Below, piece after piece: positions 1 through 57,369 of a stretch of 57,369 nt of DNA. The notes under the pieces were generated by a model, which worked only from the letters and a program-made list of their open reading frames with translations, was not told the origin of the DNA and did not search any database. The number at the start of each line of letters is the position of its first letter. The first letter of the stretch is position 1. Made by a program: the position numbers and the translations under genes. Source of the stretch: a virus (Duplodnaviria; Caudoviricetes). The stretch spans positions 1-57,369 of the IMG/VR virus record IMGVR_UViG_3300010354_000105. One strand, 5' to 3'.

Positions 1-208
1 AGTCAGGAACATAGATGGTGTTTTTACCAGTTAATGGATTACGATATGGAATCATAAAAGGTTCACTGGCCCATTGCAGCACACTGGGATTGTTGTCGCA
101 AAATTGCATAAAACTAAATTCCCAACTGCTACGATATGTAGGTTCTTTTCGGCCCACATACTTTTCTCTATTTTTTATGGTATACTTACCGTTGGCGTAC
201 TTACTCAT
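1..208 (-). CDS. gp4: T4 gp4-like head completion nuclease (TnsA-like PD-(D/E)xK fold), 5' part; runs off the left edge
   Basis: Not in the ORF track. My translation from ATG 208, which overlaps the TGA of the upstream ORF (ATGA), is MSKYANGKYTIKNREKYVGRKEPTYRSSWEFSFMQFCDNNPSVLQWASEPFMIPYRNPLTGKNTIYVPD. The YRSSWE, W(A/S)SE and Y.PD motifs are typical of gp4. Confidence 0.85.
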   Translation of the reverse strand, partial: MSKYANGKYTIKNREKYVGRKEPTYRSSWEFSFMQFCDNNPSVLQWASEPFMIPYRNPLTGKNTIYVPD

Positions 209-582
209 GGGCGTATCATACGATCCACATATTTGCTGCGTTGTGGTGCACCATGCAAGCCAAGGTAACTAGTTCCAACTCTATTAAGATTTAAAAATAA
301 CCCCAAATAAGCAGCAGATTCTTCGGCTGTCATTGTACGAATTTTATCAACTATTGTCATTGGATCTATTCTTTGGGCTAAACTAGTATAAATTACAGAA
401 CTTGCTAGAATTTTGGCTGCTTCTTTATTGTTTGTGATTTTTTCAAATTGAGCCAAAATCACATTGTTAACATCTTGGCTGACTGAAAAATTAGGTTGAA
501 AATAGTTATTAAAAAAATCTCTAGAACTGCTGTTTAAATCTGCTCTAGTACTATTGGTTGTAAGATTATTGGCTATGCTCAT
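205..582 (-). CDS. Hypothetical phage protein (125 aa), probably virion-related
   Basis: Clean ORF tightly coupled to both neighbours in the late tail operon; no motif recognised. Confidence 0.7.
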   Translation of the reverse strand: MSIANNLTTNSTRADLNSSSRDFFNNYFQPNFSVSQDVNNVILAQFEKITNNKEAAKILASSVIYTSLAQRIDPMTIVDKIRTMTAEESAAYLGLFLNLNRVGTSYLGLHGAPQRSKYVDRMIRP

Positions 583-583
583 A

Positions 584-2305
584 TTATCTACTCAAACGAG
601 TTCTTTCTTGTACATAATCATTTAACAAAGTTCTTTTTTGATTTATTTCAGTTACTTTGGTATTATATGTTGCAGTGGCAATTTGATTCAATGATCGCAT
701 GGTGGTTAATTCTTGCTGCAATGATGCGACTAATAAATTACGATCACTGGTCCAATTAACTAAATCAAAACCTGGTGGCGGTACCATTGGAGGTGTCAAT
801 GCTTGAGCAGCAGATAATCTTGTAGTAAGATCATTTATACTGTTTTGCGTGTTAGTGATTTGTGTTTGTGCCTCGGCTGCGTCGGTGCTTAACGTCGATA
901 TTAAAGTATTCAACCCAGAGATATTTCTATCTAGGTCTATTAATCGTCCTGCATTATTAATATTTCCTTGTGACCCGGCCGATCTAAGGTTACTGCTATC
1001 ATTGGCAATATTAAAACTTGGATTAGTACCAGTGATTGGTGCTGTTGCGCCTGGCACCGTGGGAAAACTAGGATTGTAACCAGATATAGGTGCACCCGAT
1101 TGTTGTGTAACTGGATTAGATTTATATCGATTAGTCAAGGGCGTGCTGTTTAAGAACACAGCGGCACCGGCTAATGCTGCTACACTGGTTAGGTCTTGAA
1201 GGCCTGTGTATTTGTTAGACAAAGCACCATTGGCTTGCGGTATCGTAGATATTTGATAGCCGTTTGGACTGTTGGGATTAATTGTTTCCCTTACTGCTCG
1301 ATCAATGGTTGGCAAAGCACCGATGATGGCATTAGTGGCTGCACTAGTGGTGATACCAGTTATTTCAGACACCAATGACTTCTTTAAATTCATTCCTCTT
1401 GCTGTATTAATTGCTCTGGCAGCATTTAGTATGGTACCTAAACCCACTCTGCCGTTTTCAAAATCACTGAGCACTGACCCAGCAGTATCTAATAATCCAC
1501 CGGCACCAAATATACTTTTAACACCACCTTTCATTCTCAAAGGACTTGGTGTTAAATCATAATATTCTAACATGGCAAAACCGTCGGGTGTGGTTCTTGA
1601 TATTATGCCATCTTGGTACAGAACATTTTCATATGCAATTACCATGTTATGATCCATGGTGCCTGAATCGCCACTGTTTTGATGTTGGCTATGCCTAAAC
1701 GATTTGATCAACGGATTAATTAAGATATATTCGCTGAATTTTTTCTGATGTAAACTATAAATCCTAATGGAATTAATAAACTGATTCGTGGATTCTTTTC
1801 TTCTTTGATAACCAAAATTTCCTATTGTCTGCGGTTGGTATTTGTTTGGAATAGCGTAGGTGGTTAAATTAGTTGATGAACCATAATCACTATCTCTATA
1901 GTAATACCTAAAATAATCATAGTAAAAGTTTCTTACTACATTGGCGCTATCATCATGAAATACTATGTTAATATCTTCATAACGAACTTTATTTTGAACA
2001 AGGTTAATTCTGTTATAAGCATTGTGTGCTTTGATATCAAAATTAAATTTAGGAAGGTCCGCAGATTTAGCCATTAGTCCTAATTCAATTTCGCTAGAAC
2101 GACCGGTTAAATAAGCACTAGCCAATGATTCGTTTACATCAATGAATACATGGAATAAAAAATTATGTTTGGGTGATAGCCTATAGTTACCGCCGCCCAC
2201 AAAAAGGCGACTAGCATGCCGATAATCTTTTAAGTTATCAACTGTGGCTGCTTGTTTTAAAGTACTGCCTATAAAATTTACTGCGTTCTGAAATATGCTG
2301 GCCAT
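584..2305 (-). CDS. Tail-tube-fold baseplate/tube initiator-like protein (gp54/gp48-like) with a C-terminal coiled coil
   Basis: The N-terminal ~230 aa parallel the adjacent tube protein (ELGLMAKSADLPKF, YEDINIVFHDD, MVIAYE). The likely start is ATG 2305 (MASIFQ), downstream of the ATAAATA box at 2323-2329; the track start at 2350 lies inside a terminator. Confidence 0.65.
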   Translation of the reverse strand: MASIFQNAVNFIGSTLKQAATVDNLKDYRHASRLFVGGGNYRLSPKHNFLFHVFIDVNESLASAYLTGRSSEIELGLMAKSADLPKFNFDIKAHNAYNRINLVQNKVRYEDINIVFHDDSANVVRNFYYDYFRYYYRDSDYGSSTNLTTYAIPNKYQPQTIGNFGYQRRKESTNQFINSIRIYSLHQKKFSEYILINPLIKSFRHSQHQNSGDSGTMDHNMVIAYENVLYQDGIISRTTPDGFAMLEYYDLTPSPLRMKGGVKSIFGAGGLLDTAGSVLSDFENGRVGLGTILNAARAINTARGMNLKKSLVSEITGITTSAATNAIIGALPTIDRAVRETINPNSPNGYQISTIPQANGALSNKYTGLQDLTSVAALAGAAVFLNSTPLTNRYKSNPVTQQSGAPISGYNPSFPTVPGATAPITGTNPSFNIANDSSNLRSAGSQGNINNAGRLIDLDRNISGLNTLISTLSTDAAEAQTQITNTQNSINDLTTRLSAAQALTPPMVPPPGFDLVNWTSDRNLLVASLQQELTTMRSLNQIATATYNTKVTEINQKRTLLNDYVQERTRLSR

Positions 2306-2322
2306 ACAAACCCCATTTATAA

Positions 2323-2329
2323 TATTTAT
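2323..2329 (-). promoter_or_regulatory. T4-type late promoter box (ATAAATA)
   Basis: Plus strand reads tatttat, just inside a terminator and upstream of ATG 2305; the motif recurs before many structural genes. Confidence 0.7.
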
Positions 2330-2334
2330 TCCAT

Positions 2335-2361
2335 AAAAAAAGGGCCTCAATGGCCCTTTTT
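2335..2361. terminator. Intrinsic terminator after the tail tube gene (A/T tracts on both sides)
   Basis: aaaaaaagggcc-tcaat-ggcccttttt inverted repeat. Confidence 0.85.
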
Positions 2362-2379
2362 AGGTCGCTTTATTTTGTA

Positions 2380-3000
2380 TTATAGTGTGGAATTATATCC
2401 AATGGCTCTACCAATATTGGTACCAATACCTGTACCGCCTGGCACTTGTACAGCGTTGTCGTAACGCAGACTAAGTTGGATGGTCACTGGTTCATTGCTG
2501 GAATAGTTTAGTTCCTGATAGTTTGCTTCTTTAATGTAGCAACCATATAATTCCCAAGTTTCCAATGCCAGTGGTTCGTGCACACCATTGCCGCCATCAA
2601 GAATTTGACAACGAGTGATGAATTTATAATCGCCGCCGGCTGCTGCACTACTTTGCTCCATAAAGTCAAATTGCTTCTGAAGTTGTAGCCCAACAAGTCG
2701 ACTAACGTTGCCTGCTGCATCATCGCGAATAGTAGTACTAACATCACTCCAACTATGTTTACCTGCTAACTTAACCACACTGTTATAAACGTGTAAATCA
2801 ACATCAGCAAACGATACCTGTGGACGATTAAAACTTACCACTTGTTTGGTAAGTTCTAGTGTATCAACCCCGCCGACCCCTAATCCTTCAAAAGTTACTC
2901 TAAAACGATATTGCAACTTAGGCATTAACAAACCTTGTGCGCTGGCACTCTGATTGGTTTGTAAAGGTACTGTAAATCTATTCATGGAAGCGACTGCCAT
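2380..3000 (-). CDS. gp19: Tail tube protein (gp19-like)
   Basis: 206 aa, directly downstream of the sheath gene. Motifs PKLQYRFRVTF, KLAGKHSW, TIRDD, WELYGC, LSLRYDNA. AGGAGA RBS at 3006-3011. Confidence 0.9.
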   Translation of the reverse strand: MAVASMNRFTVPLQTNQSASAQGLLMPKLQYRFRVTFEGLGVGGVDTLELTKQVVSFNRPQVSFADVDLHVYNSVVKLAGKHSWSDVSTTIRDDAAGNVSRLVGLQLQKQFDFMEQSSAAAGGDYKFITRCQILDGGNGVHEPLALETWELYGCYIKEANYQELNYSSNEPVTIQLSLRYDNAVQVPGGTGIGTNIGRAIGYNSTL

Positions 3001-3023
3001 GCTTATCTCCTAAATTATAAAAA

Positions 3024-3030
3024 TATTTAT
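3024..3030 (-). promoter_or_regulatory. Late promoter box (ATAAATA) for the tail tube gene
   Basis: tatttat on the plus strand, 23 nt upstream of the start, followed by an RBS. Confidence 0.75.
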
Positions 3031-3093
3031 CTTTTTTAAAACCATTTTTGTTTCTGCACACGGATTCATTAACAAGAGTTTTAATTCTACAAA

Positions 3094-3123
3094 TAAAAAC
3101 AGGCACAGATGTGCCTGTTTTTA
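3094..3123. terminator. Intrinsic terminator after the tail sheath gene
   Basis: taaaaacaggcac-agat-gtgcctgttttta perfect inverted repeat. Confidence 0.85.
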
Positions 3124-3138
3124 CCATGCTTGCTTATA

Positions 3139-6100
3139 TTAAACAGTTGCGGTAGTTACTGCTGTTCCAGCAATCGTGCCCGGATTCTTCAAACGCAATG
3201 GAATGTAGATGAACTCTACAGCCTTCATTGGTTCGATTGCAATGTCAACATACAACTCGTTTCTAGCAATACGATCTGATGTATTGTTACTTTCGTCACA
3301 AACCACTAGATAGTCGTAAACACCACGCTTGGCAACCAAGTCGTTTAAGAGACTTTCAATTAACTGCTTGATTTGGTCTCTTGTGATCTTGTCATTTGGT
3401 TCAAACAAGAACTGGCTTGCCACACCACCTAACACTGTGCGTAAGTAGTTTACTAGACGTGCAACATTTACACGATCCAATGCGCTGCCACCGCCCACTG
3501 TACTGCCAGTGGTACCTATACTTGGAGCACGAGTCTTTTGACCGTAAGCAACAAGACCAACACCATTGATCAGCGTAATTGGGTTTAGACGGTTTTCATA
3601 CAAGACATCTCTTAGACTGTTTCTAATACCTGTGCGTACAAATTCTCCGCTGCCAGCATCTACATAACCAATGGCTGATACATTGTCAACTAATCCACGG
3701 CGTGTTCCGGCTGGTGCGAACCATTGATAACTCACTTGATCGTTGTACAAGAAAGTACGCAACATCATGTGGCTTGCTGGGACTGCGATTTCGTTGCCAT
3801 TTAAGTCATTAGTCAATGCACTTGGGTAGTACAGTGCCAAATACGGCGATCCAGTCACAGCCTCATTGTTGCTATAATCAATCAAATCGGTTGTAGTATT
3901 AGGCAATGTCATTGGTACGTCGCCAATAACGAAACCAGTTTGTGCACGATCATTGTTTAGCGCAACAAGATTTGGTACTAGTTCAGGATATCCAGGTGCA
4001 GTTAATAAATTAAATGCGTATCCTTCTTCACGCATATCTAAATTACCGTCTACTGCTGCTTTCATGGCCTGTACGATCTCGTTACGCTGAGCATGATGTC
4101 CCATTGCTGGAGAACCGTTGGACTTAAGACCAAGTTGGCTGACCCAAGTTGAACGTTGGGCTGGTAAAGTTACAGCAGTTGGGAAGGCTGTGCTATTAAA
4201 ATAGTTAACCACAAACTTCTTAACTGTAAATCCGCTGCGTCGTGTGTTAAACAACAATGTGCCACGTGGGTACAGTCTGTAATCAGGACAATCAGGATCA
4301 ATATAATCACTGGTTAACATGGTTACTGTGCTGGGATAATTTCCGCTGACTGGATCTACTAGACCGCCAACGCTGACACTAGAATTGTTTAAACTGGCGT
4401 CCCAACGAGCATCAGCAAAAATAATACCATTTTGGCTGACTTGGTCGGTAGTATCTACCAAAGTCCAGACTGCACTGGTTTTGTCATATCTATACAGTCT
4501 TGGATAGTTTTCTAGATCACTGGTGTCTAACCATAGATCGCCGTTCTCTAGTACTGTGTTGTCGCTTTGTGTTTCAGGTTCTGTAGCAGAGACAATAACA
4601 CCATTTGGATCAGTTAGTGTTAGATTGTAACCTCTTGCATCAGAAGAAACATTACGATAACCTTTCCAACCCGATGCATCGCTGACCATTACGTCCACTG
4701 CGGTGGCATCGTTGTAGTACCACAATTTACCATCTGCTGGAGCAGTGTAAGGTTGCTCGCTGCTGTAGGTGTAAACAGATTTAACCCAGTTTGTTAAATT
4801 GATGCTGCCAGACACTACATCAGCAGTGACACCCACTGTGCTAGTTGTAAATCCTGCATTACCAATTGGGTTACCTGTTGAGTTGGTCAATGTGATTATG
4901 CCGCCGGCGCGGTGTGTGATCGACACTGCACCTGTTGATTCTACTTGTGCTGTTACATTAGGAATATTTGCACCTAAAATTGCTTGTACCAAGGCCTGTT
5001 GTGAACCTCTTGTTCCTCCTGGCACAGTGCCCACAGTCACAGTGGTCACGGTTGGTGCAGTAATCGACGGATCAACGTTAGGCTGACTGACTTTCATTGT
5101 AAAGGCATCACCGGCTGTAACAGTCATTGAAGTGTTTGATCCAACAACCTTGGTTTGTCCTTTAACTCTTTGAGTATAAATTTCAAATCCCACTGTTCCG
5201 TTGTTACTTGGGTTATACTTGGCAAACACGCTGCCTGCAGAAATGTTTACGCCGCCGCCAACTTGATCTAGATTGTACAATGCTTCATAACCATCTTTGT
5301 AGACTGGCATAGCCAATTTGGTCCAAGCGTCGGTTAATGAATTATATCGTCTGTAGACTAGATTAGTTCCACTGCCTTGTACTGATGTTTTAACCCATAC
5401 GCTACCACTGGGTCTTGGCGTTGCTGCACTTCTGCGCCATAGCGGGGCACTGGCAAAGGTTCCTTGGCTAACAGCAGCCTTTCTGAATGTGGCATTACCG
5501 CGCCAACGTTGTTGTCCTACATTCCAGGTCCAGGTAGTACCGTTGATTGTGGTTGTTGAAGTTGCTGCGGTGTTAGCCGGTGCATCAGGAATTTCGCCAA
5601 TTAGGCCAATTCGGCTGGCTGGAGACCCTGTTTTGTCTGTGATCACCAATAGACCGTCGGCAGTGACGCCGTCACTAGCAGCAGCCGAAGTAATCAACAG
5701 TTCTAGTCTATCGTTTTCGACTCTGGCACTGATGCCAACAAGATTAGCATTGGTATTGATAATATTAGCCAGTGCTGTCATCGACGATGTAGTTACACTG
5801 AATACTACATCAACATTATTAATAGTCATTGTGGCACCACCAGTTAACACGTTGCTGATGTCCGAAGACACAGATGTTAAACTGGATTTAACCACTGGAA
5901 TAGTGTCAGACCATGTGCTGCTGCCGACTGCTACCCAGTTGTTTAAATAATTCTTTTTATAGACAAAGTTATTGTCGTCTGTGACCACCACAGCATAGTC
6001 ACCTTGGTTACCAATGCTGCTCAACGGCACTGCGGGACTGCCCACTGTGTTGTCAACTGAATCGATGACAATGGGTGTTTTTTCAACAAATGGTGTATCA

Positions 6101-6561
6101 AGAACACTAATGCTCTCGTCAAATTCGTAAATACCCCAAGAACTGGTAGCGGTGTCTAACCAATTGGTGTTGTTAGAAGGGCTACCAGTTGGTCTTACTG
6201 CTGTGCCTACTAAGTCGTCAAGGTTAATATCTGCTCTAACGACCCAGGCACGATTGCCTAATCCTAGCGCACTGTAGGCTGCCATTAAGCCGTATTCGTT
6301 TAATTCATCACCGTGTAGAGGTGTGTCGTTTACACTTCTACGAAATACCGGTGCTCCAAAAGTAGTTGCTAATTCGCGCTGGCTGGTTATACCATATGCC
6401 TTGCCTGCATTAGCTTTTGTGGTGCCAGGAGCAACAACACCATTTATAGTTTTATCTTGAGCGGTGGCAATTACCACTAGTGGTACTGTGCCAACTGCTG
6501 CTGGTAAGTATTGACTTTCGTCAATTACTGTAACCTCAATTCCCGGAGATACAAGCGCCAT
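3139..6561 (-). CDS. gp18: Contractile tail sheath protein (gp18-like), enlarged to 1140 aa
   Basis: N-terminal MALVSPGIEVTVIDES; C-terminal WFAPAGTRRG, LYENRLNPI, YGQKT, ALDRVNVARL, FEPND, VVCDESNNT, IEPMKAVEFIYI. Confidence 0.95.
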   Translation of the reverse strand: MALVSPGIEVTVIDESQYLPAAVGTVPLVVIATAQDKTINGVVAPGTTKANAGKAYGITSQRELATTFGAPVFRRSVNDTPLHGDELNEYGLMAAYSALGLGNRAWVVRADINLDDLVGTAVRPTGSPSNNTNWLDTATSSWGIYEFDESISVLDTPFVEKTPIVIDSVDNTVGSPAVPLSSIGNQGDYAVVVTDDNNFVYKKNYLNNWVAVGSSTWSDTIPVVKSSLTSVSSDISNVLTGGATMTINNVDVVFSVTTSSMTALANIINTNANLVGISARVENDRLELLITSAAASDGVTADGLLVITDKTGSPASRIGLIGEIPDAPANTAATSTTTINGTTWTWNVGQQRWRGNATFRKAAVSQGTFASAPLWRRSAATPRPSGSVWVKTSVQGSGTNLVYRRYNSLTDAWTKLAMPVYKDGYEALYNLDQVGGGVNISAGSVFAKYNPSNNGTVGFEIYTQRVKGQTKVVGSNTSMTVTAGDAFTMKVSQPNVDPSITAPTVTTVTVGTVPGGTRGSQQALVQAILGANIPNVTAQVESTGAVSITHRAGGIITLTNSTGNPIGNAGFTTSTVGVTADVVSGSINLTNWVKSVYTYSSEQPYTAPADGKLWYYNDATAVDVMVSDASGWKGYRNVSSDARGYNLTLTDPNGVIVSATEPETQSDNTVLENGDLWLDTSDLENYPRLYRYDKTSAVWTLVDTTDQVSQNGIIFADARWDASLNNSSVSVGGLVDPVSGNYPSTVTMLTSDYIDPDCPDYRLYPRGTLLFNTRRSGFTVKKFVVNYFNSTAFPTAVTLPAQRSTWVSQLGLKSNGSPAMGHHAQRNEIVQAMKAAVDGNLDMREEGYAFNLLTAPGYPELVPNLVALNNDRAQTGFVIGDVPMTLPNTTTDLIDYSNNEAVTGSPYLALYYPSALTNDLNGNEIAVPASHMMLRTFLYNDQVSYQWFAPAGTRRGLVDNVSAIGYVDAGSGEFVRTGIRNSLRDVLYENRLNPITLINGVGLVAYGQKTRAPSIGTTGSTVGGGSALDRVNVARLVNYLRTVLGGVASQFLFEPNDKITRDQIKQLIESLLNDLVAKRGVYDYLVVCDESNNTSDRIARNELYVDIAIEPMKAVEFIYIPLRLKNPGTIAGTAVTTATV

Positions 6562-6598
6562 GATTTTTTCCTTATAATAGGCATGAAACCTTTGCTAT

Positions 6599-6605
6599 TA
6601 TTTAT
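6599..6605 (-). promoter_or_regulatory. Late promoter box (ATAAATA) for the sheath gene
   Basis: tatttat on the plus strand upstream of ATG 6561. Confidence 0.7.
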
Positions 6606-6659
6606 TTTTAATCACGAAAAAGACCCAGACGAGCGGTCCTTTTCGTGGTCCTTTCCTTG

Positions 6660-6666
6660 ATAAATA
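6660..6666 (+). promoter_or_regulatory. Late promoter box (ATAAATA) for the HNH-like gene
   Basis: ATAAATA ends 4 nt before ATG 6671; no RBS between box and ATG. Confidence 0.6.
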
Positions 6667-6670
6667 ACCC

Positions 6671-7012
6671 ATGCCAAGAAAAGTATGTCCCATTTGCCGA
6701 CTGCACCCAGTGGCTTTAAACTATTATAGGAAAGAAAAAGCCTATTATCGAACAGCCTGCACTGGTTGCATACATAGAAAAAGAAAACCTGCTCCTTCCG
6801 TGCCAGGATGGGTAAGATCAGGATATAAAAAGAGTGAGCGTTGCGATCGCTGCGGGTTTAAATTTAAACACACTGAGCAAAGCAATGTGTACCATGTAGA
6901 TGGCAATCTCGGCAACAATAACTGGGTTAACTTAAAAACTATATGTTTAAACTGCCAACCCGAAATAAACAAAACACGCTGGAAACCTAGTGATCTAAAA
7001 CCAGATTTTTAA
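6671..7012 (+). CDS. Cys-rich zinc-binding HNH-like protein
   Basis: CPIC, CTGC, CDRC and CLNC pairs plus VYHVDGNLGNNNWVNLKTICLNCQ. This is an HNH signature with the terminal His replaced by Gln. Confidence 0.7.
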   Translation: MPRKVCPICRLHPVALNYYRKEKAYYRTACTGCIHRKRKPAPSVPGWVRSGYKKSERCDRCGFKFKHTEQSNVYHVDGNLGNNNWVNLKTICLNCQPEINKTRWKPSDLKPDF

Positions 7013-7640
7013 TTTGTTGGTATAGATAATCTACTGTACCATTGTTATCAATTACTTGATCAAACTTGGTACCTAACCAAGCCCATTCACTGGGATGGAC
7101 GTCAGGGTATCGGGAGGCCATATCGCGTTGTTGATCAGATATGATCCATTGATCATCTTCTGCGGTGTGCACAGTCTGTAGAGCACAGGCTAGCCACTCA
7201 GGCGGAGCACCACGTTCCACACAGATCATTTTCCCGCCTACACCACGTATGGCACGGACTTCATTTGGAAAACGTACATCTGAAATCACAATGTTGTCTG
7301 TGCTTTGGCGTAACTTGTTTTCTAAACTGGCTACCCAGATGTCATCGTGGAATCCATGACGGCAAACATCAGTGCCCCAGTACTGTAAGATCCAACGCGG
7401 CGTAAGATTGGGCATTTCGAGACGTTCAGCCCACCAGGTGTCTACTTGTTCACGCCAGGCTCTACTAGCAGCAGTGCGCCCTTCTAGCATGATTCTGTCC
7501 CAGCCAAACACGCAGGCCACAGCATCTTTAAGAGTATTAGCAAAACTTTCTCTACGAAAGCCGTGATAGTTAACTAGGTAGTCGGCCACAGTGTCTTTGC
7601 CTGAGCCTATGAATCCTGATATACCAATAACTTTAGTCAT
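6987..7640 (-). CDS. Deoxynucleoside monophosphate kinase (T4 gp1-like)
   Basis: P-loop GISGFIGSGKDT, FANTLKDAV, TPRWILQYWGTDVCR, VISDVRFPNE, IDNNGT. Confidence 0.92.
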   Translation of the reverse strand: MTKVIGISGFIGSGKDTVADYLVNYHGFRRESFANTLKDAVACVFGWDRIMLEGRTAASRAWREQVDTWWAERLEMPNLTPRWILQYWGTDVCRHGFHDDIWVASLENKLRQSTDNIVISDVRFPNEVRAIRGVGGKMICVERGAPPEWLACALQTVHTAEDDQWIISDQQRDMASRYPDVHPSEWAWLGTKFDQVIDNNGTVDYLYQQIKNLVLDH

Positions 7641-7675
7641 AGTGTAAGTTTACACTAGACTTTATTCATAGTCAA
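7641..7675 (-). promoter_or_regulatory. Sigma70-type promoter, probably giving a leaderless mRNA
   Basis: Minus strand reads TTGACT-N17-TAAACT-TACACT-ATG. Confidence 0.7.
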
Positions 7676-7678
7676 TAT

Positions 7679-8044
7679 CTAGACACCAAATTTATTTTTG
7701 GTTCGTGCCCGAACTGGGCTCTTATTATTGGTTTGTGACAGTTCTACACTACCTTCGCCAGTGGATCTGCTGGGCTGGATTCCCATAATGCGCTCAGCAC
7801 CAAGGCGTATTTCTTTATCACCTGCACTGTAATCAATGGTATTAAAATTGCTACCAATTGGACCTTTTTGGTACATGTCGCTATCAGGACTAGCGGCTAG
7901 TGCGATTCCGAACCTATAAGCCAAATATGGATTATTGTTATTGTCGAGCGCATCATACTGAGACAAATTAGGCAAGGCCTCTTCAGCAGACTTGCGTAAA
8001 GGCTTTCTGCCCACTGACTCGCGTACGATTTCTATGATTTTCAT
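7679..8044 (-). CDS. Small hypothetical protein, paralog of 8041-8418; candidate internal head protein
   Basis: N-terminus MKIIEIVRES and C-terminus NNKSPVRARTKNKFGV match the neighbouring gene. Confidence 0.7.
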   Translation of the reverse strand: MKIIEIVRESVGRKPLRKSAEEALPNLSQYDALDNNNNPYLAYRFGIALAASPDSDMYQKGPIGSNFNTIDYSAGDKEIRLGAERIMGIQPSRSTGEGSVELSQTNNKSPVRARTKNKFGV

Positions 8045-8418
8045 ACACCGTACCTATTCTTTTTCTTAGCAGCCACCGGACTTTGATTGTTTACATGATT
8101 AGGCTCTCGGCTTCTATGATCTGTGACCACGGGATTGACTTCGGTCTTGATTGCTTTGAAAGCCTGTTTAAACATTTTTTCTTCTTCGTCGGTGTACGGT
8201 ACAGCCACATTGTCATGATGAAACCATGTTCTGTCATCGACATCCAACTTTTTATTGCTACCGTCTGACATGGCCACTGCCATGCCAACACGATTAAAGT
8301 TGTAATCATACCCGGCCCCGTGACCATCATTGTATGTTATAGTCTTATGAAAGGCATGTTTATGATCTTGGTGCAAGGAACCTTTAGTACCTTCCTGAAT
8401 TATTTCTGTAATTTTCAT
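8041..8418 (-). CDS. Small hypothetical protein, paralog of 7679-8044; candidate internal head protein
   Basis: The likely start is ATG 8418, overlapping the neck-gene stop (TAATG). Sequence MKITEIIQEG...NNQSPVAAKKKNRYGV. Confidence 0.7.
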   Translation of the reverse strand: MKITEIIQEGTKGSLHQDHKHAFHKTITYNDGHGAGYDYNFNRVGMAVAMSDGSNKKLDVDDRTWFHHDNVAVPYTDEEEKMFKQAFKAIKTEVNPVVTDHRSREPNHVNNQSPVAAKKKNRYGV

Positions 8419-9554
8419 TATCCAATTACCCATGTCAATGGCATACTGCCGTCTACCATATTCTTTAAATCTTCTTCCAATTTGGTCATTTCTTCTCTGC
8501 TCTCTGCGATCAATGCTGTACCATTGAGAGTTGTGCCACCTTGTGGACCGGCCAGCGAAGCAAACTTACTGCGGGCTTCTCCTAGAATACCTTTGGCAAA
8601 ACTATAAGCAAAGTCTTGTATCCAAGGGAATATATAGGGATCATTGAGAATCATCACATCTGGTTTTTTGTTATAGATATGTAACAGCACACTTTCTGCT
8701 GGTGTGTCTGTAAACGAACTAGTAATCTGTGTTTTACTAATATTAATTGTTTCAACGCTGGCTGCTCCTAGCGTGTTAGCAGCAGTAATAACAATGGTAT
8801 TAGTGGTCACGTCCACGGAATCAATTTGGTAATTTCCATTATATCCTGCAATAGGACAATTTTGAATACGCAAGGAACCACCGGCTTCAATGGCTGTCTG
8901 TGGTTGTGATGTAATGATAGTGATCGTACTGCCCACCTCGGTTCCGTCAGCAGTAATACTGTTAGCCCTAATCAAATTCCTACCAGTGTCGGGTATCTTA
9001 CGCACAAGAGTTAGTTTACGTGTGGCCGGGTTCCAAGTAAAATTAATATGGCCGCCAAACATTTTCATGGCTTGTTCTTGGTAATGGGTAAACAATTCAT
9101 AGTTGGCCAATCCACCAACACGACCGGCCACTAGCATATAAGTGTTAAGATAACCAGAAGCAAATGGTTCAAATTGGCTGGCTGTGGTTCCTGTAACTGA
9201 TCCTATGCCTCTACGAAAGATCTGACGTACATGCACAATTTCTTGTGGCAGTATATACTCTTGAGTTTCAGGCAACAATTCAAGAAAGGCATAACTTTCT
9301 TCTGTGCTATTAGTGGCCTTTTGTCTATACTTAACCAAGGCCTGACGGATAGCCAAATCGTAATGCTCGCTGTCCAGTTCAACATCTACAATACCGTCGG
9401 CCAAACGTAATCTTATGTAATCTTTGATTTCCTTACGTTTTTGGTCAAGTGTGTTTTCTAACTGGCTTTGATTAAAAGCAATGGGCCCGGGACCGCCAAG
9501 ACTGTCTGTGGATATGCTCTGTCTTTCATTTAGTCCCTGTTTAAGTAATGCCAT
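8418..9554 (-). CDS. gp13: Neck protein / head-tail adaptor (gp13-like) with an internal beta-rich insertion
   Basis: IKDYIRLRL..GIVDVEL, EYILPQEI..VRQIFR, WIQDFAY..AKGILGEARSKF..LAGPQGGTTLNG, EL..LEEDL and the C-terminal P.TWVIG. Confidence 0.88.
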   Translation of the reverse strand: MALLKQGLNERQSISTDSLGGPGPIAFNQSQLENTLDQKRKEIKDYIRLRLADGIVDVELDSEHYDLAIRQALVKYRQKATNSTEESYAFLELLPETQEYILPQEIVHVRQIFRRGIGSVTGTTASQFEPFASGYLNTYMLVAGRVGGLANYELFTHYQEQAMKMFGGHINFTWNPATRKLTLVRKIPDTGRNLIRANSITADGTEVGSTITIITSQPQTAIEAGGSLRIQNCPIAGYNGNYQIDSVDVTTNTIVITAANTLGAASVETINISKTQITSSFTDTPAESVLLHIYNKKPDVMILNDPYIFPWIQDFAYSFAKGILGEARSKFASLAGPQGGTTLNGTALIAESREEMTKLEEDLKNMVDGSMPLTWVIG

Positions 9555-9560
9555 AAAAAT

Positions 9561-9591
9561 AGTCCTCAGATAACATATTTACCTGAGGACT
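9561..9591 (-). promoter_or_regulatory. Hairpin with a late promoter box (GTAAATA) in its loop and the gp13 RBS in its 3' arm; may also terminate the upstream transcript
   Basis: Minus strand reads AGTCCTCAG-GTAAATATGTTAT-CTGAGGACT-ATTTTT-ATG. Confidence 0.75.
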
Positions 9592-9597
9592 GACGAG

Positions 9598-10779
9598 TTA
9601 GCCCACTTTGAGTAACACAGTTTCCTCGTTGATACGACCGTTAAGACGCACTTCCACTGCTTTAATGTCTTTTAAGAAAGTTCTTAATGCTACCTTCCCT
9701 GCTTTTAAGAACTCTTTGAGTTGCTCGTCGGGCTTGCGCAGTGTTTTAGCCAGACTCTTGGCTTCATCATAACCAACAATTGTGGTACCTTTAACACCAA
9801 GTTGGCCCATGGCTTCTGCCACATAGCGTCCAAGTTTACGAGTCTTAGTATTAAACACCCATAGTTCTTGGGCACCAATGATGTCCACTGGATTAATACT
9901 AACCACTTTAAGTGCACGATCTTCGCGAGCATATTTGAGTTTGGCAACTACCTTTTCTTTGGCTGGCGCTTTTCGTACTCGGGCTTTTTTAACTGCCTTC
10001 TTAATGCCGCGGTACTGCTCAATTCCAGCCAACAGATCAGCAAGAAAGGCAAACAAACGTTTATAATCACCAGCGCGATAGTGACGATATGACTCCACCA
10101 GTTGTGCATCTTGTTTATCCTGAGCCGCCATGAGTTCTTGAGTTCGATTTTGAAATACCGACTCATATTTACCCAATTGACTCTGGGGTACTCGTTGCAC
10201 TGTTAAGAAATCATAAACTTTGAAATCTACTTTTTCTCCACGCAACACTTGATCGTAGACACCTTCGATTTCGCCAATTAATTCTGCTGTACGTTCTTGT
10301 AGCCTGTCCTGGATGGTTATCTTACGCTCTACAACTTGGCTAGGAGCAGCAATGGCTTCATCCCCGGCATCACCATGCTTGGCCGCTAGTGCTATACTGT
10401 ACTCCACTTGCTGATGTAAGTACTTGACATGTCGGTCCAGTAAGGGCATACCACGTCTATGAGCCATAATCAAGCTACACGGAGTCATAACCACATAGCG
10501 GTCACCTATACGCTCGAATTTATCAATGACTTTTTTGTCAAATTTGGCATTACGTCGTACCCAATCATTAAGATACTTGCGACATTGCTTGACTGAATAG
10601 TGGTAATTGTAGTACTGAAAACTTTTGCGCAGGTGATGATCAAAGGTAGCGTCATCAAAGTCCAAGGCACGCTCGGTGTCCCATTGCGGTTCTGGACCTG
10701 TGGCTTTTTCGTCACTGGCTAAAACTCTAGCATTGGGCTCTTTTTTCTTAGGTACTTTGATGCCTTTGATAATAGCCAT
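9598..10779 (-). CDS. Hypothetical phage protein (393 aa, Lys-rich C-terminal domain)
   Basis: Long ORF with an AGGAG RBS, co-oriented with 10789-11040 behind a sigma70 promoter; function not recognised. Confidence 0.75.
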   Translation of the reverse strand: MAIIKGIKVPKKKEPNARVLASDEKATGPEPQWDTERALDFDDATFDHHLRKSFQYYNYHYSVKQCRKYLNDWVRRNAKFDKKVIDKFERIGDRYVVMTPCSLIMAHRRGMPLLDRHVKYLHQQVEYSIALAAKHGDAGDEAIAAPSQVVERKITIQDRLQERTAELIGEIEGVYDQVLRGEKVDFKVYDFLTVQRVPQSQLGKYESVFQNRTQELMAAQDKQDAQLVESYRHYRAGDYKRLFAFLADLLAGIEQYRGIKKAVKKARVRKAPAKEKVVAKLKYAREDRALKVVSINPVDIIGAQELWVFNTKTRKLGRYVAEAMGQLGVKGTTIVGYDEAKSLAKTLRKPDEQLKEFLKAGKVALRTFLKDIKAVEVRLNGRINEETVLLKVG

Positions 10780-10788
10780 GTTTTGCTC

Positions 10789-11040
10789 CTAAATTGTCAA
10801 TAATGCTAGTGTAACATATTGATCAAGATTTGTCACGGCTTCTTGGAACTTGTTGTTTAAATCCCACAATCGATGATTTTGCAGTAAATGTCTGCTGTTG
10901 ACTTGCTCTTGCGCTATTTCCCGTTTGAGATTTTCACAATTACGGTACATCTTGAGTAGATCCTTTCGCACACTATACGGACCAATACTGCGTATGCGCT
11001 CAGGCAACTTCTCGTAAAGTTCCAAAATTTCTGAGTCCAT
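10789..11040 (-). CDS. Hypothetical protein (83 aa, helical)
   Basis: ATG lies 6 nt downstream of a perfect -10 box. Confidence 0.7.
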   Translation of the reverse strand: MDSEILELYEKLPERIRSIGPYSVRKDLLKMYRNCENLKREIAQEQVNSRHLLQNHRLWDLNNKFQEAVTNLDQYVTLALLTI

Positions 11041-11074
11041 AATGTAATTATACAGCCTATCCGAAATTTGTCAA
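11041..11074 (-). promoter_or_regulatory. Consensus sigma70 promoter, probably giving a leaderless mRNA
   Basis: Minus strand reads TTGACA-N16-TATAAT-TACATT-ATG. Confidence 0.8.
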
Positions 11075-11084
11075 TATGTTAACC

Positions 11085-11091
11085 ATAAATA
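11085..11091 (+). promoter_or_regulatory. Late promoter box (ATAAATA) for the gp14-gp15-Nudix operon
   Basis: ATAAATA, then AAGGA at 11104-11108, then GTG at 11115. Confidence 0.75.
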
Positions 11092-11114
11092 CTAGATATT
11101 TACAAGGAATCGCA

Positions 11115-12200
11115 GTGCCTAGACTAAGTTTATGGAAAAACGGTACTCATAGCAACGATTACAAGTTTTTTGATCAACGCATATCCGAAATCTTTACCAT
11201 TTCGGGCACAGGTGTGCTGGTACACAAATACCTAGGACCCATAAATCAGACTGACAGCACTGACCTTACTCAACCCAGTTATGCAACTCAAAGTGAACTA
11301 AACATACAGGACCTACTGCTGTTAGAGAATCGTGATCGTAAGTACGAAGAAAATGTATATCGTATGCGTGGCATTTATCAGGTCACAGACAATGCGTTCG
11401 ATCTTACACAGTTCGGTCTGTTTCTGCAAACTGGCACACTGTTTATGACTTTCCATATCAATGACATGATTGCCACCATGGGTCGTAAAATCATGAACGG
11501 CGATGTACTGGAACTAGAACATCTTATGGATTACGAAACACTAGATCCCAGTTTGCCAGTGGCACTAAAAAGATTTTTTGTAGTCAGCGATTGTACTCGT
11601 GCGGCCGAGGGATACAGTCCAACTTGGTGGCCTCATCTATGGCGCTGTAAGATTAACCCATTGGTTGACAGCCAAGAATACAAAGACATACTAAGTCGAA
11701 TCACTGCATCACCTACTAACTCTACGCCTTTGTCAGACATATTAAGCAGTTATAACAAATATGTGGATATCAATAACGCAGTAGTAGCACAGTCTGAAGC
11801 CGAAATACCTGTTAGCGGTTACGATACAAGTTCCATATACCATCGTAGTCAGGACAGCAACACACCTGATTTCGCAGTAAACGGTTACTTGACCGGCATG
11901 GGGGTTCCTCCCAATGGGCTTCCTACTACATCGGGTATTACTTTCCCCAATAATCCTACCGAAGGACAATATCATTTAAGAACTGACTATTTGCCAAATC
12001 GACTATTTAGATTCGACGGCACACGCTGGACCAAGATCGAAGACGAAGTTCGTACCAACATCACCAATAATTCCACTGATAATCTCACACAGCGTAACAG
12101 TTTCATTACCAATGATCGTACTTTCACTGATGTACGTGGTAACACGCAGCCCGAAAAACAAAACCTCAACGACATACTTAAACCCAGGGCCGACAACTAA
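11115..12200 (+). CDS. gp14: Neck / head-closure protein (gp14-like)
   Basis: The likely start is GTG 11115 (MPRLSLWK). Motifs IQDLLLLENRDRKY, FDLTQFGLFL, GRKIMNGDVLEL, AEGYSPTWWPHLWR. Lies directly upstream of the gp15-like gene. Confidence 0.78.
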   Translation: MPRLSLWKNGTHSNDYKFFDQRISEIFTISGTGVLVHKYLGPINQTDSTDLTQPSYATQSELNIQDLLLLENRDRKYEENVYRMRGIYQVTDNAFDLTQFGLFLQTGTLFMTFHINDMIATMGRKIMNGDVLELEHLMDYETLDPSLPVALKRFFVVSDCTRAAEGYSPTWWPHLWRCKINPLVDSQEYKDILSRITASPTNSTPLSDILSSYNKYVDINNAVVAQSEAEIPVSGYDTSSIYHRSQDSNTPDFAVNGYLTGMGVPPNGLPTTSGITFPNNPTEGQYHLRTDYLPNRLFRFDGTRWTKIEDEVRTNITNNSTDNLTQRNSFITNDRTFTDVRGNTQPEKQNLNDILKPRADN

Positions 12201-12202
12201 TC

Positions 12203-13636
12203 ATGAGTTCATATTTTTATTCAGGTCAGATACGACGATTTCTACAACAATTCATCAGAGTACTCAATAACTTCGAAGTAGAACTTGGCCAAAATCGTGA
12301 AGGTGTACGCACTCTTATAAGAGTACCAATTTATTATGGCGACAGCAGCAGACAAGTTGCCAGTATTATTGCTAAGAATTCTGAAAACAGTCTTCCCAGT
12401 GTGCCGGCAATGAGTGTGTATGTCAGTGATTTTGTTTACGATCGGGCTAGACTACAAGAACCACAGTTTGTTAGCAAAATGCAACTCAGACAGCGTGCCT
12501 ATGATCCTGCTACCGGTCAGTTCACACAATATCAAGGTGATTTGCTCACTGTGGAAAGATTAATGCCAGTGCCTTACTTGTTAACTTTAAAAGTTGACAT
12601 TTGGACTAGCAACACTGAACAAAAATTCCAATTGTTGGAACAAATAGCAGTGCTGTTTAATCCTAGTCTTGAATTACAAAACAGCGACAGTTACGTTGAT
12701 TGGACTAGTTTGAGTTACATAACGTTAACTGGATCAATATTCAGCAGTCGGTCGGTTCCCATTGGCACCGAGGAACCCATTGATGTTAGTACGCTGACAT
12801 TCGAACTACCGGTTTGGTTAAGTCCTCCAGCCAAGGTCAAACGCCAAGGGGTAATACAAAAGATTTTAGCCAATGTCTATGATGCACAAGGCACTGTTGA
12901 TCAAAATAATAATACATTCGACATCGAGGGCAGTTTATTTGCCACACAACGAATTTATACTCCTATTAATTTAAATGTGGTCTACTTGGGTAACACCTTG
13001 AAATTGTACGTTAACGAAAGCGAAATAGCCTTCGATGATGGTACTGTTCCGCCAATGACCGAAGGTGATTGGGGAGTGGCAGTAAGAACATTTGGCGAAC
13101 TCAGCGGTACCGGTAATGTTGATTTGCTAACCAATGGTATTAGTCAGGTTAGATTAGAAAACGACGGTGTTACTGTGGTTGGCACTGTGGCCTATCATCC
13201 CACTGATGCTAGTTTATTGATCTTTAATGTCGACACTGACACACTACCAGTAAACACCCTGAGCCCAATTAACGCTATCATTGACCCAAGGAATGTTACT
13301 GTTAACAGCGGATTATTAAATCCTGTAACCGGGACACGTTATTTAATTTTAGACAGCATCGGTCACCTAGACAATAACGATAATAATGCTCTCACTGTAG
13401 ACGGCGCACCGGTTTGGAATAGAGCAGGTCAACCACAATTAATTGCCAATGCCAATGACATAATTCAATGGGATGGATCAAAATGGACAGTGTCCTTTGA
13501 TAGCCAGCTAACTACTAGTGTACAATATGTAACTAATCTTACCACCGGTGTTCAATACAAATGGAAAAACAGTCAATGGTCAAAAAGCGTGGAAGGACGC
13601 TACGGAGTGGGCGCCTGGAGTTTCGCGCCAAATTAA
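12203..13636 (+). CDS. gp15: Tail terminator / sheath stabiliser (gp15-like) with a C-terminal extension
   Basis: YFYSGQIRRFL.QF, RVPIYYG, YDRARLQ, MPVPY.L..KVDIW, QLLEQI..LFNP, TLTF.LPVWLSPPAKVK. Confidence 0.88.
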   Translation: MSSYFYSGQIRRFLQQFIRVLNNFEVELGQNREGVRTLIRVPIYYGDSSRQVASIIAKNSENSLPSVPAMSVYVSDFVYDRARLQEPQFVSKMQLRQRAYDPATGQFTQYQGDLLTVERLMPVPYLLTLKVDIWTSNTEQKFQLLEQIAVLFNPSLELQNSDSYVDWTSLSYITLTGSIFSSRSVPIGTEEPIDVSTLTFELPVWLSPPAKVKRQGVIQKILANVYDAQGTVDQNNNTFDIEGSLFATQRIYTPINLNVVYLGNTLKLYVNESEIAFDDGTVPPMTEGDWGVAVRTFGELSGTGNVDLLTNGISQVRLENDGVTVVGTVAYHPTDASLLIFNVDTDTLPVNTLSPINAIIDPRNVTVNSGLLNPVTGTRYLILDSIGHLDNNDNNALTVDGAPVWNRAGQPQLIANANDIIQWDGSKWTVSFDSQLTTSVQYVTNLTTGVQYKWKNSQWSKSVEGRYGVGAWSFAPN

Positions 13637-14049
13637 TACAGGGTGTTGGAGCACTAATATTTTCTAAAAAAACCAAACGCTACTTATTTTTACTCAGAAA
13701 TGGCGGCAGTTGGTCAATGACCTGGGCCCTGCCCGGGGGTAAAATGAATGCTGACGAAACTGTAATAGTTGGTTTGGCCAGAGAAATCGAAGAAGAACTA
13801 GGTGGTCGAATCAATGATCCTAAATTAATTCCCATCGAAAAGTACACCAGCGACGACCATCGTTTTGTATATCATACTTTTTTTATCAGCGTCGACGATG
13901 AATTCGTGCCCGAACTCAATGACGAGCATATAGGTTATGCTTGGTTGCCACTGCGAGCACTACCAAAACCATTGCATCCTGGAATTGTCAGAACAATGAA
14001 TTCATCTGTGGTCTTAGAAAAAATACAGATTTCAGAACAATTGTGTTAG
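13561..14049 (+). CDS. Nudix hydrolase (start uncertain; overlaps the gp15 3' end)
   Basis: Nudix box GGKMNADETVIVGLAREIEEELG; also LNDEHIGYAW and PLHPG. Confidence 0.9.
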   Translation: MEKQSMVKKRGRTLRSGRLEFRAKLIQGVGALIFSKKTKRYLFLLRNGGSWSMTWALPGGKMNADETVIVGLAREIEEELGGRINDPKLIPIEKYTSDDHRFVYHTFFISVDDEFVPELNDEHIGYAWLPLRALPKPLHPGIVRTMNSSVVLEKIQISEQLC

Positions 14050-16616
14050 AGTACAAAACTACCTGACGTTGTAAACACATGCATGGTTTTATTTGAACCG
14101 GCGTCGTATACCACTGATCCCCCGGTGGCACGCTGAATTCCAGTATACCGTATTATACAAACCCCGCTGCCACCTTGTTTGCCTTGTTGTGGATTACCAG
14201 CAGCTCCACCAGCACCACCACCACCTCCGGTGTTTGCTACCCCAGCAGTACATCCATTGGTACTGAATGTAGCACTGCCGCCGCCACCTAGACCGCCAAT
14301 GGCACCAGTACCGCCACCACCACCAGCAAGATAATATACACCCCCACTTAATTCACCAACTGTGCTGCCTGCAAATGGGTTGGCCCGACCGACACCACCT
14401 AAACCGGTGCCACTTGAGGCTTGTGAAATTCCGCCCTCCCCACCGGCTCCACCACCGCCACCATATTGACCAGTCTGTTGATTGCCTGCTGATGCGCCAC
14501 CAAATCCATATCCATAACCATACGTGCTAAACTGCAACCCAGATGTGGCTGACCATCCGTCGGCACCACCGCCACAACCACCTGAACTACCATTAACACC
14601 AGTGCCATCTCTGCCGCCGCCGATACCGCCGCCCATAGCAGTGTAGTTTATTCCTAGGCCAATTATAGTACTGTTTGTTCCGTTGGTACCAGCCACGTTG
14701 TACCCACCAGGTGGTGGACTTCCACCACCGCCAATGGTGATCGTGTAGGATTGTCCTGTTTGAGCAGTAGCATTAAAAATTTCTACAAATCCGCCAGCAC
14801 CACCGCCACCAGCATTGTGATTACCAGAGTTAGCATAACCCCCGGCTCCGCCGCCGCCGATGATCAATACGTCGAGTTTAAATGCAGTGGTACTAAAAGT
14901 AATACTACCAGTACCGGCTGTAAAAGAAGTTATTTTAAATTGCCCAGATGTTGCAGTACTGGCAGTAAGACCAGCGCCAACTGATATTGAATTTGCGATA
15001 GGATATTTTAGTATGATTACTCCGGAACCACCGGAGCCTCCTGTGGTTCCCCCGCCGGCACCGCCGCCGGTGTTGGCAGACCCAGATCCACCTGTTCCAT
15101 TGGTCACCGCTGAGCCACCACCGCCGGATCCACCTGTACCGGCAGTTGCACTGCCACCTCCGCCACCGCCGCCAGCATAATAAACATTACTACCGGTTAT
15201 ATTCAACTGAACACCAATACCACCGTTGCCGCCTACTGTGTTCCCGGCATTATCTCCTACTGCCCCGGCACCGCCACCACCACCGCCGGCGTTGTTGCCA
15301 TTGGAAACCCCGCCCATGTTTGATCCGCCGTTATTGCCTTGGCCCAGAACTCCGGTACCTCCTAGATTAAAATCATTGAAACTTCCAGCCGAGCCTGCTC
15401 CTCCGCCTGAGCCACCGTTGAATCCGGTTTGTGCCCAGGAATAACTACCACCGCAACCTCCGCCGACGGCAGTAACAGAAGAAAACACCGAATTAGATCC
15501 ATTTGAACCCCCGCTGTACCCTCCACTGGTATTATTAGAGGCCCCGGATCCCCCAGCACCAATGGTAAGCGAATATGACGTCCCAGTTAACAAACGCAAC
15601 GAACTAGTTATCAAACCCCCGGCACCACCTCCACCACCGATGCCGCTACCTACTACATATCTTCCTGACCCACCTCCACCACCACCGGCCACTACCAAAT
15701 AATCTAGTGTAAAAATTGCAAAAATTTCAAATGTGCCCGACGAAGTATAAACATGATAGGTGTAGCCGCCTTGAGTTGTGATAGTTCCGCCAATGGCTGC
15801 TTGACTCCCAGGATAACGAATTATCACTATGCCTGAACCACCATTGGCCCCGTTCACAGTGGTAACATAATCAAACGATGCACCACCGCCACCGCTGCCT
15901 GTGTTGGAAGTGGCATTTGTACCAGATCCGCCACCGGTAGCGCCACCACCGCCACCTGCTCCATTTACTCCACCGGTACCCGACGGTCTACCACCCCCAC
16001 CTCCGCCGGCATACGCACCACTGACCCCAGTCGATGTTGCCGATGACCAAGAACTGAAGGTACTTATAGCAGCACCGCCATTTCCACCGGCTCCGCCGCC
16101 TACACTTTGCCCAACGCCGCCGGCACCACCTCCACCGCCGCCGCTATAATCGTTTGGTCCCCCAGATGAACCCGTGCCACCATTATTACCGTAACCAGTG
16201 AATCTAGAAGGAGTATTTGCTGCTTGATTTGATGAGCCCCCACTGGCAGCGCCGCCTCCGCCACCTGACCCTCCGGGCCCACCGGGGGATTCCCTACCCC
16301 CATAACCGCCGCCTTTGGCTGCTAGGTTTAACCCCCCACCTGTTACCGTTGTGTCGGTACCAACTGTGCCATTAAATTGTCCTGTTGCCCCTGTTCCGCC
16401 GCCACCAATGGTGATACTATATGTTAAAGATGAACTACGATCTTGGCTAATAGACCCGTATAGTACACCGCCGGCTCCGCCACCACCACCGCCGCCCCAA
16501 CCGCCGTAGCCTCCACCGCCACCGCCACCACCGATGACTAATAAATCGATTAATAGATTTTTCGGACTTGCAATGCGCCTAAGTCCCCGAAAAACCACAC
16601 TGTTTAAAACCGGCAT
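14046..16616 (-). CDS. Glycine-rich adhesin-like virion protein made of three tandem Gly-rich modules
   Basis: Three modules, each starting (L/V)(L/V)(V/I)(I/A)GGGG.GG and ending GGSG.(V/C)II(R/K)Y...(F/Y)T.(S/G)G. Confidence 0.75.
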   Translation of the reverse strand: MPVLNSVVFRGLRRIASPKNLLIDLLVIGGGGGGGGYGGWGGGGGGGAGGVLYGSISQDRSSSLTYSITIGGGGTGATGQFNGTVGTDTTVTGGGLNLAAKGGGYGGRESPGGPGGSGGGGGAASGGSSNQAANTPSRFTGYGNNGGTGSSGGPNDYSGGGGGGAGGVGQSVGGGAGGNGGAAISTFSSWSSATSTGVSGAYAGGGGGGRPSGTGGVNGAGGGGGATGGGSGTNATSNTGSGGGGASFDYVTTVNGANGGSGIVIIRYPGSQAAIGGTITTQGGYTYHVYTSSGTFEIFAIFTLDYLVVAGGGGGGSGRYVVGSGIGGGGGAGGLITSSLRLLTGTSYSLTIGAGGSGASNNTSGGYSGGSNGSNSVFSSVTAVGGGCGGSYSWAQTGFNGGSGGGAGSAGSFNDFNLGGTGVLGQGNNGGSNMGGVSNGNNAGGGGGGAGAVGDNAGNTVGGNGGIGVQLNITGSNVYYAGGGGGGGSATAGTGGSGGGGSAVTNGTGGSGSANTGGGAGGGTTGGSGGSGVIILKYPIANSISVGAGLTASTATSGQFKITSFTAGTGSITFSTTAFKLDVLIIGGGGAGGYANSGNHNAGGGGAGGFVEIFNATAQTGQSYTITIGGGGSPPPGGYNVAGTNGTNSTIIGLGINYTAMGGGIGGGRDGTGVNGSSGGCGGGADGWSATSGLQFSTYGYGYGFGGASAGNQQTGQYGGGGGAGGEGGISQASSGTGLGGVGRANPFAGSTVGELSGGVYYLAGGGGGTGAIGGLGGGGSATFSTNGCTAGVANTGGGGGAGGAAGNPQQGKQGGSGVCIIRYTGIQRATGGSVVYDAGSNKTMHVFTTSGSFVL

Positions 16617-16619
16617 AAT

Positions 16620-17267
16620 TTATCCAAACGTGGCATAGGATCCAAAAACTATCCAACTACCGGCATTACGCACTAGATTAAACGAGGCCATGTCTTTTTT
16701 ATTGGCCACTGGAGTTGGTGTTAATCCTTCGAGCCAGTTTATTGTTTGTGCAACTCCATCAATTTGAACTGCATTAGGAAAGTAAGGTGAGGCACCTTGA
16801 ATAAGAACCAGTGTAAAATTAACCACAGAACCGGCGGTAGTCGGCACGTTTGTAAAATTGGCAGTAAAATTGGCTGCTATGCTAGTGTGTATCCAAATGC
16901 CGCCCACTGTATAATTGTGTGCCACAGTACCGGTGCTACCGGTCAAAGTATTCGATGCTTCTAACACAAAGTTCGGTGACGGACCTGTACTTCCAGTGGC
17001 ACCGGTTAGTCCAGTGGAACCGGTTAGTCCAGTGGCACCAATCACTCTGCCTGCATTGATGGTGCTGTTACTTGATAATCCAATGACTAAGTTTCCAGTT
17101 GAAACATTTGCACTAGTTACCGACACCCCGGTGGCACCAGTTAACCCAGTGGCTCCGATTATGCCTACGCTGGTTAAATTCCATGCTAGGCCGTCCCAGA
17201 TCCAACTGCGACCATTTAATACATAGGTACTACCTATTGTGGGATTCGACGGGTAATCTAAGGGCAT
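16620..17267 (-). CDS. Short collagen-like fibre/adaptor protein, paralog of 18717-19325
   Basis: N-terminal YPSNP..G..Y..NG..W.WDG..W, GAT triplets, and a C-terminal domain closely similar to 18717-19325 ([31 protein letters not shown]). Confidence 0.75.
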   Translation of the reverse strand: MPLDYPSNPTIGSTYVLNGRSWIWDGLAWNLTSVGIIGATGLTGATGVSVTSANVSTGNLVIGLSSNSTINAGRVIGATGLTGSTGLTGATGSTGPSPNFVLEASNTLTGSTGTVAHNYTVGGIWIHTSIAANFTANFTNVPTTAGSVVNFTLVLIQGASPYFPNAVQIDGVAQTINWLEGLTPTPVANKKDMASFNLVRNAGSWIVFGSYATFG

Positions 17268-17284
17268 TTTTTTAACCTTTTAAT

Positions 17285-17291
17285 TATTTAT
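17285..17291 (-). promoter_or_regulatory. Late promoter box (ATAAATA)
   Basis: tatttat upstream of ATG 17267. Confidence 0.65.
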
Positions 17292-17301
17292 TTTAAGAAC
17301 G

Positions 17302-18714
17302 TTATCTAAAGGTAACCGTACCGCTTGAGAATATAGTGTATACATTGTATGTACCGTCGGACGAACTGCTAGCCGACGCTCCACCGCCAAATGTAGCCGA
17401 AAACGCCACAGGAATTCTTAGAATCGCTATACCCGATCCGCCATTGCCTCCGATATTATTGGTATCTAATGTGGCCCAGCTGGCACCACCGCCACCACCA
17501 CCACCGCTATTACCTGATCCCGAATTACCAGCCCTTGAACCATTGAGATTGTACCCACCACTGGCTCCACCTCCGCTGCCACCGGATCTTCTTCCCCCAG
17601 TAGCATACCATCCGGCGCCACCACCTCCGGCATAGGTGCCACCATTAAGAGTAGATGTTTTTCCTGGACCTCCATCCATTACACAGGCGCTGTAGATGCT
17701 GCCTGTGTTCATTGCTGCATTTGGTGGGCTGCCACCAGCTCCACCGCCGCCTCCAGCGCCAGTGGCAGTGTTTCCTGGAGTAGGATAAGCACCACCTTGG
17801 AATCCTTGACCCGAAGTTCCTGCACCGCCGCCGATTAAGGTGGCTTGGTTCCAGGCACCGCCGCCTGATCCACCGCTGTTGCCTGCAGATGAATTGGTGT
17901 TGCCGCCGGCGCCACCACCGACAGCACTATGGGTGTCAAAAACAGTGTTTGATCCATTGGTGCCTTTATTGGATCCGCCGGTGCCACCACCTCCAATGGT
18001 AATAGTGTATGCACTTAAAGTAGTCTTGGTTGCTGAACCCGACAAGAATCCGCCAGCCCCACCGCCACCGCCGTAATTATTGGCACTGGGCGACCCACCG
18101 GCCCCGGCACCGCCACCAGCAATTAGATTGTACTCAACAGTTAAACTCTGTGGTAATGGCGAAGGGGTCGGAGTCGGTGGTGGACTACCCGAAGGTGTAG
18201 GTGTTGGAGTAGGCGTCGGTGTCGGCGTGATACTTGGAGTCGGCGTTGGTGTCGGCGTGATACTTGGAGTAGGTGTTGGACTTGGTGTAATACTTGGTGT
18301 TGGTGTTGGTGTTGGTATGACACTCGTACTGGTATCATTGATGATCACATTAGAACTAGTGGCAACGATATTGCCAGCGGTACTGTCTGTTCTAATTTCT
18401 AACCTAAACACCTCAGGTCCTTCGGTCGCGCCGGGACTAGCATCAGCAGCAATGTATGTAGTGACCGTTCCTTGACCGTGAGTTATTGCGAAACTGCCGC
18501 TGTTAACATTGCCGGTAAAATCAGAAGCCGACACATTACCAGTCACAGTCCAGTACAACGTAGTACCCGAAGTCACATTCAATGTGGTAATAAAAAAACT
18601 TATATTCTCGCCTTCGTTGATTGTTGATTGTGCCGGAGTAACAGAATATCTAACTGAGGGTTTTTTAAATTTTCTCGCCAGTGGTTGTTTAACTAAACTA
18701 TTCAGCCTAGGCAT
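17302..18714 (-). CDS. Adhesin-like protein: Calx-beta/Ig-like domain, Pro-Thr linker and one Gly-rich module
   Basis: The INEGE...TLYWT..G..SASDF...EGPE.F.LEIRT.S domain is shared with the repeats of 31648-39564. It is followed by a (PT)n linker and a Gly-rich C-terminal module. Confidence 0.75.
18160..18316 (-). repeat. Pro-Thr linker with three imperfect 30-nt tandem units (18211-18300)
   Basis: ggtgtcggcgtgatacttggagt recurs with a 30-nt period and encodes [10 protein letters not shown]. Confidence 0.85.
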
Positions 18715-18716
18715 GA

Positions 18717-19325
18717 TTATCCGTATGTACTAAAACTACCCATTACACGCCAACTTGAACTTGATCTTATTAGACTAAACGAAAAAACTTCTGTTTTGTT
18801 GGCATTTGGTGTAGGTACAGCATTATCATTCCATAACACAGTTTGTAATACACCATCAATTTGAACACTATTAGGGTAATAGGGTATAGATCCTTGATAA
18901 AGAATAAGTGTAAATGTAATTACATTGTTATTAGTTGTAGGAACATTGGTAAAATTAGCAGTAAAGTTTGCAGCAACTCCAGTGTGCAACCATAGACCAC
19001 CCAAGGTATAATCATGTGCCACTGTGCCGGTACTACCTGTTAATACGTTCATACTTTCAATGGCTATATTGGCGCCAGGGCCTGTGGCGCCTGTGGAACC
19101 CGTTACGCCTGTGGCACCTGTGGCTCCGCCAGGACTGCCCTGAGGGCCTGTAGCACCTGTGGCTCCATTTGTTCCATTGCTCCCAGATGCGCCAGTGGCT
19201 CCAGTCAAACCTGTGGCACCTTGCGCCACAGATGCGTTCCATTTAACGCCATCCCAGGTGTATATAATATTGCCAACATTGACCGTGGCGTTAATTGAAG
19301 GATTATTAGGAAAATTTAATGGCAT
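18717..19325 (-). CDS. Short collagen-like fibre/adaptor protein, paralog of 16620-17267
   Basis: MPLNFPNNP...YTWDGVKW, then (GAT)n, then the shared C-terminal domain. Confidence 0.75.
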
Positions 19326-19345
19326 ACTTTGACCTTGTTCAATTC

Positions 19346-19352
19346 TATTTAT
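19346..19352 (-). promoter_or_regulatory. Late promoter box (ATAAATA)
   Basis: tatttat upstream of ATG 19325. Confidence 0.65.
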
Positions 19353-21016
19353 TAACCAAATCTGCGTATTTTTTGTCTTGGAAATGTTCTTCCTGCTGCG
19401 GGCCTAACAAAGTGATCGCGCCTTGGATATACCTGATTGGTTCTATTTCCTTCACTTTTGTAGGCGGCGTATAAATTAGGTCCGTTATATAGTGTGTTAT
19501 AACTCAAATATGAACTAGAACCATATGTTGTACTAAAAGCAGAATTACTCAGTGAGTTAGAAGTGGCCGAACTTTGTATGTACTGCAAAGCCTGCGCTGC
19601 TGTCATGTTAGGGTAGTTTTCTAGTGCGCAAGCAATTAAGCCTGTTACTTGCGGCGACGCCTGACTAGTTCCAGACATTTTACCTTTATTAAAACCGGCA
19701 TTCCTGGGGTCGGCTACTCCACCAGTATAATATGCCCCCATGATATTGCTACCAGAAGCAAAAATGTCGGTGCGTGTACCAGCATTACTATAATCTGCTT
19801 TGCGCTCAACAACTGTAGAATCAATGGAACTAACACAGATCACACTGTTTGCTGCCGCCGGCGATGGACCCCGCATATAAAATAAACTTTGATATGTGCC
19901 CGACAAGTACTGCAAAGCATTATCATAATTGGTATTACCAAATCGTTCATTGTACATGTAAAAATTTCCAGCGGCGCCTACTAGAATAATACCGTCATTA
20001 ATTGCATCTGCCATGTCTGCGTCTATGCTAGCGTCCCTGGCCATGTACAACATATTAGATCCACTGGCTGCTACTAATCCAAAATTAGCACGATCTGTCA
20101 CTGTCCAACCGCCGCCGGGCTTGTTATAAGTAACGCCTTGATATATAACTCTATCGATACTACTCAACGCTATACTTCCTTGCAATCCCCAACTCATGTT
20201 GCATATGGTAGGGTTCTTACGCCCAGTTGCAGGATTAATGGGTTTACCTTGATGCCATATTCTTACGTAATTCATAAGGTCGTATAGATAATTAACATAT
20301 CCTGAGGAGTTATTAGTACTCGAACTATACGGTGTAATATTATAAATGTTTGCTCCGCGGGCCCAACCACAGGTATTTCCTGCTGCAATGGCTGCTACAT
20401 TATTTCCGTGATTATTGTCAGCGTCTGCTCCAGTGATAAAATCGTAAACATAAGTTCCGGCAGCAACGCCACGCACTTCGTTGTTGTATTGAAACCAATT
20501 AAATTGATTCAAGCGTGTGCCACCGGTGCCATCTGCATTAACTGCCCATTCTGGGTGCCCGGATACCAAATGCCCGTCGATGATGACTACATCAACATTT
20601 CTTCCGATGTTGGTTAAATCAATGGTGCCTGTAACTGCTGCTGTATTATCACTGCCCCAATTTGCTCTAGTGGCACGTTCATAACCTCTTAGCAATCCCC
20701 AATTAACGTCAGCGGCATTATTAGTACTGGATTTATCCCAATTCGAACTGGTTTGTAGTACACAAGGTCTAATTTCCAAACCGCGATCAACATAGTGCAA
20801 ATCAACGGCTTCTACACGCGAGTCCTGAGCAACCTGCGCTGCTTCATCATCGGTTAAAAAATAATGCGTGCCACGACTCATCGGTCTTCTATAAGCACAT
20901 TCAATTTGCCGAAACGGAATTTCAGCATCCCCATAGGTGCTTTCCATGTCGTCGTAAAATTGATCTAGGTCGGCACCAGGTTTTAGAGTAATTATATACT
21001 CGCGTTCTTCGGCCAT
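19352..21016 (-). CDS. Subtilisin-like serine protease (family S8) with an N-terminal prodomain
   Basis: Catalytic Asp in VVIIDG, His in NHGNNVA, oxyanion Asn in AAGN and Ser in GTSQASP, in the subtilisin order. Confidence 0.9.
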
Positions 21017-21017
21017 G

Positions 21018-22217
21018 TTAGAGCTCCGTTCTAACTATGGTTACATTTACTGTGATTGTGTTTGCACTGACGCCAGTATTTGTGACGTAAATTGGTATTT
21101 GATTGGTCACTGGGTTTTCGTCGTTGAATCCCAGTACCGCAGGTGATAACGTTACAGTTTGATTAACTGTGGTAGTTATAACTTCGGCAATAATACCAAC
21201 ATCTGGAGATGGATCAACGCCTTGCGATCTAGTTAAATCAAGAGCGCGGGCCGCAATATTTGTATACAACCTTACCCAGGCTGGATTACTTACTTGTATT
21301 TTATATAGATTATAACCAGTGAACCCAGTTATAGAAGCATTAGCATTGGCTCCAGCGGCTAAATTAGTCACTGTAACACTGGCATTACTTCTGCTGACTA
21401 AACCAGTGGCGCCGGTTGCACCAATTGACCCCGAAGTCCCGGTTGCACCAGTGGCTCCGCCTGGACTACCTGTAGGACCAGTTGCACCAGTGGCTCCCGA
21501 AATTCCCGATACACCACTGGCACCAGTTGCACCAACAGGTCCGGCTGGTCCTAAACTAGCTGTAATCCACTGGCCGCTGTCGGAGTCAACATAATAAAAA
21601 TAAAGTGATCCAACATTGCTAGCCCACCATAGCGTTCCGCTAGATGGACTTGACGGCGGATCATCGCTTACAGCGATCGTAAGAATCGGTCCTGTGGCAC
21701 CAGCAGGCCCTGTTGATCCTGTTGCTCCTATTCCTGTTGCTCCTGTCGCACCAACACCAGTGGCTCCTGTTAATCCAGTGGCACCAGTGGCTCCGCCAGG
21801 ACTACCAGGACTTCCAGATGGGCCTGTTGCACCAGTGGCTCCCCCGGGATTACCTTGTGGTCCAGTGGCCCCTTGTACGCCAGTTGCACCAGTGGCTCCG
21901 CCTGGGCTACCAATATTACCTTGAATGCCTTGGGCACCAGTTGCACCTTGTGTTCCGCCCCCTAGTTCAACCCATTGACTGCTGGTATTGTCATTAACGT
22001 AGACATATTGTTTACCAGAATCTGAATCTATCCAAATGTTAACTCGATCAGGATTAGCAACGGTGGCCGGTGGAATTTCGCTTACTACAACAACACCCCC
22101 AGCAGTTGATCCAACACTGCTGGTCCTAGACCAAGCGTCTTTGGCACTGTTATAGGTATATAATGTACCGTTAACAGTTACTTGTTGACCATTAGTTGGA
22201 TTTGACGGAAAAGGCAT
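21018..22217 (-). CDS. Collagen-like fibre protein
   Basis: Long G-A-T/G-x-y runs separated by Trp-containing knobs ([24 protein letters not shown]); N-terminal FPSNP..G motif. Confidence 0.85.
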
Positions 22218-22242
22218 ATGAAAATCTCACAATCGTATGCTA

Positions 22243-22250
22243 TATTTATA
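22243..22250 (-). promoter_or_regulatory. T4 late promoter consensus TATAAATA
   Basis: Plus strand reads tatttata, upstream of ATG 22217. Confidence 0.8.
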
Positions 22251-22274
22251 CTTTATTCTGCTAGTCAAGTGCTC

Positions 22275-22303
22275 AAAAAAACTGCCCTTTACGGGCAGTT
22301 TTT
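22275..22303. terminator. Intrinsic terminator
   Basis: aaaaactgccc-tttac-gggcagttttt. Confidence 0.85.
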
Positions 22304-22304
22304 G

Positions 22305-22694
22305 TTATTCGGTGGGAACAGGTGGTGGCGGTGCTTCTTGCCAATTTAGTGTAGATTCGTCCCAGAAATAAATTTTCATAGGATCACCGGTGCCTGCATC
22401 CGATGGCATCGGAACCGGTGCTTCCCATAAACACGAGTCGTTGTTTAAAACCCAACTTGGATACGGCTTCGGTGGTACAAAAGCATCTAATTGTCTGTTA
22501 TAGGTATAACCAATGCCAGCATAATTTTTACGCAATGGGGTTCCGCCCAGTCTATGCACGCCACCTATAGTATTGTAACTGGTTTGTATCCAACGACTAG
22601 GATCTCCCACAGCACCAGTGTTAATAAAATCTTGTTCGGCCACAATAACTTGTACTACTACATCATTTTCATCTATCTGTGCAAAATGTCCCAT
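22305..22694 (-). CDS. Small Trp/Pro-rich protein, possibly a fibre assembly chaperone; paralog of 22705-23073
   Basis: HFAQIDENDVV, WIQTSYNT.GG.H..GGTPLRKNYAGIGYTY...DAF.PPKPYPSW...W.APVP; AGGAG RBS. Confidence 0.7.
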   Translation of the reverse strand: MGHFAQIDENDVVVQVIVAEQDFINTGAVGDPSRWIQTSYNTIGGVHRLGGTPLRKNYAGIGYTYNRQLDAFVPPKPYPSWVLNNDSCLWEAPVPMPSDAGTGDPMKIYFWDESTLNWQEAPPPPVPTE

Positions 22695-22704
22695 GTTTTT
22701 CTCC

Positions 22705-23073
22705 TTAAATTGACAGATTATCGCCTTGAGGAGGCAATGTTATCGAGTCCCATTGTTGTCTAGTTTCGTTCCATACATAATTACCGCCATCATTGGGATA
22801 AGGCACTGGTGCTACCCATTGGCCTGTATCGGGATCAACCACCCAACTTGGTGTAGTTTTTGGCGGAATAAATGCATCAAGAATTTCGTCATACGTGTAA
22901 CCAAGTTGGGCGAAATTTTTCCTTAAAGGAATACCATCAAATCGATGTTGACCGCCAATTGTGTCAGGATCTGTTTCAATCCACCGATCACTTTGTGTAG
23001 CCACCCATTCAGCATCACCGCCGCGAATGTCAATAACTATATTATTTTCATCAACTAAAGCATAAACAGCCAT
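22705..23073 (-). CDS. Small Trp/Pro-rich protein, paralog of 22305-22694
   Basis: YALVDENNIV, WIET..TIGG.H..G.PLRKNFA..GYTYD..LDAFIPPK..PSW; GGAGG RBS; ATAAATA at 23094-23100. Confidence 0.7.
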   Translation of the reverse strand: MAVYALVDENNIVIDIRGGDAEWVATQSDRWIETDPDTIGGQHRFDGIPLRKNFAQLGYTYDEILDAFIPPKTTPSWVVDPDTGQWVAPVPYPNDGGNYVWNETRQQWDSITLPPQGDNLSI

Positions 23074-23121
23074 AGAGAACCTCCGAGATCATGTATTTAT
23101 TGTAAATAAAGACACAAAAGA

Positions 23122-23150
23122 AAATGTGCCGCAATAATTGCGGCACATTT
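23122..23150. terminator. Hairpin, probable terminator after the 1049-aa gene
   Basis: aaatgtgccgcaat-a-attgcggcacattt inverted repeat, followed by TCTTTT on the minus strand. Confidence 0.75.
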
Positions 23151-23165
23151 ATTGTAAAAGCAAAA

Positions 23166-26100
23166 TTATGCTTGTGCTTCGGTCCAGTTTAATCGTGCTG
23201 CAACCGCGGCATTGACTGCCAGTGGCGTAACGCACAAAGTGATCATGTCAGGGCCGTCGGGGTATTTGTTAAGATCATTTACTGTATTAGTAAACGATAA
23301 CCCGCCGCCCATGATGCTGTTACCTAAGTCACGTACCAAACTAAGATCTTGCGTACTTAACCCGCCTGACGGAGCAAAGAAGTTAAACACACTTTCGCCG
23401 CCTGCTATAGTACTGTTGGTACTGTGAACTGCATATTGTGCTAAACTTGAACCACCAACTGGTGTCCATGTACCAGGAGTACCTGTGACACGACCATTCA
23501 AAATAAACTCGCATCGAACAGCAGCAGTGGTAGCAAACACACCCACACCTCTTAGTGTCAACTGCATTCTGTTGACGATCTCTCTGCCGCCGAGTAAGCC
23601 AGTTAAACCTTGATCTACAGCAGGTGCAAGACGTACACTAAACACAGCATATCTTACGCCGGCTGTTGGAAAAGTTTGTTGTGTATTTTGTCCAAAGTTA
23701 AACACAAACGATTTATCATCGTCGTATCTACCGTCCATGATCACAGAACTTCCCCAGTGACCAATAGTAATACCGGCTTGTGGAGAATAAAGAGCCACTT
23801 GAATTGGTGCCAACGCACTATAAGTAAATGTGTTTGTGCTAGCACTGCCGCCTAAATTAACTAATTGTCCCGGACCGGTTAAGTTTTGCAAGGCACGAGT
23901 CAAACCGGTAAAAGTAGTTCCAGTTTTACCAGTATATCTGATGTATTCAATTGCTCCACCAAGAAAGGCCGATTGTTTTAAAATTAAAATACCAGCCGGC
24001 GGAAAATCTGCGGTGCTAGTAACATTGATGGTACTTGTTTCTGCTGCTGACACAGTTGCAGTTAATGTAGTAAACGGCCAATTGGTGTTTACTTCGTAAC
24101 GTGCAGGCATGTTTCCTGAGCGCATGTAAGCCTCAGTATTTCTACCGGCGTTGACAATTCGATGTGCGTACTTAACTTCCCCTCTTTGGTCTTTAATACC
24201 GAAACGAATTGCACCTGCACCATACCAACTATAATCAATATACCACATTTGCATTCTCAGTGGGTCTAGTGTGTAACCACTCACACCACTGCCGTCGAGT
24301 CGATCAATGTTAAACTGGCTCTGTGGAATTCTAGTGTTAATAGTTTTGCTCATGGTTACCTGAGCCGGGAATCCAATGTTAACTCCCCGATATTCAGGAT
24401 AAATTACCATTTGTGTATCATTGAGAATATTCTCAACTACATAACTCATGCCACGAATCACAACATAGTCGCCCGGAATTAGTTGTTTAGAGAACACCGA
24501 ATTGTTAGCAGTTACAATAGTATTTCCTGCATTTAATGTTGTAATTAATCCCGACAACTGCTGTGTGCTACTTCTTAACACAGCATACATTTGTTGTCCG
24601 TCATACTCCCAATAAAATCCATTTTGCATGTCGAACATACCAACACGCACACAAGCACCATACCAATTTTGTGCTTGAATACTAATAGGAAATCCTAATG
24701 AAGGACTAGTACTCGGAGCCGAATTTGCTGTATACTGTAATTGATTAAGCGTTGGGGTCGAAGTCACCGTAAAGGTACCATTGTAAGCCGAATCAGCAGC
24801 GCCCGAAACTCGAACGACTGTATTTGCACCTAGCTGATGGGGAATACGACAGTTAACACTAACTGTTGTACCTGTTGCAGTTAAATTGTCAACAAATATC
24901 GGAGGACTAAGATTTGACCCGGTACTAAACTGCATGCCTTTGCCAGACTGATAACGGAAATAACGACGTGTCTGACGTATTGTTTGGTTACCGTTGTAGG
25001 GGATACCAGCAGTAAAGTTTACACCGCCGTCCCAAGGTCTATGAATACTTGAACCGTATGTTCTTGGAAACAATGTGTTGCAACTAAATGCCATTGATGT
25101 TCCTACAGCACTAGCAGACGTATATCCAGTACCGCCATGGTATAATGACACCGCAGTAACCACACCGCCATTCTGCGCCATGATTTTACACCAAGCGTTT
25201 GAACCGCCGCCGGTGATTAGTACCACGTCCCCGGTTTGATATCCGGAACCAGCGGCATTAATTGCAATTTGACTAATAACACCACCGGCTAGCACTGTGG
25301 TGTTTAGTGTAAGCCCTGAACCCGGGGCCGTTAGACCAATAGTTCCAGTTGGAGCACTAATAACATCAAAAACAAATGTATTAGTTGTCGGTGTATTTCT
25401 AATAGTCCAAACACCATTGGGCGGGTTTGTTGTTGCTGTAGTACCAATAACAAATATACTGTTACCTGCAGAAAAACCATGAGGCTGTGCTGTTGTACAA
25501 GTAATAGCAGTTCCCGAATAGGTAAACGCAACACCAGCAGTGGCACTCAATGTAACGCCCGCTAAACTGAAATGGTTACCTACCCAAACGTAACTTTTAG
25601 TAACATCGTAGATCGATTGATTTAAAACGTTTTGAAGTGCATAGTAGGTAAAGTTACTGTTAGTTGTAACAGAAAAAGGCAAGAACCACCCATTGGCATT
25701 AGGATCAATGGTATCTTGAATATAGATAGGAGTGCTGGTTGTAATGCCGGTAGTGTTATTAATACTAACTGTGACTAACCTTGTACCGTTGCCAGCAATG
25801 TTAGTAATCTGATAGTTCCCTGAGGCATTAAAAAATGTACCTGCTGTGTTAATGTTGGTCAACGGACTAGCGTTATCAAAAAACGCACTGGGCCTATTAT
25901 TAACTAGAGTAATTGTTTCCCATTTTGTAGGTTGTGTCCCGTACTCAAAGTCTGTATCAATGAGAGCCTGCGGAGTGCTCATTCTAAATTTTTGCACCGG
26001 ATCCATCATTACTTCAGCCGGATACATTAATTCATTAACTTCGTCAACAATAATACTGAGTTTATCAGTATTGGCCATTGATGTTGTATTATAATTCAGT

Positions 26101-26315
26101 ACAATTGTTGTTGATTCAGCTAATGTAGTTGGATCTACAGTGGGTGTGTAGCTTGTTGCTGTTAAATTAGGATCAGCAAAATTATAAATTACTGTGTTTC
26201 TAGTTACATTAAGGATAAGAACTAGTGTTTCTCTGCGTATCATTTTACCATTGATCACAATGGTTCTTGTTGACGCAGTAAACGAATAGTTTTCCCCAAT
26301 TACTCTTTTGGCCAT
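23166..26315 (-). CDS. Large virion structural protein (baseplate/fibre-associated) with repeated small beta modules
   Basis: 1049 aa, Thr/Gly/Asn-rich. Repeated ..T...HG...G..(I/V).(V/I).G......NG.(W/F)T(I/V)..TPT modules lie between conserved-looking blocks (IDTDFEYGTQPTKWE, RQTRRYFRYQSGKG, HWGSSVIMDG). Confidence 0.6.
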   Translation of the reverse strand: MAKRVIGENYSFTASTRTIVINGKMIRRETLVLILNVTRNTVIYNFADPNLTATSYTPTVDPTTLAESTTIVLNYNTTSMANTDKLSIIVDEVNELMYPAEVMMDPVQKFRMSTPQALIDTDFEYGTQPTKWETITLVNNRPSAFFDNASPLTNINTAGTFFNASGNYQITNIAGNGTRLVTVSINNTTGITTSTPIYIQDTIDPNANGWFLPFSVTTNSNFTYYALQNVLNQSIYDVTKSYVWVGNHFSLAGVTLSATAGVAFTYSGTAITCTTAQPHGFSAGNSIFVIGTTATTNPPNGVWTIRNTPTTNTFVFDVISAPTGTIGLTAPGSGLTLNTTVLAGGVISQIAINAAGSGYQTGDVVLITGGGSNAWCKIMAQNGGVVTAVSLYHGGTGYTSASAVGTSMAFSCNTLFPRTYGSSIHRPWDGGVNFTAGIPYNGNQTIRQTRRYFRYQSGKGMQFSTGSNLSPPIFVDNLTATGTTVSVNCRIPHQLGANTVVRVSGAADSAYNGTFTVTSTPTLNQLQYTANSAPSTSPSLGFPISIQAQNWYGACVRVGMFDMQNGFYWEYDGQQMYAVLRSSTQQLSGLITTLNAGNTIVTANNSVFSKQLIPGDYVVIRGMSYVVENILNDTQMVIYPEYRGVNIGFPAQVTMSKTINTRIPQSQFNIDRLDGSGVSGYTLDPLRMQMWYIDYSWYGAGAIRFGIKDQRGEVKYAHRIVNAGRNTEAYMRSGNMPARYEVNTNWPFTTLTATVSAAETSTINVTSTADFPPAGILILKQSAFLGGAIEYIRYTGKTGTTFTGLTRALQNLTGPGQLVNLGGSASTNTFTYSALAPIQVALYSPQAGITIGHWGSSVIMDGRYDDDKSFVFNFGQNTQQTFPTAGVRYAVFSVRLAPAVDQGLTGLLGGREIVNRMQLTLRGVGVFATTAAVRCEFILNGRVTGTPGTWTPVGGSSLAQYAVHSTNSTIAGGESVFNFFAPSGGLSTQDLSLVRDLGNSIMGGGLSFTNTVNDLNKYPDGPDMITLCVTPLAVNAAVAARLNWTEAQA

Positions 26316-26342
26316 AATTAATTCCTATGTTTTTTGTTACTA

Positions 26343-26579
26343 TTATTCTTGGTTAGGGGCTGGCTCTATAGGTGTGCCCGGTACTGGATTTAACCAACTG
26401 ATGTCGTTTGTATCGATTTTGTGTTTAACAGCAAAAATAATTTTTCCCTGATAATTAACAACGTGCCCATCGTCGCCGGTTAGTCGGGCACAGCGCTCTA
26501 GTGCATCACTAAAACTCATATTCCCTACTTCATAAAAATGAAAATGGTCCGGGAAAATGTTGTTTAAATCGTTGTACAT
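26343..26579 (-). CDS. Hypothetical protein (78 aa)
   Basis: GGAGA RBS and tandem ATAAATA boxes at 26603-26616. Confidence 0.65.
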   Translation of the reverse strand: MYNDLNNIFPDHFHFYEVGNMSFSDALERCARLTGDDGHVVNYQGKIIFAVKHKIDTNDISWLNPVPGTPIEPAPNQE

Positions 26580-26633
26580 GTTGAATCTCCGTAATTTAAC
26601 GTTATTTATTATTTATGTTTTTTGCTTTATAAA

Positions 26634-29600
26634 TTAAGTCCAGAAGGTCACTGGATCTTTCTTACGTTGTATTTCATGCAATGGATTTCGAGAATTGGCT
26701 GGTATTTTGAATACCTCTAATCTTCCTTGGGAATCGGATGATGGAATTAGAACAAAACCAATGGCAAAATCAACAACATTAAATTTATATCTGGCCTCAA
26801 GTCTACCAAAAAATCTTTTATCTAGTACATCTACTAGATTTGCTGCAACTTGTTTTTGAAGGTAGGAGAAATATCTATTATCTGAACGATTTACAAGATC
26901 AAGTACTTCACTGACAACTTCCCTAGGAGCATTAATAAGCCCATCGATTTGTATTTGTGGCCCCATTAGTCTTAACTGCAACTTGGCAACTTCGCTAATA
27001 CCAAATGTTTTTTCGATTCCAGGAACAGTTACTACCTTTTGGAAAGCCCGATTTAAAACAGCAATTCTTTTATCTAAGGGGAAGTCCTGCCATAATTCCC
27101 AAATACTGCCTTTCTTGAGTCCTAACTTAAGAATATTTCCTAAACTCAATCCGAGACTCTTTGATGAGCCTTCTTTTTCGTCGGCTAAGAAAGTGCCTTT
27201 GTTGATCATCAAGGTTCCGCCAGACAAATTCAATGCTGACACACCTTTGTATCCAGGTACTCGTTGAGCAAAATATAGTAAATCTCTGGGCTTGTTGGCC
27301 GACGAGGTTGTTATAATACTATAAGTTGTTTGTGCTATGACTGCGTTGCCTGTTGTGAATGCAGCATTTGAAGTAAAGGGGTAAGATGCACCGGTACCGT
27401 AGACGATTCTTACTGCACCACCTGCACCGTCACCACCTGCCACAGCATAATTAAATGCAGTACCAATTGGGCCGCCTCCTGATCCACCACCGCCATATGA
27501 TCCGCCTGGGCGCCCGTTTCTAGGAATAAATTCAGAAAACGTTGACCCATTTGTCCCACTGCTACCACCAGAACCGCCACTGCCACCTGTGAATGTGGTG
27601 CCAACATAAGAATTAGCGGTCCCGTCCCACGCTAACCTAGACACCCTTACATTATACAAACCACCGAAAACTTGATTACCTGAATTAAACGAACTGTCAA
27701 AATATACAGTTTGGTTCAAACCATAATTAACTGAATATAGCAGTGTAGTTCCGTTGTAGTGTTTGATGAGCCCGTCGGTGTCATAAACTATGTAAAATTT
27801 ATTATTAGGATTCCATGCACCGCTGAAAAAAACTTGAGTGCCATTGTGGTGAACTGAATAAATGTCAGTTCGATATGGGTAGGAGGCGTAATCTAGTGTA
27901 TCAAAACTAGCATTGGTTGCAGGATCACTATTCCAACCTATCATGGTATATCCTACACCATTATCTCCAGAATCGGCTCGTTTATTAAATTCAATAGTAC
28001 ACGGTGCTGTAAAAGGCTGTAGAGAATAAACTTGTGCGTCCCAAGCATCGCCTGCTGCCGATCTATACATGTTTGTGTCAACAAACGAAGTAGCAGGACT
28101 GTTTCTAAATTGAAATCTAACATGACTTATATAAGAAGCCTCGTCTGTGGCAACTTGGTCTGCGCCAATGAAATGACCGATAGTAATATTTGCCGCAGTG
28201 TGATTAATCCATCCTGTGTCTACATAAAAGTATCCATTGAAACCGTCACCTCTATTACTGCCCCAAGGTGCGTAACTGTACCCATTGTAAGTTCTCCAAG
28301 AAAAATTTCCACCATTGGCACTATTTGCCGAGCATAAGTTTATAGTAGTTGAACTTGCACCGGCCACGTTCCAAACTTTGGTAAATTGTAAGTATCTAAC
28401 TCCCTCGACATCAAAGAAATTGGTTTCGCCATCGACACTGTCAACAAAATGCCAGTAAAAACTATATCTGACTTGTGTGTGCTGCGGAATAGAACTAGAG
28501 AAAAAATAGAACCAAGTGGACGGAGAATGCCCGTGTGCAGTGGTGTTACCAAATCCGCCCATCTGCGTCATATTAAATGTTGTAGTCGGGCTCCAATTAT
28601 TTAAATAGGGTGTGGCATCGTTACCTTCGTAGTATTCTGTTGGTCCTACTAGGTTAACGGTGCCCGAAGTAAGATAGTTCATCTGCTCGTAAACTACTTG
28701 TGATGATGTTAATGTGGCTCTAGGATTTAAATTTCCTGCTGCCCCAGTGGATCCCGATTGTAATAACCCGACACCACCGCCGCCACCACCGGCTGACCCT
28801 ACATAATCATAGATAGATGGGCTACCATAAACGCCTGCTCCGCCACCGCCGCCTCCCCCAACTGCACTAGTAGCGATATTGGCAGGTACTGTGCCTGACG
28901 TATGTGCATCGCCACCGCGACCACCAGAACCCGAATAACCACCAGCACCGCCACCACCTGCCGCAGCCCTGAATCCAGAACCAGTCCAAGTACCGCCGGG
29001 GCCGCCTCGGCCGCCACCGTCGCCTACATACTCGCCCCCAGGATTACCAAGTGATAAACCAAAAGTTTCTACTAAACTTGCATCGGCTGCGTTAAGCGGA
29101 TATGTTCTTCCGCCGCCCCACATGATCCTTACAGCACCTCTCCCGCCAATACCGCCGGCACCTGACGCAGTTCCGCCACCGCCATACAAACCACCATTAG
29201 CAGCCCGACGATTTGCTTCAGGTAAATTTGGTGCACCTTCAGTGCCCCAGGTACCGTCTGTACCACCTGAACCTCCACGACCGCCTACCGTTTCAAAATC
29301 AGCACCTACAGCGCCAGCACCACTGGTGCCTTGACCTAGTATACCTACACCCCCACCACCACTGGGCCGTTGACCAATGTAAACTCCATAATCACGTGCA
29401 AAAGCGCCGCCACCGCCGCCGCCACCGCCGGACCCATTTTGTCCATTAAGCCCGGTTGTTGCATTGTAGCCTCCGCGTCCTCCACTTCCGCTATACCCGC
29501 CAGCACCACCAGCACCGCCCTCATAAAATAATGCAGTAGGGGTTCCACCTTGACCACCAGCACCACCGCCATCACCTACAAAAGATCCACCTGCACCACC

Positions 29601-31646
29601 TGTTGATCCACCAAATCCGGCCACTGTTGCAGTGCTTATAAAATAACTTGCTCCGCCATTGGCATTTAAAGCGCCACCGGCACCAACTACCACAGTGTAA
29701 GTTTGTCCCGGGACAACCGGAATGTTATTTCGCCAACCAAGGCCTCCCCCGCCACCGCCGTTGTTGGTGGCTGAGTTCGGGCCACCGCCACCGCCAATGG
29801 CCACTACACTAACACTGGTAACACCAGCCGGGGCAGTCCAAGAATAAGTACCGGCAATGGTATAGGCAATCTGACCAATGGTCTGAACAGTACCTCGTTG
29901 GCTCAGTGCTACTCCTCCCCCACTGCCGCCGAATCCTGCTACTGTAGCGTTACTCAGGAACCAACTGTCACCTCCATTGTTGCCTAACGAGATACCAGTG
30001 CTCAGTGCGCCGCCGCGACCACCTTCGCCTACTCGAATTGTGTAACTTTGCCCCGGGGACACTGCAACATTTCCCCATCCTAAACCTCCACCGCCACCGC
30101 CTTCGCCATGGTTTGAGCCACCACCTCCGCCACCAACGGCTACTACACTAACACGAGTCACGCCCGGGGGTGCCGTCCAAATATAAGTCCCCGGTAAGGT
30201 ATAAGTAACCTCGCCCTTTCGTGTGTTATTTCCAAAATAATCGTCTAAATCCTTATCAAGTGCTTGATAAGGCACTATTGGCGCTTGGTCCGCAATTAAT
30301 CGAGAAGTAGTATTAATTACAACACCACGACGTCCAGGTGCCAACGTAGAGAACCAATATCTGCCCAGCGCAGTCGATAAATCAGTAACAGTAGGGTTCG
30401 GGAAATTTAATAACAAGTTCGCTTGAATTGTTAAATTGCCACGAAAAGCACTGTCAGCAATGGATTGTCTTAGGTCGGGGATGTTATCTCTGTAACCATA
30501 CAGTCTCGGAGCGACAGAAAGATAATAATAAAGTTCTCTTGAATTCTTTGGTCTAGTGGTAGGTTTAACCAGGGTCTGTGGATAAACTAGGCTATAATCT
30601 TTTTCCACATAGAATGTGGCACCAACATTAGTCACAAACACATTGGCTGTGACACTGCTGTTTGTAGCGGCTAAAACTTGTGTGGTTACTGTAAACCCGG
30701 TTGTGGTATCAATGATTCTAACGTTTGAATTAACCGGAAATGGTACAGCATCTTGATAAGAAAATGACAGAGTAGTGACATTGGCGGTGTCCCTGGTATA
30801 AGGTGTTAAAAAGTCGTTGTCGTCGAGATAAAAAGAAACAGTATTACCAAAGGGCGTTGTATCAATACCGGTGACCAATAATCTCAAATCACCTGGTGTT
30901 TCTGTGGTATAATTAACAGGACTCAGTGTTTGTAGAATGCCAATGTTGCTGGTGATATTTTCACCTAGGTTTCGATCAACACTTAAACGTACAGTTTTAT
31001 TATTTTCAGTGTATCTAGAAGCCAGCAGTCTTTCCTGCGGAGTACTGGCCGACCTCCAATCTTGATAGGGCAATTGTGCAGTGGGTTTTACAAAAGATGA
31101 CAAATTCTGTATGGTCATGCCACCTAAGTAATCTATAGGGAATCCTTCAATACTGTTAAAAGTAACAGTGTTATAATCGGTGCTGATTACATTGGCTGTG
31201 GCAGAGAAACCTGTGTCAGAATCTTTGATTAAAACTACATCACCGGCATCAAATTTATCAAAATACTGCATCCTAATAGACGATGTTTCATCTCTACGAA
31301 CCACTGGTTGATTATAAGACAATCCAGTTTTAATTGTGTTAACAGTGGGCATGCCATAGGCTGTTAACACAATATTTCCATAATTACTAGAATTCTTTGT
31401 GACTACGTCATTGTCAACAAAACTCAAGACCAACACAGAACCAGGACTGATAGTGGCTGCTGTGTTGGCTCCTAGTACACCCACTGTGGTTGTGGTCAGA
31501 GTGTCAACATTTGGTGCTGTAAAATTACCAGTGTACAGTGCCTGACCAGTGGTGATTCTAAAATTAGAAATATAACCCTTAAAGAATCCAGTGGTAACCG
31601 GAGTATCGTAAATGAACGGATCAAATGAATCTATACTATTAGGCAT
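26634..31646 (-). CDS. Large modular virion protein (1670 aa): C-terminal part of a LamG domain, beta repeats, nested Gly-rich modules, lectin-like domain and basic tail
   Basis: Begins with FKGYISNFRITTGQALYTGNFTAP, the LamG C-terminal strands. Contains two GTY.WTAP.GVT.VSVVA.GGGGG modules. Confidence 0.7.
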   Translation of the reverse strand: MPNSIDSFDPFIYDTPVTTGFFKGYISNFRITTGQALYTGNFTAPNVDTLTTTTVGVLGANTAATISPGSVLVLSFVDNDVVTKNSSNYGNIVLTAYGMPTVNTIKTGLSYNQPVVRRDETSSIRMQYFDKFDAGDVVLIKDSDTGFSATANVISTDYNTVTFNSIEGFPIDYLGGMTIQNLSSFVKPTAQLPYQDWRSASTPQERLLASRYTENNKTVRLSVDRNLGENITSNIGILQTLSPVNYTTETPGDLRLLVTGIDTTPFGNTVSFYLDDNDFLTPYTRDTANVTTLSFSYQDAVPFPVNSNVRIIDTTTGFTVTTQVLAATNSSVTANVFVTNVGATFYVEKDYSLVYPQTLVKPTTRPKNSRELYYYLSVAPRLYGYRDNIPDLRQSIADSAFRGNLTIQANLLLNFPNPTVTDLSTALGRYWFSTLAPGRRGVVINTTSRLIADQAPIVPYQALDKDLDDYFGNNTRKGEVTYTLPGTYIWTAPPGVTRVSVVAVGGGGGGSNHGEGGGGGGLGWGNVAVSPGQSYTIRVGEGGRGGALSTGISLGNNGGDSWFLSNATVAGFGGSGGGVALSQRGTVQTIGQIAYTIAGTYSWTAPAGVTSVSVVAIGGGGGPNSATNNGGGGGGLGWRNNIPVVPGQTYTVVVGAGGALNANGGASYFISTATVAGFGGSTGGAGGSFVGDGGGAGGQGGTPTALFYEGGAGGAGGYSGSGGRGGYNATTGLNGQNGSGGGGGGGGAFARDYGVYIGQRPSGGGGVGILGQGTSGAGAVGADFETVGGRGGSGGTDGTWGTEGAPNLPEANRRAANGGLYGGGGTASGAGGIGGRGAVRIMWGGGRTYPLNAADASLVETFGLSLGNPGGEYVGDGGGRGGPGGTWTGSGFRAAAGGGGAGGYSGSGGRGGDAHTSGTVPANIATSAVGGGGGGGAGVYGSPSIYDYVGSAGGGGGGVGLLQSGSTGAAGNLNPRATLTSSQVVYEQMNYLTSGTVNLVGPTEYYEGNDATPYLNNWSPTTTFNMTQMGGFGNTTAHGHSPSTWFYFFSSSIPQHTQVRYSFYWHFVDSVDGETNFFDVEGVRYLQFTKVWNVAGASSTTINLCSANSANGGNFSWRTYNGYSYAPWGSNRGDGFNGYFYVDTGWINHTAANITIGHFIGADQVATDEASYISHVRFQFRNSPATSFVDTNMYRSAAGDAWDAQVYSLQPFTAPCTIEFNKRADSGDNGVGYTMIGWNSDPATNASFDTLDYASYPYRTDIYSVHHNGTQVFFSGAWNPNNKFYIVYDTDGLIKHYNGTTLLYSVNYGLNQTVYFDSSFNSGNQVFGGLYNVRVSRLAWDGTANSYVGTTFTGGSGGSGGSSGTNGSTFSEFIPRNGRPGGSYGGGGSGGGPIGTAFNYAVAGGDGAGGAVRIVYGTGASYPFTSNAAFTTGNAVIAQTTYSIITTSSANKPRDLLYFAQRVPGYKGVSALNLSGGTLMINKGTFLADEKEGSSKSLGLSLGNILKLGLKKGSIWELWQDFPLDKRIAVLNRAFQKVVTVPGIEKTFGISEVAKLQLRLMGPQIQIDGLINAPREVVSEVLDLVNRSDNRYFSYLQKQVAANLVDVLDKRFFGRLEARYKFNVVDFAIGFVLIPSSDSQGRLEVFKIPANSRNPLHEIQRKKDPVTFWT

Positions 31647-31647
31647 A

Positions 31648-34600
31648 TTAATTTATTGTAAAGCTACCGCCTCCGAAAAATGCACGATATGTGTAAGAAC
31701 CGCCAACATAGGCAGTGCCGCCTGTTATATTTAACGATCCTGTAATATATCTAATGATCACAATGCCGCTGCCGCCGCTGCCGCCGCTGCCGGACCCTGC
31801 ACTGCTTTGACCCCCACCCCCACCACCTGAGTATTGAACGCCGTTGCCCCCATTGACATTTTGTCCCGATGTTGATGCTAACCCGCCACCGCTGTTGGTG
31901 TCAACTGTGCCCTGTACACTATTATCAAATGTACCCCCTGCACCACCTCCGGCGAATCCACCGGCTGTTAGTCCTAGTGTGTATGTCCATTCAAAGAAAC
32001 TGCCGTAAACACTTTGTGCTCCGTTGCCGCCGTTGCGTCCTGAACCTGCTGATCCTGCACCACCTCCACCACCGCCCCAACTGTTTAGCGTTCCGCTGCC
32101 GCCTAGACCATCACCGGCCCCAGGAGCACCATTATTACCCTGCGGCGACGAACCTGAACCTGCCGCGCCTGCACCTATGTTTAATGCACCACCACCCCCT
32201 GACCCCCCTGACCCACCGCCCGGAGTACTTAATCTACCAGCACCACCACCACCGCCTAAGGCAGTAATGTTTATGCCTGGTCCCGAAATTGAAGAATTGC
32301 CACCAGTACCCCCTCTACTAGATGTCGACGTTGCACCCGAGCCGCCGCCACCGACGCCCACAGTGTAGGTTCCATATCGGTAGAAGGTCTTGGATCCCGA
32401 ATAGTTTGAACCAGTTCCGCTGTTGACACTGTACCAGAATCCACCAGCACCACCGCCACCACCAATATCTTTTCCGCCTCCACCACCACCGCCGACTATA
32501 ACAAAATCCAAGGCAACAATTGGGTTAGCATCATTGACTGTGACTGTGGCTGCTGTTGCTACCACTGTGCCACTGGTGCTGTTGATCCTTAGTTGCAAGA
32601 CTATGGTTTCACCTGGATCAGCAACTAAATCTGCTACGGTGTTTAATGTAATCGATGCCGACCCCGAGGCCTGGGTTCCGGTTATTGTGACATTGCCGCT
32701 GTTCAGGCCATCGCTGAAATCAGATCCAGTTGTTGATCCAGCGTTTGTCCAATATAACACAGTTCCTGGCAGGATATTTGTTGTAGCAATGGTAAATGTT
32801 ACACTTTGTCCTTCGGTAATGGTTGTAGTACTTGGTGTAATAGAATATGTGGCATCTAGCACTGTCACAGCCGAACTGGTGGCCACTATTGGACCAGCAA
32901 TGGAATTTTCTCTCAATTGAATAATAATTGTTTCGCTGCCTTCTGTGGCTGAATCCAAGGCAGATGTAACAACAAACGATGCAGATCCAGATGCGTAGGT
33001 TCCATTTATTACCACATTTCCACTGTTTTGTCCTGAAGCAAAATCGGCTGCACTTGTGGTGCCGCTGTTGGTCCAGAAAATAGTGGTTCCAGGAACAACG
33101 TTGCCTGTAGTGATCGAATATGACACTGAACCACTTTCAAGTATAGTTGCCACATTAGGTGTTATAGTATACACAGGAGTCAATGATGTATCAGTTACAG
33201 TAATTGTCTGGGAAGTTGCTAATAAAATACCCCCTGCTGAACCGTATCTGAGATCAATGACCATGGTTTCCGGGCCTTCAGTGGCACGATCATTGGCCAC
33301 TGTGATTGTGAAGAAGCCTGAATTATTTGTTACTGTAAATGTTCCTTGATTTGACGCACTTGTGAAATCAGTGACTCCATTGGTGGTACCAGTGTTGATC
33401 CAATAAAACACTGATCCATCACTTACATTAGTGGTGCTAACCGTAAAGCCAACTGTGTTTCCTTCGGTGACTGTTAGTGTATTTGCACTAATAGTACCAG
33501 TGAACAGAGCCAAATTAAGTATCCCTGACGTTGTAAAAGTATGGTACACATAACCACCAATGGCTGTTGCATTACCTCCGGTACCTAAAACTGTATTTCC
33601 GGGATAGCGTATTACAGCTACTCCACTACCACCTGCTTGCCCTTGTTCTGGGTTGCCGTCGGCACCACCAGCACCTCCGCCACCACCGGTGTTTGGTAAC
33701 CCAGCAGTACATCCATTGGTGCTGTATGTAGCACTGCCACCTCCGCCTACGCCACCCACAGATCCAGTTCCGCCACCGCCGCCTGCGAGATAATATACGC
33801 CTCCACTCAATTGACCCACTGTGCTATGTGCTGCTGGGAAAGGGTTGGCTAGGCCTGCACCACCGACTCTATTAGAACTTGTACCACCAAATCCGCCGAC
33901 GGCTCCTGCACCACCACCACCGCCGGGTTGTCCAAATTGATTAGAACTTCCTCCATTATTTCCTGAACCATAGCCGTATGTGGAATTCTGTATTGCTACT
34001 CCCGGAGAACCGTAAATTCCACCTGATCCGCCACCGCCTGAACCACCATTACCACCATAGTTACCTGCATTAATGATACCACCCTGACCATAGCCGCCGC
34101 CTAGGGCAACTATGTTGGCTGTGCTAATTGATCCACTGGAGTACATGGTTACATTCGCGTTAGAGAAAAAACTGCTAGCAGTACCATTATAGACGGGATC
34201 ACCTTGATCGGTCCACACCGGTCGTGCCCCACCTGCTCCAATGGTAACATAGTATTGAGTCAGTTTTGCTAATCTGACAGGTAACGAAACATAGCCACCA
34301 GCACCACCACCACCGGCATTGTGATTTCCACCATTGGCATAACCACCAGGACCGCCGCCACCGATTAACAGTAATTCACCAAGTATTAAATCGTTGACCA
34401 CAATCGACGGCGCTGACGCCACAATCGGGCCTGACGTGCTATCGGTCCTTAGATCAAAACTCAAATACTCTGTATTTTCTGCTACCGCATCATCGAGAAC
34501 ACCAAAATCAATAAATGCATTATCATTATTAATCACAATCGAGCCCGAAGCGATTCCGCCTACTAGGTCAGCCGATGACAAGGTGCCGCCCAAGGTCCAA

Positions 34601-37600
34601 TAGTAGGTACTCAAGTTCGGGACATTGTTGCTGGTTATTGTAAATCTTACGCCACTTCCTTCAGTGATACTGCCACCGGCAATATTTGATGTAATTGTAA
34701 ATGTAGGCGCTGCATCAAATACTTGCACCGGATCAGCCGATGCTTTAATAGCACCTGATGGAGAACTTACTCTAATATCAAGAATCATTGTTTCAACAAC
34801 ACCTTCATACCTATCCAATGCAGGCACTATGGATATGGATGTTTGGGAGTTGTTTATGTAGGCTACACCTGAATTTATATTTCCTGCGAAATCTGTGGCA
34901 GATACGTTACCACTCAGTGACCAATATAAAACTGTTCCGTTTGGCACATTTGGACTTGTGGTCACTGTGTACAGTACCGTATTGCCTTCAAATACAGAAC
35001 TCACGTTTGATGTTATAGTGATAGATCCAAAATCAACCAAGGACACGTTTGGTGATGTGGCTAAAATTAAGTCTGCTGCAGAAATTAATCTAAAATTCAA
35101 TACAATGCTTTCTGTATTTTCATCTACAATATCAAAATTGGTTGTTCGTGTAACTGTGACAGACCCATTCGACAGAGTTGCGTTTCCAGACATCAGCCCG
35201 TCATTGAAGTCAGCAGCATTTGTTGAACCTACGTTTTCCCAAAAAATATTAATTCCATCAGGTAAGCCAGAAGTGACCAGAGTAAATGTAACTGATTGCC
35301 CTTCAAAGATAGAATTAGCAGTTACGTCGACGCCGGATGTTCCTGCTGTTGAGAAAATGTAGATTGGATCGCTGATCTTATAAATTAAACTGTCGAAACT
35401 TCTGGTTCTCAAATTGATAAAGAATCGTTCAAGCGCAGTATCCGGATCAATGGTAGGCAAGGTAACTATGGTCGCCGAATTATTTAAAAATGTAGTTGTG
35501 CCCGAGGACGGACTTAGATCTGTCGAAGTTATTTCTCCATTGGTGGTCCACCAGAGTTGTGTACCATTGGGAATGGCCGAATTAGAAACCACTGTGGCAA
35601 CCACATTCTCTCCTTCGGTGTACACTCGTTTTGGAATAGAAATGGAAATGTTAGCCACTGGGGCCGGTAAACTTTCTCTAACAATAACCGTGTTTGCTTG
35701 TGCTACAATAAATCCCGTCACACTGTTAATTCTTAAATCTAAGTTTACAGTCTCATTGCCTTCGAACAACAAATCTTCAACTGTGCTAAAAATAAACGAT
35801 CCAGTGACTTGATTTGAGCCTATAGACGAAACAGTAAACGATCCATTAGCTGAAATTATATCGTTTGAACTTATTGTAGAAGTATTTCGTAAAGTATAGT
35901 ACAATCTTGTGTTATTTGGTACATTTACACCCGATACCTGATATACAATGGATTCGCCTTCAAAAATACTCTGAGCGCCCGGTGTTATAGTGAAGACGTA
36001 ACCTTGCAAGAAACCACTTGAAGTAAAGGTATGCACAGTATAATTGCCTAATGTGCTGATATTACCACCAGCAAACCATGGCGCACCAATATACCTTGCG
36101 ATTACTATGCCTGAGCCCCCATTGCCTCCATTGTTATTAACATTATAGTGTGAACCGCCGCCACCACCGCCGCCGGTGTTAATTCCTCCAGCACCACCAG
36201 GAACATTTGTTTGACTATTAAGGGTACCCACTGTGCCGTTGCCGGCAAAATTTATACCATTGGTGTCACCGTAGCCGTCAGTGGTTGACGTTAGCGACGA
36301 TCTTGGCGCTCCGCCTCCTCCGCCACCAAGACCACCATTGCCTCCATAAGAAGTATATCCCGCGCCGCCACCGCCACCGCCCCAATATAGTATTCTACCT
36401 AATATGGTATTCAATACACCCGCGCCGCCTGTGTTATAAACTAACCCAGTGCTGAACATTTGATTGGAGTCAGCCGAGGTAACGTTTCTGTTTCCGGCAC
36501 CACCGCCACCGGCAGGATACCATTGGCCTCCTGAAAATCCTCCAGTAAACCCTTGTCCAGGTATGCCCCATCCGAAGTTGCTTAATTGTCCCGAAGCACC
36601 ACCACCGCTGGCTCCTGAACTAGCAGGTGTATTAGTAGTGGTAATATCGTGTGTGGTCGCTCCTGCGCCACCGCCTTGTGCTATTCTTGATTGCGAATAA
36701 TTTTGATCATTTACACTGTAAAAATTTGTAATGTACTTAGACTCAATGGGATAACGTACTATGGCAATACCATTTTGCCCGCCGTTGCTGTTTGATCCGC
36801 CATAACCGGCCTGATACCCGCCACTGGTTCTTAGGTAATTACCAACATCACCGGGGATGTCAAGATTACCATTGGAAAACGCTGTGTTGACCAGCAGCGG
36901 AGAATTTGCTGAGTAGGAACTTCCGCCTCCACCTCCGCCCATGGTGTTGGCCTCAGAATAACCACCACCCGAGCCACCCATCCAACCGCCACCTCCGCCC
37001 CCACCATACGAGTTAGTTCTGCTGTTGCCACCTTGGAACAATGCTTGGTTACCAGCAGTGTTTGCGCTGTCCGAACTGGCGTCGGCTCCTGGAATAAATT
37101 GAGTACCACCACGACCTGCATAACTGGTTTTTCCATCATAAGGAGAAAAACCGTTTTGACGATTGGGATAACCGCCGGCACCACCTCTATTGGCCGATCC
37201 GGCGCGACTTGATCCGCCACCGCCACCGCCTGCGGCAAGCAATAGAACTGTTTGTGAATTATAAACATTACTATTATACAAGGCAGTAAATCCGCCGCCG
37301 CCACCTCCATAACTGTTGTCAGTGCCATTGAAACAAGCAGATCCACCGCCCATGTTACCGCCGGCTGCACCCGAGTTATAGTTTCCGCCACCGCCAATGG
37401 CAACATAATATCTCGAATACAGTGTAGGAGTTATTTCTGTTCTAACTGCTGCACCACCGCCTCCATAGGATCCTGTGCCCCAACCACCAGGTCTTCCGCC
37501 GGCACCGCCTGCGCCCCATAAAAATATCTCTATTCTATCAGTGCCAACTTGGTCAATGGTCAATGTAGCGTTTCCACTGGTAATAGTATGAACGTTATAT

Positions 37601-39564
37601 AATCTACCATTTACATTGGCCACAGTGGGCAATATAGGAGTAGCACCATCGATATTAGAATTTACTGTGACAATATTTCTTACAAATGGTTGAGCGTTGG
37701 CTTTGGTAGATTGTTCTCCTACCAAGAAAGGATTAAATGTGGTAGTGTAAGGATTACCTGATCCCACAGACAAAGTTAAATTGCCAGCACTGTCAGTAGT
37801 TGCTGTGCTAGTTTGGCACAGCAAGGTAACAGTGTTGGCCACAGTTGTAAGAGCACTAGTCGAAGGAGTAAAGTTTGCTGTATAGATCGCAGTACCCACA
37901 ACTAATCTATAATTAAAAATATATCCTTGGAGGTTTGAAGTATTGTTCTGTGCTGTGCCAATGGTCAATGTGTCACTGGTCGGTGTTACGGCTGTGCTGT
38001 TATTCCCAGCACCTATTAGTGTGCCATTTCTAAAGAAACACCATGCACTGCCATTTCTAACCATGGCAATGTGATACCATACCCCGGTGGTCACCGATGT
38101 GGTACTACTTTCAGTAAAATCAAAACCACTGCTGGTATTAAAGTAAAATCTCCAATGTTGGTTGGCTATGCTGTCTTGGCCGGGGCCACGAAGTTGTAAA
38201 ATCCACTGACTCGAACTATTCCATTTACCAGTGATGTTGACGTTTACAGCATTGATCCCAGTAAAATACACCCACATTTCCAAAGTAAAACTACCGGATC
38301 CGAGATCAGTTTGAGTAGTTTGCCCAACGCTAAGATAATCACCAGTTCCGTCAAAAAACGTCGAGGCTATGGCGCTGGTTGTTAAACCAAATGGATTTAC
38401 ATACTGTGCGACTGTGTCACCAAAACGTGTTATTGGGAGATTGTTTAGACTACTGTCTATTAGATTATCGGTTTGGCAGGTCAGCAGTGTAGTTCCTGCC
38501 ACTGCTACCAATGGGCCAGTTGGAGGTGTAAAATTTATTGAGTAGACACTTGTACCGTTTACTATTCTAAAATTAGAAACATATCCGTTGAACCAAGATC
38601 CGTCGCCATTTATATTAAAGAAATAACTGCCTAAACTAAAAGTTCCGCCGGTGGTGGCTGTGCCAAAATTAAGAGAACCATTGGCATAACGCAAAGCACC
38701 GTCCACAAACATCAACAAGGTATTAACGCCAGCACGAACTATGGCCACATGATGCCAGGTGTTAAGCCTAATTAGGCCTATTGGCGATGTTACCGGAAAC
38801 CCACTTTGCCATGCCCAACCTCCGGTGCCCATGCCAAACTGCACTTCGCCATTGGTTAATCCAACCCACATTTGATAAAACAACTGCGAGCCACCGGTGC
38901 CTAGACTCATCACAGACCCATTGTTACCTAAACTGGCATTACGGTAAAACCATCCTTCAATGGTCCAGTTGTTGTACAAATTGAGATTTAATGCTGCGAT
39001 AGGTGGTGCCGAAATTGCGTCGCTGTCGCCGTCAAAAAATATAGAATTTGATCTGGTTAGACCGCCGGCATCAACTTCAGAACTCTTTAATAAAGAACTT
39101 GATCCACCAACTGTGCCCCTGGGCACACGAGTTCCTGCAACTGCCCCGGTACCGCCTGCACCAACTGTGACAGTGTGTGTGGCATTTAGATCTAGTACAA
39201 CGTTGCCAGACAAGACACCGCCACCACCACCGCCGCCTCCCATGTCAGATCCGCCACCTCCGCCGGCGCCTACGATCAAGTATTCTACATTTATTTCTTG
39301 TGCTACCCGTAATTTAATCAATCTAGAAATTGACGTAAACCCATTGCTAACTATGACATAAAATGGTGGAGTTTCAGTGATGCCGTACAAATTGGTTGTA
39401 GTTCTTAGATACCCAGTGGCAGAATCAATGGTAATATAATCAGGATTCCCTGACAACGAATAAGTCATAGTTGATCCCGCTGAATCACTGGCCACCACAG
39501 GCATATAACTCAGTGATCCGGCGATTGCCGGTATAGTATAAGTGTATACAATATTATCGGGCAT
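31648..39564 (-). CDS. Giant adhesin-like virion protein (2638 aa): cadherin/He_PIG-like Ig domain, 2 LamG domains, 4 Gly-rich modules and 8 Calx-beta/Ig-like repeats
   Basis: Two LamG copies (FFDG.GD..S, (W/F)T(I/L)E.W.Y, WHH(V/I)A.VR, G.(V/I).N(F/Y)R). Eight copies of .EG..V.(F/Y)T..T.N...GT..(Y/F)W...G.....DF. Confidence 0.8.
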   Translation of the reverse strand: MPDNIVYTYTIPAIAGSLSYMPVVASDSAGSTMTYSLSGNPDYITIDSATGYLRTTTNLYGITETPPFYVIVSNGFTSISRLIKLRVAQEINVEYLIVGAGGGGGSDMGGGGGGGGVLSGNVVLDLNATHTVTVGAGGTGAVAGTRVPRGTVGGSSSLLKSSEVDAGGLTRSNSIFFDGDSDAISAPPIAALNLNLYNNWTIEGWFYRNASLGNNGSVMSLGTGGSQLFYQMWVGLTNGEVQFGMGTGGWAWQSGFPVTSPIGLIRLNTWHHVAIVRAGVNTLLMFVDGALRYANGSLNFGTATTGGTFSLGSYFFNINGDGSWFNGYVSNFRIVNGTSVYSINFTPPTGPLVAVAGTTLLTCQTDNLIDSSLNNLPITRFGDTVAQYVNPFGLTTSAIASTFFDGTGDYLSVGQTTQTDLGSGSFTLEMWVYFTGINAVNVNITGKWNSSSQWILQLRGPGQDSIANQHWRFYFNTSSGFDFTESSTTSVTTGVWYHIAMVRNGSAWCFFRNGTLIGAGNNSTAVTPTSDTLTIGTAQNNTSNLQGYIFNYRLVVGTAIYTANFTPSTSALTTVANTVTLLCQTSTATTDSAGNLTLSVGSGNPYTTTFNPFLVGEQSTKANAQPFVRNIVTVNSNIDGATPILPTVANVNGRLYNVHTITSGNATLTIDQVGTDRIEIFLWGAGGAGGRPGGWGTGSYGGGGAAVRTEITPTLYSRYYVAIGGGGNYNSGAAGGNMGGGSACFNGTDNSYGGGGGGFTALYNSNVYNSQTVLLLAAGGGGGGSSRAGSANRGGAGGYPNRQNGFSPYDGKTSYAGRGGTQFIPGADASSDSANTAGNQALFQGGNSRTNSYGGGGGGGWMGGSGGGYSEANTMGGGGGGSSYSANSPLLVNTAFSNGNLDIPGDVGNYLRTSGGYQAGYGGSNSNGGQNGIAIVRYPIESKYITNFYSVNDQNYSQSRIAQGGGAGATTHDITTTNTPASSGASGGGASGQLSNFGWGIPGQGFTGGFSGGQWYPAGGGGAGNRNVTSADSNQMFSTGLVYNTGGAGVLNTILGRILYWGGGGGGAGYTSYGGNGGLGGGGGGAPRSSLTSTTDGYGDTNGINFAGNGTVGTLNSQTNVPGGAGGINTGGGGGGGSHYNVNNNGGNGGSGIVIARYIGAPWFAGGNISTLGNYTVHTFTSSGFLQGYVFTITPGAQSIFEGESIVYQVSGVNVPNNTRLYYTLRNTSTISSNDIISANGSFTVSSIGSNQVTGSFIFSTVEDLLFEGNETVNLDLRINSVTGFIVAQANTVIVRESLPAPVANISISIPKRVYTEGENVVATVVSNSAIPNGTQLWWTTNGEITSTDLSPSSGTTTFLNNSATIVTLPTIDPDTALERFFINLRTRSFDSLIYKISDPIYIFSTAGTSGVDVTANSIFEGQSVTFTLVTSGLPDGINIFWENVGSTNAADFNDGLMSGNATLSNGSVTVTRTTNFDIVDENTESIVLNFRLISAADLILATSPNVSLVDFGSITITSNVSSVFEGNTVLYTVTTSPNVPNGTVLYWSLSGNVSATDFAGNINSGVAYINNSQTSISIVPALDRYEGVVETMILDIRVSSPSGAIKASADPVQVFDAAPTFTITSNIAGGSITEGSGVRFTITSNNVPNLSTYYWTLGGTLSSADLVGGIASGSIVINNDNAFIDFGVLDDAVAENTEYLSFDLRTDSTSGPIVASAPSIVVNDLILGELLLIGGGGPGGYANGGNHNAGGGGAGGYVSLPVRLAKLTQYYVTIGAGGARPVWTDQGDPVYNGTASSFFSNANVTMYSSGSISTANIVALGGGYGQGGIINAGNYGGNGGSGGGGSGGIYGSPGVAIQNSTYGYGSGNNGGSSNQFGQPGGGGGAGAVGGFGGTSSNRVGGAGLANPFPAAHSTVGQLSGGVYYLAGGGGGTGSVGGVGGGGSATYSTNGCTAGLPNTGGGGGAGGADGNPEQGQAGGSGVAVIRYPGNTVLGTGGNATAIGGYVYHTFTTSGILNLALFTGTISANTLTVTEGNTVGFTVSTTNVSDGSVFYWINTGTTNGVTDFTSASNQGTFTVTNNSGFFTITVANDRATEGPETMVIDLRYGSAGGILLATSQTITVTDTSLTPVYTITPNVATILESGSVSYSITTGNVVPGTTIFWTNSGTTSAADFASGQNSGNVVINGTYASGSASFVVTSALDSATEGSETIIIQLRENSIAGPIVATSSAVTVLDATYSITPSTTTITEGQSVTFTIATTNILPGTVLYWTNAGSTTGSDFSDGLNSGNVTITGTQASGSASITLNTVADLVADPGETIVLQLRINSTSGTVVATAATVTVNDANPIVALDFVIVGGGGGGGKDIGGGGGAGGFWYSVNSGTGSNYSGSKTFYRYGTYTVGVGGGGSGATSTSSRGGTGGNSSISGPGINITALGGGGGAGRLSTPGGGSGGSGGGGALNIGAGAAGSGSSPQGNNGAPGAGDGLGGSGTLNSWGGGGGGAGSAGSGRNGGNGAQSVYGSFFEWTYTLGLTAGGFAGGGAGGTFDNSVQGTVDTNSGGGLASTSGQNVNGGNGVQYSGGGGGGQSSAGSGSGGSGGSGIVIIRYITGSLNITGGTAYVGGSYTYRAFFGGGSFTIN

Positions 39565-42500
39565 TTATATGTTACTCACAAACGTCCACGAAGGTTGTGG
39601 TGCACCAGCGAATCCAATTCTGAATTGTGCGTTGCCGCTGGGACCAATAACTTGATTCGTTCCGACGATGGTTTGTTGCGCTCCATTAAAGTAAACAGTT
39701 ACAGTATTATTTTGAATAACTATGGCTAAATGAGTTATATAACTTGTATTTAAGGGTTGTTCAGTTCTACAGAATAATCGGGTTTCATAGGCTCCTTTTA
39801 CAGGCGAAAAAATATCTAAGGATCTAGGATATACTTGACCAAAGCAAATTTGCAACTGACTATTTAAATAGATATCTAACTTATCGGTGTAATAAAAATT
39901 AGAATTACTCCATAAACTTGTAATCACCTGTATCGGTGATCGTGCCATGGGTCGTATCATCATTTCAATTGTGGTTGGTACAGAACCAAATCCCAACATG
40001 GCCGAAGGCGACGATTCAATGTAATCTTGATATCCGTCGAAGTACACAGCCGGGCTTTCTAAACGTACCACAGGATTAATTGTCACTGACTGTGTTGGTG
40101 TAGTATTACCGGCTGTTAATGTTAATATGTCGTCGTCGTCTAAATACAGTTGTACCAGGTTGTTGGTTATTCCAGACTGTCCAATAACCTGCATGGGCGG
40201 CTGTACAATGCCTTCGTTTATGTATTTTCTTAATCCAGCAAAACTGTTTCTCAATGGTTCATCATTGACCACGTAAAATTTATTAAACGCAGGGTTAATA
40301 TTGCTTATTCTAGAGATGGTGCCAGTGATACCCAATTTATCGGGTATAAATCCGGTTTGCGGACGAATTTTGAATGAAGCCGGTTTTTCAACAGTTAAAT
40401 GAGTAAATTTATGCCTGATGAACGTTCTATTCACACGGGCAAGATACAATTCGTTTACCGGAACCGAAAATCTCGGTACTATCCTGACAGGAATAGGTTG
40501 ATAATAAAATCTTTCTATGTGACTACTAATGGCCATGGCAACGTTAGCCATGGCCAATCTACCCAATCGAGCAGTGTTTCTTAAAGTTCGATCGTTATCG
40601 GTCCTTAGAGTAAACACTTGTTTTTGTAACAAATTAACTCGTTGATCGAAATCCACTGCGGACAAAGTACTTGCTTTAATAACAGGTATTACTTTACCCT
40701 GTGTTTTTAAAACGTTTTCTAAATTAAGACTTACTGCGTCTAAATTAATATTTGTATTAATAAATTGAGATTTGTAAATCGGTTTTAGTAAGTCTATTAG
40801 ATAGCGTTCTTGAGCCGTGTAACTAGATTTTGAAGTTAACGTAGTGACATTAGAAATATTATTTCTTGTAACAGTTGTAACCACATTTGAATCAAGACGA
40901 GCGAATCTTGTTCTCAAAAATTCTATGTCTGTTAAAGTATGAAAATTGCCAGAGATTCTTTTTTCAATCAAAGAAACATTGTCTAATAGGGCGTCAGTTG
41001 ATACACTAAATAAATTTTCCGGTCTTAATCTAAGAGTGGCTTGATCAACTTTGTGGAACAGATTAAATCGGTCAGCCGGGATTACTTTTGTACGATCTCT
41101 ATCAAGTTGAGCGAAAGATGCTGATCCATGCTGAGGATAAACATCGTGCATTCTTCTGAATACCATCTGTGGCTGAATGTACGTGGCTTCACGTCTGTCG
41201 GGCGGCGGCACAAAGAAACGAGGCCCAATTACACTTATTTTGGGCAATGGCGCCAGGTAACTTTCTCTGGTGGCCATAAAGTTTGAAAATTTTGGTTCAA
41301 CTACGGCTCGATCTGCCAAGTTAGTAGGATGGCTTCTTAGTTTCGTTTCTAAATTAACAACGCTTCTTTTGCTTAAACTTAAATTGGTCGCGTCTTGTTC
41401 TTGTTTAAAGATAGCGCGAACACTGAATCCCATGGGATTATTACTGACCCAACTAATGTCAGGTCTTAACGGAAGTGTCTTGTCCCTGTTTAAAAATACC
41501 GGTAATAAACTGCGTGAAGGAGTTCCTTCCTTGAATACATACACTGAACTGGACTTAAATGCACCAAGTTTTAGTTGATTGTTCAAATTAATTTCGCGAA
41601 GTTTTAAGGAATCGCGATTTAAAATTCCTGGCAGTATTCGAGACTCATTGAAGCCTTTGATAACAAACTGACTTCGTTGTGCAAAACTAATATGAGATTT
41701 GGTTACTAGGTCATTGACTTTATTATCCGCTGGCCTTGCATCAACAAAACTGTAATTAATTTTGTCTGTGCCAAGTATTACTTGAGCACGATAAGGAATC
41801 CCAAAGTAAGTACTGATATAATAATTTGCCTTGGGTGAACTTATGTTACCAACAAATGAATTCAATCTAAAATCGTTGATGATTTTATCTTGTGTGTAAA
41901 CTGGACTAGAGCCTCTAGCAAGAATTACAAACTTTTCAGATATTGGATCAGTGGTGTTAATGGTAACAGTTCTAGTCGTACATGCTGCCACTGTGTAAAT
42001 TTTAGTGATACCAGCAAAGGCATCGGTTACTCTTATGTTTTCGCCTACTGCATAAGGCACAACTGCTTGTTCAGGAATATATAAAATCTTGGTTGCGGAT
42101 GTGCTAACAGTAGGTTGAAAAACATCTAAATCATTAATATAATAATTTGCAGTCTCATAGGTTACAGTGCTAACACCTAAGATGTTGATAATCGGCGGAA
42201 AATCGTATGAATAATCAACATAATCAGTTAAATTCCCTGAAACTGAAACTAAATTCGGTGATAGAGTTGATAGTCCTAATATAGCATATGAATTAGCCTG
42301 CGTTGAGTTGTACTCGGTGGGTGTTGAACCTAATTCTAGTTGTGGCCAATATACATTAACAGATCCAAAATTCGATCCTACTGTGTTATCTACTAAAAAT
42401 ATAGTCGACAAATTGCATTGACTGCCAGTGGTAAACGTTGAAACTATTCTAGAAAATGTGTTAGCATTAATGTTAGTAGTATAGTTTGTGGCCTGAACTA

Positions 42501-42918
42501 TATCCAACGAATTGGTATTATCTACTATTCGATAAAATACATTCGCAGCAGTGCCGGATTTAGCATAAAAAGAAAGTGTATAGGTGGTATTAGGCAATAC
42601 CGATATTCTTTGACCAAATGATGTGCTGTTAGCCGTGACTGTAATATTAAAACTGTCATCGTTGTTTCTAAAAACAGTAACGCCATTTGGTAATATGGGA
42701 TCGTTGTCGTATTGATAATAATTAACATTATCAAAATCAGCAGTAAAAGTGGTGTTACCAGTCTGACGTAGCCAATTTGTTCGAGTTAGGTCTTCGGTCC
42801 AGATTAATAAATTAGTATATCTATAAGTAAACACCGGCGTAACATCAAACCCACCGAAACTGGTTAGATGTTGTACTGCATTAGGAGACCCAGGAGCCGG
42901 AAAATTAAGTTGAGGCAT
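39565..42918 (-). CDS. Modular virion protein (1117 aa): CBM-like domain, basic degenerate repeats and the N-terminal two-thirds of a LamG domain
   Basis: CBM-like segment TNLL.WTED...PNTTYTLSFYAK...QLELGSTPTEY. The C-terminal VYFDG..DYI...TIEM.IRP...THLAIV.....VTVYFNG...FRIG is followed by a stop. Confidence 0.7.
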   Translation of the reverse strand: MPQLNFPAPGSPNAVQHLTSFGGFDVTPVFTYRYTNLLIWTEDLTRTNWLRQTGNTTFTADFDNVNYYQYDNDPILPNGVTVFRNNDDSFNITVTANSTSFGQRISVLPNTTYTLSFYAKSGTAANVFYRIVDNTNSLDIVQATNYTTNINANTFSRIVSTFTTGSQCNLSTIFLVDNTVGSNFGSVNVYWPQLELGSTPTEYNSTQANSYAILGLSTLSPNLVSVSGNLTDYVDYSYDFPPIINILGVSTVTYETANYYINDLDVFQPTVSTSATKILYIPEQAVVPYAVGENIRVTDAFAGITKIYTVAACTTRTVTINTTDPISEKFVILARGSSPVYTQDKIINDFRLNSFVGNISSPKANYYISTYFGIPYRAQVILGTDKINYSFVDARPADNKVNDLVTKSHISFAQRSQFVIKGFNESRILPGILNRDSLKLREINLNNQLKLGAFKSSSVYVFKEGTPSRSLLPVFLNRDKTLPLRPDISWVSNNPMGFSVRAIFKQEQDATNLSLSKRSVVNLETKLRSHPTNLADRAVVEPKFSNFMATRESYLAPLPKISVIGPRFFVPPPDRREATYIQPQMVFRRMHDVYPQHGSASFAQLDRDRTKVIPADRFNLFHKVDQATLRLRPENLFSVSTDALLDNVSLIEKRISGNFHTLTDIEFLRTRFARLDSNVVTTVTRNNISNVTTLTSKSSYTAQERYLIDLLKPIYKSQFINTNINLDAVSLNLENVLKTQGKVIPVIKASTLSAVDFDQRVNLLQKQVFTLRTDNDRTLRNTARLGRLAMANVAMAISSHIERFYYQPIPVRIVPRFSVPVNELYLARVNRTFIRHKFTHLTVEKPASFKIRPQTGFIPDKLGITGTISRISNINPAFNKFYVVNDEPLRNSFAGLRKYINEGIVQPPMQVIGQSGITNNLVQLYLDDDDILTLTAGNTTPTQSVTINPVVRLESPAVYFDGYQDYIESSPSAMLGFGSVPTTIEMMIRPMARSPIQVITSLWSNSNFYYTDKLDIYLNSQLQICFGQVYPRSLDIFSPVKGAYETRLFCRTEQPLNTSYITHLAIVIQNNTVTVYFNGAQQTIVGTNQVIGPSGNAQFRIGFAGAPQPSWTFVSNI

Positions 42919-42923
42919 ACCAG

Positions 42924-42930
42924 TATTTAG
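42924..42930 (-). promoter_or_regulatory. Late promoter box variant (CTAAATA), 5 nt before the ATG
   Basis: Plus strand reads tatttag, between the terminator and ATG 42918. Confidence 0.6.
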
Positions 42931-42934
42931 TTAT

Positions 42935-42963
42935 AAAAAAAGGCTGCACTAAGCAGCCTTTTT
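42935..42963. terminator. Intrinsic terminator
   Basis: aaaaaaaggctgc-actaa-gcagccttttt. Confidence 0.85.
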
Positions 42964-42982
42964 GTCCGCACATTAACTCTAA

Positions 42983-45886
42983 CTACGCTGGGACTGCGAA
43001 TCGGAAGTTATTGGTATATGCGTTTGTGGTATTAGCCGAGCTAGCACCAGTGTCTTCCAAACTACGTGTTGACTGGAAGTTGGTACCACCTAGGGTCATC
43101 CTAAAGGTTTGAACCGAACTTGTTAACACCCAGTGGTCTGTGGCTGTTGCTGTGGAATCGTAAAAATCATTGCTGTCAATGGTAACACTGACTGTGTCCA
43201 TTAATGTTCCTAATGAACTTGGAATGATCTTTAATCCATAAATTCTACCACGAATATCCGGATCGTACATTGGTCCTAACACCACAACCGGGCTAAACAT
43301 AAAACGTTTAGCGTTGTAAATGTTGGTGTACACAGGAACCATATGACCCATGTGTGGTTGGAATATGGTGTTGGCCGGGTGTGTGATTGCGCTAGCCGAC
43401 GGTGTACCGGGGCTAGTATAAGATCCGCAACCACCTAATTCAAACAAGTGACCCCAACGACCTGTTGTAATGGTAACAGCACTATATGTATGTGCGTTCA
43501 ATCCTACTAGGTCGCCGGCACTGTTTCTAACTCGTGGAGTTGCCAACACGTTACCATGAACCGCAGTATGGCTGATCGGTGCAGTAGGTGCTTGAGTTGC
43601 CCCAACAGGGAATCTATTTCCGTGGATGTAAGCAAATGCAGGCCATGGACTTACACCAGGAGTACCCGATACCGGAGCACCTGTGTTGATCACAACACCG
43701 GCTGTGGTACCAGCACCTGTTCCAAGATCTTCAGGTTGTGCACGCTCAAACTCAATGACACCTAACCATGCTTGAGGCAAGTTAGCAAATGTCTTACCTT
43801 GTGTAATAAAGTAACGTGGCTTAGCAAACAAGTACAAGAATCCACCTGTGGTATGACTCATATTGGTTAAATCCGTTACGCCGCCCACTGCCGAAGTACT
43901 GTCTGACAAGTTTGCTAGATTAATACCAACACCGTTGGTACCTGCATAAGAAGCAGCCCAACGCTCGTAAACAGTGAAGTTGTAAGCACAACCTGCTGTA
44001 GACAATGCGTTACCTGTGCCCGAGCCAGTGGCCAATGGATAGAATCGGAATCCAAAGAACTTACGATCGTTACTGGTATTCAGCAGAGTCGTACTGGCTT
44101 CTGCAGTCTTGTTAGGAGCACTGTAAACATACTCTAAGAAGTCAGTGGCAGCACTGATTGTGTAAATCAAAGCAGGGTTTGTACCGTTACTGTAGATATG
44201 ATTCTTCAGTGGGTGACCAAGACCAATGGTAGTAGAAACTACAGATGTCACATATGTGTACAAAGGCTGTGTTCTAAAGATTGGTGTTGCACTGGAAATA
44301 GTTCCTGATTGTGCAATGGTTAACGAAGTGTCACTGGCAATCGCGGTGACTGTAAAATACTGACCAGCCATGATAATTTCAGCACCAACGTGCAACTGTG
44401 TGGTAAATGCTGTACCAACTCCAGTTACTGTGGATGTTGCTAATGTGGCCTGACCAGTTATGGCAATTGGTGGACCGCCACCACCTTGAATTTTAATCAA
44501 GTTGTTAACGTTAAAGTTGGTCGCTGATGCCACAACAATACTAGTGTTACCTGCTGTATAAGTTGTACCAGCAGTGGTCAACATTGTTGTTGCTGTTGAG
44601 AATTTATTACCGGTTCCCGAACCTTCACGAGTTCCTTCTAACACATAACCATGCATTTTACGTTTTTCGTATATGGTACTGGTTGTGGTAGTGTGAGTAA
44701 ATGGAAGACTAACTCTAAATTGTGTGGCACTTACGATTTGTGTCACATAAACTTCAGTGCCGTCAATGATCAACTCGTCACCGACTCTGGTTTCTGTTGT
44801 TAGTGCACCATTGGTCACGTTAATTAAACTTTCATCACGATAGAATGGTATGCCGGTCACAGCTTGACGTAGTACGTTAACAGCAGTTCCAACAAATCCA
44901 GTGTAGTCGCTTATTGTAGCCGATGTAGTTGCGCCCGGGACAAAGGTAAAAGTACGTAGTTCGTCGCCAATCCAAACTTGATCGCCGGAAACTAAATCCC
45001 AACTAAAATTGGCATTAGTGCCAGTTACACTAGAACTACCAGCACTGACCGCGAGTGTGCCCCTTGGATAAGCCTTGATTTTTAATCCTGTTCCAGTAAA
45101 ATCCATGGGCTGTGTTAATGTGACACTGGTATTATTATTAATACTAGCAATCACTCTCACACGACCATTGATCTGAATGGTACGACCGGCTACACCATTA
45201 GTGGCTTTAAATATGCTTGTACCTGGGCTAACTGGTGAAGCCAATGTAGTTGTCAGTGTTGCTGCTGTATCACTGGTCACTGTGGCAACAATATAGTAAG
45301 CAGACCCAATCTGTACATAATCTCCAGGAAACAAACCGTTGGCACCACCTTGGCTAGTTACAAAACTGGTTCCAGTTCCAGTAACATTACCACCTGTGTC
45401 AACTGCCACTGTGCCAGTTAAAGCCGAACCAACTGTCACAGAGTTTGTGAGTTCTGCTAAGAAGAACGTGTTTAAACCAGTTACGTTGGCAGATCCGTTT
45501 GTCACAGAAACTGTGCCATTGCAACTTCCGCGCACAGTAACGTTGGCAGTTCCAGTTAATGTTTGGCTAATTAATTTACACTGAGCCGGCACAGTTATGT
45601 CCGGACTAAATCCCGAAGTAACTGTAAAACTGGTGTCAGATGTGATAGCTTGCACAGTTCTAACTTGGTTACCAATGTAGACCACGTCGCCTGCTCTTAC
45701 TTGTGTGCTAAAAAGAGTGTTCACTCCAGTAACTGTGGTACCGGATGTTTGCACTACCCCTTGTAACGTGTCATTTCTTGTCCACTGATCAAACAATGCC
45801 AAAAGAGGCCAATGTTCTGCACCGGTAGTCGAAGGCCCGTATGTTATCGAAGCACTGTTTCTACCAAGTTCATTAAGTGTTGCCAT
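42983..45886 (-). CDS. Repeat-rich tail-fibre-like virion protein (967 aa)
   Basis: About six copies of G..(V/A)....VTG.(N/G)T.F..(Q/E)L..GD.(V/I).IG.....V..I.SDT..T; AGGAG RBS; ATAAATA boxes at 45937-45947. Confidence 0.7.
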   Translation of the reverse strand: MATLNELGRNSASITYGPSTTGAEHWPLLALFDQWTRNDTLQGVVQTSGTTVTGVNTLFSTQVRAGDVVYIGNQVRTVQAITSDTSFTVTSGFSPDITVPAQCKLISQTLTGTANVTVRGSCNGTVSVTNGSANVTGLNTFFLAELTNSVTVGSALTGTVAVDTGGNVTGTGTSFVTSQGGANGLFPGDYVQIGSAYYIVATVTSDTAATLTTTLASPVSPGTSIFKATNGVAGRTIQINGRVRVIASINNNTSVTLTQPMDFTGTGLKIKAYPRGTLAVSAGSSSVTGTNANFSWDLVSGDQVWIGDELRTFTFVPGATTSATISDYTGFVGTAVNVLRQAVTGIPFYRDESLINVTNGALTTETRVGDELIIDGTEVYVTQIVSATQFRVSLPFTHTTTTSTIYEKRKMHGYVLEGTREGSGTGNKFSTATTMLTTAGTTYTAGNTSIVVASATNFNVNNLIKIQGGGGPPIAITGQATLATSTVTGVGTAFTTQLHVGAEIIMAGQYFTVTAIASDTSLTIAQSGTISSATPIFRTQPLYTYVTSVVSTTIGLGHPLKNHIYSNGTNPALIYTISAATDFLEYVYSAPNKTAEASTTLLNTSNDRKFFGFRFYPLATGSGTGNALSTAGCAYNFTVYERWAASYAGTNGVGINLANLSDSTSAVGGVTDLTNMSHTTGGFLYLFAKPRYFITQGKTFANLPQAWLGVIEFERAQPEDLGTGAGTTAGVVINTGAPVSGTPGVSPWPAFAYIHGNRFPVGATQAPTAPISHTAVHGNVLATPRVRNSAGDLVGLNAHTYSAVTITTGRWGHLFELGGCGSYTSPGTPSASAITHPANTIFQPHMGHMVPVYTNIYNAKRFMFSPVVVLGPMYDPDIRGRIYGLKIIPSSLGTLMDTVSVTIDSNDFYDSTATATDHWVLTSSVQTFRMTLGGTNFQSTRSLEDTGASSANTTNAYTNNFRFAVPA

Positions 45887-45962
45887 TTAAATGTTCTCCT
45901 GAATTATTGTATAGACGCACTAAAATCTCTATATTTTATTTATTTATTTTAAATAGCATATA

Positions 45963-47336
45963 TCATATGCTTAACAAGGTCATAGTTAAATTTTTCCCTG
46001 ATCCGGCTACCACATTCACCGTGATGTAATCATTGGTATTTATGTCAATTGACAAGTTGGTGATCCTAGTGGTTTGGTACCCGGCAGGCAAGGTCAAAAA
46101 ACTCAAAAAGTCATTGTTTCGATACAGACCTAGCATGATATCAACGCCAGCAACGGCTCCGTTTGTTATCTGCACTGATCGTATGGTAGACTGGGAAATG
46201 GGCACAAACACTTGAGTTCCGATCAAGGGTGCACTAAAATCATTTAGAATGTTGTAGGTTTTAATGACCCCGCCACCGCCCCCGGCGCCACCCAAATTAT
46301 TAACCTGTACTGCGCCCGATCCCAAATCGCTGATGGTAAATCCGCCGCTGTCGAAACGTATGCTAGTGACATTGTTTACAGCGTTTGATATGGTATTGCC
46401 TGAAATTCTGCTGACAGATATGCTGCCGCCTACATTACTGGCCCGCCATTTTCTAGTATTGCTGTTGAAAACAAGTGCTTGTCCTTCAGTGGGCCCAATA
46501 GACAAATCTACGTCAGCAAAATTATCAATGGTGCCCAACCCTGCAACCAAAGTGGTAAACACAATGGCTTCGACATTGGCACCTTGAACCGGAGGAGTGT
46601 TAAATGTAAGTACGTTTCCAGCAACATACCACTTGGTAGTGTCTTGGTTTACGCCATTGATGTAAACCAATGTGGTTTCAGGTATGGCTGGCTGCGCTGT
46701 GAGATTGTATGTGGTTTGAACGCCATCGACACCCGAAAATAAATCCCGTATAAAAATCGAAGTCGTATTAGTAATAAACGAAATTACTTCTACTTTGGCA
46801 TTGGCAGCAGGAGCGCCACTGAATGTGATTGTGCTGCCACTTAAGGTATAAGCAGAATTATTTTGATAGACGTTATCAACGTAAACTTGAACTTGCTGCT
46901 GATTAAGCGGAGTGCCACTTAAACTAAAAATAGATTGAGCACCAGTTCCAGTAAATTGGTCCCTAAGGAAGTAATTGTTAAGATAACCTGGCAGTGCACT
47001 ACCGCCGCCACCACCGGAAATATCAGATCCTGGCGCCCATTTTGCGCCATTCCATTTTAATACTTGCCCGGCTGCTGGTGTACCGGTTATCTGTACATCA
47101 CTTAATGCACTAAGAGTACCGCCGCCAATGGGCACACCACCGATAGTGGATCCAGCCGGAAGGTTAACAATATTACCCGAAGAACTAATAACTGCTGAAC
47201 CTAAGGTGATGGTATTGCCAGTTAAAACCAGATTTCTAAGTACAGGAACCCAGCGTTTACCGTCAAATCGGTAACTTGCATTACCTTGATTATAAGTTTG
47301 TCCTGTGGTGGGATTCCCTGGAAATGAGATTGGCAT
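45963..47336 (-). CDS. Fibre/baseplate-associated virion protein (457 aa)
   Basis: N-terminal FPGNP..G..Y...YRFDGKRW; two LS.L.DV.....P..GQ.L.(W/F)N...W motifs; two F.G.G.Q..(F/Y).L...P......VY(V/I).(N/G)V.Q repeats. Confidence 0.7.
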   Translation of the reverse strand: MPISFPGNPTTGQTYNQGNASYRFDGKRWVPVLRNLVLTGNTITLGSAVISSSGNIVNLPAGSTIGGVPIGGGTLSALSDVQITGTPAAGQVLKWNGAKWAPGSDISGGGGGSALPGYLNNYFLRDQFTGTGAQSIFSLSGTPLNQQQVQVYVDNVYQNNSAYTLSGSTITFSGAPAANAKVEVISFITNTTSIFIRDLFSGVDGVQTTYNLTAQPAIPETTLVYINGVNQDTTKWYVAGNVLTFNTPPVQGANVEAIVFTTLVAGLGTIDNFADVDLSIGPTEGQALVFNSNTRKWRASNVGGSISVSRISGNTISNAVNNVTSIRFDSGGFTISDLGSGAVQVNNLGGAGGGGGVIKTYNILNDFSAPLIGTQVFVPISQSTIRSVQITNGAVAGVDIMLGLYRNNDFLSFLTLPAGYQTTRITNLSIDINTNDYITVNVVAGSGKNLTMTLLSI

Positions 47337-47342
47337 AATTCG

Positions 47343-47350
47343 TATTTATA
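47343..47350 (-). promoter_or_regulatory. T4 late promoter consensus TATAAATA, 6 nt before the ATG
   Basis: Plus strand reads tatttata; no RBS before ATG 47336. Confidence 0.8.
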
Positions 47351-47359
47351 TTTGAAATA

Positions 47360-50300
47360 TTAGGTGAAATTCAAGGTTCCTGATGAAAGAAATGTATGAT
47401 AAACGTATCCACCATTTAATGTTATAACTCCTCCAGATGCTTTTGCTGTAGCACTAACATATCTGGCTATTACTATTCCAGATCCCCCGTTGTATCCGCG
47501 TACATTGTTGGCACCACCGCCACCACTACCTGTATTAGCAGTAGCATCGGGCCCACCTCCTCCTGTGGCTCCACCACCACCGCCTAATCCAGGTCCACTA
47601 GGCGGCTCATTATCTCTACCACCGCCACCTCCACCTGCATATTGACCACCTACCCCAGTAGAGGTTGCAGACGCCCAGGTACTAAATAGAGATGTGGCTG
47701 CTCCACCGTTTCCTCCTTTTGTTTCTCCGTCGCCGTTTTGACCAACACCGGCCGCTCCGCCGCCACCGCCCCCGGTAAAGCCTCCAAATTGATTTATATT
47801 GCCGCCCCCGTTATTACCATATCCAGTGAATCCAGCAGGAACAAAACTAGATTGTGTGGCAAGGCCACCGCCAGATGCTCCGCCACCGCCGCCAGACCCA
47901 CCGTTGCCCCCAGGTGCTTCTCTACCGCCATATCCGCCACCTTTGGCAGTTAACGTACTAAAAGATCCACTGGACACATTTGAGTCGAAACCTGTAGACC
48001 CACTTACCTGTCCTGCACCACCGCCACCACCTGCACCAACTATAATTGTGAATAGAGCCCCAGTACTCATGCTAAATGAGCCAGTCAATACACCTCCGGC
48101 ACCACCACCACCACCATTACCAAAGCCGCCGTAGCCACCACCCCCACCGCCTCCGGCTATAACAAGCCACTCAAGTGTAATAGGTCCCGAAGTGATTGGA
48201 TAAGTTTGTCCTAAACCATACAGTATTCTAACTGCACCACCTCCACCAACTCCGTAAGTTGGACTGCCAGTATTAAACGATTTTGCACCTGCTCCGCCTC
48301 CGTACAATCCACCTCCCCCGCCTGTGCCGTCAAATCCACCGCCCCCACCGTTTGTGCCGTCGCTACCGGCCGTTCCATAAGTATTAGTGAACCTAGGATC
48401 CCCAGTGGTACCTCCTGACCCGCTAACTCCTTGGCCAAAAATACCCACACCGCCACCGCCACCTCCACCGATGTACTTGTTGCCTGCTCCGCCCCCGCCT
48501 GAACCTCCCGATCCTGCGGAACCATTGAAACTGGTAGTACCTCCATTACCACCTGCACCTCCTGTCCCTGCATAGCCACCTGCACCACCCCCGCCACCGA
48601 CATCATAAAAACTCTCAGTACTTAGCCCACCAGCGCCTCCATTACCACCGCCATCGCCCACAAAGGTACCACCAGTTCTACCATTCCCGCCACGTCCAGC
48701 CACTGTACTTGTGTTTACAAAATAACTTATTCCTCCCGGGGTGTCGACTCCTCCTCCTGCACCCACGACCACTGTATATTGTTGACCTGGAACAACAGTG
48801 ATATTGTTTTTCCAGCCCAACCCACCGCCACCTCCACCGTGACCGCCTGCAAAATGCGTAGTAGTTTGCCCACCTCCACCGCCTATGGCCACTGCACTAA
48901 CAGTTGTAACGCCCACCGGAGCTGTCCAAGTGTAAGTACCCGGCACAGTAAACTCATTCTGTGGCGTAGCAATAATATTAATAGTTCTATCTGTATATCG
49001 TCCAACTAAATCGGTTGCCCGCAAAATAAAGGTTTTAGAACTATCATTTGGAATTAAATTTCCAGAAATAGTTTTAGTTGTATTACTCACAGTTAAACCA
49101 GATATATTACCATTACTAACAATGCTATACCAAATATTTGCACTTAACCCATATGCCACTAAGTTAGCAGTAAAAGTACCACCTGTATTTGTTATAGAAA
49201 CATTAGGACTAAACCATACAGGTGCTAGATTAGGGACTAAAAAATTATTAAATGGATCAAACGGAAGACTTTGAATCTGGTCTGTCATCCAAATAGTATA
49301 CGAATTACTGGTTTTTCGAGCGCCCACCGAATCGGTGGCTCTGACTCTAAATGAATATACATTTATGTTAGCGTTGCTGGGTGTGATTCCTGAAATAACC
49401 CCAACGGTGTTCCCGTTAATATTTCCTGATGTTATTGTTATTCCTGGTGGCAAACTTCCTGAATATACACTGTAGGTAATATTACCTGTTCCTCCACCAA
49501 TGTAAACATAGTTAGTATAATTATTACCTATAGTCCCTATAGATGTACCTCCTGTGTTAGACATGGTCATCGGTGTTACGTTCTCGGTGTTAATTTGCGG
49601 AAAAGATCTATTAAACCCCCAAATTACTCTAACAGCCCCGCCACTGCCACTGCCTGCTCTAGACCCTGCCGTAGGCGCACTACCACCACCGGCTCCACCG
49701 CCACCGGCTCCGTATGATCCGCCGGCACCTCCATCTTTTGTGCCTCCGTTGCCACCATTGGTACCGCTAGAACCTCCGGTGCCACCGTTAAAAAAGTCTT
49801 GTCCATTTCCGCCACCGGCACCGTCGGCACCTTTGCCGTAAATTCCTACGCCACCGCCACCACCACCGCCTACGTTAACCGAGGTACCCGATCCACCACC
49901 ACCGCCACCGCTGTTGAGTGTAGCAGCACCACCACCACTGTTAAATCCGCCACCACCTCCACCTTTGCCCGAGTACCCCCCAGCCCCGCCGCCACCGCCT
50001 TGCTTGAAAGCAAACTGCGTCGCAGTGGCAGTATCGCCTGCGTCCCCGCCATCACCACCTCCATATGTACCGTACGCATTACTTGCGAAGTAGGCGCCCC
50101 CACGGCCACCTGTTTTCATTGGAATATTAAGAGTAGAGGGGAAAAGAGTGTAACCCGACCCATCAGGAGCAGTTCCCCCATATCCAACTAGAATACTAGT
50201 ATTCCCAAAGTAACTAAGACTACCACTGGTTCCTTGGTACTGCCCGAGTGCATTAAATCCCCCGGCCCCTCCAGCACCAACTACCACAGTGAAAGTATCA

Positions 50301-52525
50301 TCCGGGTATGCTGTAAGGCCGTTAATCCATGCAAGTCCACCGCCACCGCCACCACTGGAACCACCACCGCCGCCGGCCACAACACCACCGCCGCCACCAC
50401 CTACTGCGACTACGCTAATGTTAGGGAAAAAACTGTTGTAAGAAAATGTATAGGTACCCGGGATTGTGTACTCAATTTGCCCAGGGTCTGGATCCATTGC
50501 TTGTAGCGTGAAGGTATTCGAAATTTGGCCAGAACCTTGTGTTATATAAACCGAATAATTTCCAGGTGGTTTTGATGGTGCAAAAAACCGGATCAAAGTT
50601 GAGCTTTGGTAGTATGTGGTTACTGGATATCCGTCAAAATTAATAACGGCAGATCTTGAAAAATCGTTGCCTTTTAATTGTACTAGTCCACCATCGACAT
50701 CAAAATACTTAAATGTTGCTGCCGAAATGACCGGTATGTACACCATACCAACAGTAAAACTTTTAATGGTTGTTTGGAATTCGGAGTCAACGGCTGTAAT
50801 ATTAAAACTATAGGTTAAATTACCAGTGACGCTAGTAAATCCGCCTAATATTCCTGTGTTGGCATTTAATGTGATACCAACAGGTAAATTAATGTTACTA
50901 GACAAGTAATAAAGTATAGACGAGTCTGATGTAGCAGCACTGACAACAAAAATGTTTGTACTGTATTCAGAGTTTGAATCAATGTTAGGCAAGGAACTTG
51001 CAGGACCCCAGACTGGAACACTACTGAATTTCATTAGAACATTTGAACTAATAGTAGAATCAGAATTTCTTACATAAACATTATAGTTTCCTACAGATTT
51101 CGCTGGTGTTGTAAATGTTAATTGATTCGACGCGACCCTGGTACTCGAAATTATAACGTTGTCAAGGTATAAAGTAACGCCTGGTTTAAAACCAGTGCCA
51201 TTGACTGTGACTACTTGACCACCGCCGACGTTGGCAGCAAAAGTATTGTTAGGGAATACGAAACCGGTGATCACCGGAGCCGAATATAGATTAACAGTAA
51301 ATGTTCTAGTGGCGTTTTGTCCGAATGCCCCAGTGGCCAAGACAGTAAGTGTATAAGTAGAGAGTGAGGAGACATTTGCTTGTCCACTTATAGCAGTGCC
51401 AGTGATTAATCCGTTAGAATTTAAACTGATGCCTGTTGGTAAATTTCCTGTAGCAATCGAATATGTTATCGACGCATCAGTGCTAGCACTCAAACTAAAG
51501 TTAAACGGATATAATTCGGTAAGTGTACCAATTAAACCGGCTGGCGTTGTCCATGTGAGAGGTGGTCTAAAGGTTAAAAAGTTTCTTCTAAAAGCGTATG
51601 TGCCATTGGTATTGTTAATCCTAACGTCATACGTTCCAGCAGTTGTTGCCACCGTGGTAAATGATATTGTTGTACTACTGGAAAATGTAAAGGCTCTTGC
51701 AGCAGCATTACCTACAATTATATTTCCACCAGACAAAAACGGTCCGCCCACAAACGTAACAGTATCTCCGCCGGTGATGACTGCGGAAAGATTACCTTGA
51801 CTCGGTGTGCTATACAATAGATCGGTTAATCTTACACCACCGGCCAAAGTCACAAAGAAGTCTCGGTAAATTTTATTTAAATTGTTATCAAAGACCGAAA
51901 CATTAAAGTTATAATTACCCACCGAGGTAACAGGAGTGCTCCCTGTGATACTCCCATTGGAATTTAGTGTGATGCCGGAAGGCAAGGACCCTGATTCTAA
52001 GGTAAAAGTAAGAGCGCCGTCGCCAATGGCAGATATCTGCTCGTATACAGAATTGTCCGGTATAATCAGGTTACCAAAAAAACCAGAAGGACTGTAAAAT
52101 TTAATCAGTGGTATGTAATTTATCCCAAACGGTAAAAAACTAGTGGCACCGTTTTGGTTATCAACAAAGACATGATAAAACCCTCGTGGGTTAGGTGGGG
52201 CCAGGAATGTTAGGAAATATTGATTTGTAACTAAAACATTGCTAGCCATGGTTTTATTAACAACAACTTGTGAATTATTTGTAAAGCCCGATCCAGCCAA
52301 TGTTATCGTTTGCCCTCCATCAACATCAGCGAATGTGTTTAGTCCGTCATAATATAAATTAGTAACCTTTACACCGGCGGCAAATTTGCTTGCAAATTCC
52401 GGTTCTAGTTTCGCTAGGGTTATGGCACCTGTGGCTATTTTAGAAGATACTACAGCACCAGAAGAGATCACATTTCCGGTAATAGCAGAATTAGCCAAGG
52501 AATTAGTAACTAGTTTATCAGACAT
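47360..52525 (-). CDS. Large adhesin-like protein (1721 aa): alternating IPT/TIG and He_PIG-like Ig domains plus three Gly-rich modules
   Basis: Repeated GG..(I/V)T..G.(G/P)F..G...(V/I)...........L.F..P....G.Y.V.V.N (IPT/TIG) and G.LP.GI.L...G.I.G (He_PIG) motifs. Confidence 0.78.
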   Translation of the reverse strand: MSDKLVTNSLANSAITGNVISSGAVVSSKIATGAITLAKLEPEFASKFAAGVKVTNLYYDGLNTFADVDGGQTITLAGSGFTNNSQVVVNKTMASNVLVTNQYFLTFLAPPNPRGFYHVFVDNQNGATSFLPFGINYIPLIKFYSPSGFFGNLIIPDNSVYEQISAIGDGALTFTLESGSLPSGITLNSNGSITGSTPVTSVGNYNFNVSVFDNNLNKIYRDFFVTLAGGVRLTDLLYSTPSQGNLSAVITGGDTVTFVGGPFLSGGNIIVGNAAARAFTFSSSTTISFTTVATTAGTYDVRINNTNGTYAFRRNFLTFRPPLTWTTPAGLIGTLTELYPFNFSLSASTDASITYSIATGNLPTGISLNSNGLITGTAISGQANVSSLSTYTLTVLATGAFGQNATRTFTVNLYSAPVITGFVFPNNTFAANVGGGQVVTVNGTGFKPGVTLYLDNVIISSTRVASNQLTFTTPAKSVGNYNVYVRNSDSTISSNVLMKFSSVPVWGPASSLPNIDSNSEYSTNIFVVSAATSDSSILYYLSSNINLPVGITLNANTGILGGFTSVTGNLTYSFNITAVDSEFQTTIKSFTVGMVYIPVISAATFKYFDVDGGLVQLKGNDFSRSAVINFDGYPVTTYYQSSTLIRFFAPSKPPGNYSVYITQGSGQISNTFTLQAMDPDPGQIEYTIPGTYTFSYNSFFPNISVVAVGGGGGGVVAGGGGGSSGGGGGGLAWINGLTAYPDDTFTVVVGAGGAGGFNALGQYQGTSGSLSYFGNTSILVGYGGTAPDGSGYTLFPSTLNIPMKTGGRGGAYFASNAYGTYGGGDGGDAGDTATATQFAFKQGGGGGAGGYSGKGGGGGGFNSGGGAATLNSGGGGGGSGTSVNVGGGGGGGVGIYGKGADGAGGGNGQDFFNGGTGGSSGTNGGNGGTKDGGAGGSYGAGGGGAGGGSAPTAGSRAGSGSGGAVRVIWGFNRSFPQINTENVTPMTMSNTGGTSIGTIGNNYTNYVYIGGGTGNITYSVYSGSLPPGITITSGNINGNTVGVISGITPSNANINVYSFRVRATDSVGARKTSNSYTIWMTDQIQSLPFDPFNNFLVPNLAPVWFSPNVSITNTGGTFTANLVAYGLSANIWYSIVSNGNISGLTVSNTTKTISGNLIPNDSSKTFILRATDLVGRYTDRTINIIATPQNEFTVPGTYTWTAPVGVTTVSAVAIGGGGGQTTTHFAGGHGGGGGGLGWKNNITVVPGQQYTVVVGAGGGVDTPGGISYFVNTSTVAGRGGNGRTGGTFVGDGGGNGGAGGLSTESFYDVGGGGGAGGYAGTGGAGGNGGTTSFNGSAGSGGSGGGGAGNKYIGGGGGGGVGIFGQGVSGSGGTTGDPRFTNTYGTAGSDGTNGGGGGFDGTGGGGGLYGGGAGAKSFNTGSPTYGVGGGGAVRILYGLGQTYPITSGPITLEWLVIAGGGGGGGYGGFGNGGGGGAGGVLTGSFSMSTGALFTIIVGAGGGGGAGQVSGSTGFDSNVSSGSFSTLTAKGGGYGGREAPGGNGGSGGGGGASGGGLATQSSFVPAGFTGYGNNGGGNINQFGGFTGGGGGGAAGVGQNGDGETKGGNGGAATSLFSTWASATSTGVGGQYAGGGGGGRDNEPPSGPGLGGGGGATGGGGPDATANTGSGGGGANNVRGYNGGSGIVIARYVSATAKASGGVITLNGGYVYHTFLSSGTLNFT

Positions 52526-52532
52526 TTTATAT

Positions 52533-55265
52533 TTACAAGTTTCCAGTAAGACTTAAAATTCCTGAAGTTGTAAAGGTATGATATGTAAAACCTTGAACTA
52601 CTTGAACACTTCCGCCACTATACAAAGGAGTACCCTGATATCTAAAAATTATAACACCAGATCCTCCAGATCCCCCTACTCTAGCTCCGCCGCCACCGGC
52701 TCCTCGATTAACTGCACCGGCGGTACCATTTGCACCACCAACGTTACTTCCGCCTATACCAGATCCTCCTGTGCCATTTGGTCCTCCTCCTCCACCAGCA
52801 GCGTAGAATAAGCTAGTACCAGACAATGAATTTTCTAATCCAGCACCTCCAGCACCACCTTGACTGGCGCTTGGTACACCACCTGCCGAACCGGCACCGC
52901 CACCGCCACCACCGGCACCCTGCCCATCTTGTGCCCAGTTTGACGCTCCGTTGTTACCTTGTCCTACTGTGCCAAGTCCACCACTTGTTCCTTGACTACT
53001 TCCTGCACCACCTCCGCCACCACCCGAACCGCCATTTCTACCACCAGACTGCCCACTTAAAAAAGCGTAACTTCCCCCTCCCCCTCCACCAACAGAAATT
53101 ATTGATACTCCTGTTCCAATTACAGAACTATTTCCCCCGTTAGATCCTTGAGTAGGTGTTCCTGATGGTACAGCGCCGGAGCCGCCGCCACCAACTGTGA
53201 TAGTGTAAGTTGTACCTATAAAGGTAATATTATCTCCAGTAAGTAGACCTCCTGCACCCCCACCTCCACCTATTGAGCCACTACCACCATCCATACCGCC
53301 CCCGCCCCCACCTCCTGCAACAACAAGATAAGAAACATTTATACCAACGACTTGTAGTGTAAATGTTCTTGTAGTTTCTACCCCAAATATATTAACTGCC
53401 CTGATAGTAAGTGAGAAAGATCCTACAGAAAATGTTCTGCCTGAAATAGTGCCATTGCTTCCATTAAAAGATAAACCACTCGGTAAGTTTCCTGATAAAG
53501 GTTGATAATAAACATATACTTGACTTTGGGCTATCAACGTAATAGAATAGTTGGCACTAATCGTAGCGTCCGGTAAAGATGTTGCAGTTATCCATGTAAC
53601 AGATGTGCCTGCAACAATCGAATTAGATATTACAAATATGTTTGACGTTTTATATTCGTATAGAGAAACACCGCCAGTCTGGCTGACTAAATTGCCGCCT
53701 GTGAAAAATCCAAAAGAGGGGTACAATTTTAGATAAACAATGCCCGAACCGCCCGCACCAGATCTACTTTCTAAGGCAACACTGCCATGCTTATATCCCC
53801 CACCACCACTACCGGTATTAGGTAAAGCATCGCCACCTGAACCAGTTAAATAATAAGCAACGTTATTGAACCCACCAGAACCTGCACCTGCTCCTCCGCC
53901 TGCACCGCCGAACTGTCCACCACCTCCACCTCCACCACCTGCATAGGCTACATTTGCACCAGTAAATGTAGAATATACAGGAGGACCGCCGGCTCCTCCT
54001 GTAGGCTTAAAGGCACCCGAAATTACAGAAAACCCCGGACCACCAGCGCCACCACCACCGCCACCTGCTTTTTCATCAGGAAGTTTAAAAACATTGGTGT
54101 CAAAATCGTTACCAGTTTTCGTTGTGTTGTAACCAGCATTTCCGCCTGCGTATCCCTCAGGGGGCGTATAACCACCTAAGTTACCTGCACCACCTGAACC
54201 AATAAAGATTGTGCCGCTTGCCACAGCAAATGCGCCACCACCCCCTGATCCACCAGCAAATGCTGAGTTGTAACTTATACCACCACCGGCACCCCCGCCG
54301 CTGCCGCCGGTGCTTTGTGAAACTAAGTTACCGCTTGCTCTTACAATTGAATTACCACCTGCACCGCCTCTTGTGATGCCGTAAAAGAAATCATATTGTC
54401 CAGTTTGAGTATTGTAAGCATCCTGGAATGTGCTGGTGCCACCAGCACCAACAACCACACTGATGTTACCTGAGCTACTTATTTGAGCGTTACTTACTAT
54501 TCTGAAGCCACCTGCTCCACCACCACCATGAGCACCTCCAGCACCTCCCGCCACAGTCATAATATCCACGTTGGCCACAAATGAACCAGCAGATAAATTT
54601 AATGTAAAATAGCGGGTATTTTCTATTCCAGTAGTGGTTTTCGTTGTTACACCGATAAAATAACTGCCCGCAGATGCGATTGGATATCCTGAAATTACAC
54701 CCGAAGGCGTTATACTCAATCCAGGAGGAAGGGAGGCTGCGGAACTATAAGTTAAGGTTTCCAAACTAGATGCTACAACTGAGGTACTGTAAAAACTGTA
54801 TTGGGTCGCAGCAGGTATGCTCACAGTTTGCCAAGTCGGAGGGCTCACAAATTGTAATCCAATGGGCTTGACCACTGAGCCGCCGTCGGGATTGTAGATC
54901 CAGACGTGATACTTATCCGGTGCTAGACTAGGAACAACAAAATCTATGGTATTTGAATTTCTATAGGTTATATTGGCTTGAGCAACTTCATAATTGTCTA
55001 AAAAAATTCTAACGCCAGATTGAAAACCAGCACCATTAATGGTAACTGTTTCTACCGAGTTTAAATCAGTATAACCTACACCCGATGGTCCGGATACGTT
55101 TGCAAATCTAAGTGCGCTAACTGAGTTCAATGCTCCTTGAGTGAACTTATCTTCTGTGATAGTACCATCAGGAATTTTAGATGTAGTCACACTGCCATTG
55201 GCCAATGTTTCAGTTATCACTGCGTTATCTTCGATGGCTCTGGTTATGATTTGATCTATTGGCAT
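52533..55265 (-). CDS. Adhesin-like protein (910 aa): IPT/TIG, He_PIG and two Gly-rich modules
   Basis: Same N-terminal ...I...KI..G.IT..K(L/F) leader and domain types as both neighbours. Confidence 0.78.
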   Translation of the reverse strand: MPIDQIITRAIEDNAVITETLANGSVTTSKIPDGTITEDKFTQGALNSVSALRFANVSGPSGVGYTDLNSVETVTINGAGFQSGVRIFLDNYEVAQANITYRNSNTIDFVVPSLAPDKYHVWIYNPDGGSVVKPIGLQFVSPPTWQTVSIPAATQYSFYSTSVVASSLETLTYSSAASLPPGLSITPSGVISGYPIASAGSYFIGVTTKTTTGIENTRYFTLNLSAGSFVANVDIMTVAGGAGGAHGGGGAGGFRIVSNAQISSSGNISVVVGAGGTSTFQDAYNTQTGQYDFFYGITRGGAGGNSIVRASGNLVSQSTGGSGGGAGGGISYNSAFAGGSGGGGAFAVASGTIFIGSGGAGNLGGYTPPEGYAGGNAGYNTTKTGNDFDTNVFKLPDEKAGGGGGGAGGPGFSVISGAFKPTGGAGGPPVYSTFTGANVAYAGGGGGGGGQFGGAGGGAGAGSGGFNNVAYYLTGSGGDALPNTGSGGGGYKHGSVALESRSGAGGSGIVYLKLYPSFGFFTGGNLVSQTGGVSLYEYKTSNIFVISNSIVAGTSVTWITATSLPDATISANYSITLIAQSQVYVYYQPLSGNLPSGLSFNGSNGTISGRTFSVGSFSLTIRAVNIFGVETTRTFTLQVVGINVSYLVVAGGGGGGGMDGGSGSIGGGGGAGGLLTGDNITFIGTTYTITVGGGGSGAVPSGTPTQGSNGGNSSVIGTGVSIISVGGGGGGSYAFLSGQSGGRNGGSGGGGGGAGSSQGTSGGLGTVGQGNNGASNWAQDGQGAGGGGGGAGSAGGVPSASQGGAGGAGLENSLSGTSLFYAAGGGGGPNGTGGSGIGGSNVGGANGTAGAVNRGAGGGGARVGGSGGSGVIIFRYQGTPLYSGGSVQVVQGFTYHTFTTSGILSLTGNL

Positions 55266-55268
55266 TGT

Positions 55269-56231
55269 CTAAGAGGGTAAAACACTATATCTAAAAAAAT
55301 TGGCGATGGTACCAAATGTTGCGTTGGGATTAGTCACTGTTAGTGCGAAGGTTCCTGCACTGCCCGACGATGTGGTAAAAGTCAAAAAGGTCGAATTAGA
55401 CACTGTGGTAACAATTGGCGTTTGATTACCTATTCTCACAGTGGCGCCAGTTGCGAATTCTGTTCCCCTCAGTATAATTATTTCGCCGCCGAGGGTACTA
55501 GCAGCGTCTTGATTGTTAGGATATGTGATGCCGGTGATCCCAACAGTACCTTGCACTGCTAAAATATATGATCGACTAGCAATTTGTCCTTCAATATCAG
55601 TGGCTTTTATATTAAAATAATATGGCGACGATGGTACTGCCGTGGTAGGTATAGTGCCCGACAAGTTCCCTGATGTTGATAAAGATAGCCCCGGCGGTAA
55701 TGTCCCAGAATCTAGTGTGTACGAAACTGCACTATCACTGACAGCTACGAAATTATACGTGAGAAAATTTTGACTATTCACTGTTCCTAATAGACCAGCG
55801 GCAGGACTGGTCCAAGTCGGTGCTGTGCTAACAATGATAGCGTTTGGTTTAAAGGCTGCTGCACCGTCAGCGTTTTTAACATATACCCAATATGTACCCG
55901 GAGATATTGACGGTACTCTAAATTGTAACTCAGTGCTGTTGATGTAATAAGTCAAACATTGATAATTTGCTACAAATACCACTGCTCCATTGATAAAACC
56001 AGATCCAGTTAAGTTAACAAATTCATTGGTAGTGCCTGCCACAGAAAGACCAGTTAAATATGCTACACCAGTTATTTTAACACCAACACTTTGAGCAATT
56101 AAACTAGAGCTCAAATTGGTTAAAGTAATTGTATTTGCAGCAATTTTCGAGGCAACAATGGCATCATTGGCAATCTTAGTGCTTGTAACAATGCTATTTC
56201 CTAGTGCCTGTGTAATGATTCTATCCGACAT
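55269..56231 (-). CDS. IPT/TIG-He_PIG-IPT/TIG protein (320 aa), short paralog of the 1721-aa N-terminus
   Basis: MSDRIITQALGNS matches MSDKLVTNSLANS; same domain order. Confidence 0.75.
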   Translation of the reverse strand: MSDRIITQALGNSIVTSTKIANDAIVASKIAANTITLTNLSSSLIAQSVGVKITGVAYLTGLSVAGTTNEFVNLTGSGFINGAVVFVANYQCLTYYINSTELQFRVPSISPGTYWVYVKNADGAAAFKPNAIIVSTAPTWTSPAAGLLGTVNSQNFLTYNFVAVSDSAVSYTLDSGTLPPGLSLSTSGNLSGTIPTTAVPSSPYYFNIKATDIEGQIASRSYILAVQGTVGITGITYPNNQDAASTLGGEIIILRGTEFATGATVRIGNQTPIVTTVSNSTFLTFTTSSGSAGTFALTVTNPNATFGTIANFFRYSVLPS

Positions 56232-56280
56232 GTTCGTCCTTGTCGAACGTAATTAAATCAAATTGAAAAAATGCATGATA

Positions 56281-57369
56281 TTAGAACGCCCAATTAGTTG
56301 AACCCACCTGTACCCAATTGTTACTTATGAACACAGATAATATGCCATCATCTGAGTCCAACCACATGTCCCCAGTTTTTTGTCCTGTTGGCACTGTGTT
56401 GGCCACAATAATAGGATTATCTACTGTGCTAAATGTAATACTTTGATAAGGGCTAGCATTGGCATTACTGGTAATAACTATACCATTACCACTGTTAATG
56501 GTAATATGATCTAGCCCAGTGGCTACAAGTTGATCGCTGCCAGTCACTTCCCAGTACTTGAATGTACTGTTCATGGCAATTAGTACGTTGCCTGCTCCTC
56601 TATCCTGTACATCAAAACCGCTGTCGTCGTCGAACTCAATGGTATTAATGTTTGATACTGTGACTTTGGGTTCACCGTTACCAGAATATAAACTTTTAAC
56701 AGTGATGGTGGTAACACCAGTAGCACCTATGGGCCCTTGTACACCAGTGGCTCCAGTGGCTCCGATGCCAGTGGCTCCAGTACTACCAATTGGCCCAGTG
56801 CTGCCAGTTGCGCCCACATTTCCTTGTATGCCAGTGGCACCAGTAGCACCAAATCCAGTGGCTCCAGTAGCACCAGTGGCCCCAGGAACACCCGTGGCGC
56901 CAGTGGCCCCTAACTCCGATGCTGGCCCAAAACTAATGTTGTATAAGCCGGAATTGAGTTCGTAAAAAGAAGAATCAAAGTATAAAGCCGCACCAATTGC
57001 TCTAGCAGTTGTCTTTAATAAGGTTGAATTTTGATAATAGAGTACCGAAACTCCATTGTAAAGAACATAAAATTGATCATTGGTGGTATAACTTCCACCT
57101 GTAAATACCGGAACACCACTTTCATAAATGTTTACTGTGCCCGCGTTAAAATAAATTGCATAATCAATGCCTGTAAACCCAGCGTCAGCGGTTGGATCTG
57201 CATTCAGGCCAAACATTACCCTGGTGTTAGTGGCTGTTGGGCTAGCAGTGGCAAAAGCACCTCTTGCAAATCCTTGTGCTGAATAAATTTGCCCATCCCA
57301 GACATTGGTATTTCCGGTGGTTTTGGTATAAAGATAGTTATTAAGAGTAACTACGCCGCCGGTGGTAAT
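56281..57369 (-). CDS. Collagen-like fibre protein with a lectin-like beta domain; 5' end lies outside the window
   Basis: The frame stays open from 57216 to the window end (...[21 protein letters not shown]...[10 protein letters not shown]). It also has GAT repeats and a C-terminal [12 protein letters not shown]....W knob. Confidence 0.8.

Follow-up and report, generated by a model that had tools for sequence, protein, structure and literature searches.

The locus and its genes

The window analysed here is a stretch of 57,369 nucleotides from a freshwater phage. It carries on its minus strand three ORFs of 1117, 2638 and 1670 amino acids, hereafter called A, B and C, which lie where a preliminary description of this DNA had placed them (Table 1).

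Table 1. Position of the genes and domain pieces in the window, and of the unsplit genes in related contigs
Feature	Position	Strand	Remarks
Upstream flanking gene, 967 aa	42983..45886	minus	synteny anchor; 62-63% identity to the upstream neighbours of the unsplit gene in L011-L013
ORF A, 1117 aa	39565..42918	minus	head motif MPQLNFPAPG, head common to unsplit relatives; N-terminal half of ancestral fibre protein
Start (first two strands) of interrupted repeat module, A 905-951, including YLDDDDIL	40066..40206	minus	aligns to P0079 477-541
LamG of A without its last strands, then short tail ending TFVSNI	39568..40065 (A about 952/958-1117)	minus	PF13385 and custom profile
ORF B, 2638 aa	31648..39564	minus	occupies the broken LamG loop between A and C
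Intact LamG 1 of B, residues 161-356	38497-39084	minus	custom LamG profile
Intact LamG 2 of B, residues 359-576	37837-38490	minus	custom LamG profile
ORF C, 1670 aa	26634..31646	minus	C-terminal half of ancestral fibre protein; terminus common to unsplit relatives
Missing last LamG strands GFFKGYISNFRITTGQALYTGNFTAP, C 16-47	31506..31601	minus	custom profile 175-206; pairs with A in co-fold
Further strands predicted to pack on the LamG of A, C 72-105	31332..31433	minus	interface list of the predicted complex only
Remainder of interrupted module and next intact module, C 131-404	30435..31256	minus	collinear with P0079 552-831
C terminus KKDPVTFWT	26637-26663	minus	same terminus type in unsplit relatives
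Downstream flanking gene, 1049 aa, virion structural protein	23166..26315	minus	synteny anchor; 51-61% identity to the L011-L013 ORFs downstream of the unsplit gene
Unsplit fibre gene	L011 10001-15151		between orthologues of both flanking genes
Unsplit fibre gene	L012 6648-12203		between orthologues of both flanking genes
Unsplit fibre gene	L013 3656-11998		between orthologues of both flanking genes

The product of the downstream neighbour shares about 40% identity with proteins annotated as virion structural in the Synechococcus phages S-RSM4 and S-PM2, matches phrog_5838 (E 2e-249) and, at about 39-42% identity, finds 154 phage records, of which 123 come from Synechococcus phages. This homology to virion proteins of cultured cyanomyoviruses assigns the region to a T4-like cyanophage (Kyanoviridae-like) structural cluster, and the fibre clusters of S-RSM4 (SRSM4_036-041) and S-PM2 likewise bring large structural genes together. 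The S-RSM4 cluster differs in that tblastn of A, B and C against this locus returned nothing at E 1e-3. Phage records contained no megablast match to the 16-kb region, tblastn of A against the same kind of records gave a single weak N-terminal match to a minor tail protein of a Xanthomonas phage, and viral contigs scanned with A, an alignment of A and an alignment of C yielded no relatives. Scans for sigma-70 promoters and terminators stayed at chance (38 versus 35.0 expected and 12 versus 14.7 expected, respectively). The stretch is present in 20 sequencing runs from 14 studies, and no RNA run is among the listed runs that carry it.

In the wedged gene B, an Ig-like head is accompanied by glycine-rich domains, by Ig-like repeats and by two complete copies of LamG, a small domain of the sugar-binding type; these are the intact copies seen on first inspection. 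A phmmer search of the second copy against PDB sequences gave 0 matches at E ≤ 0.01.

A LamG domain divided between two proteins

The first description proposed that A ends within a LamG domain and that C starts with the missing strands, and all the motifs it quoted were found at about the positions given (for example YLDDDDIL at A 925-932, FFKGYISNFRITTGQALYTGNFTAP at C 21-45 and FDAGDVVLIKDSDTGFSATANV at C 132-153). With the Pfam model Laminin_G_3 (PF13385), residues 962-1111 of A match model positions 2-131 of 151, and the two copies in B extend up to positions 143 and 140. Scored alone, A 907-1117 reaches 28.2 bits and so passes the gathering threshold of 27.6; inside full-length A the score is 22.2 bits, under that threshold, and the copies of B obtain 52-65 bits. 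The 69-aa head of C, scanned alone, has no Pfam match even at E ≤ 10, and neither A nor C covers the whole model by itself.

A second reading was provided by a custom LamG-unit profile of 212 positions built from 292 LamG units of other proteins. The tail of A occupies positions 22-177 of this profile (E 2e-22) and residues 16-47 of C occupy positions 175-206 (E 3e-13), so the two pieces are complementary well beyond chance and overlap just in a loop. This bears out the proposal that C begins with the strands that A lacks; the truncation of A was correctly recognized too, but the estimate that A holds two-thirds of the domain was too low, as it holds about 85%. The same partition is seen in the homologues profiled: five of five A tails and three of three proteins in which A and B are fused cover at most about positions 14-184, and seven of seven C heads cover positions 170-211. 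MAFFT alone sets the end of A (TFVSNI) over the start of the strand of C (GYISNF), which leaves a few residues at the break point ambiguous; TFVSNI itself could be aligned to where the missing strand begins, and in the A-B fusions this segment continues into B. The role of C 72-105 is taken from the structure prediction, its profile match being not significant (iE 0.87). With a 480-residue query from C, 45 of 53 matches were LamG-bearing proteins that match 5-26% of the query, in a stretch unmapped per residue.

Conservation of the broken ends

Both broken ends recur in all relatives examined, that is in 5/5 stand-alone A homologues, 3/3 A-B fusions and 10/10 C-type proteins. The stand-alone A homologues all end alike, with FRIG or LRIG, seven variable residues and F[VT][SG]N[IV], and the C-type proteins, seven close and three distant, all start with the strand peptide. 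No other part of C is as conserved as this peptide (mean identity of 0.87 for residues 20-45, versus 0.54-0.57 across the rest), which stays at the extreme N-terminus even in proteins 33-38% identical to C. In A, the most conserved residues are those predicted to contact C, with an identity of 0.74 versus 0.59 for the rest of the LamG and 0.47 for residues 1-904. Both pieces occur together, conserved, in the window and in locus L003, as expected for gene fission; from the equal longest contigs of P0063 and P0010 (52078) and of P0065 and P0014 (28279), we infer that each of these pairs also shares a contig. Loci L006 and L007 are too distant, and their C-like genes are without the strand peptide.

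Unsplit relatives and ancestry

The preliminary description regarded A and C as halves of one ancestral protein interrupted by B and suggested searching related genomes for an unsplit gene that joins them. Such genes exist: in three of three examined loci (14 were returned), both flanking genes of the window have orthologues with 51-63% identity, and a single gene, 1716, 1851 or 2780 aa long, occupies the space between them. These unsplit genes have the N-terminus of A and the C-terminus of C, carry the enclosing repeat without interruption, and hold neither LamG nor any match to B. A further protein, P0079 (1430 aa), matches A 1-438 and, with its residues 477-541, A 888-951; its residues 552-831 match C 131-404 (E about 1e-31 to 3e-30), and only ten residues separate the A-like from the C-like match across the break. 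C-module matches of this kind are also present in P0074, P0078, P0098, P0105, P0115 and P0165. Among 23 candidates inspected, the head of A and the modules of C occur together in eight, none of which has a LamG. Eleven of 12 proteins of the unsplit type end in a QFWN-type terminus like that of C, and 11 of 12 begin with the FPAPG-type terminus of A, the remaining one with YPVPG. Given the unsplit syntenic gene in three related viral contigs, A and C are, on the evidence of their sequences, halves of one ancestral gene.

The repeat that encloses the LamG had also been described as split, and this was established only through the unsplit relatives. The short YLDDDDIL match is marginal by itself (E 0.17); intact copies of the repeat lie at A 216-321 and C 238-335 (the copy quoted originally being C 272-335) and match each other with E 6e-05. 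From this comparison the arrangement is nested, with the LamG in a loop of a repeat module and B in a loop of that LamG. In the phylogeny, the LamG-bearing clade is monophyletic (100/99) amid LamG-less relatives, and two changes are needed whether the A-B fusion or the split is ancestral, an order on which the tree is silent. A and B form one ORF in three relatives (P0063, P0064 and P0065), so B may have entered as an in-frame domain block and not as a free-standing gene. In searches constrained by the need for shared words, by length windows and by clustering at 50%, neither a B-C fusion nor an A-C fusion with an intact LamG was found, and with these bounds such an absence weighs little.

Predicted reassembly of the domain

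Co-folding of the tail of A with the head of C, as the first description had proposed, gave one predicted LamG complex. Residues 905-1117 of A and 1-175 of C reached an ipSAE of 0.89, 0.89 and 0.88, against 0.00 for the best of three controls, with shallow alignments of eight rows each; out of 80 solved complexes 58 attain the mark used, and out of 110 mismatched pairs 2 do so. At least 62% of the contacts are common to the runs, with a partner pLDDT of at least 61. In the models, residues 22-32 of C are paired with residues 958-960 and 982-989 of A, which puts the strand of C at the canonical LamG position, and the pLDDT of A is 70-71 with C versus 52-54 with unrelated partners. Together with the conservation, this prediction argues for the strand complementation between separate chains that had been put forward as one outcome. 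The score may partly reflect likeness to solved LamG structures, since halves of a known fold can pass in this way. No confident contacts were obtained between A 905-953 and C 106-175, so that reassembly of the enclosing module is not predicted.

Models of A alone were of low confidence. In the AF2 model of A 906-1117, residues 948-994 and 1104-1117 stay under pLDDT 50 and no terminal strand is built, which, at a mean pLDDT of 54.8, says little about the missing strand. Whole A, with a four-row alignment, gave a mean pLDDT of 26.3, and for the A-tail model, itself of low confidence, Foldseek retrieved nothing from the PDB at E ≤ 0.001, which is uninformative.

Proposed origin and assembly

We consider it probable (about 0.7) that A, B and C derive from one series of fission and nesting events and that strands of C complete the LamG of A in trans. 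This reading builds on the anatomy of the locus, on the complementarity and conservation of its pieces, on syntenic relatives with an unsplit gene and on the fact that the frames are separate; the trans-assembly of A and C is its predicted part. On this reading, the three genes occupy the slot of a single ancestral tail-fibre or virion-structural gene of a T4-like cyanophage relative, whose product had an MPxLxFPAPG head, then a series of repeat modules and finally a KKxPxxFW(N/S/T) tail. The present lineage has a LamG in the loop of one repeat module, and the B block (Ig-like, glycine-rich, LamG) in a loop ahead of the last strands of that LamG, in the manner of Russian dolls. Its chain is always broken between B and C and variably between A and B, and A (or A-B) and C would be produced as separate proteins. 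The N-terminal peptide of C (about 17-47, plus about 72-105) would then enter the incomplete LamG of A as its missing strands, rebuilding the domain and reconnecting both halves of the fibre backbone, while B would stick out from the joint as a side arm.

A tentative extension, to which we give slightly less than even odds, sees the LamG as the non-covalent snap joint of a branched fibre. We infer here that B would be an adhesin arm emerging from the cut loop; C would plug in by its donated strands, so that one reconstituted beta-sandwich would unite three arms. That such a joint is an evolvable socket for swapping arms is suggested by the variability of the A/B break and by additional insertions in the loops next to it.

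If the trans-assembly is true, the locus would offer a natural and conserved example of a domain that two virion proteins share and restore in trans, and for which unsplit ancestors are clearly documented at one and the same slot; giant phage fibres would grow by nesting domains and then break the chain, yet stay connected. For annotation, truncated LamG ends at such loci would not be pseudogenes. The two fragments (about 210 aa and about 110-175 aa) would also constitute a compact complementation pair and a handle for building modular fibres.

Alternative explanations

The alternative that deserves most attention, although we hold it to be unlikely, is that the truncated LamG of A and the strand peptide of C share an origin but have ceased to reassemble, with A (or A-B) and C attached elsewhere or acting independently. 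The predicted association of A and C comes from the co-fold, which may pass through fold likeness, and in the A-B fusions the Ig-like domain of B follows directly after the LamG, which indicates that a truncated LamG is tolerated in a continuous chain. A functionless remnant would be expected to decay, whereas the strand peptide is the best preserved part of C (0.87 versus a mean identity of about 0.55), is kept at the N-terminus in distant homologues 33-38% identical to C, and faces predicted contact residues that are in turn the most conserved of A.

The other explanations concern the junctions themselves. Recoding, by which readthrough or frameshifting would join A, B and C into one product of about 5400 aa, had been offered in the preliminary description as the other outcome. 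It is compatible with the window, where the TAA of A abuts the in-frame ATG of B with 0 nt between them, and with the single A-B ORF of three relatives. At the B/C junction of the window, the TAA of B and the ATG of C are separated by 1 nt; in L003, by contrast, A ends with tandem stops (TAA TAA) followed by 1 nt and ATG, and the B/C spacer measures 17 nt. No frame relation is therefore conserved, a single leaky stop is not found, and ten of ten C-type proteins begin at the same Met-Pro, which makes recoding very improbable. That some members of the population carry B excised or inverted in their DNA, with the A-C gene intact again, is as improbable, and nothing was found in its favour: the longest word common to both junctions has 8 nt, no more than shuffled sequence gives on average (8.06), and none of the 15 joints listed (of 51, in 4 runs), which lie inside glycine-rich repeats with sides under 30 letters, connects the end of A to the start of C. 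As to breaks made by an assembly chimera or a sequencing error, the B/C junction gives some reason for suspicion, since among the records listed the contigs of three of four runs (X2, X3 and X5) stop at 31637-31666, X7 leaves this junction uncovered, and none of these records (4 runs) bridges it by 31 letters on both sides. Yet the independent contig L003 repeats the A, B, C order and the break points at about 62-64% protein identity, L002 has the same B-end/C-start junction, the A/B junction is bridged by contigs of all four independent runs, and the stretch as a whole recurs across studies; the chance of an artefact is thus close to nil. Equally negligible is a split intein, in which case protein trans-splicing would ligate the two halves and B would be the gene between them. 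The layout recalls the fractured genes reported in PMC2677866, but there is no room for inteins, with ten residues of A past the LamG profile and 15 of C before it; no Hint or intein family is detected in A or C at E ≤ 0.01, and B is a structural protein of glycine-rich, LamG and Ig repeats, not a homing endonuclease.

Relation to known systems

Among the titles and abstract openings searched in the literature, we found no account of phage proteins that share one LamG or fibre domain between them, and the A/B/C arrangement is a variant of gene fission with nested domain insertion that is new in form. The closest mechanical parallel is found in chaperone-usher pili, where the incomplete beta-sandwich of each subunit is completed by the N-terminal strand of the next, which links the subunits into a fibre. 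A and C would resemble this donor-strand complementation in that an N-terminal strand is predicted to complete the beta-sandwich of another chain. They differ from it by having a LamG jelly roll and not an Ig-like pilin fold, by the predicted donation of at least two strands, by the lack of an evident chaperone and by an origin through fission of a single chain. In fractured genes with split inteins, another gene likewise lies between two gene halves (PMC2677866); unlike these, A, B and C bear no intein motifs, and the wedged gene is a giant structural one, fused to A in some relatives. With respect to the concanavalin A-like lectins of the Laminin_G_3 family, the tail of A matches the family model and the head of C the end of the LamG-unit profile, but the domain spans two chains here, its remainder being encoded 7.9 kb downstream, unlike in ordinary PF13385 proteins. 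Finally, the unsplit fibre proteins (L011-L013, P0079 and others) share with A and C the slot, the N-terminal head, the repeat modules and the C-terminal ...FW(N), and differ from them by the absence of LamG and of any match to B; they are about 30-34% identical to A or C.

Gene anatomy and unsplit relatives

The three adjoining minus-strand genes, called here A, B and C, have the layout, coordinates and lengths given by the preliminary description (see the table below). The ATG of B directly abuts the TAA of A, and a single base separates the TAA of B from the ATG of C. Residues 962-1111 of A correspond to positions 2-131 of the 151 positions of the Pfam model Laminin_G_3, and the two LamG copies of B extend to model positions 143 and 140. 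On a LamG-unit profile of 212 positions, made from 292 units in other proteins of this analysis, the A-family tails (all five stand-alone ones, and the same region in all three longer relatives) reach at most positions ~14-184, with the window's A at 22-177; the C-family heads (7/7) cover positions 170-211, with residues 16-47 of the window's C at 175-206 (E 3e-13). On this profile, the two pieces are complementary, their overlap being confined to the loop ahead of the strand GYISNFRI. The share of the domain found in A is about 85%, larger than the two-thirds of the preliminary description. The assignment of a few residues at the break is ambiguous, because a plain MAFFT alignment instead puts the last six residues of A over the start of this strand. 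When C 1-480 was searched against proteins, LamG-bearing ones made up 45 of the 53 matches, each aligned over only a short stretch (5-26% of the 480 residues).

An exhaustive profile-free search with the same segment retrieved proteins in which the region of C 131-400 is internal, and 23 of them were inspected. Eight (P0068, P0074, P0078, P0079, P0098, P0105, P0115 and P0165) also match A, beginning with the first residues of A, and the LamG-unit profile detected no LamG in any of these eight. P0079 is collinear over the break: its residues 1-425 correspond to A 1-438, residues 477-541 to A 888-951 and, ten residues further on, residues 552-831 to C 131-404 (E 1e-31). The repeat module that encloses the broken LamG (its start in A includes YLDDDDIL) was rightly described as split; in P0079 it is uninterrupted. 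A loop of ~10 residues is replaced in the window by A 952-1117, the whole of B and C 1-~128, ~2,930 residues in total. The ends of the proteins are also alike: ...QFWN in 11 of 12 unsplit-type proteins and ...FW(S/T) in 10/10 C-type proteins, and the ...FPAPG... motif of A is found at the start of 11/12 unsplit-type proteins, P0109 having YPVPG.

Scanning viral contigs with the unsplit proteins gave 14 loci, and synteny was read from the three with full-length matches (L011, L012 and L013). All three present one single gene between the orthologues of the window's flanking genes, which are 62-63% (upstream, 967 aa) and 51-61% (downstream, 1049 aa) identical to those of the window. The product of this gene (1716, 1851 or 2780 aa) resembles A in its head and C in its modules, ends in ...KEPIQFWN, and has neither a LamG nor a match to B. 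In the tree, the LamG-bearing proteins form a monophyletic clade (100/99) among these LamG-less relatives. A, B and C therefore jointly fill the slot of one ancestral gene, which bears out the earlier proposal that A and C are halves of one protein. The arrangement is nested, B lying inside the LamG and the LamG inside the repeat module.

Table. Coordinates of the features of the window.
Feature	Position	Strand	Length
ORF A	39565-42918	minus	1117 aa
ORF B	31648-39564	minus	2638 aa
ORF C	26634-31646	minus	1670 aa
Fibre genes with the central domains of C	47360-52525, 56281-57216		
Small fibre-cluster ORFs with MP(L/I/F)xFPxNP	16620-17267, 18717-19325, 21018-22217, 45963-47336	minus	
Subtilase	19352-21016		
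Collagen-repeat fibre protein	21018-22217	minus	
GC-rich hairpin, then T-run	42935-42960	minus	
High-G+C stretches	14001-18000, 28001-30000, 32001-34000, 36001-38000, 48001-50000		

Conservation of the break points

The A homologues P0005, P0006 and P0007, together with P0061 from the metagenome locus L003, end at identical residues, the first three being 61-63% identical to A over the whole alignment and 54-65% over the searched part. In the close C homologues P0009-P0015, whose N-terminal parts show 33-80% identity, the protein always begins with Met-Pro-Asn and then the strand peptide, as in the more distant C-type proteins P0066, P0067 and P0069. L003 has the gene order of the window, namely A, B (2112 aa), C (1389 aa) and then the 1049-aa neighbour, and locus L002 has the same junction between the end of B and the start of C. 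Mean identity is 0.87 in C 20-45 versus 0.54-0.57 in the rest of C, and 0.74 for the predicted contact residues of A versus 0.59 in the rest of its LamG and 0.47 in A 1-904. The break points are old and conserved, with conservation concentrated at the break.

The A/B boundary is variable. All three longer relatives found are A-B fusions (P0063, 3245 aa; P0064, 3660 aa; P0065, 2471 aa), in which the truncated LamG of A continues straight into the first Ig-like domain of B; relative to them, the split forms have about seven additional residues around stop and start. Two changes between split and fused are needed on a tree built from the N-terminal region, and this boundary was therefore opened or closed more than once. 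Protein searches, which have known blind spots, yielded neither a B-C fusion nor an A-C fusion whose LamG is intact.

Other insertions were observed around the break. P0006 and P0007 have one of ~125 residues, placed after the YLDDNDIL motif and ahead of the LamG in an adjacent loop of the enclosing repeat module, and P0015 has an extra ~370 residues directly after the strand peptide; from these alignments, the enclosing module appears to be a hot spot of nested insertion. C 481-1480 contains central glycine-rich domains and a domain at ~1003-1180 beyond the unsplit-type architecture. This central region has no match in any of the eight unsplit relatives inspected and its domains are common to other fibre genes, in the window and in loci L005-L008; C therefore carries further insertions.

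Predicted reassembly of A and C

When A 905-1117 was co-folded with C 1-175, using a user-built 8-row alignment for each, ipSAE was 0.89, 0.89 and 0.88 versus 0.00 for the best of three controls; high scores can, however, arise for the two halves of a known fold through likeness to solved structures. In the calibration of the tool, which is rough for user-built alignments, the ipSAE mark is met by 58/80 solved complexes and 2/110 mismatched pairs. The runs had at least 62% of contacts in common, with partner pLDDT of at least 61. A 982-989 and A 958-960 were paired with C 22-32, whose position is that of the corresponding strand in a LamG sandwich, and C 72-105 packed on A too. The pLDDT of A was 70-71 with C versus 52-54 with unrelated partners, and that of C fell from 62-64 with A to 43 without it. 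AF2 gave for A 906-1117 alone a weak model (mean pLDDT 54.8) without terminal strand, in which A 948-994, which would contact C, and the tail of A were below 50. The co-folding proposed earlier thus predicts the strand of C within the LamG, but it gives no confident contacts for the enclosing module (A 905-953 versus C 106-175).

We consider it probable (about 70%) that C attaches to A, or to A-B, as a plug, by supplying the strands which the LamG lacks. In this model, the N-terminal strands of C would enter the incomplete LamG and reconnect the fibre backbone, from which B would remain as a side arm; the glycine-rich, LamG and Ig-like content of B suggests a receptor-binding role. The main live rival, that the two pieces are remnants which no longer reassemble, is less likely, the strong conservation of both arguing against it. 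Recoding of the three ORFs into one product, the other option of the preliminary description, is not supported, since the junction spacing differs between the window and L003: at A/B, TAA directly followed by ATG versus TAA TAA, 1 nt and ATG; at B/C, 1 nt between TAA and ATG versus a 17-nt spacer. A split intein joining the halves would have no room, as the LamG profile leaves just 10 (A) and 15 (C) residues uncovered at the break; the family scan found no intein family.

Excision of B at the DNA level lacks support as well: the repeat common to both junctions is 8 nt, not beyond chance (shuffled mean 8.06), and B is removed in none of the 15 joints listed, a further 36 being outside the listing. 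That the breaks were made by assembly is unlikely, because the same junctions occur in the independent contigs L002 and L003 and the A/B junction is bridged by contigs of 4/4 independent runs. In favour of such an artefact, the contigs listed for three of these runs (X2, X3 and X5) end or begin within the 30-base stretch 31637-31666, and the B/C junction is bridged by 31 letters on both sides in none of the records listed, a further 657 being outside the listing; these contig ends may mark a point where strains branch in the assembly graphs.

Gene fission is known in itself, and so are nested domain insertion and strand donation between subunits. In the portions of the literature covered, no fibre domain, LamG or other, that is divided between two phage proteins around a giant protein was found, and the closest layout was that of the ‘fractured genes’ with split inteins (PMC2677866), whose mechanism differs. 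The present case offers unusually clean comparative evidence, with physical reassembly as the key, predicted step.

Genomic setting

The window, a linear viral contig of 57,369 bases, has an estimated completeness of 17%, and DNA near-identical to it is contained in 20 public runs (14 studies), mostly labelled freshwater. Its minus strand carries almost all large ORFs, including those of several giant proteins in which glycine-rich (PF21722), Ig-like and collagen-like domains occur, and of a subtilase. Because its 1049-aa protein resembles virion structural proteins of Synechococcus phages (~39-42% identity to annotated ones, e.g., S-RSM4 and S-PM2; match to phrog_5838 ‘virion structural protein’; 154 phage records matched, 123 of them Synechococcus phages), the locus is the cluster of fibre or structural genes of a relative of T4-like cyanophages.

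Within this cluster, the subtilase (Peptidase_S8, E 1e-20) directly adjoins the collagen-repeat fibre protein. Four smaller ORFs have an MP(L/I/F)xFPxNP-type N-terminal motif in common and 10 of the 25 large ORFs listed, A, B and C among them, start with Met-Pro, possibly a common motif for attachment or processing. Five stretches with G+C up to 0.49-0.53 (~0.42 elsewhere) and strongly negative GC skew coincide with minus-strand glycine-rich coding segments, which seems to reflect codon composition and not foreign DNA. Finally, a GC-rich hairpin followed by a T-run, read by eye and absent from the consensus scan's list of sites, separates the 967-aa gene from A; TATAACTAAATA stands between it and the ATG of A, which together suggests that A-B-C begin a transcription unit.
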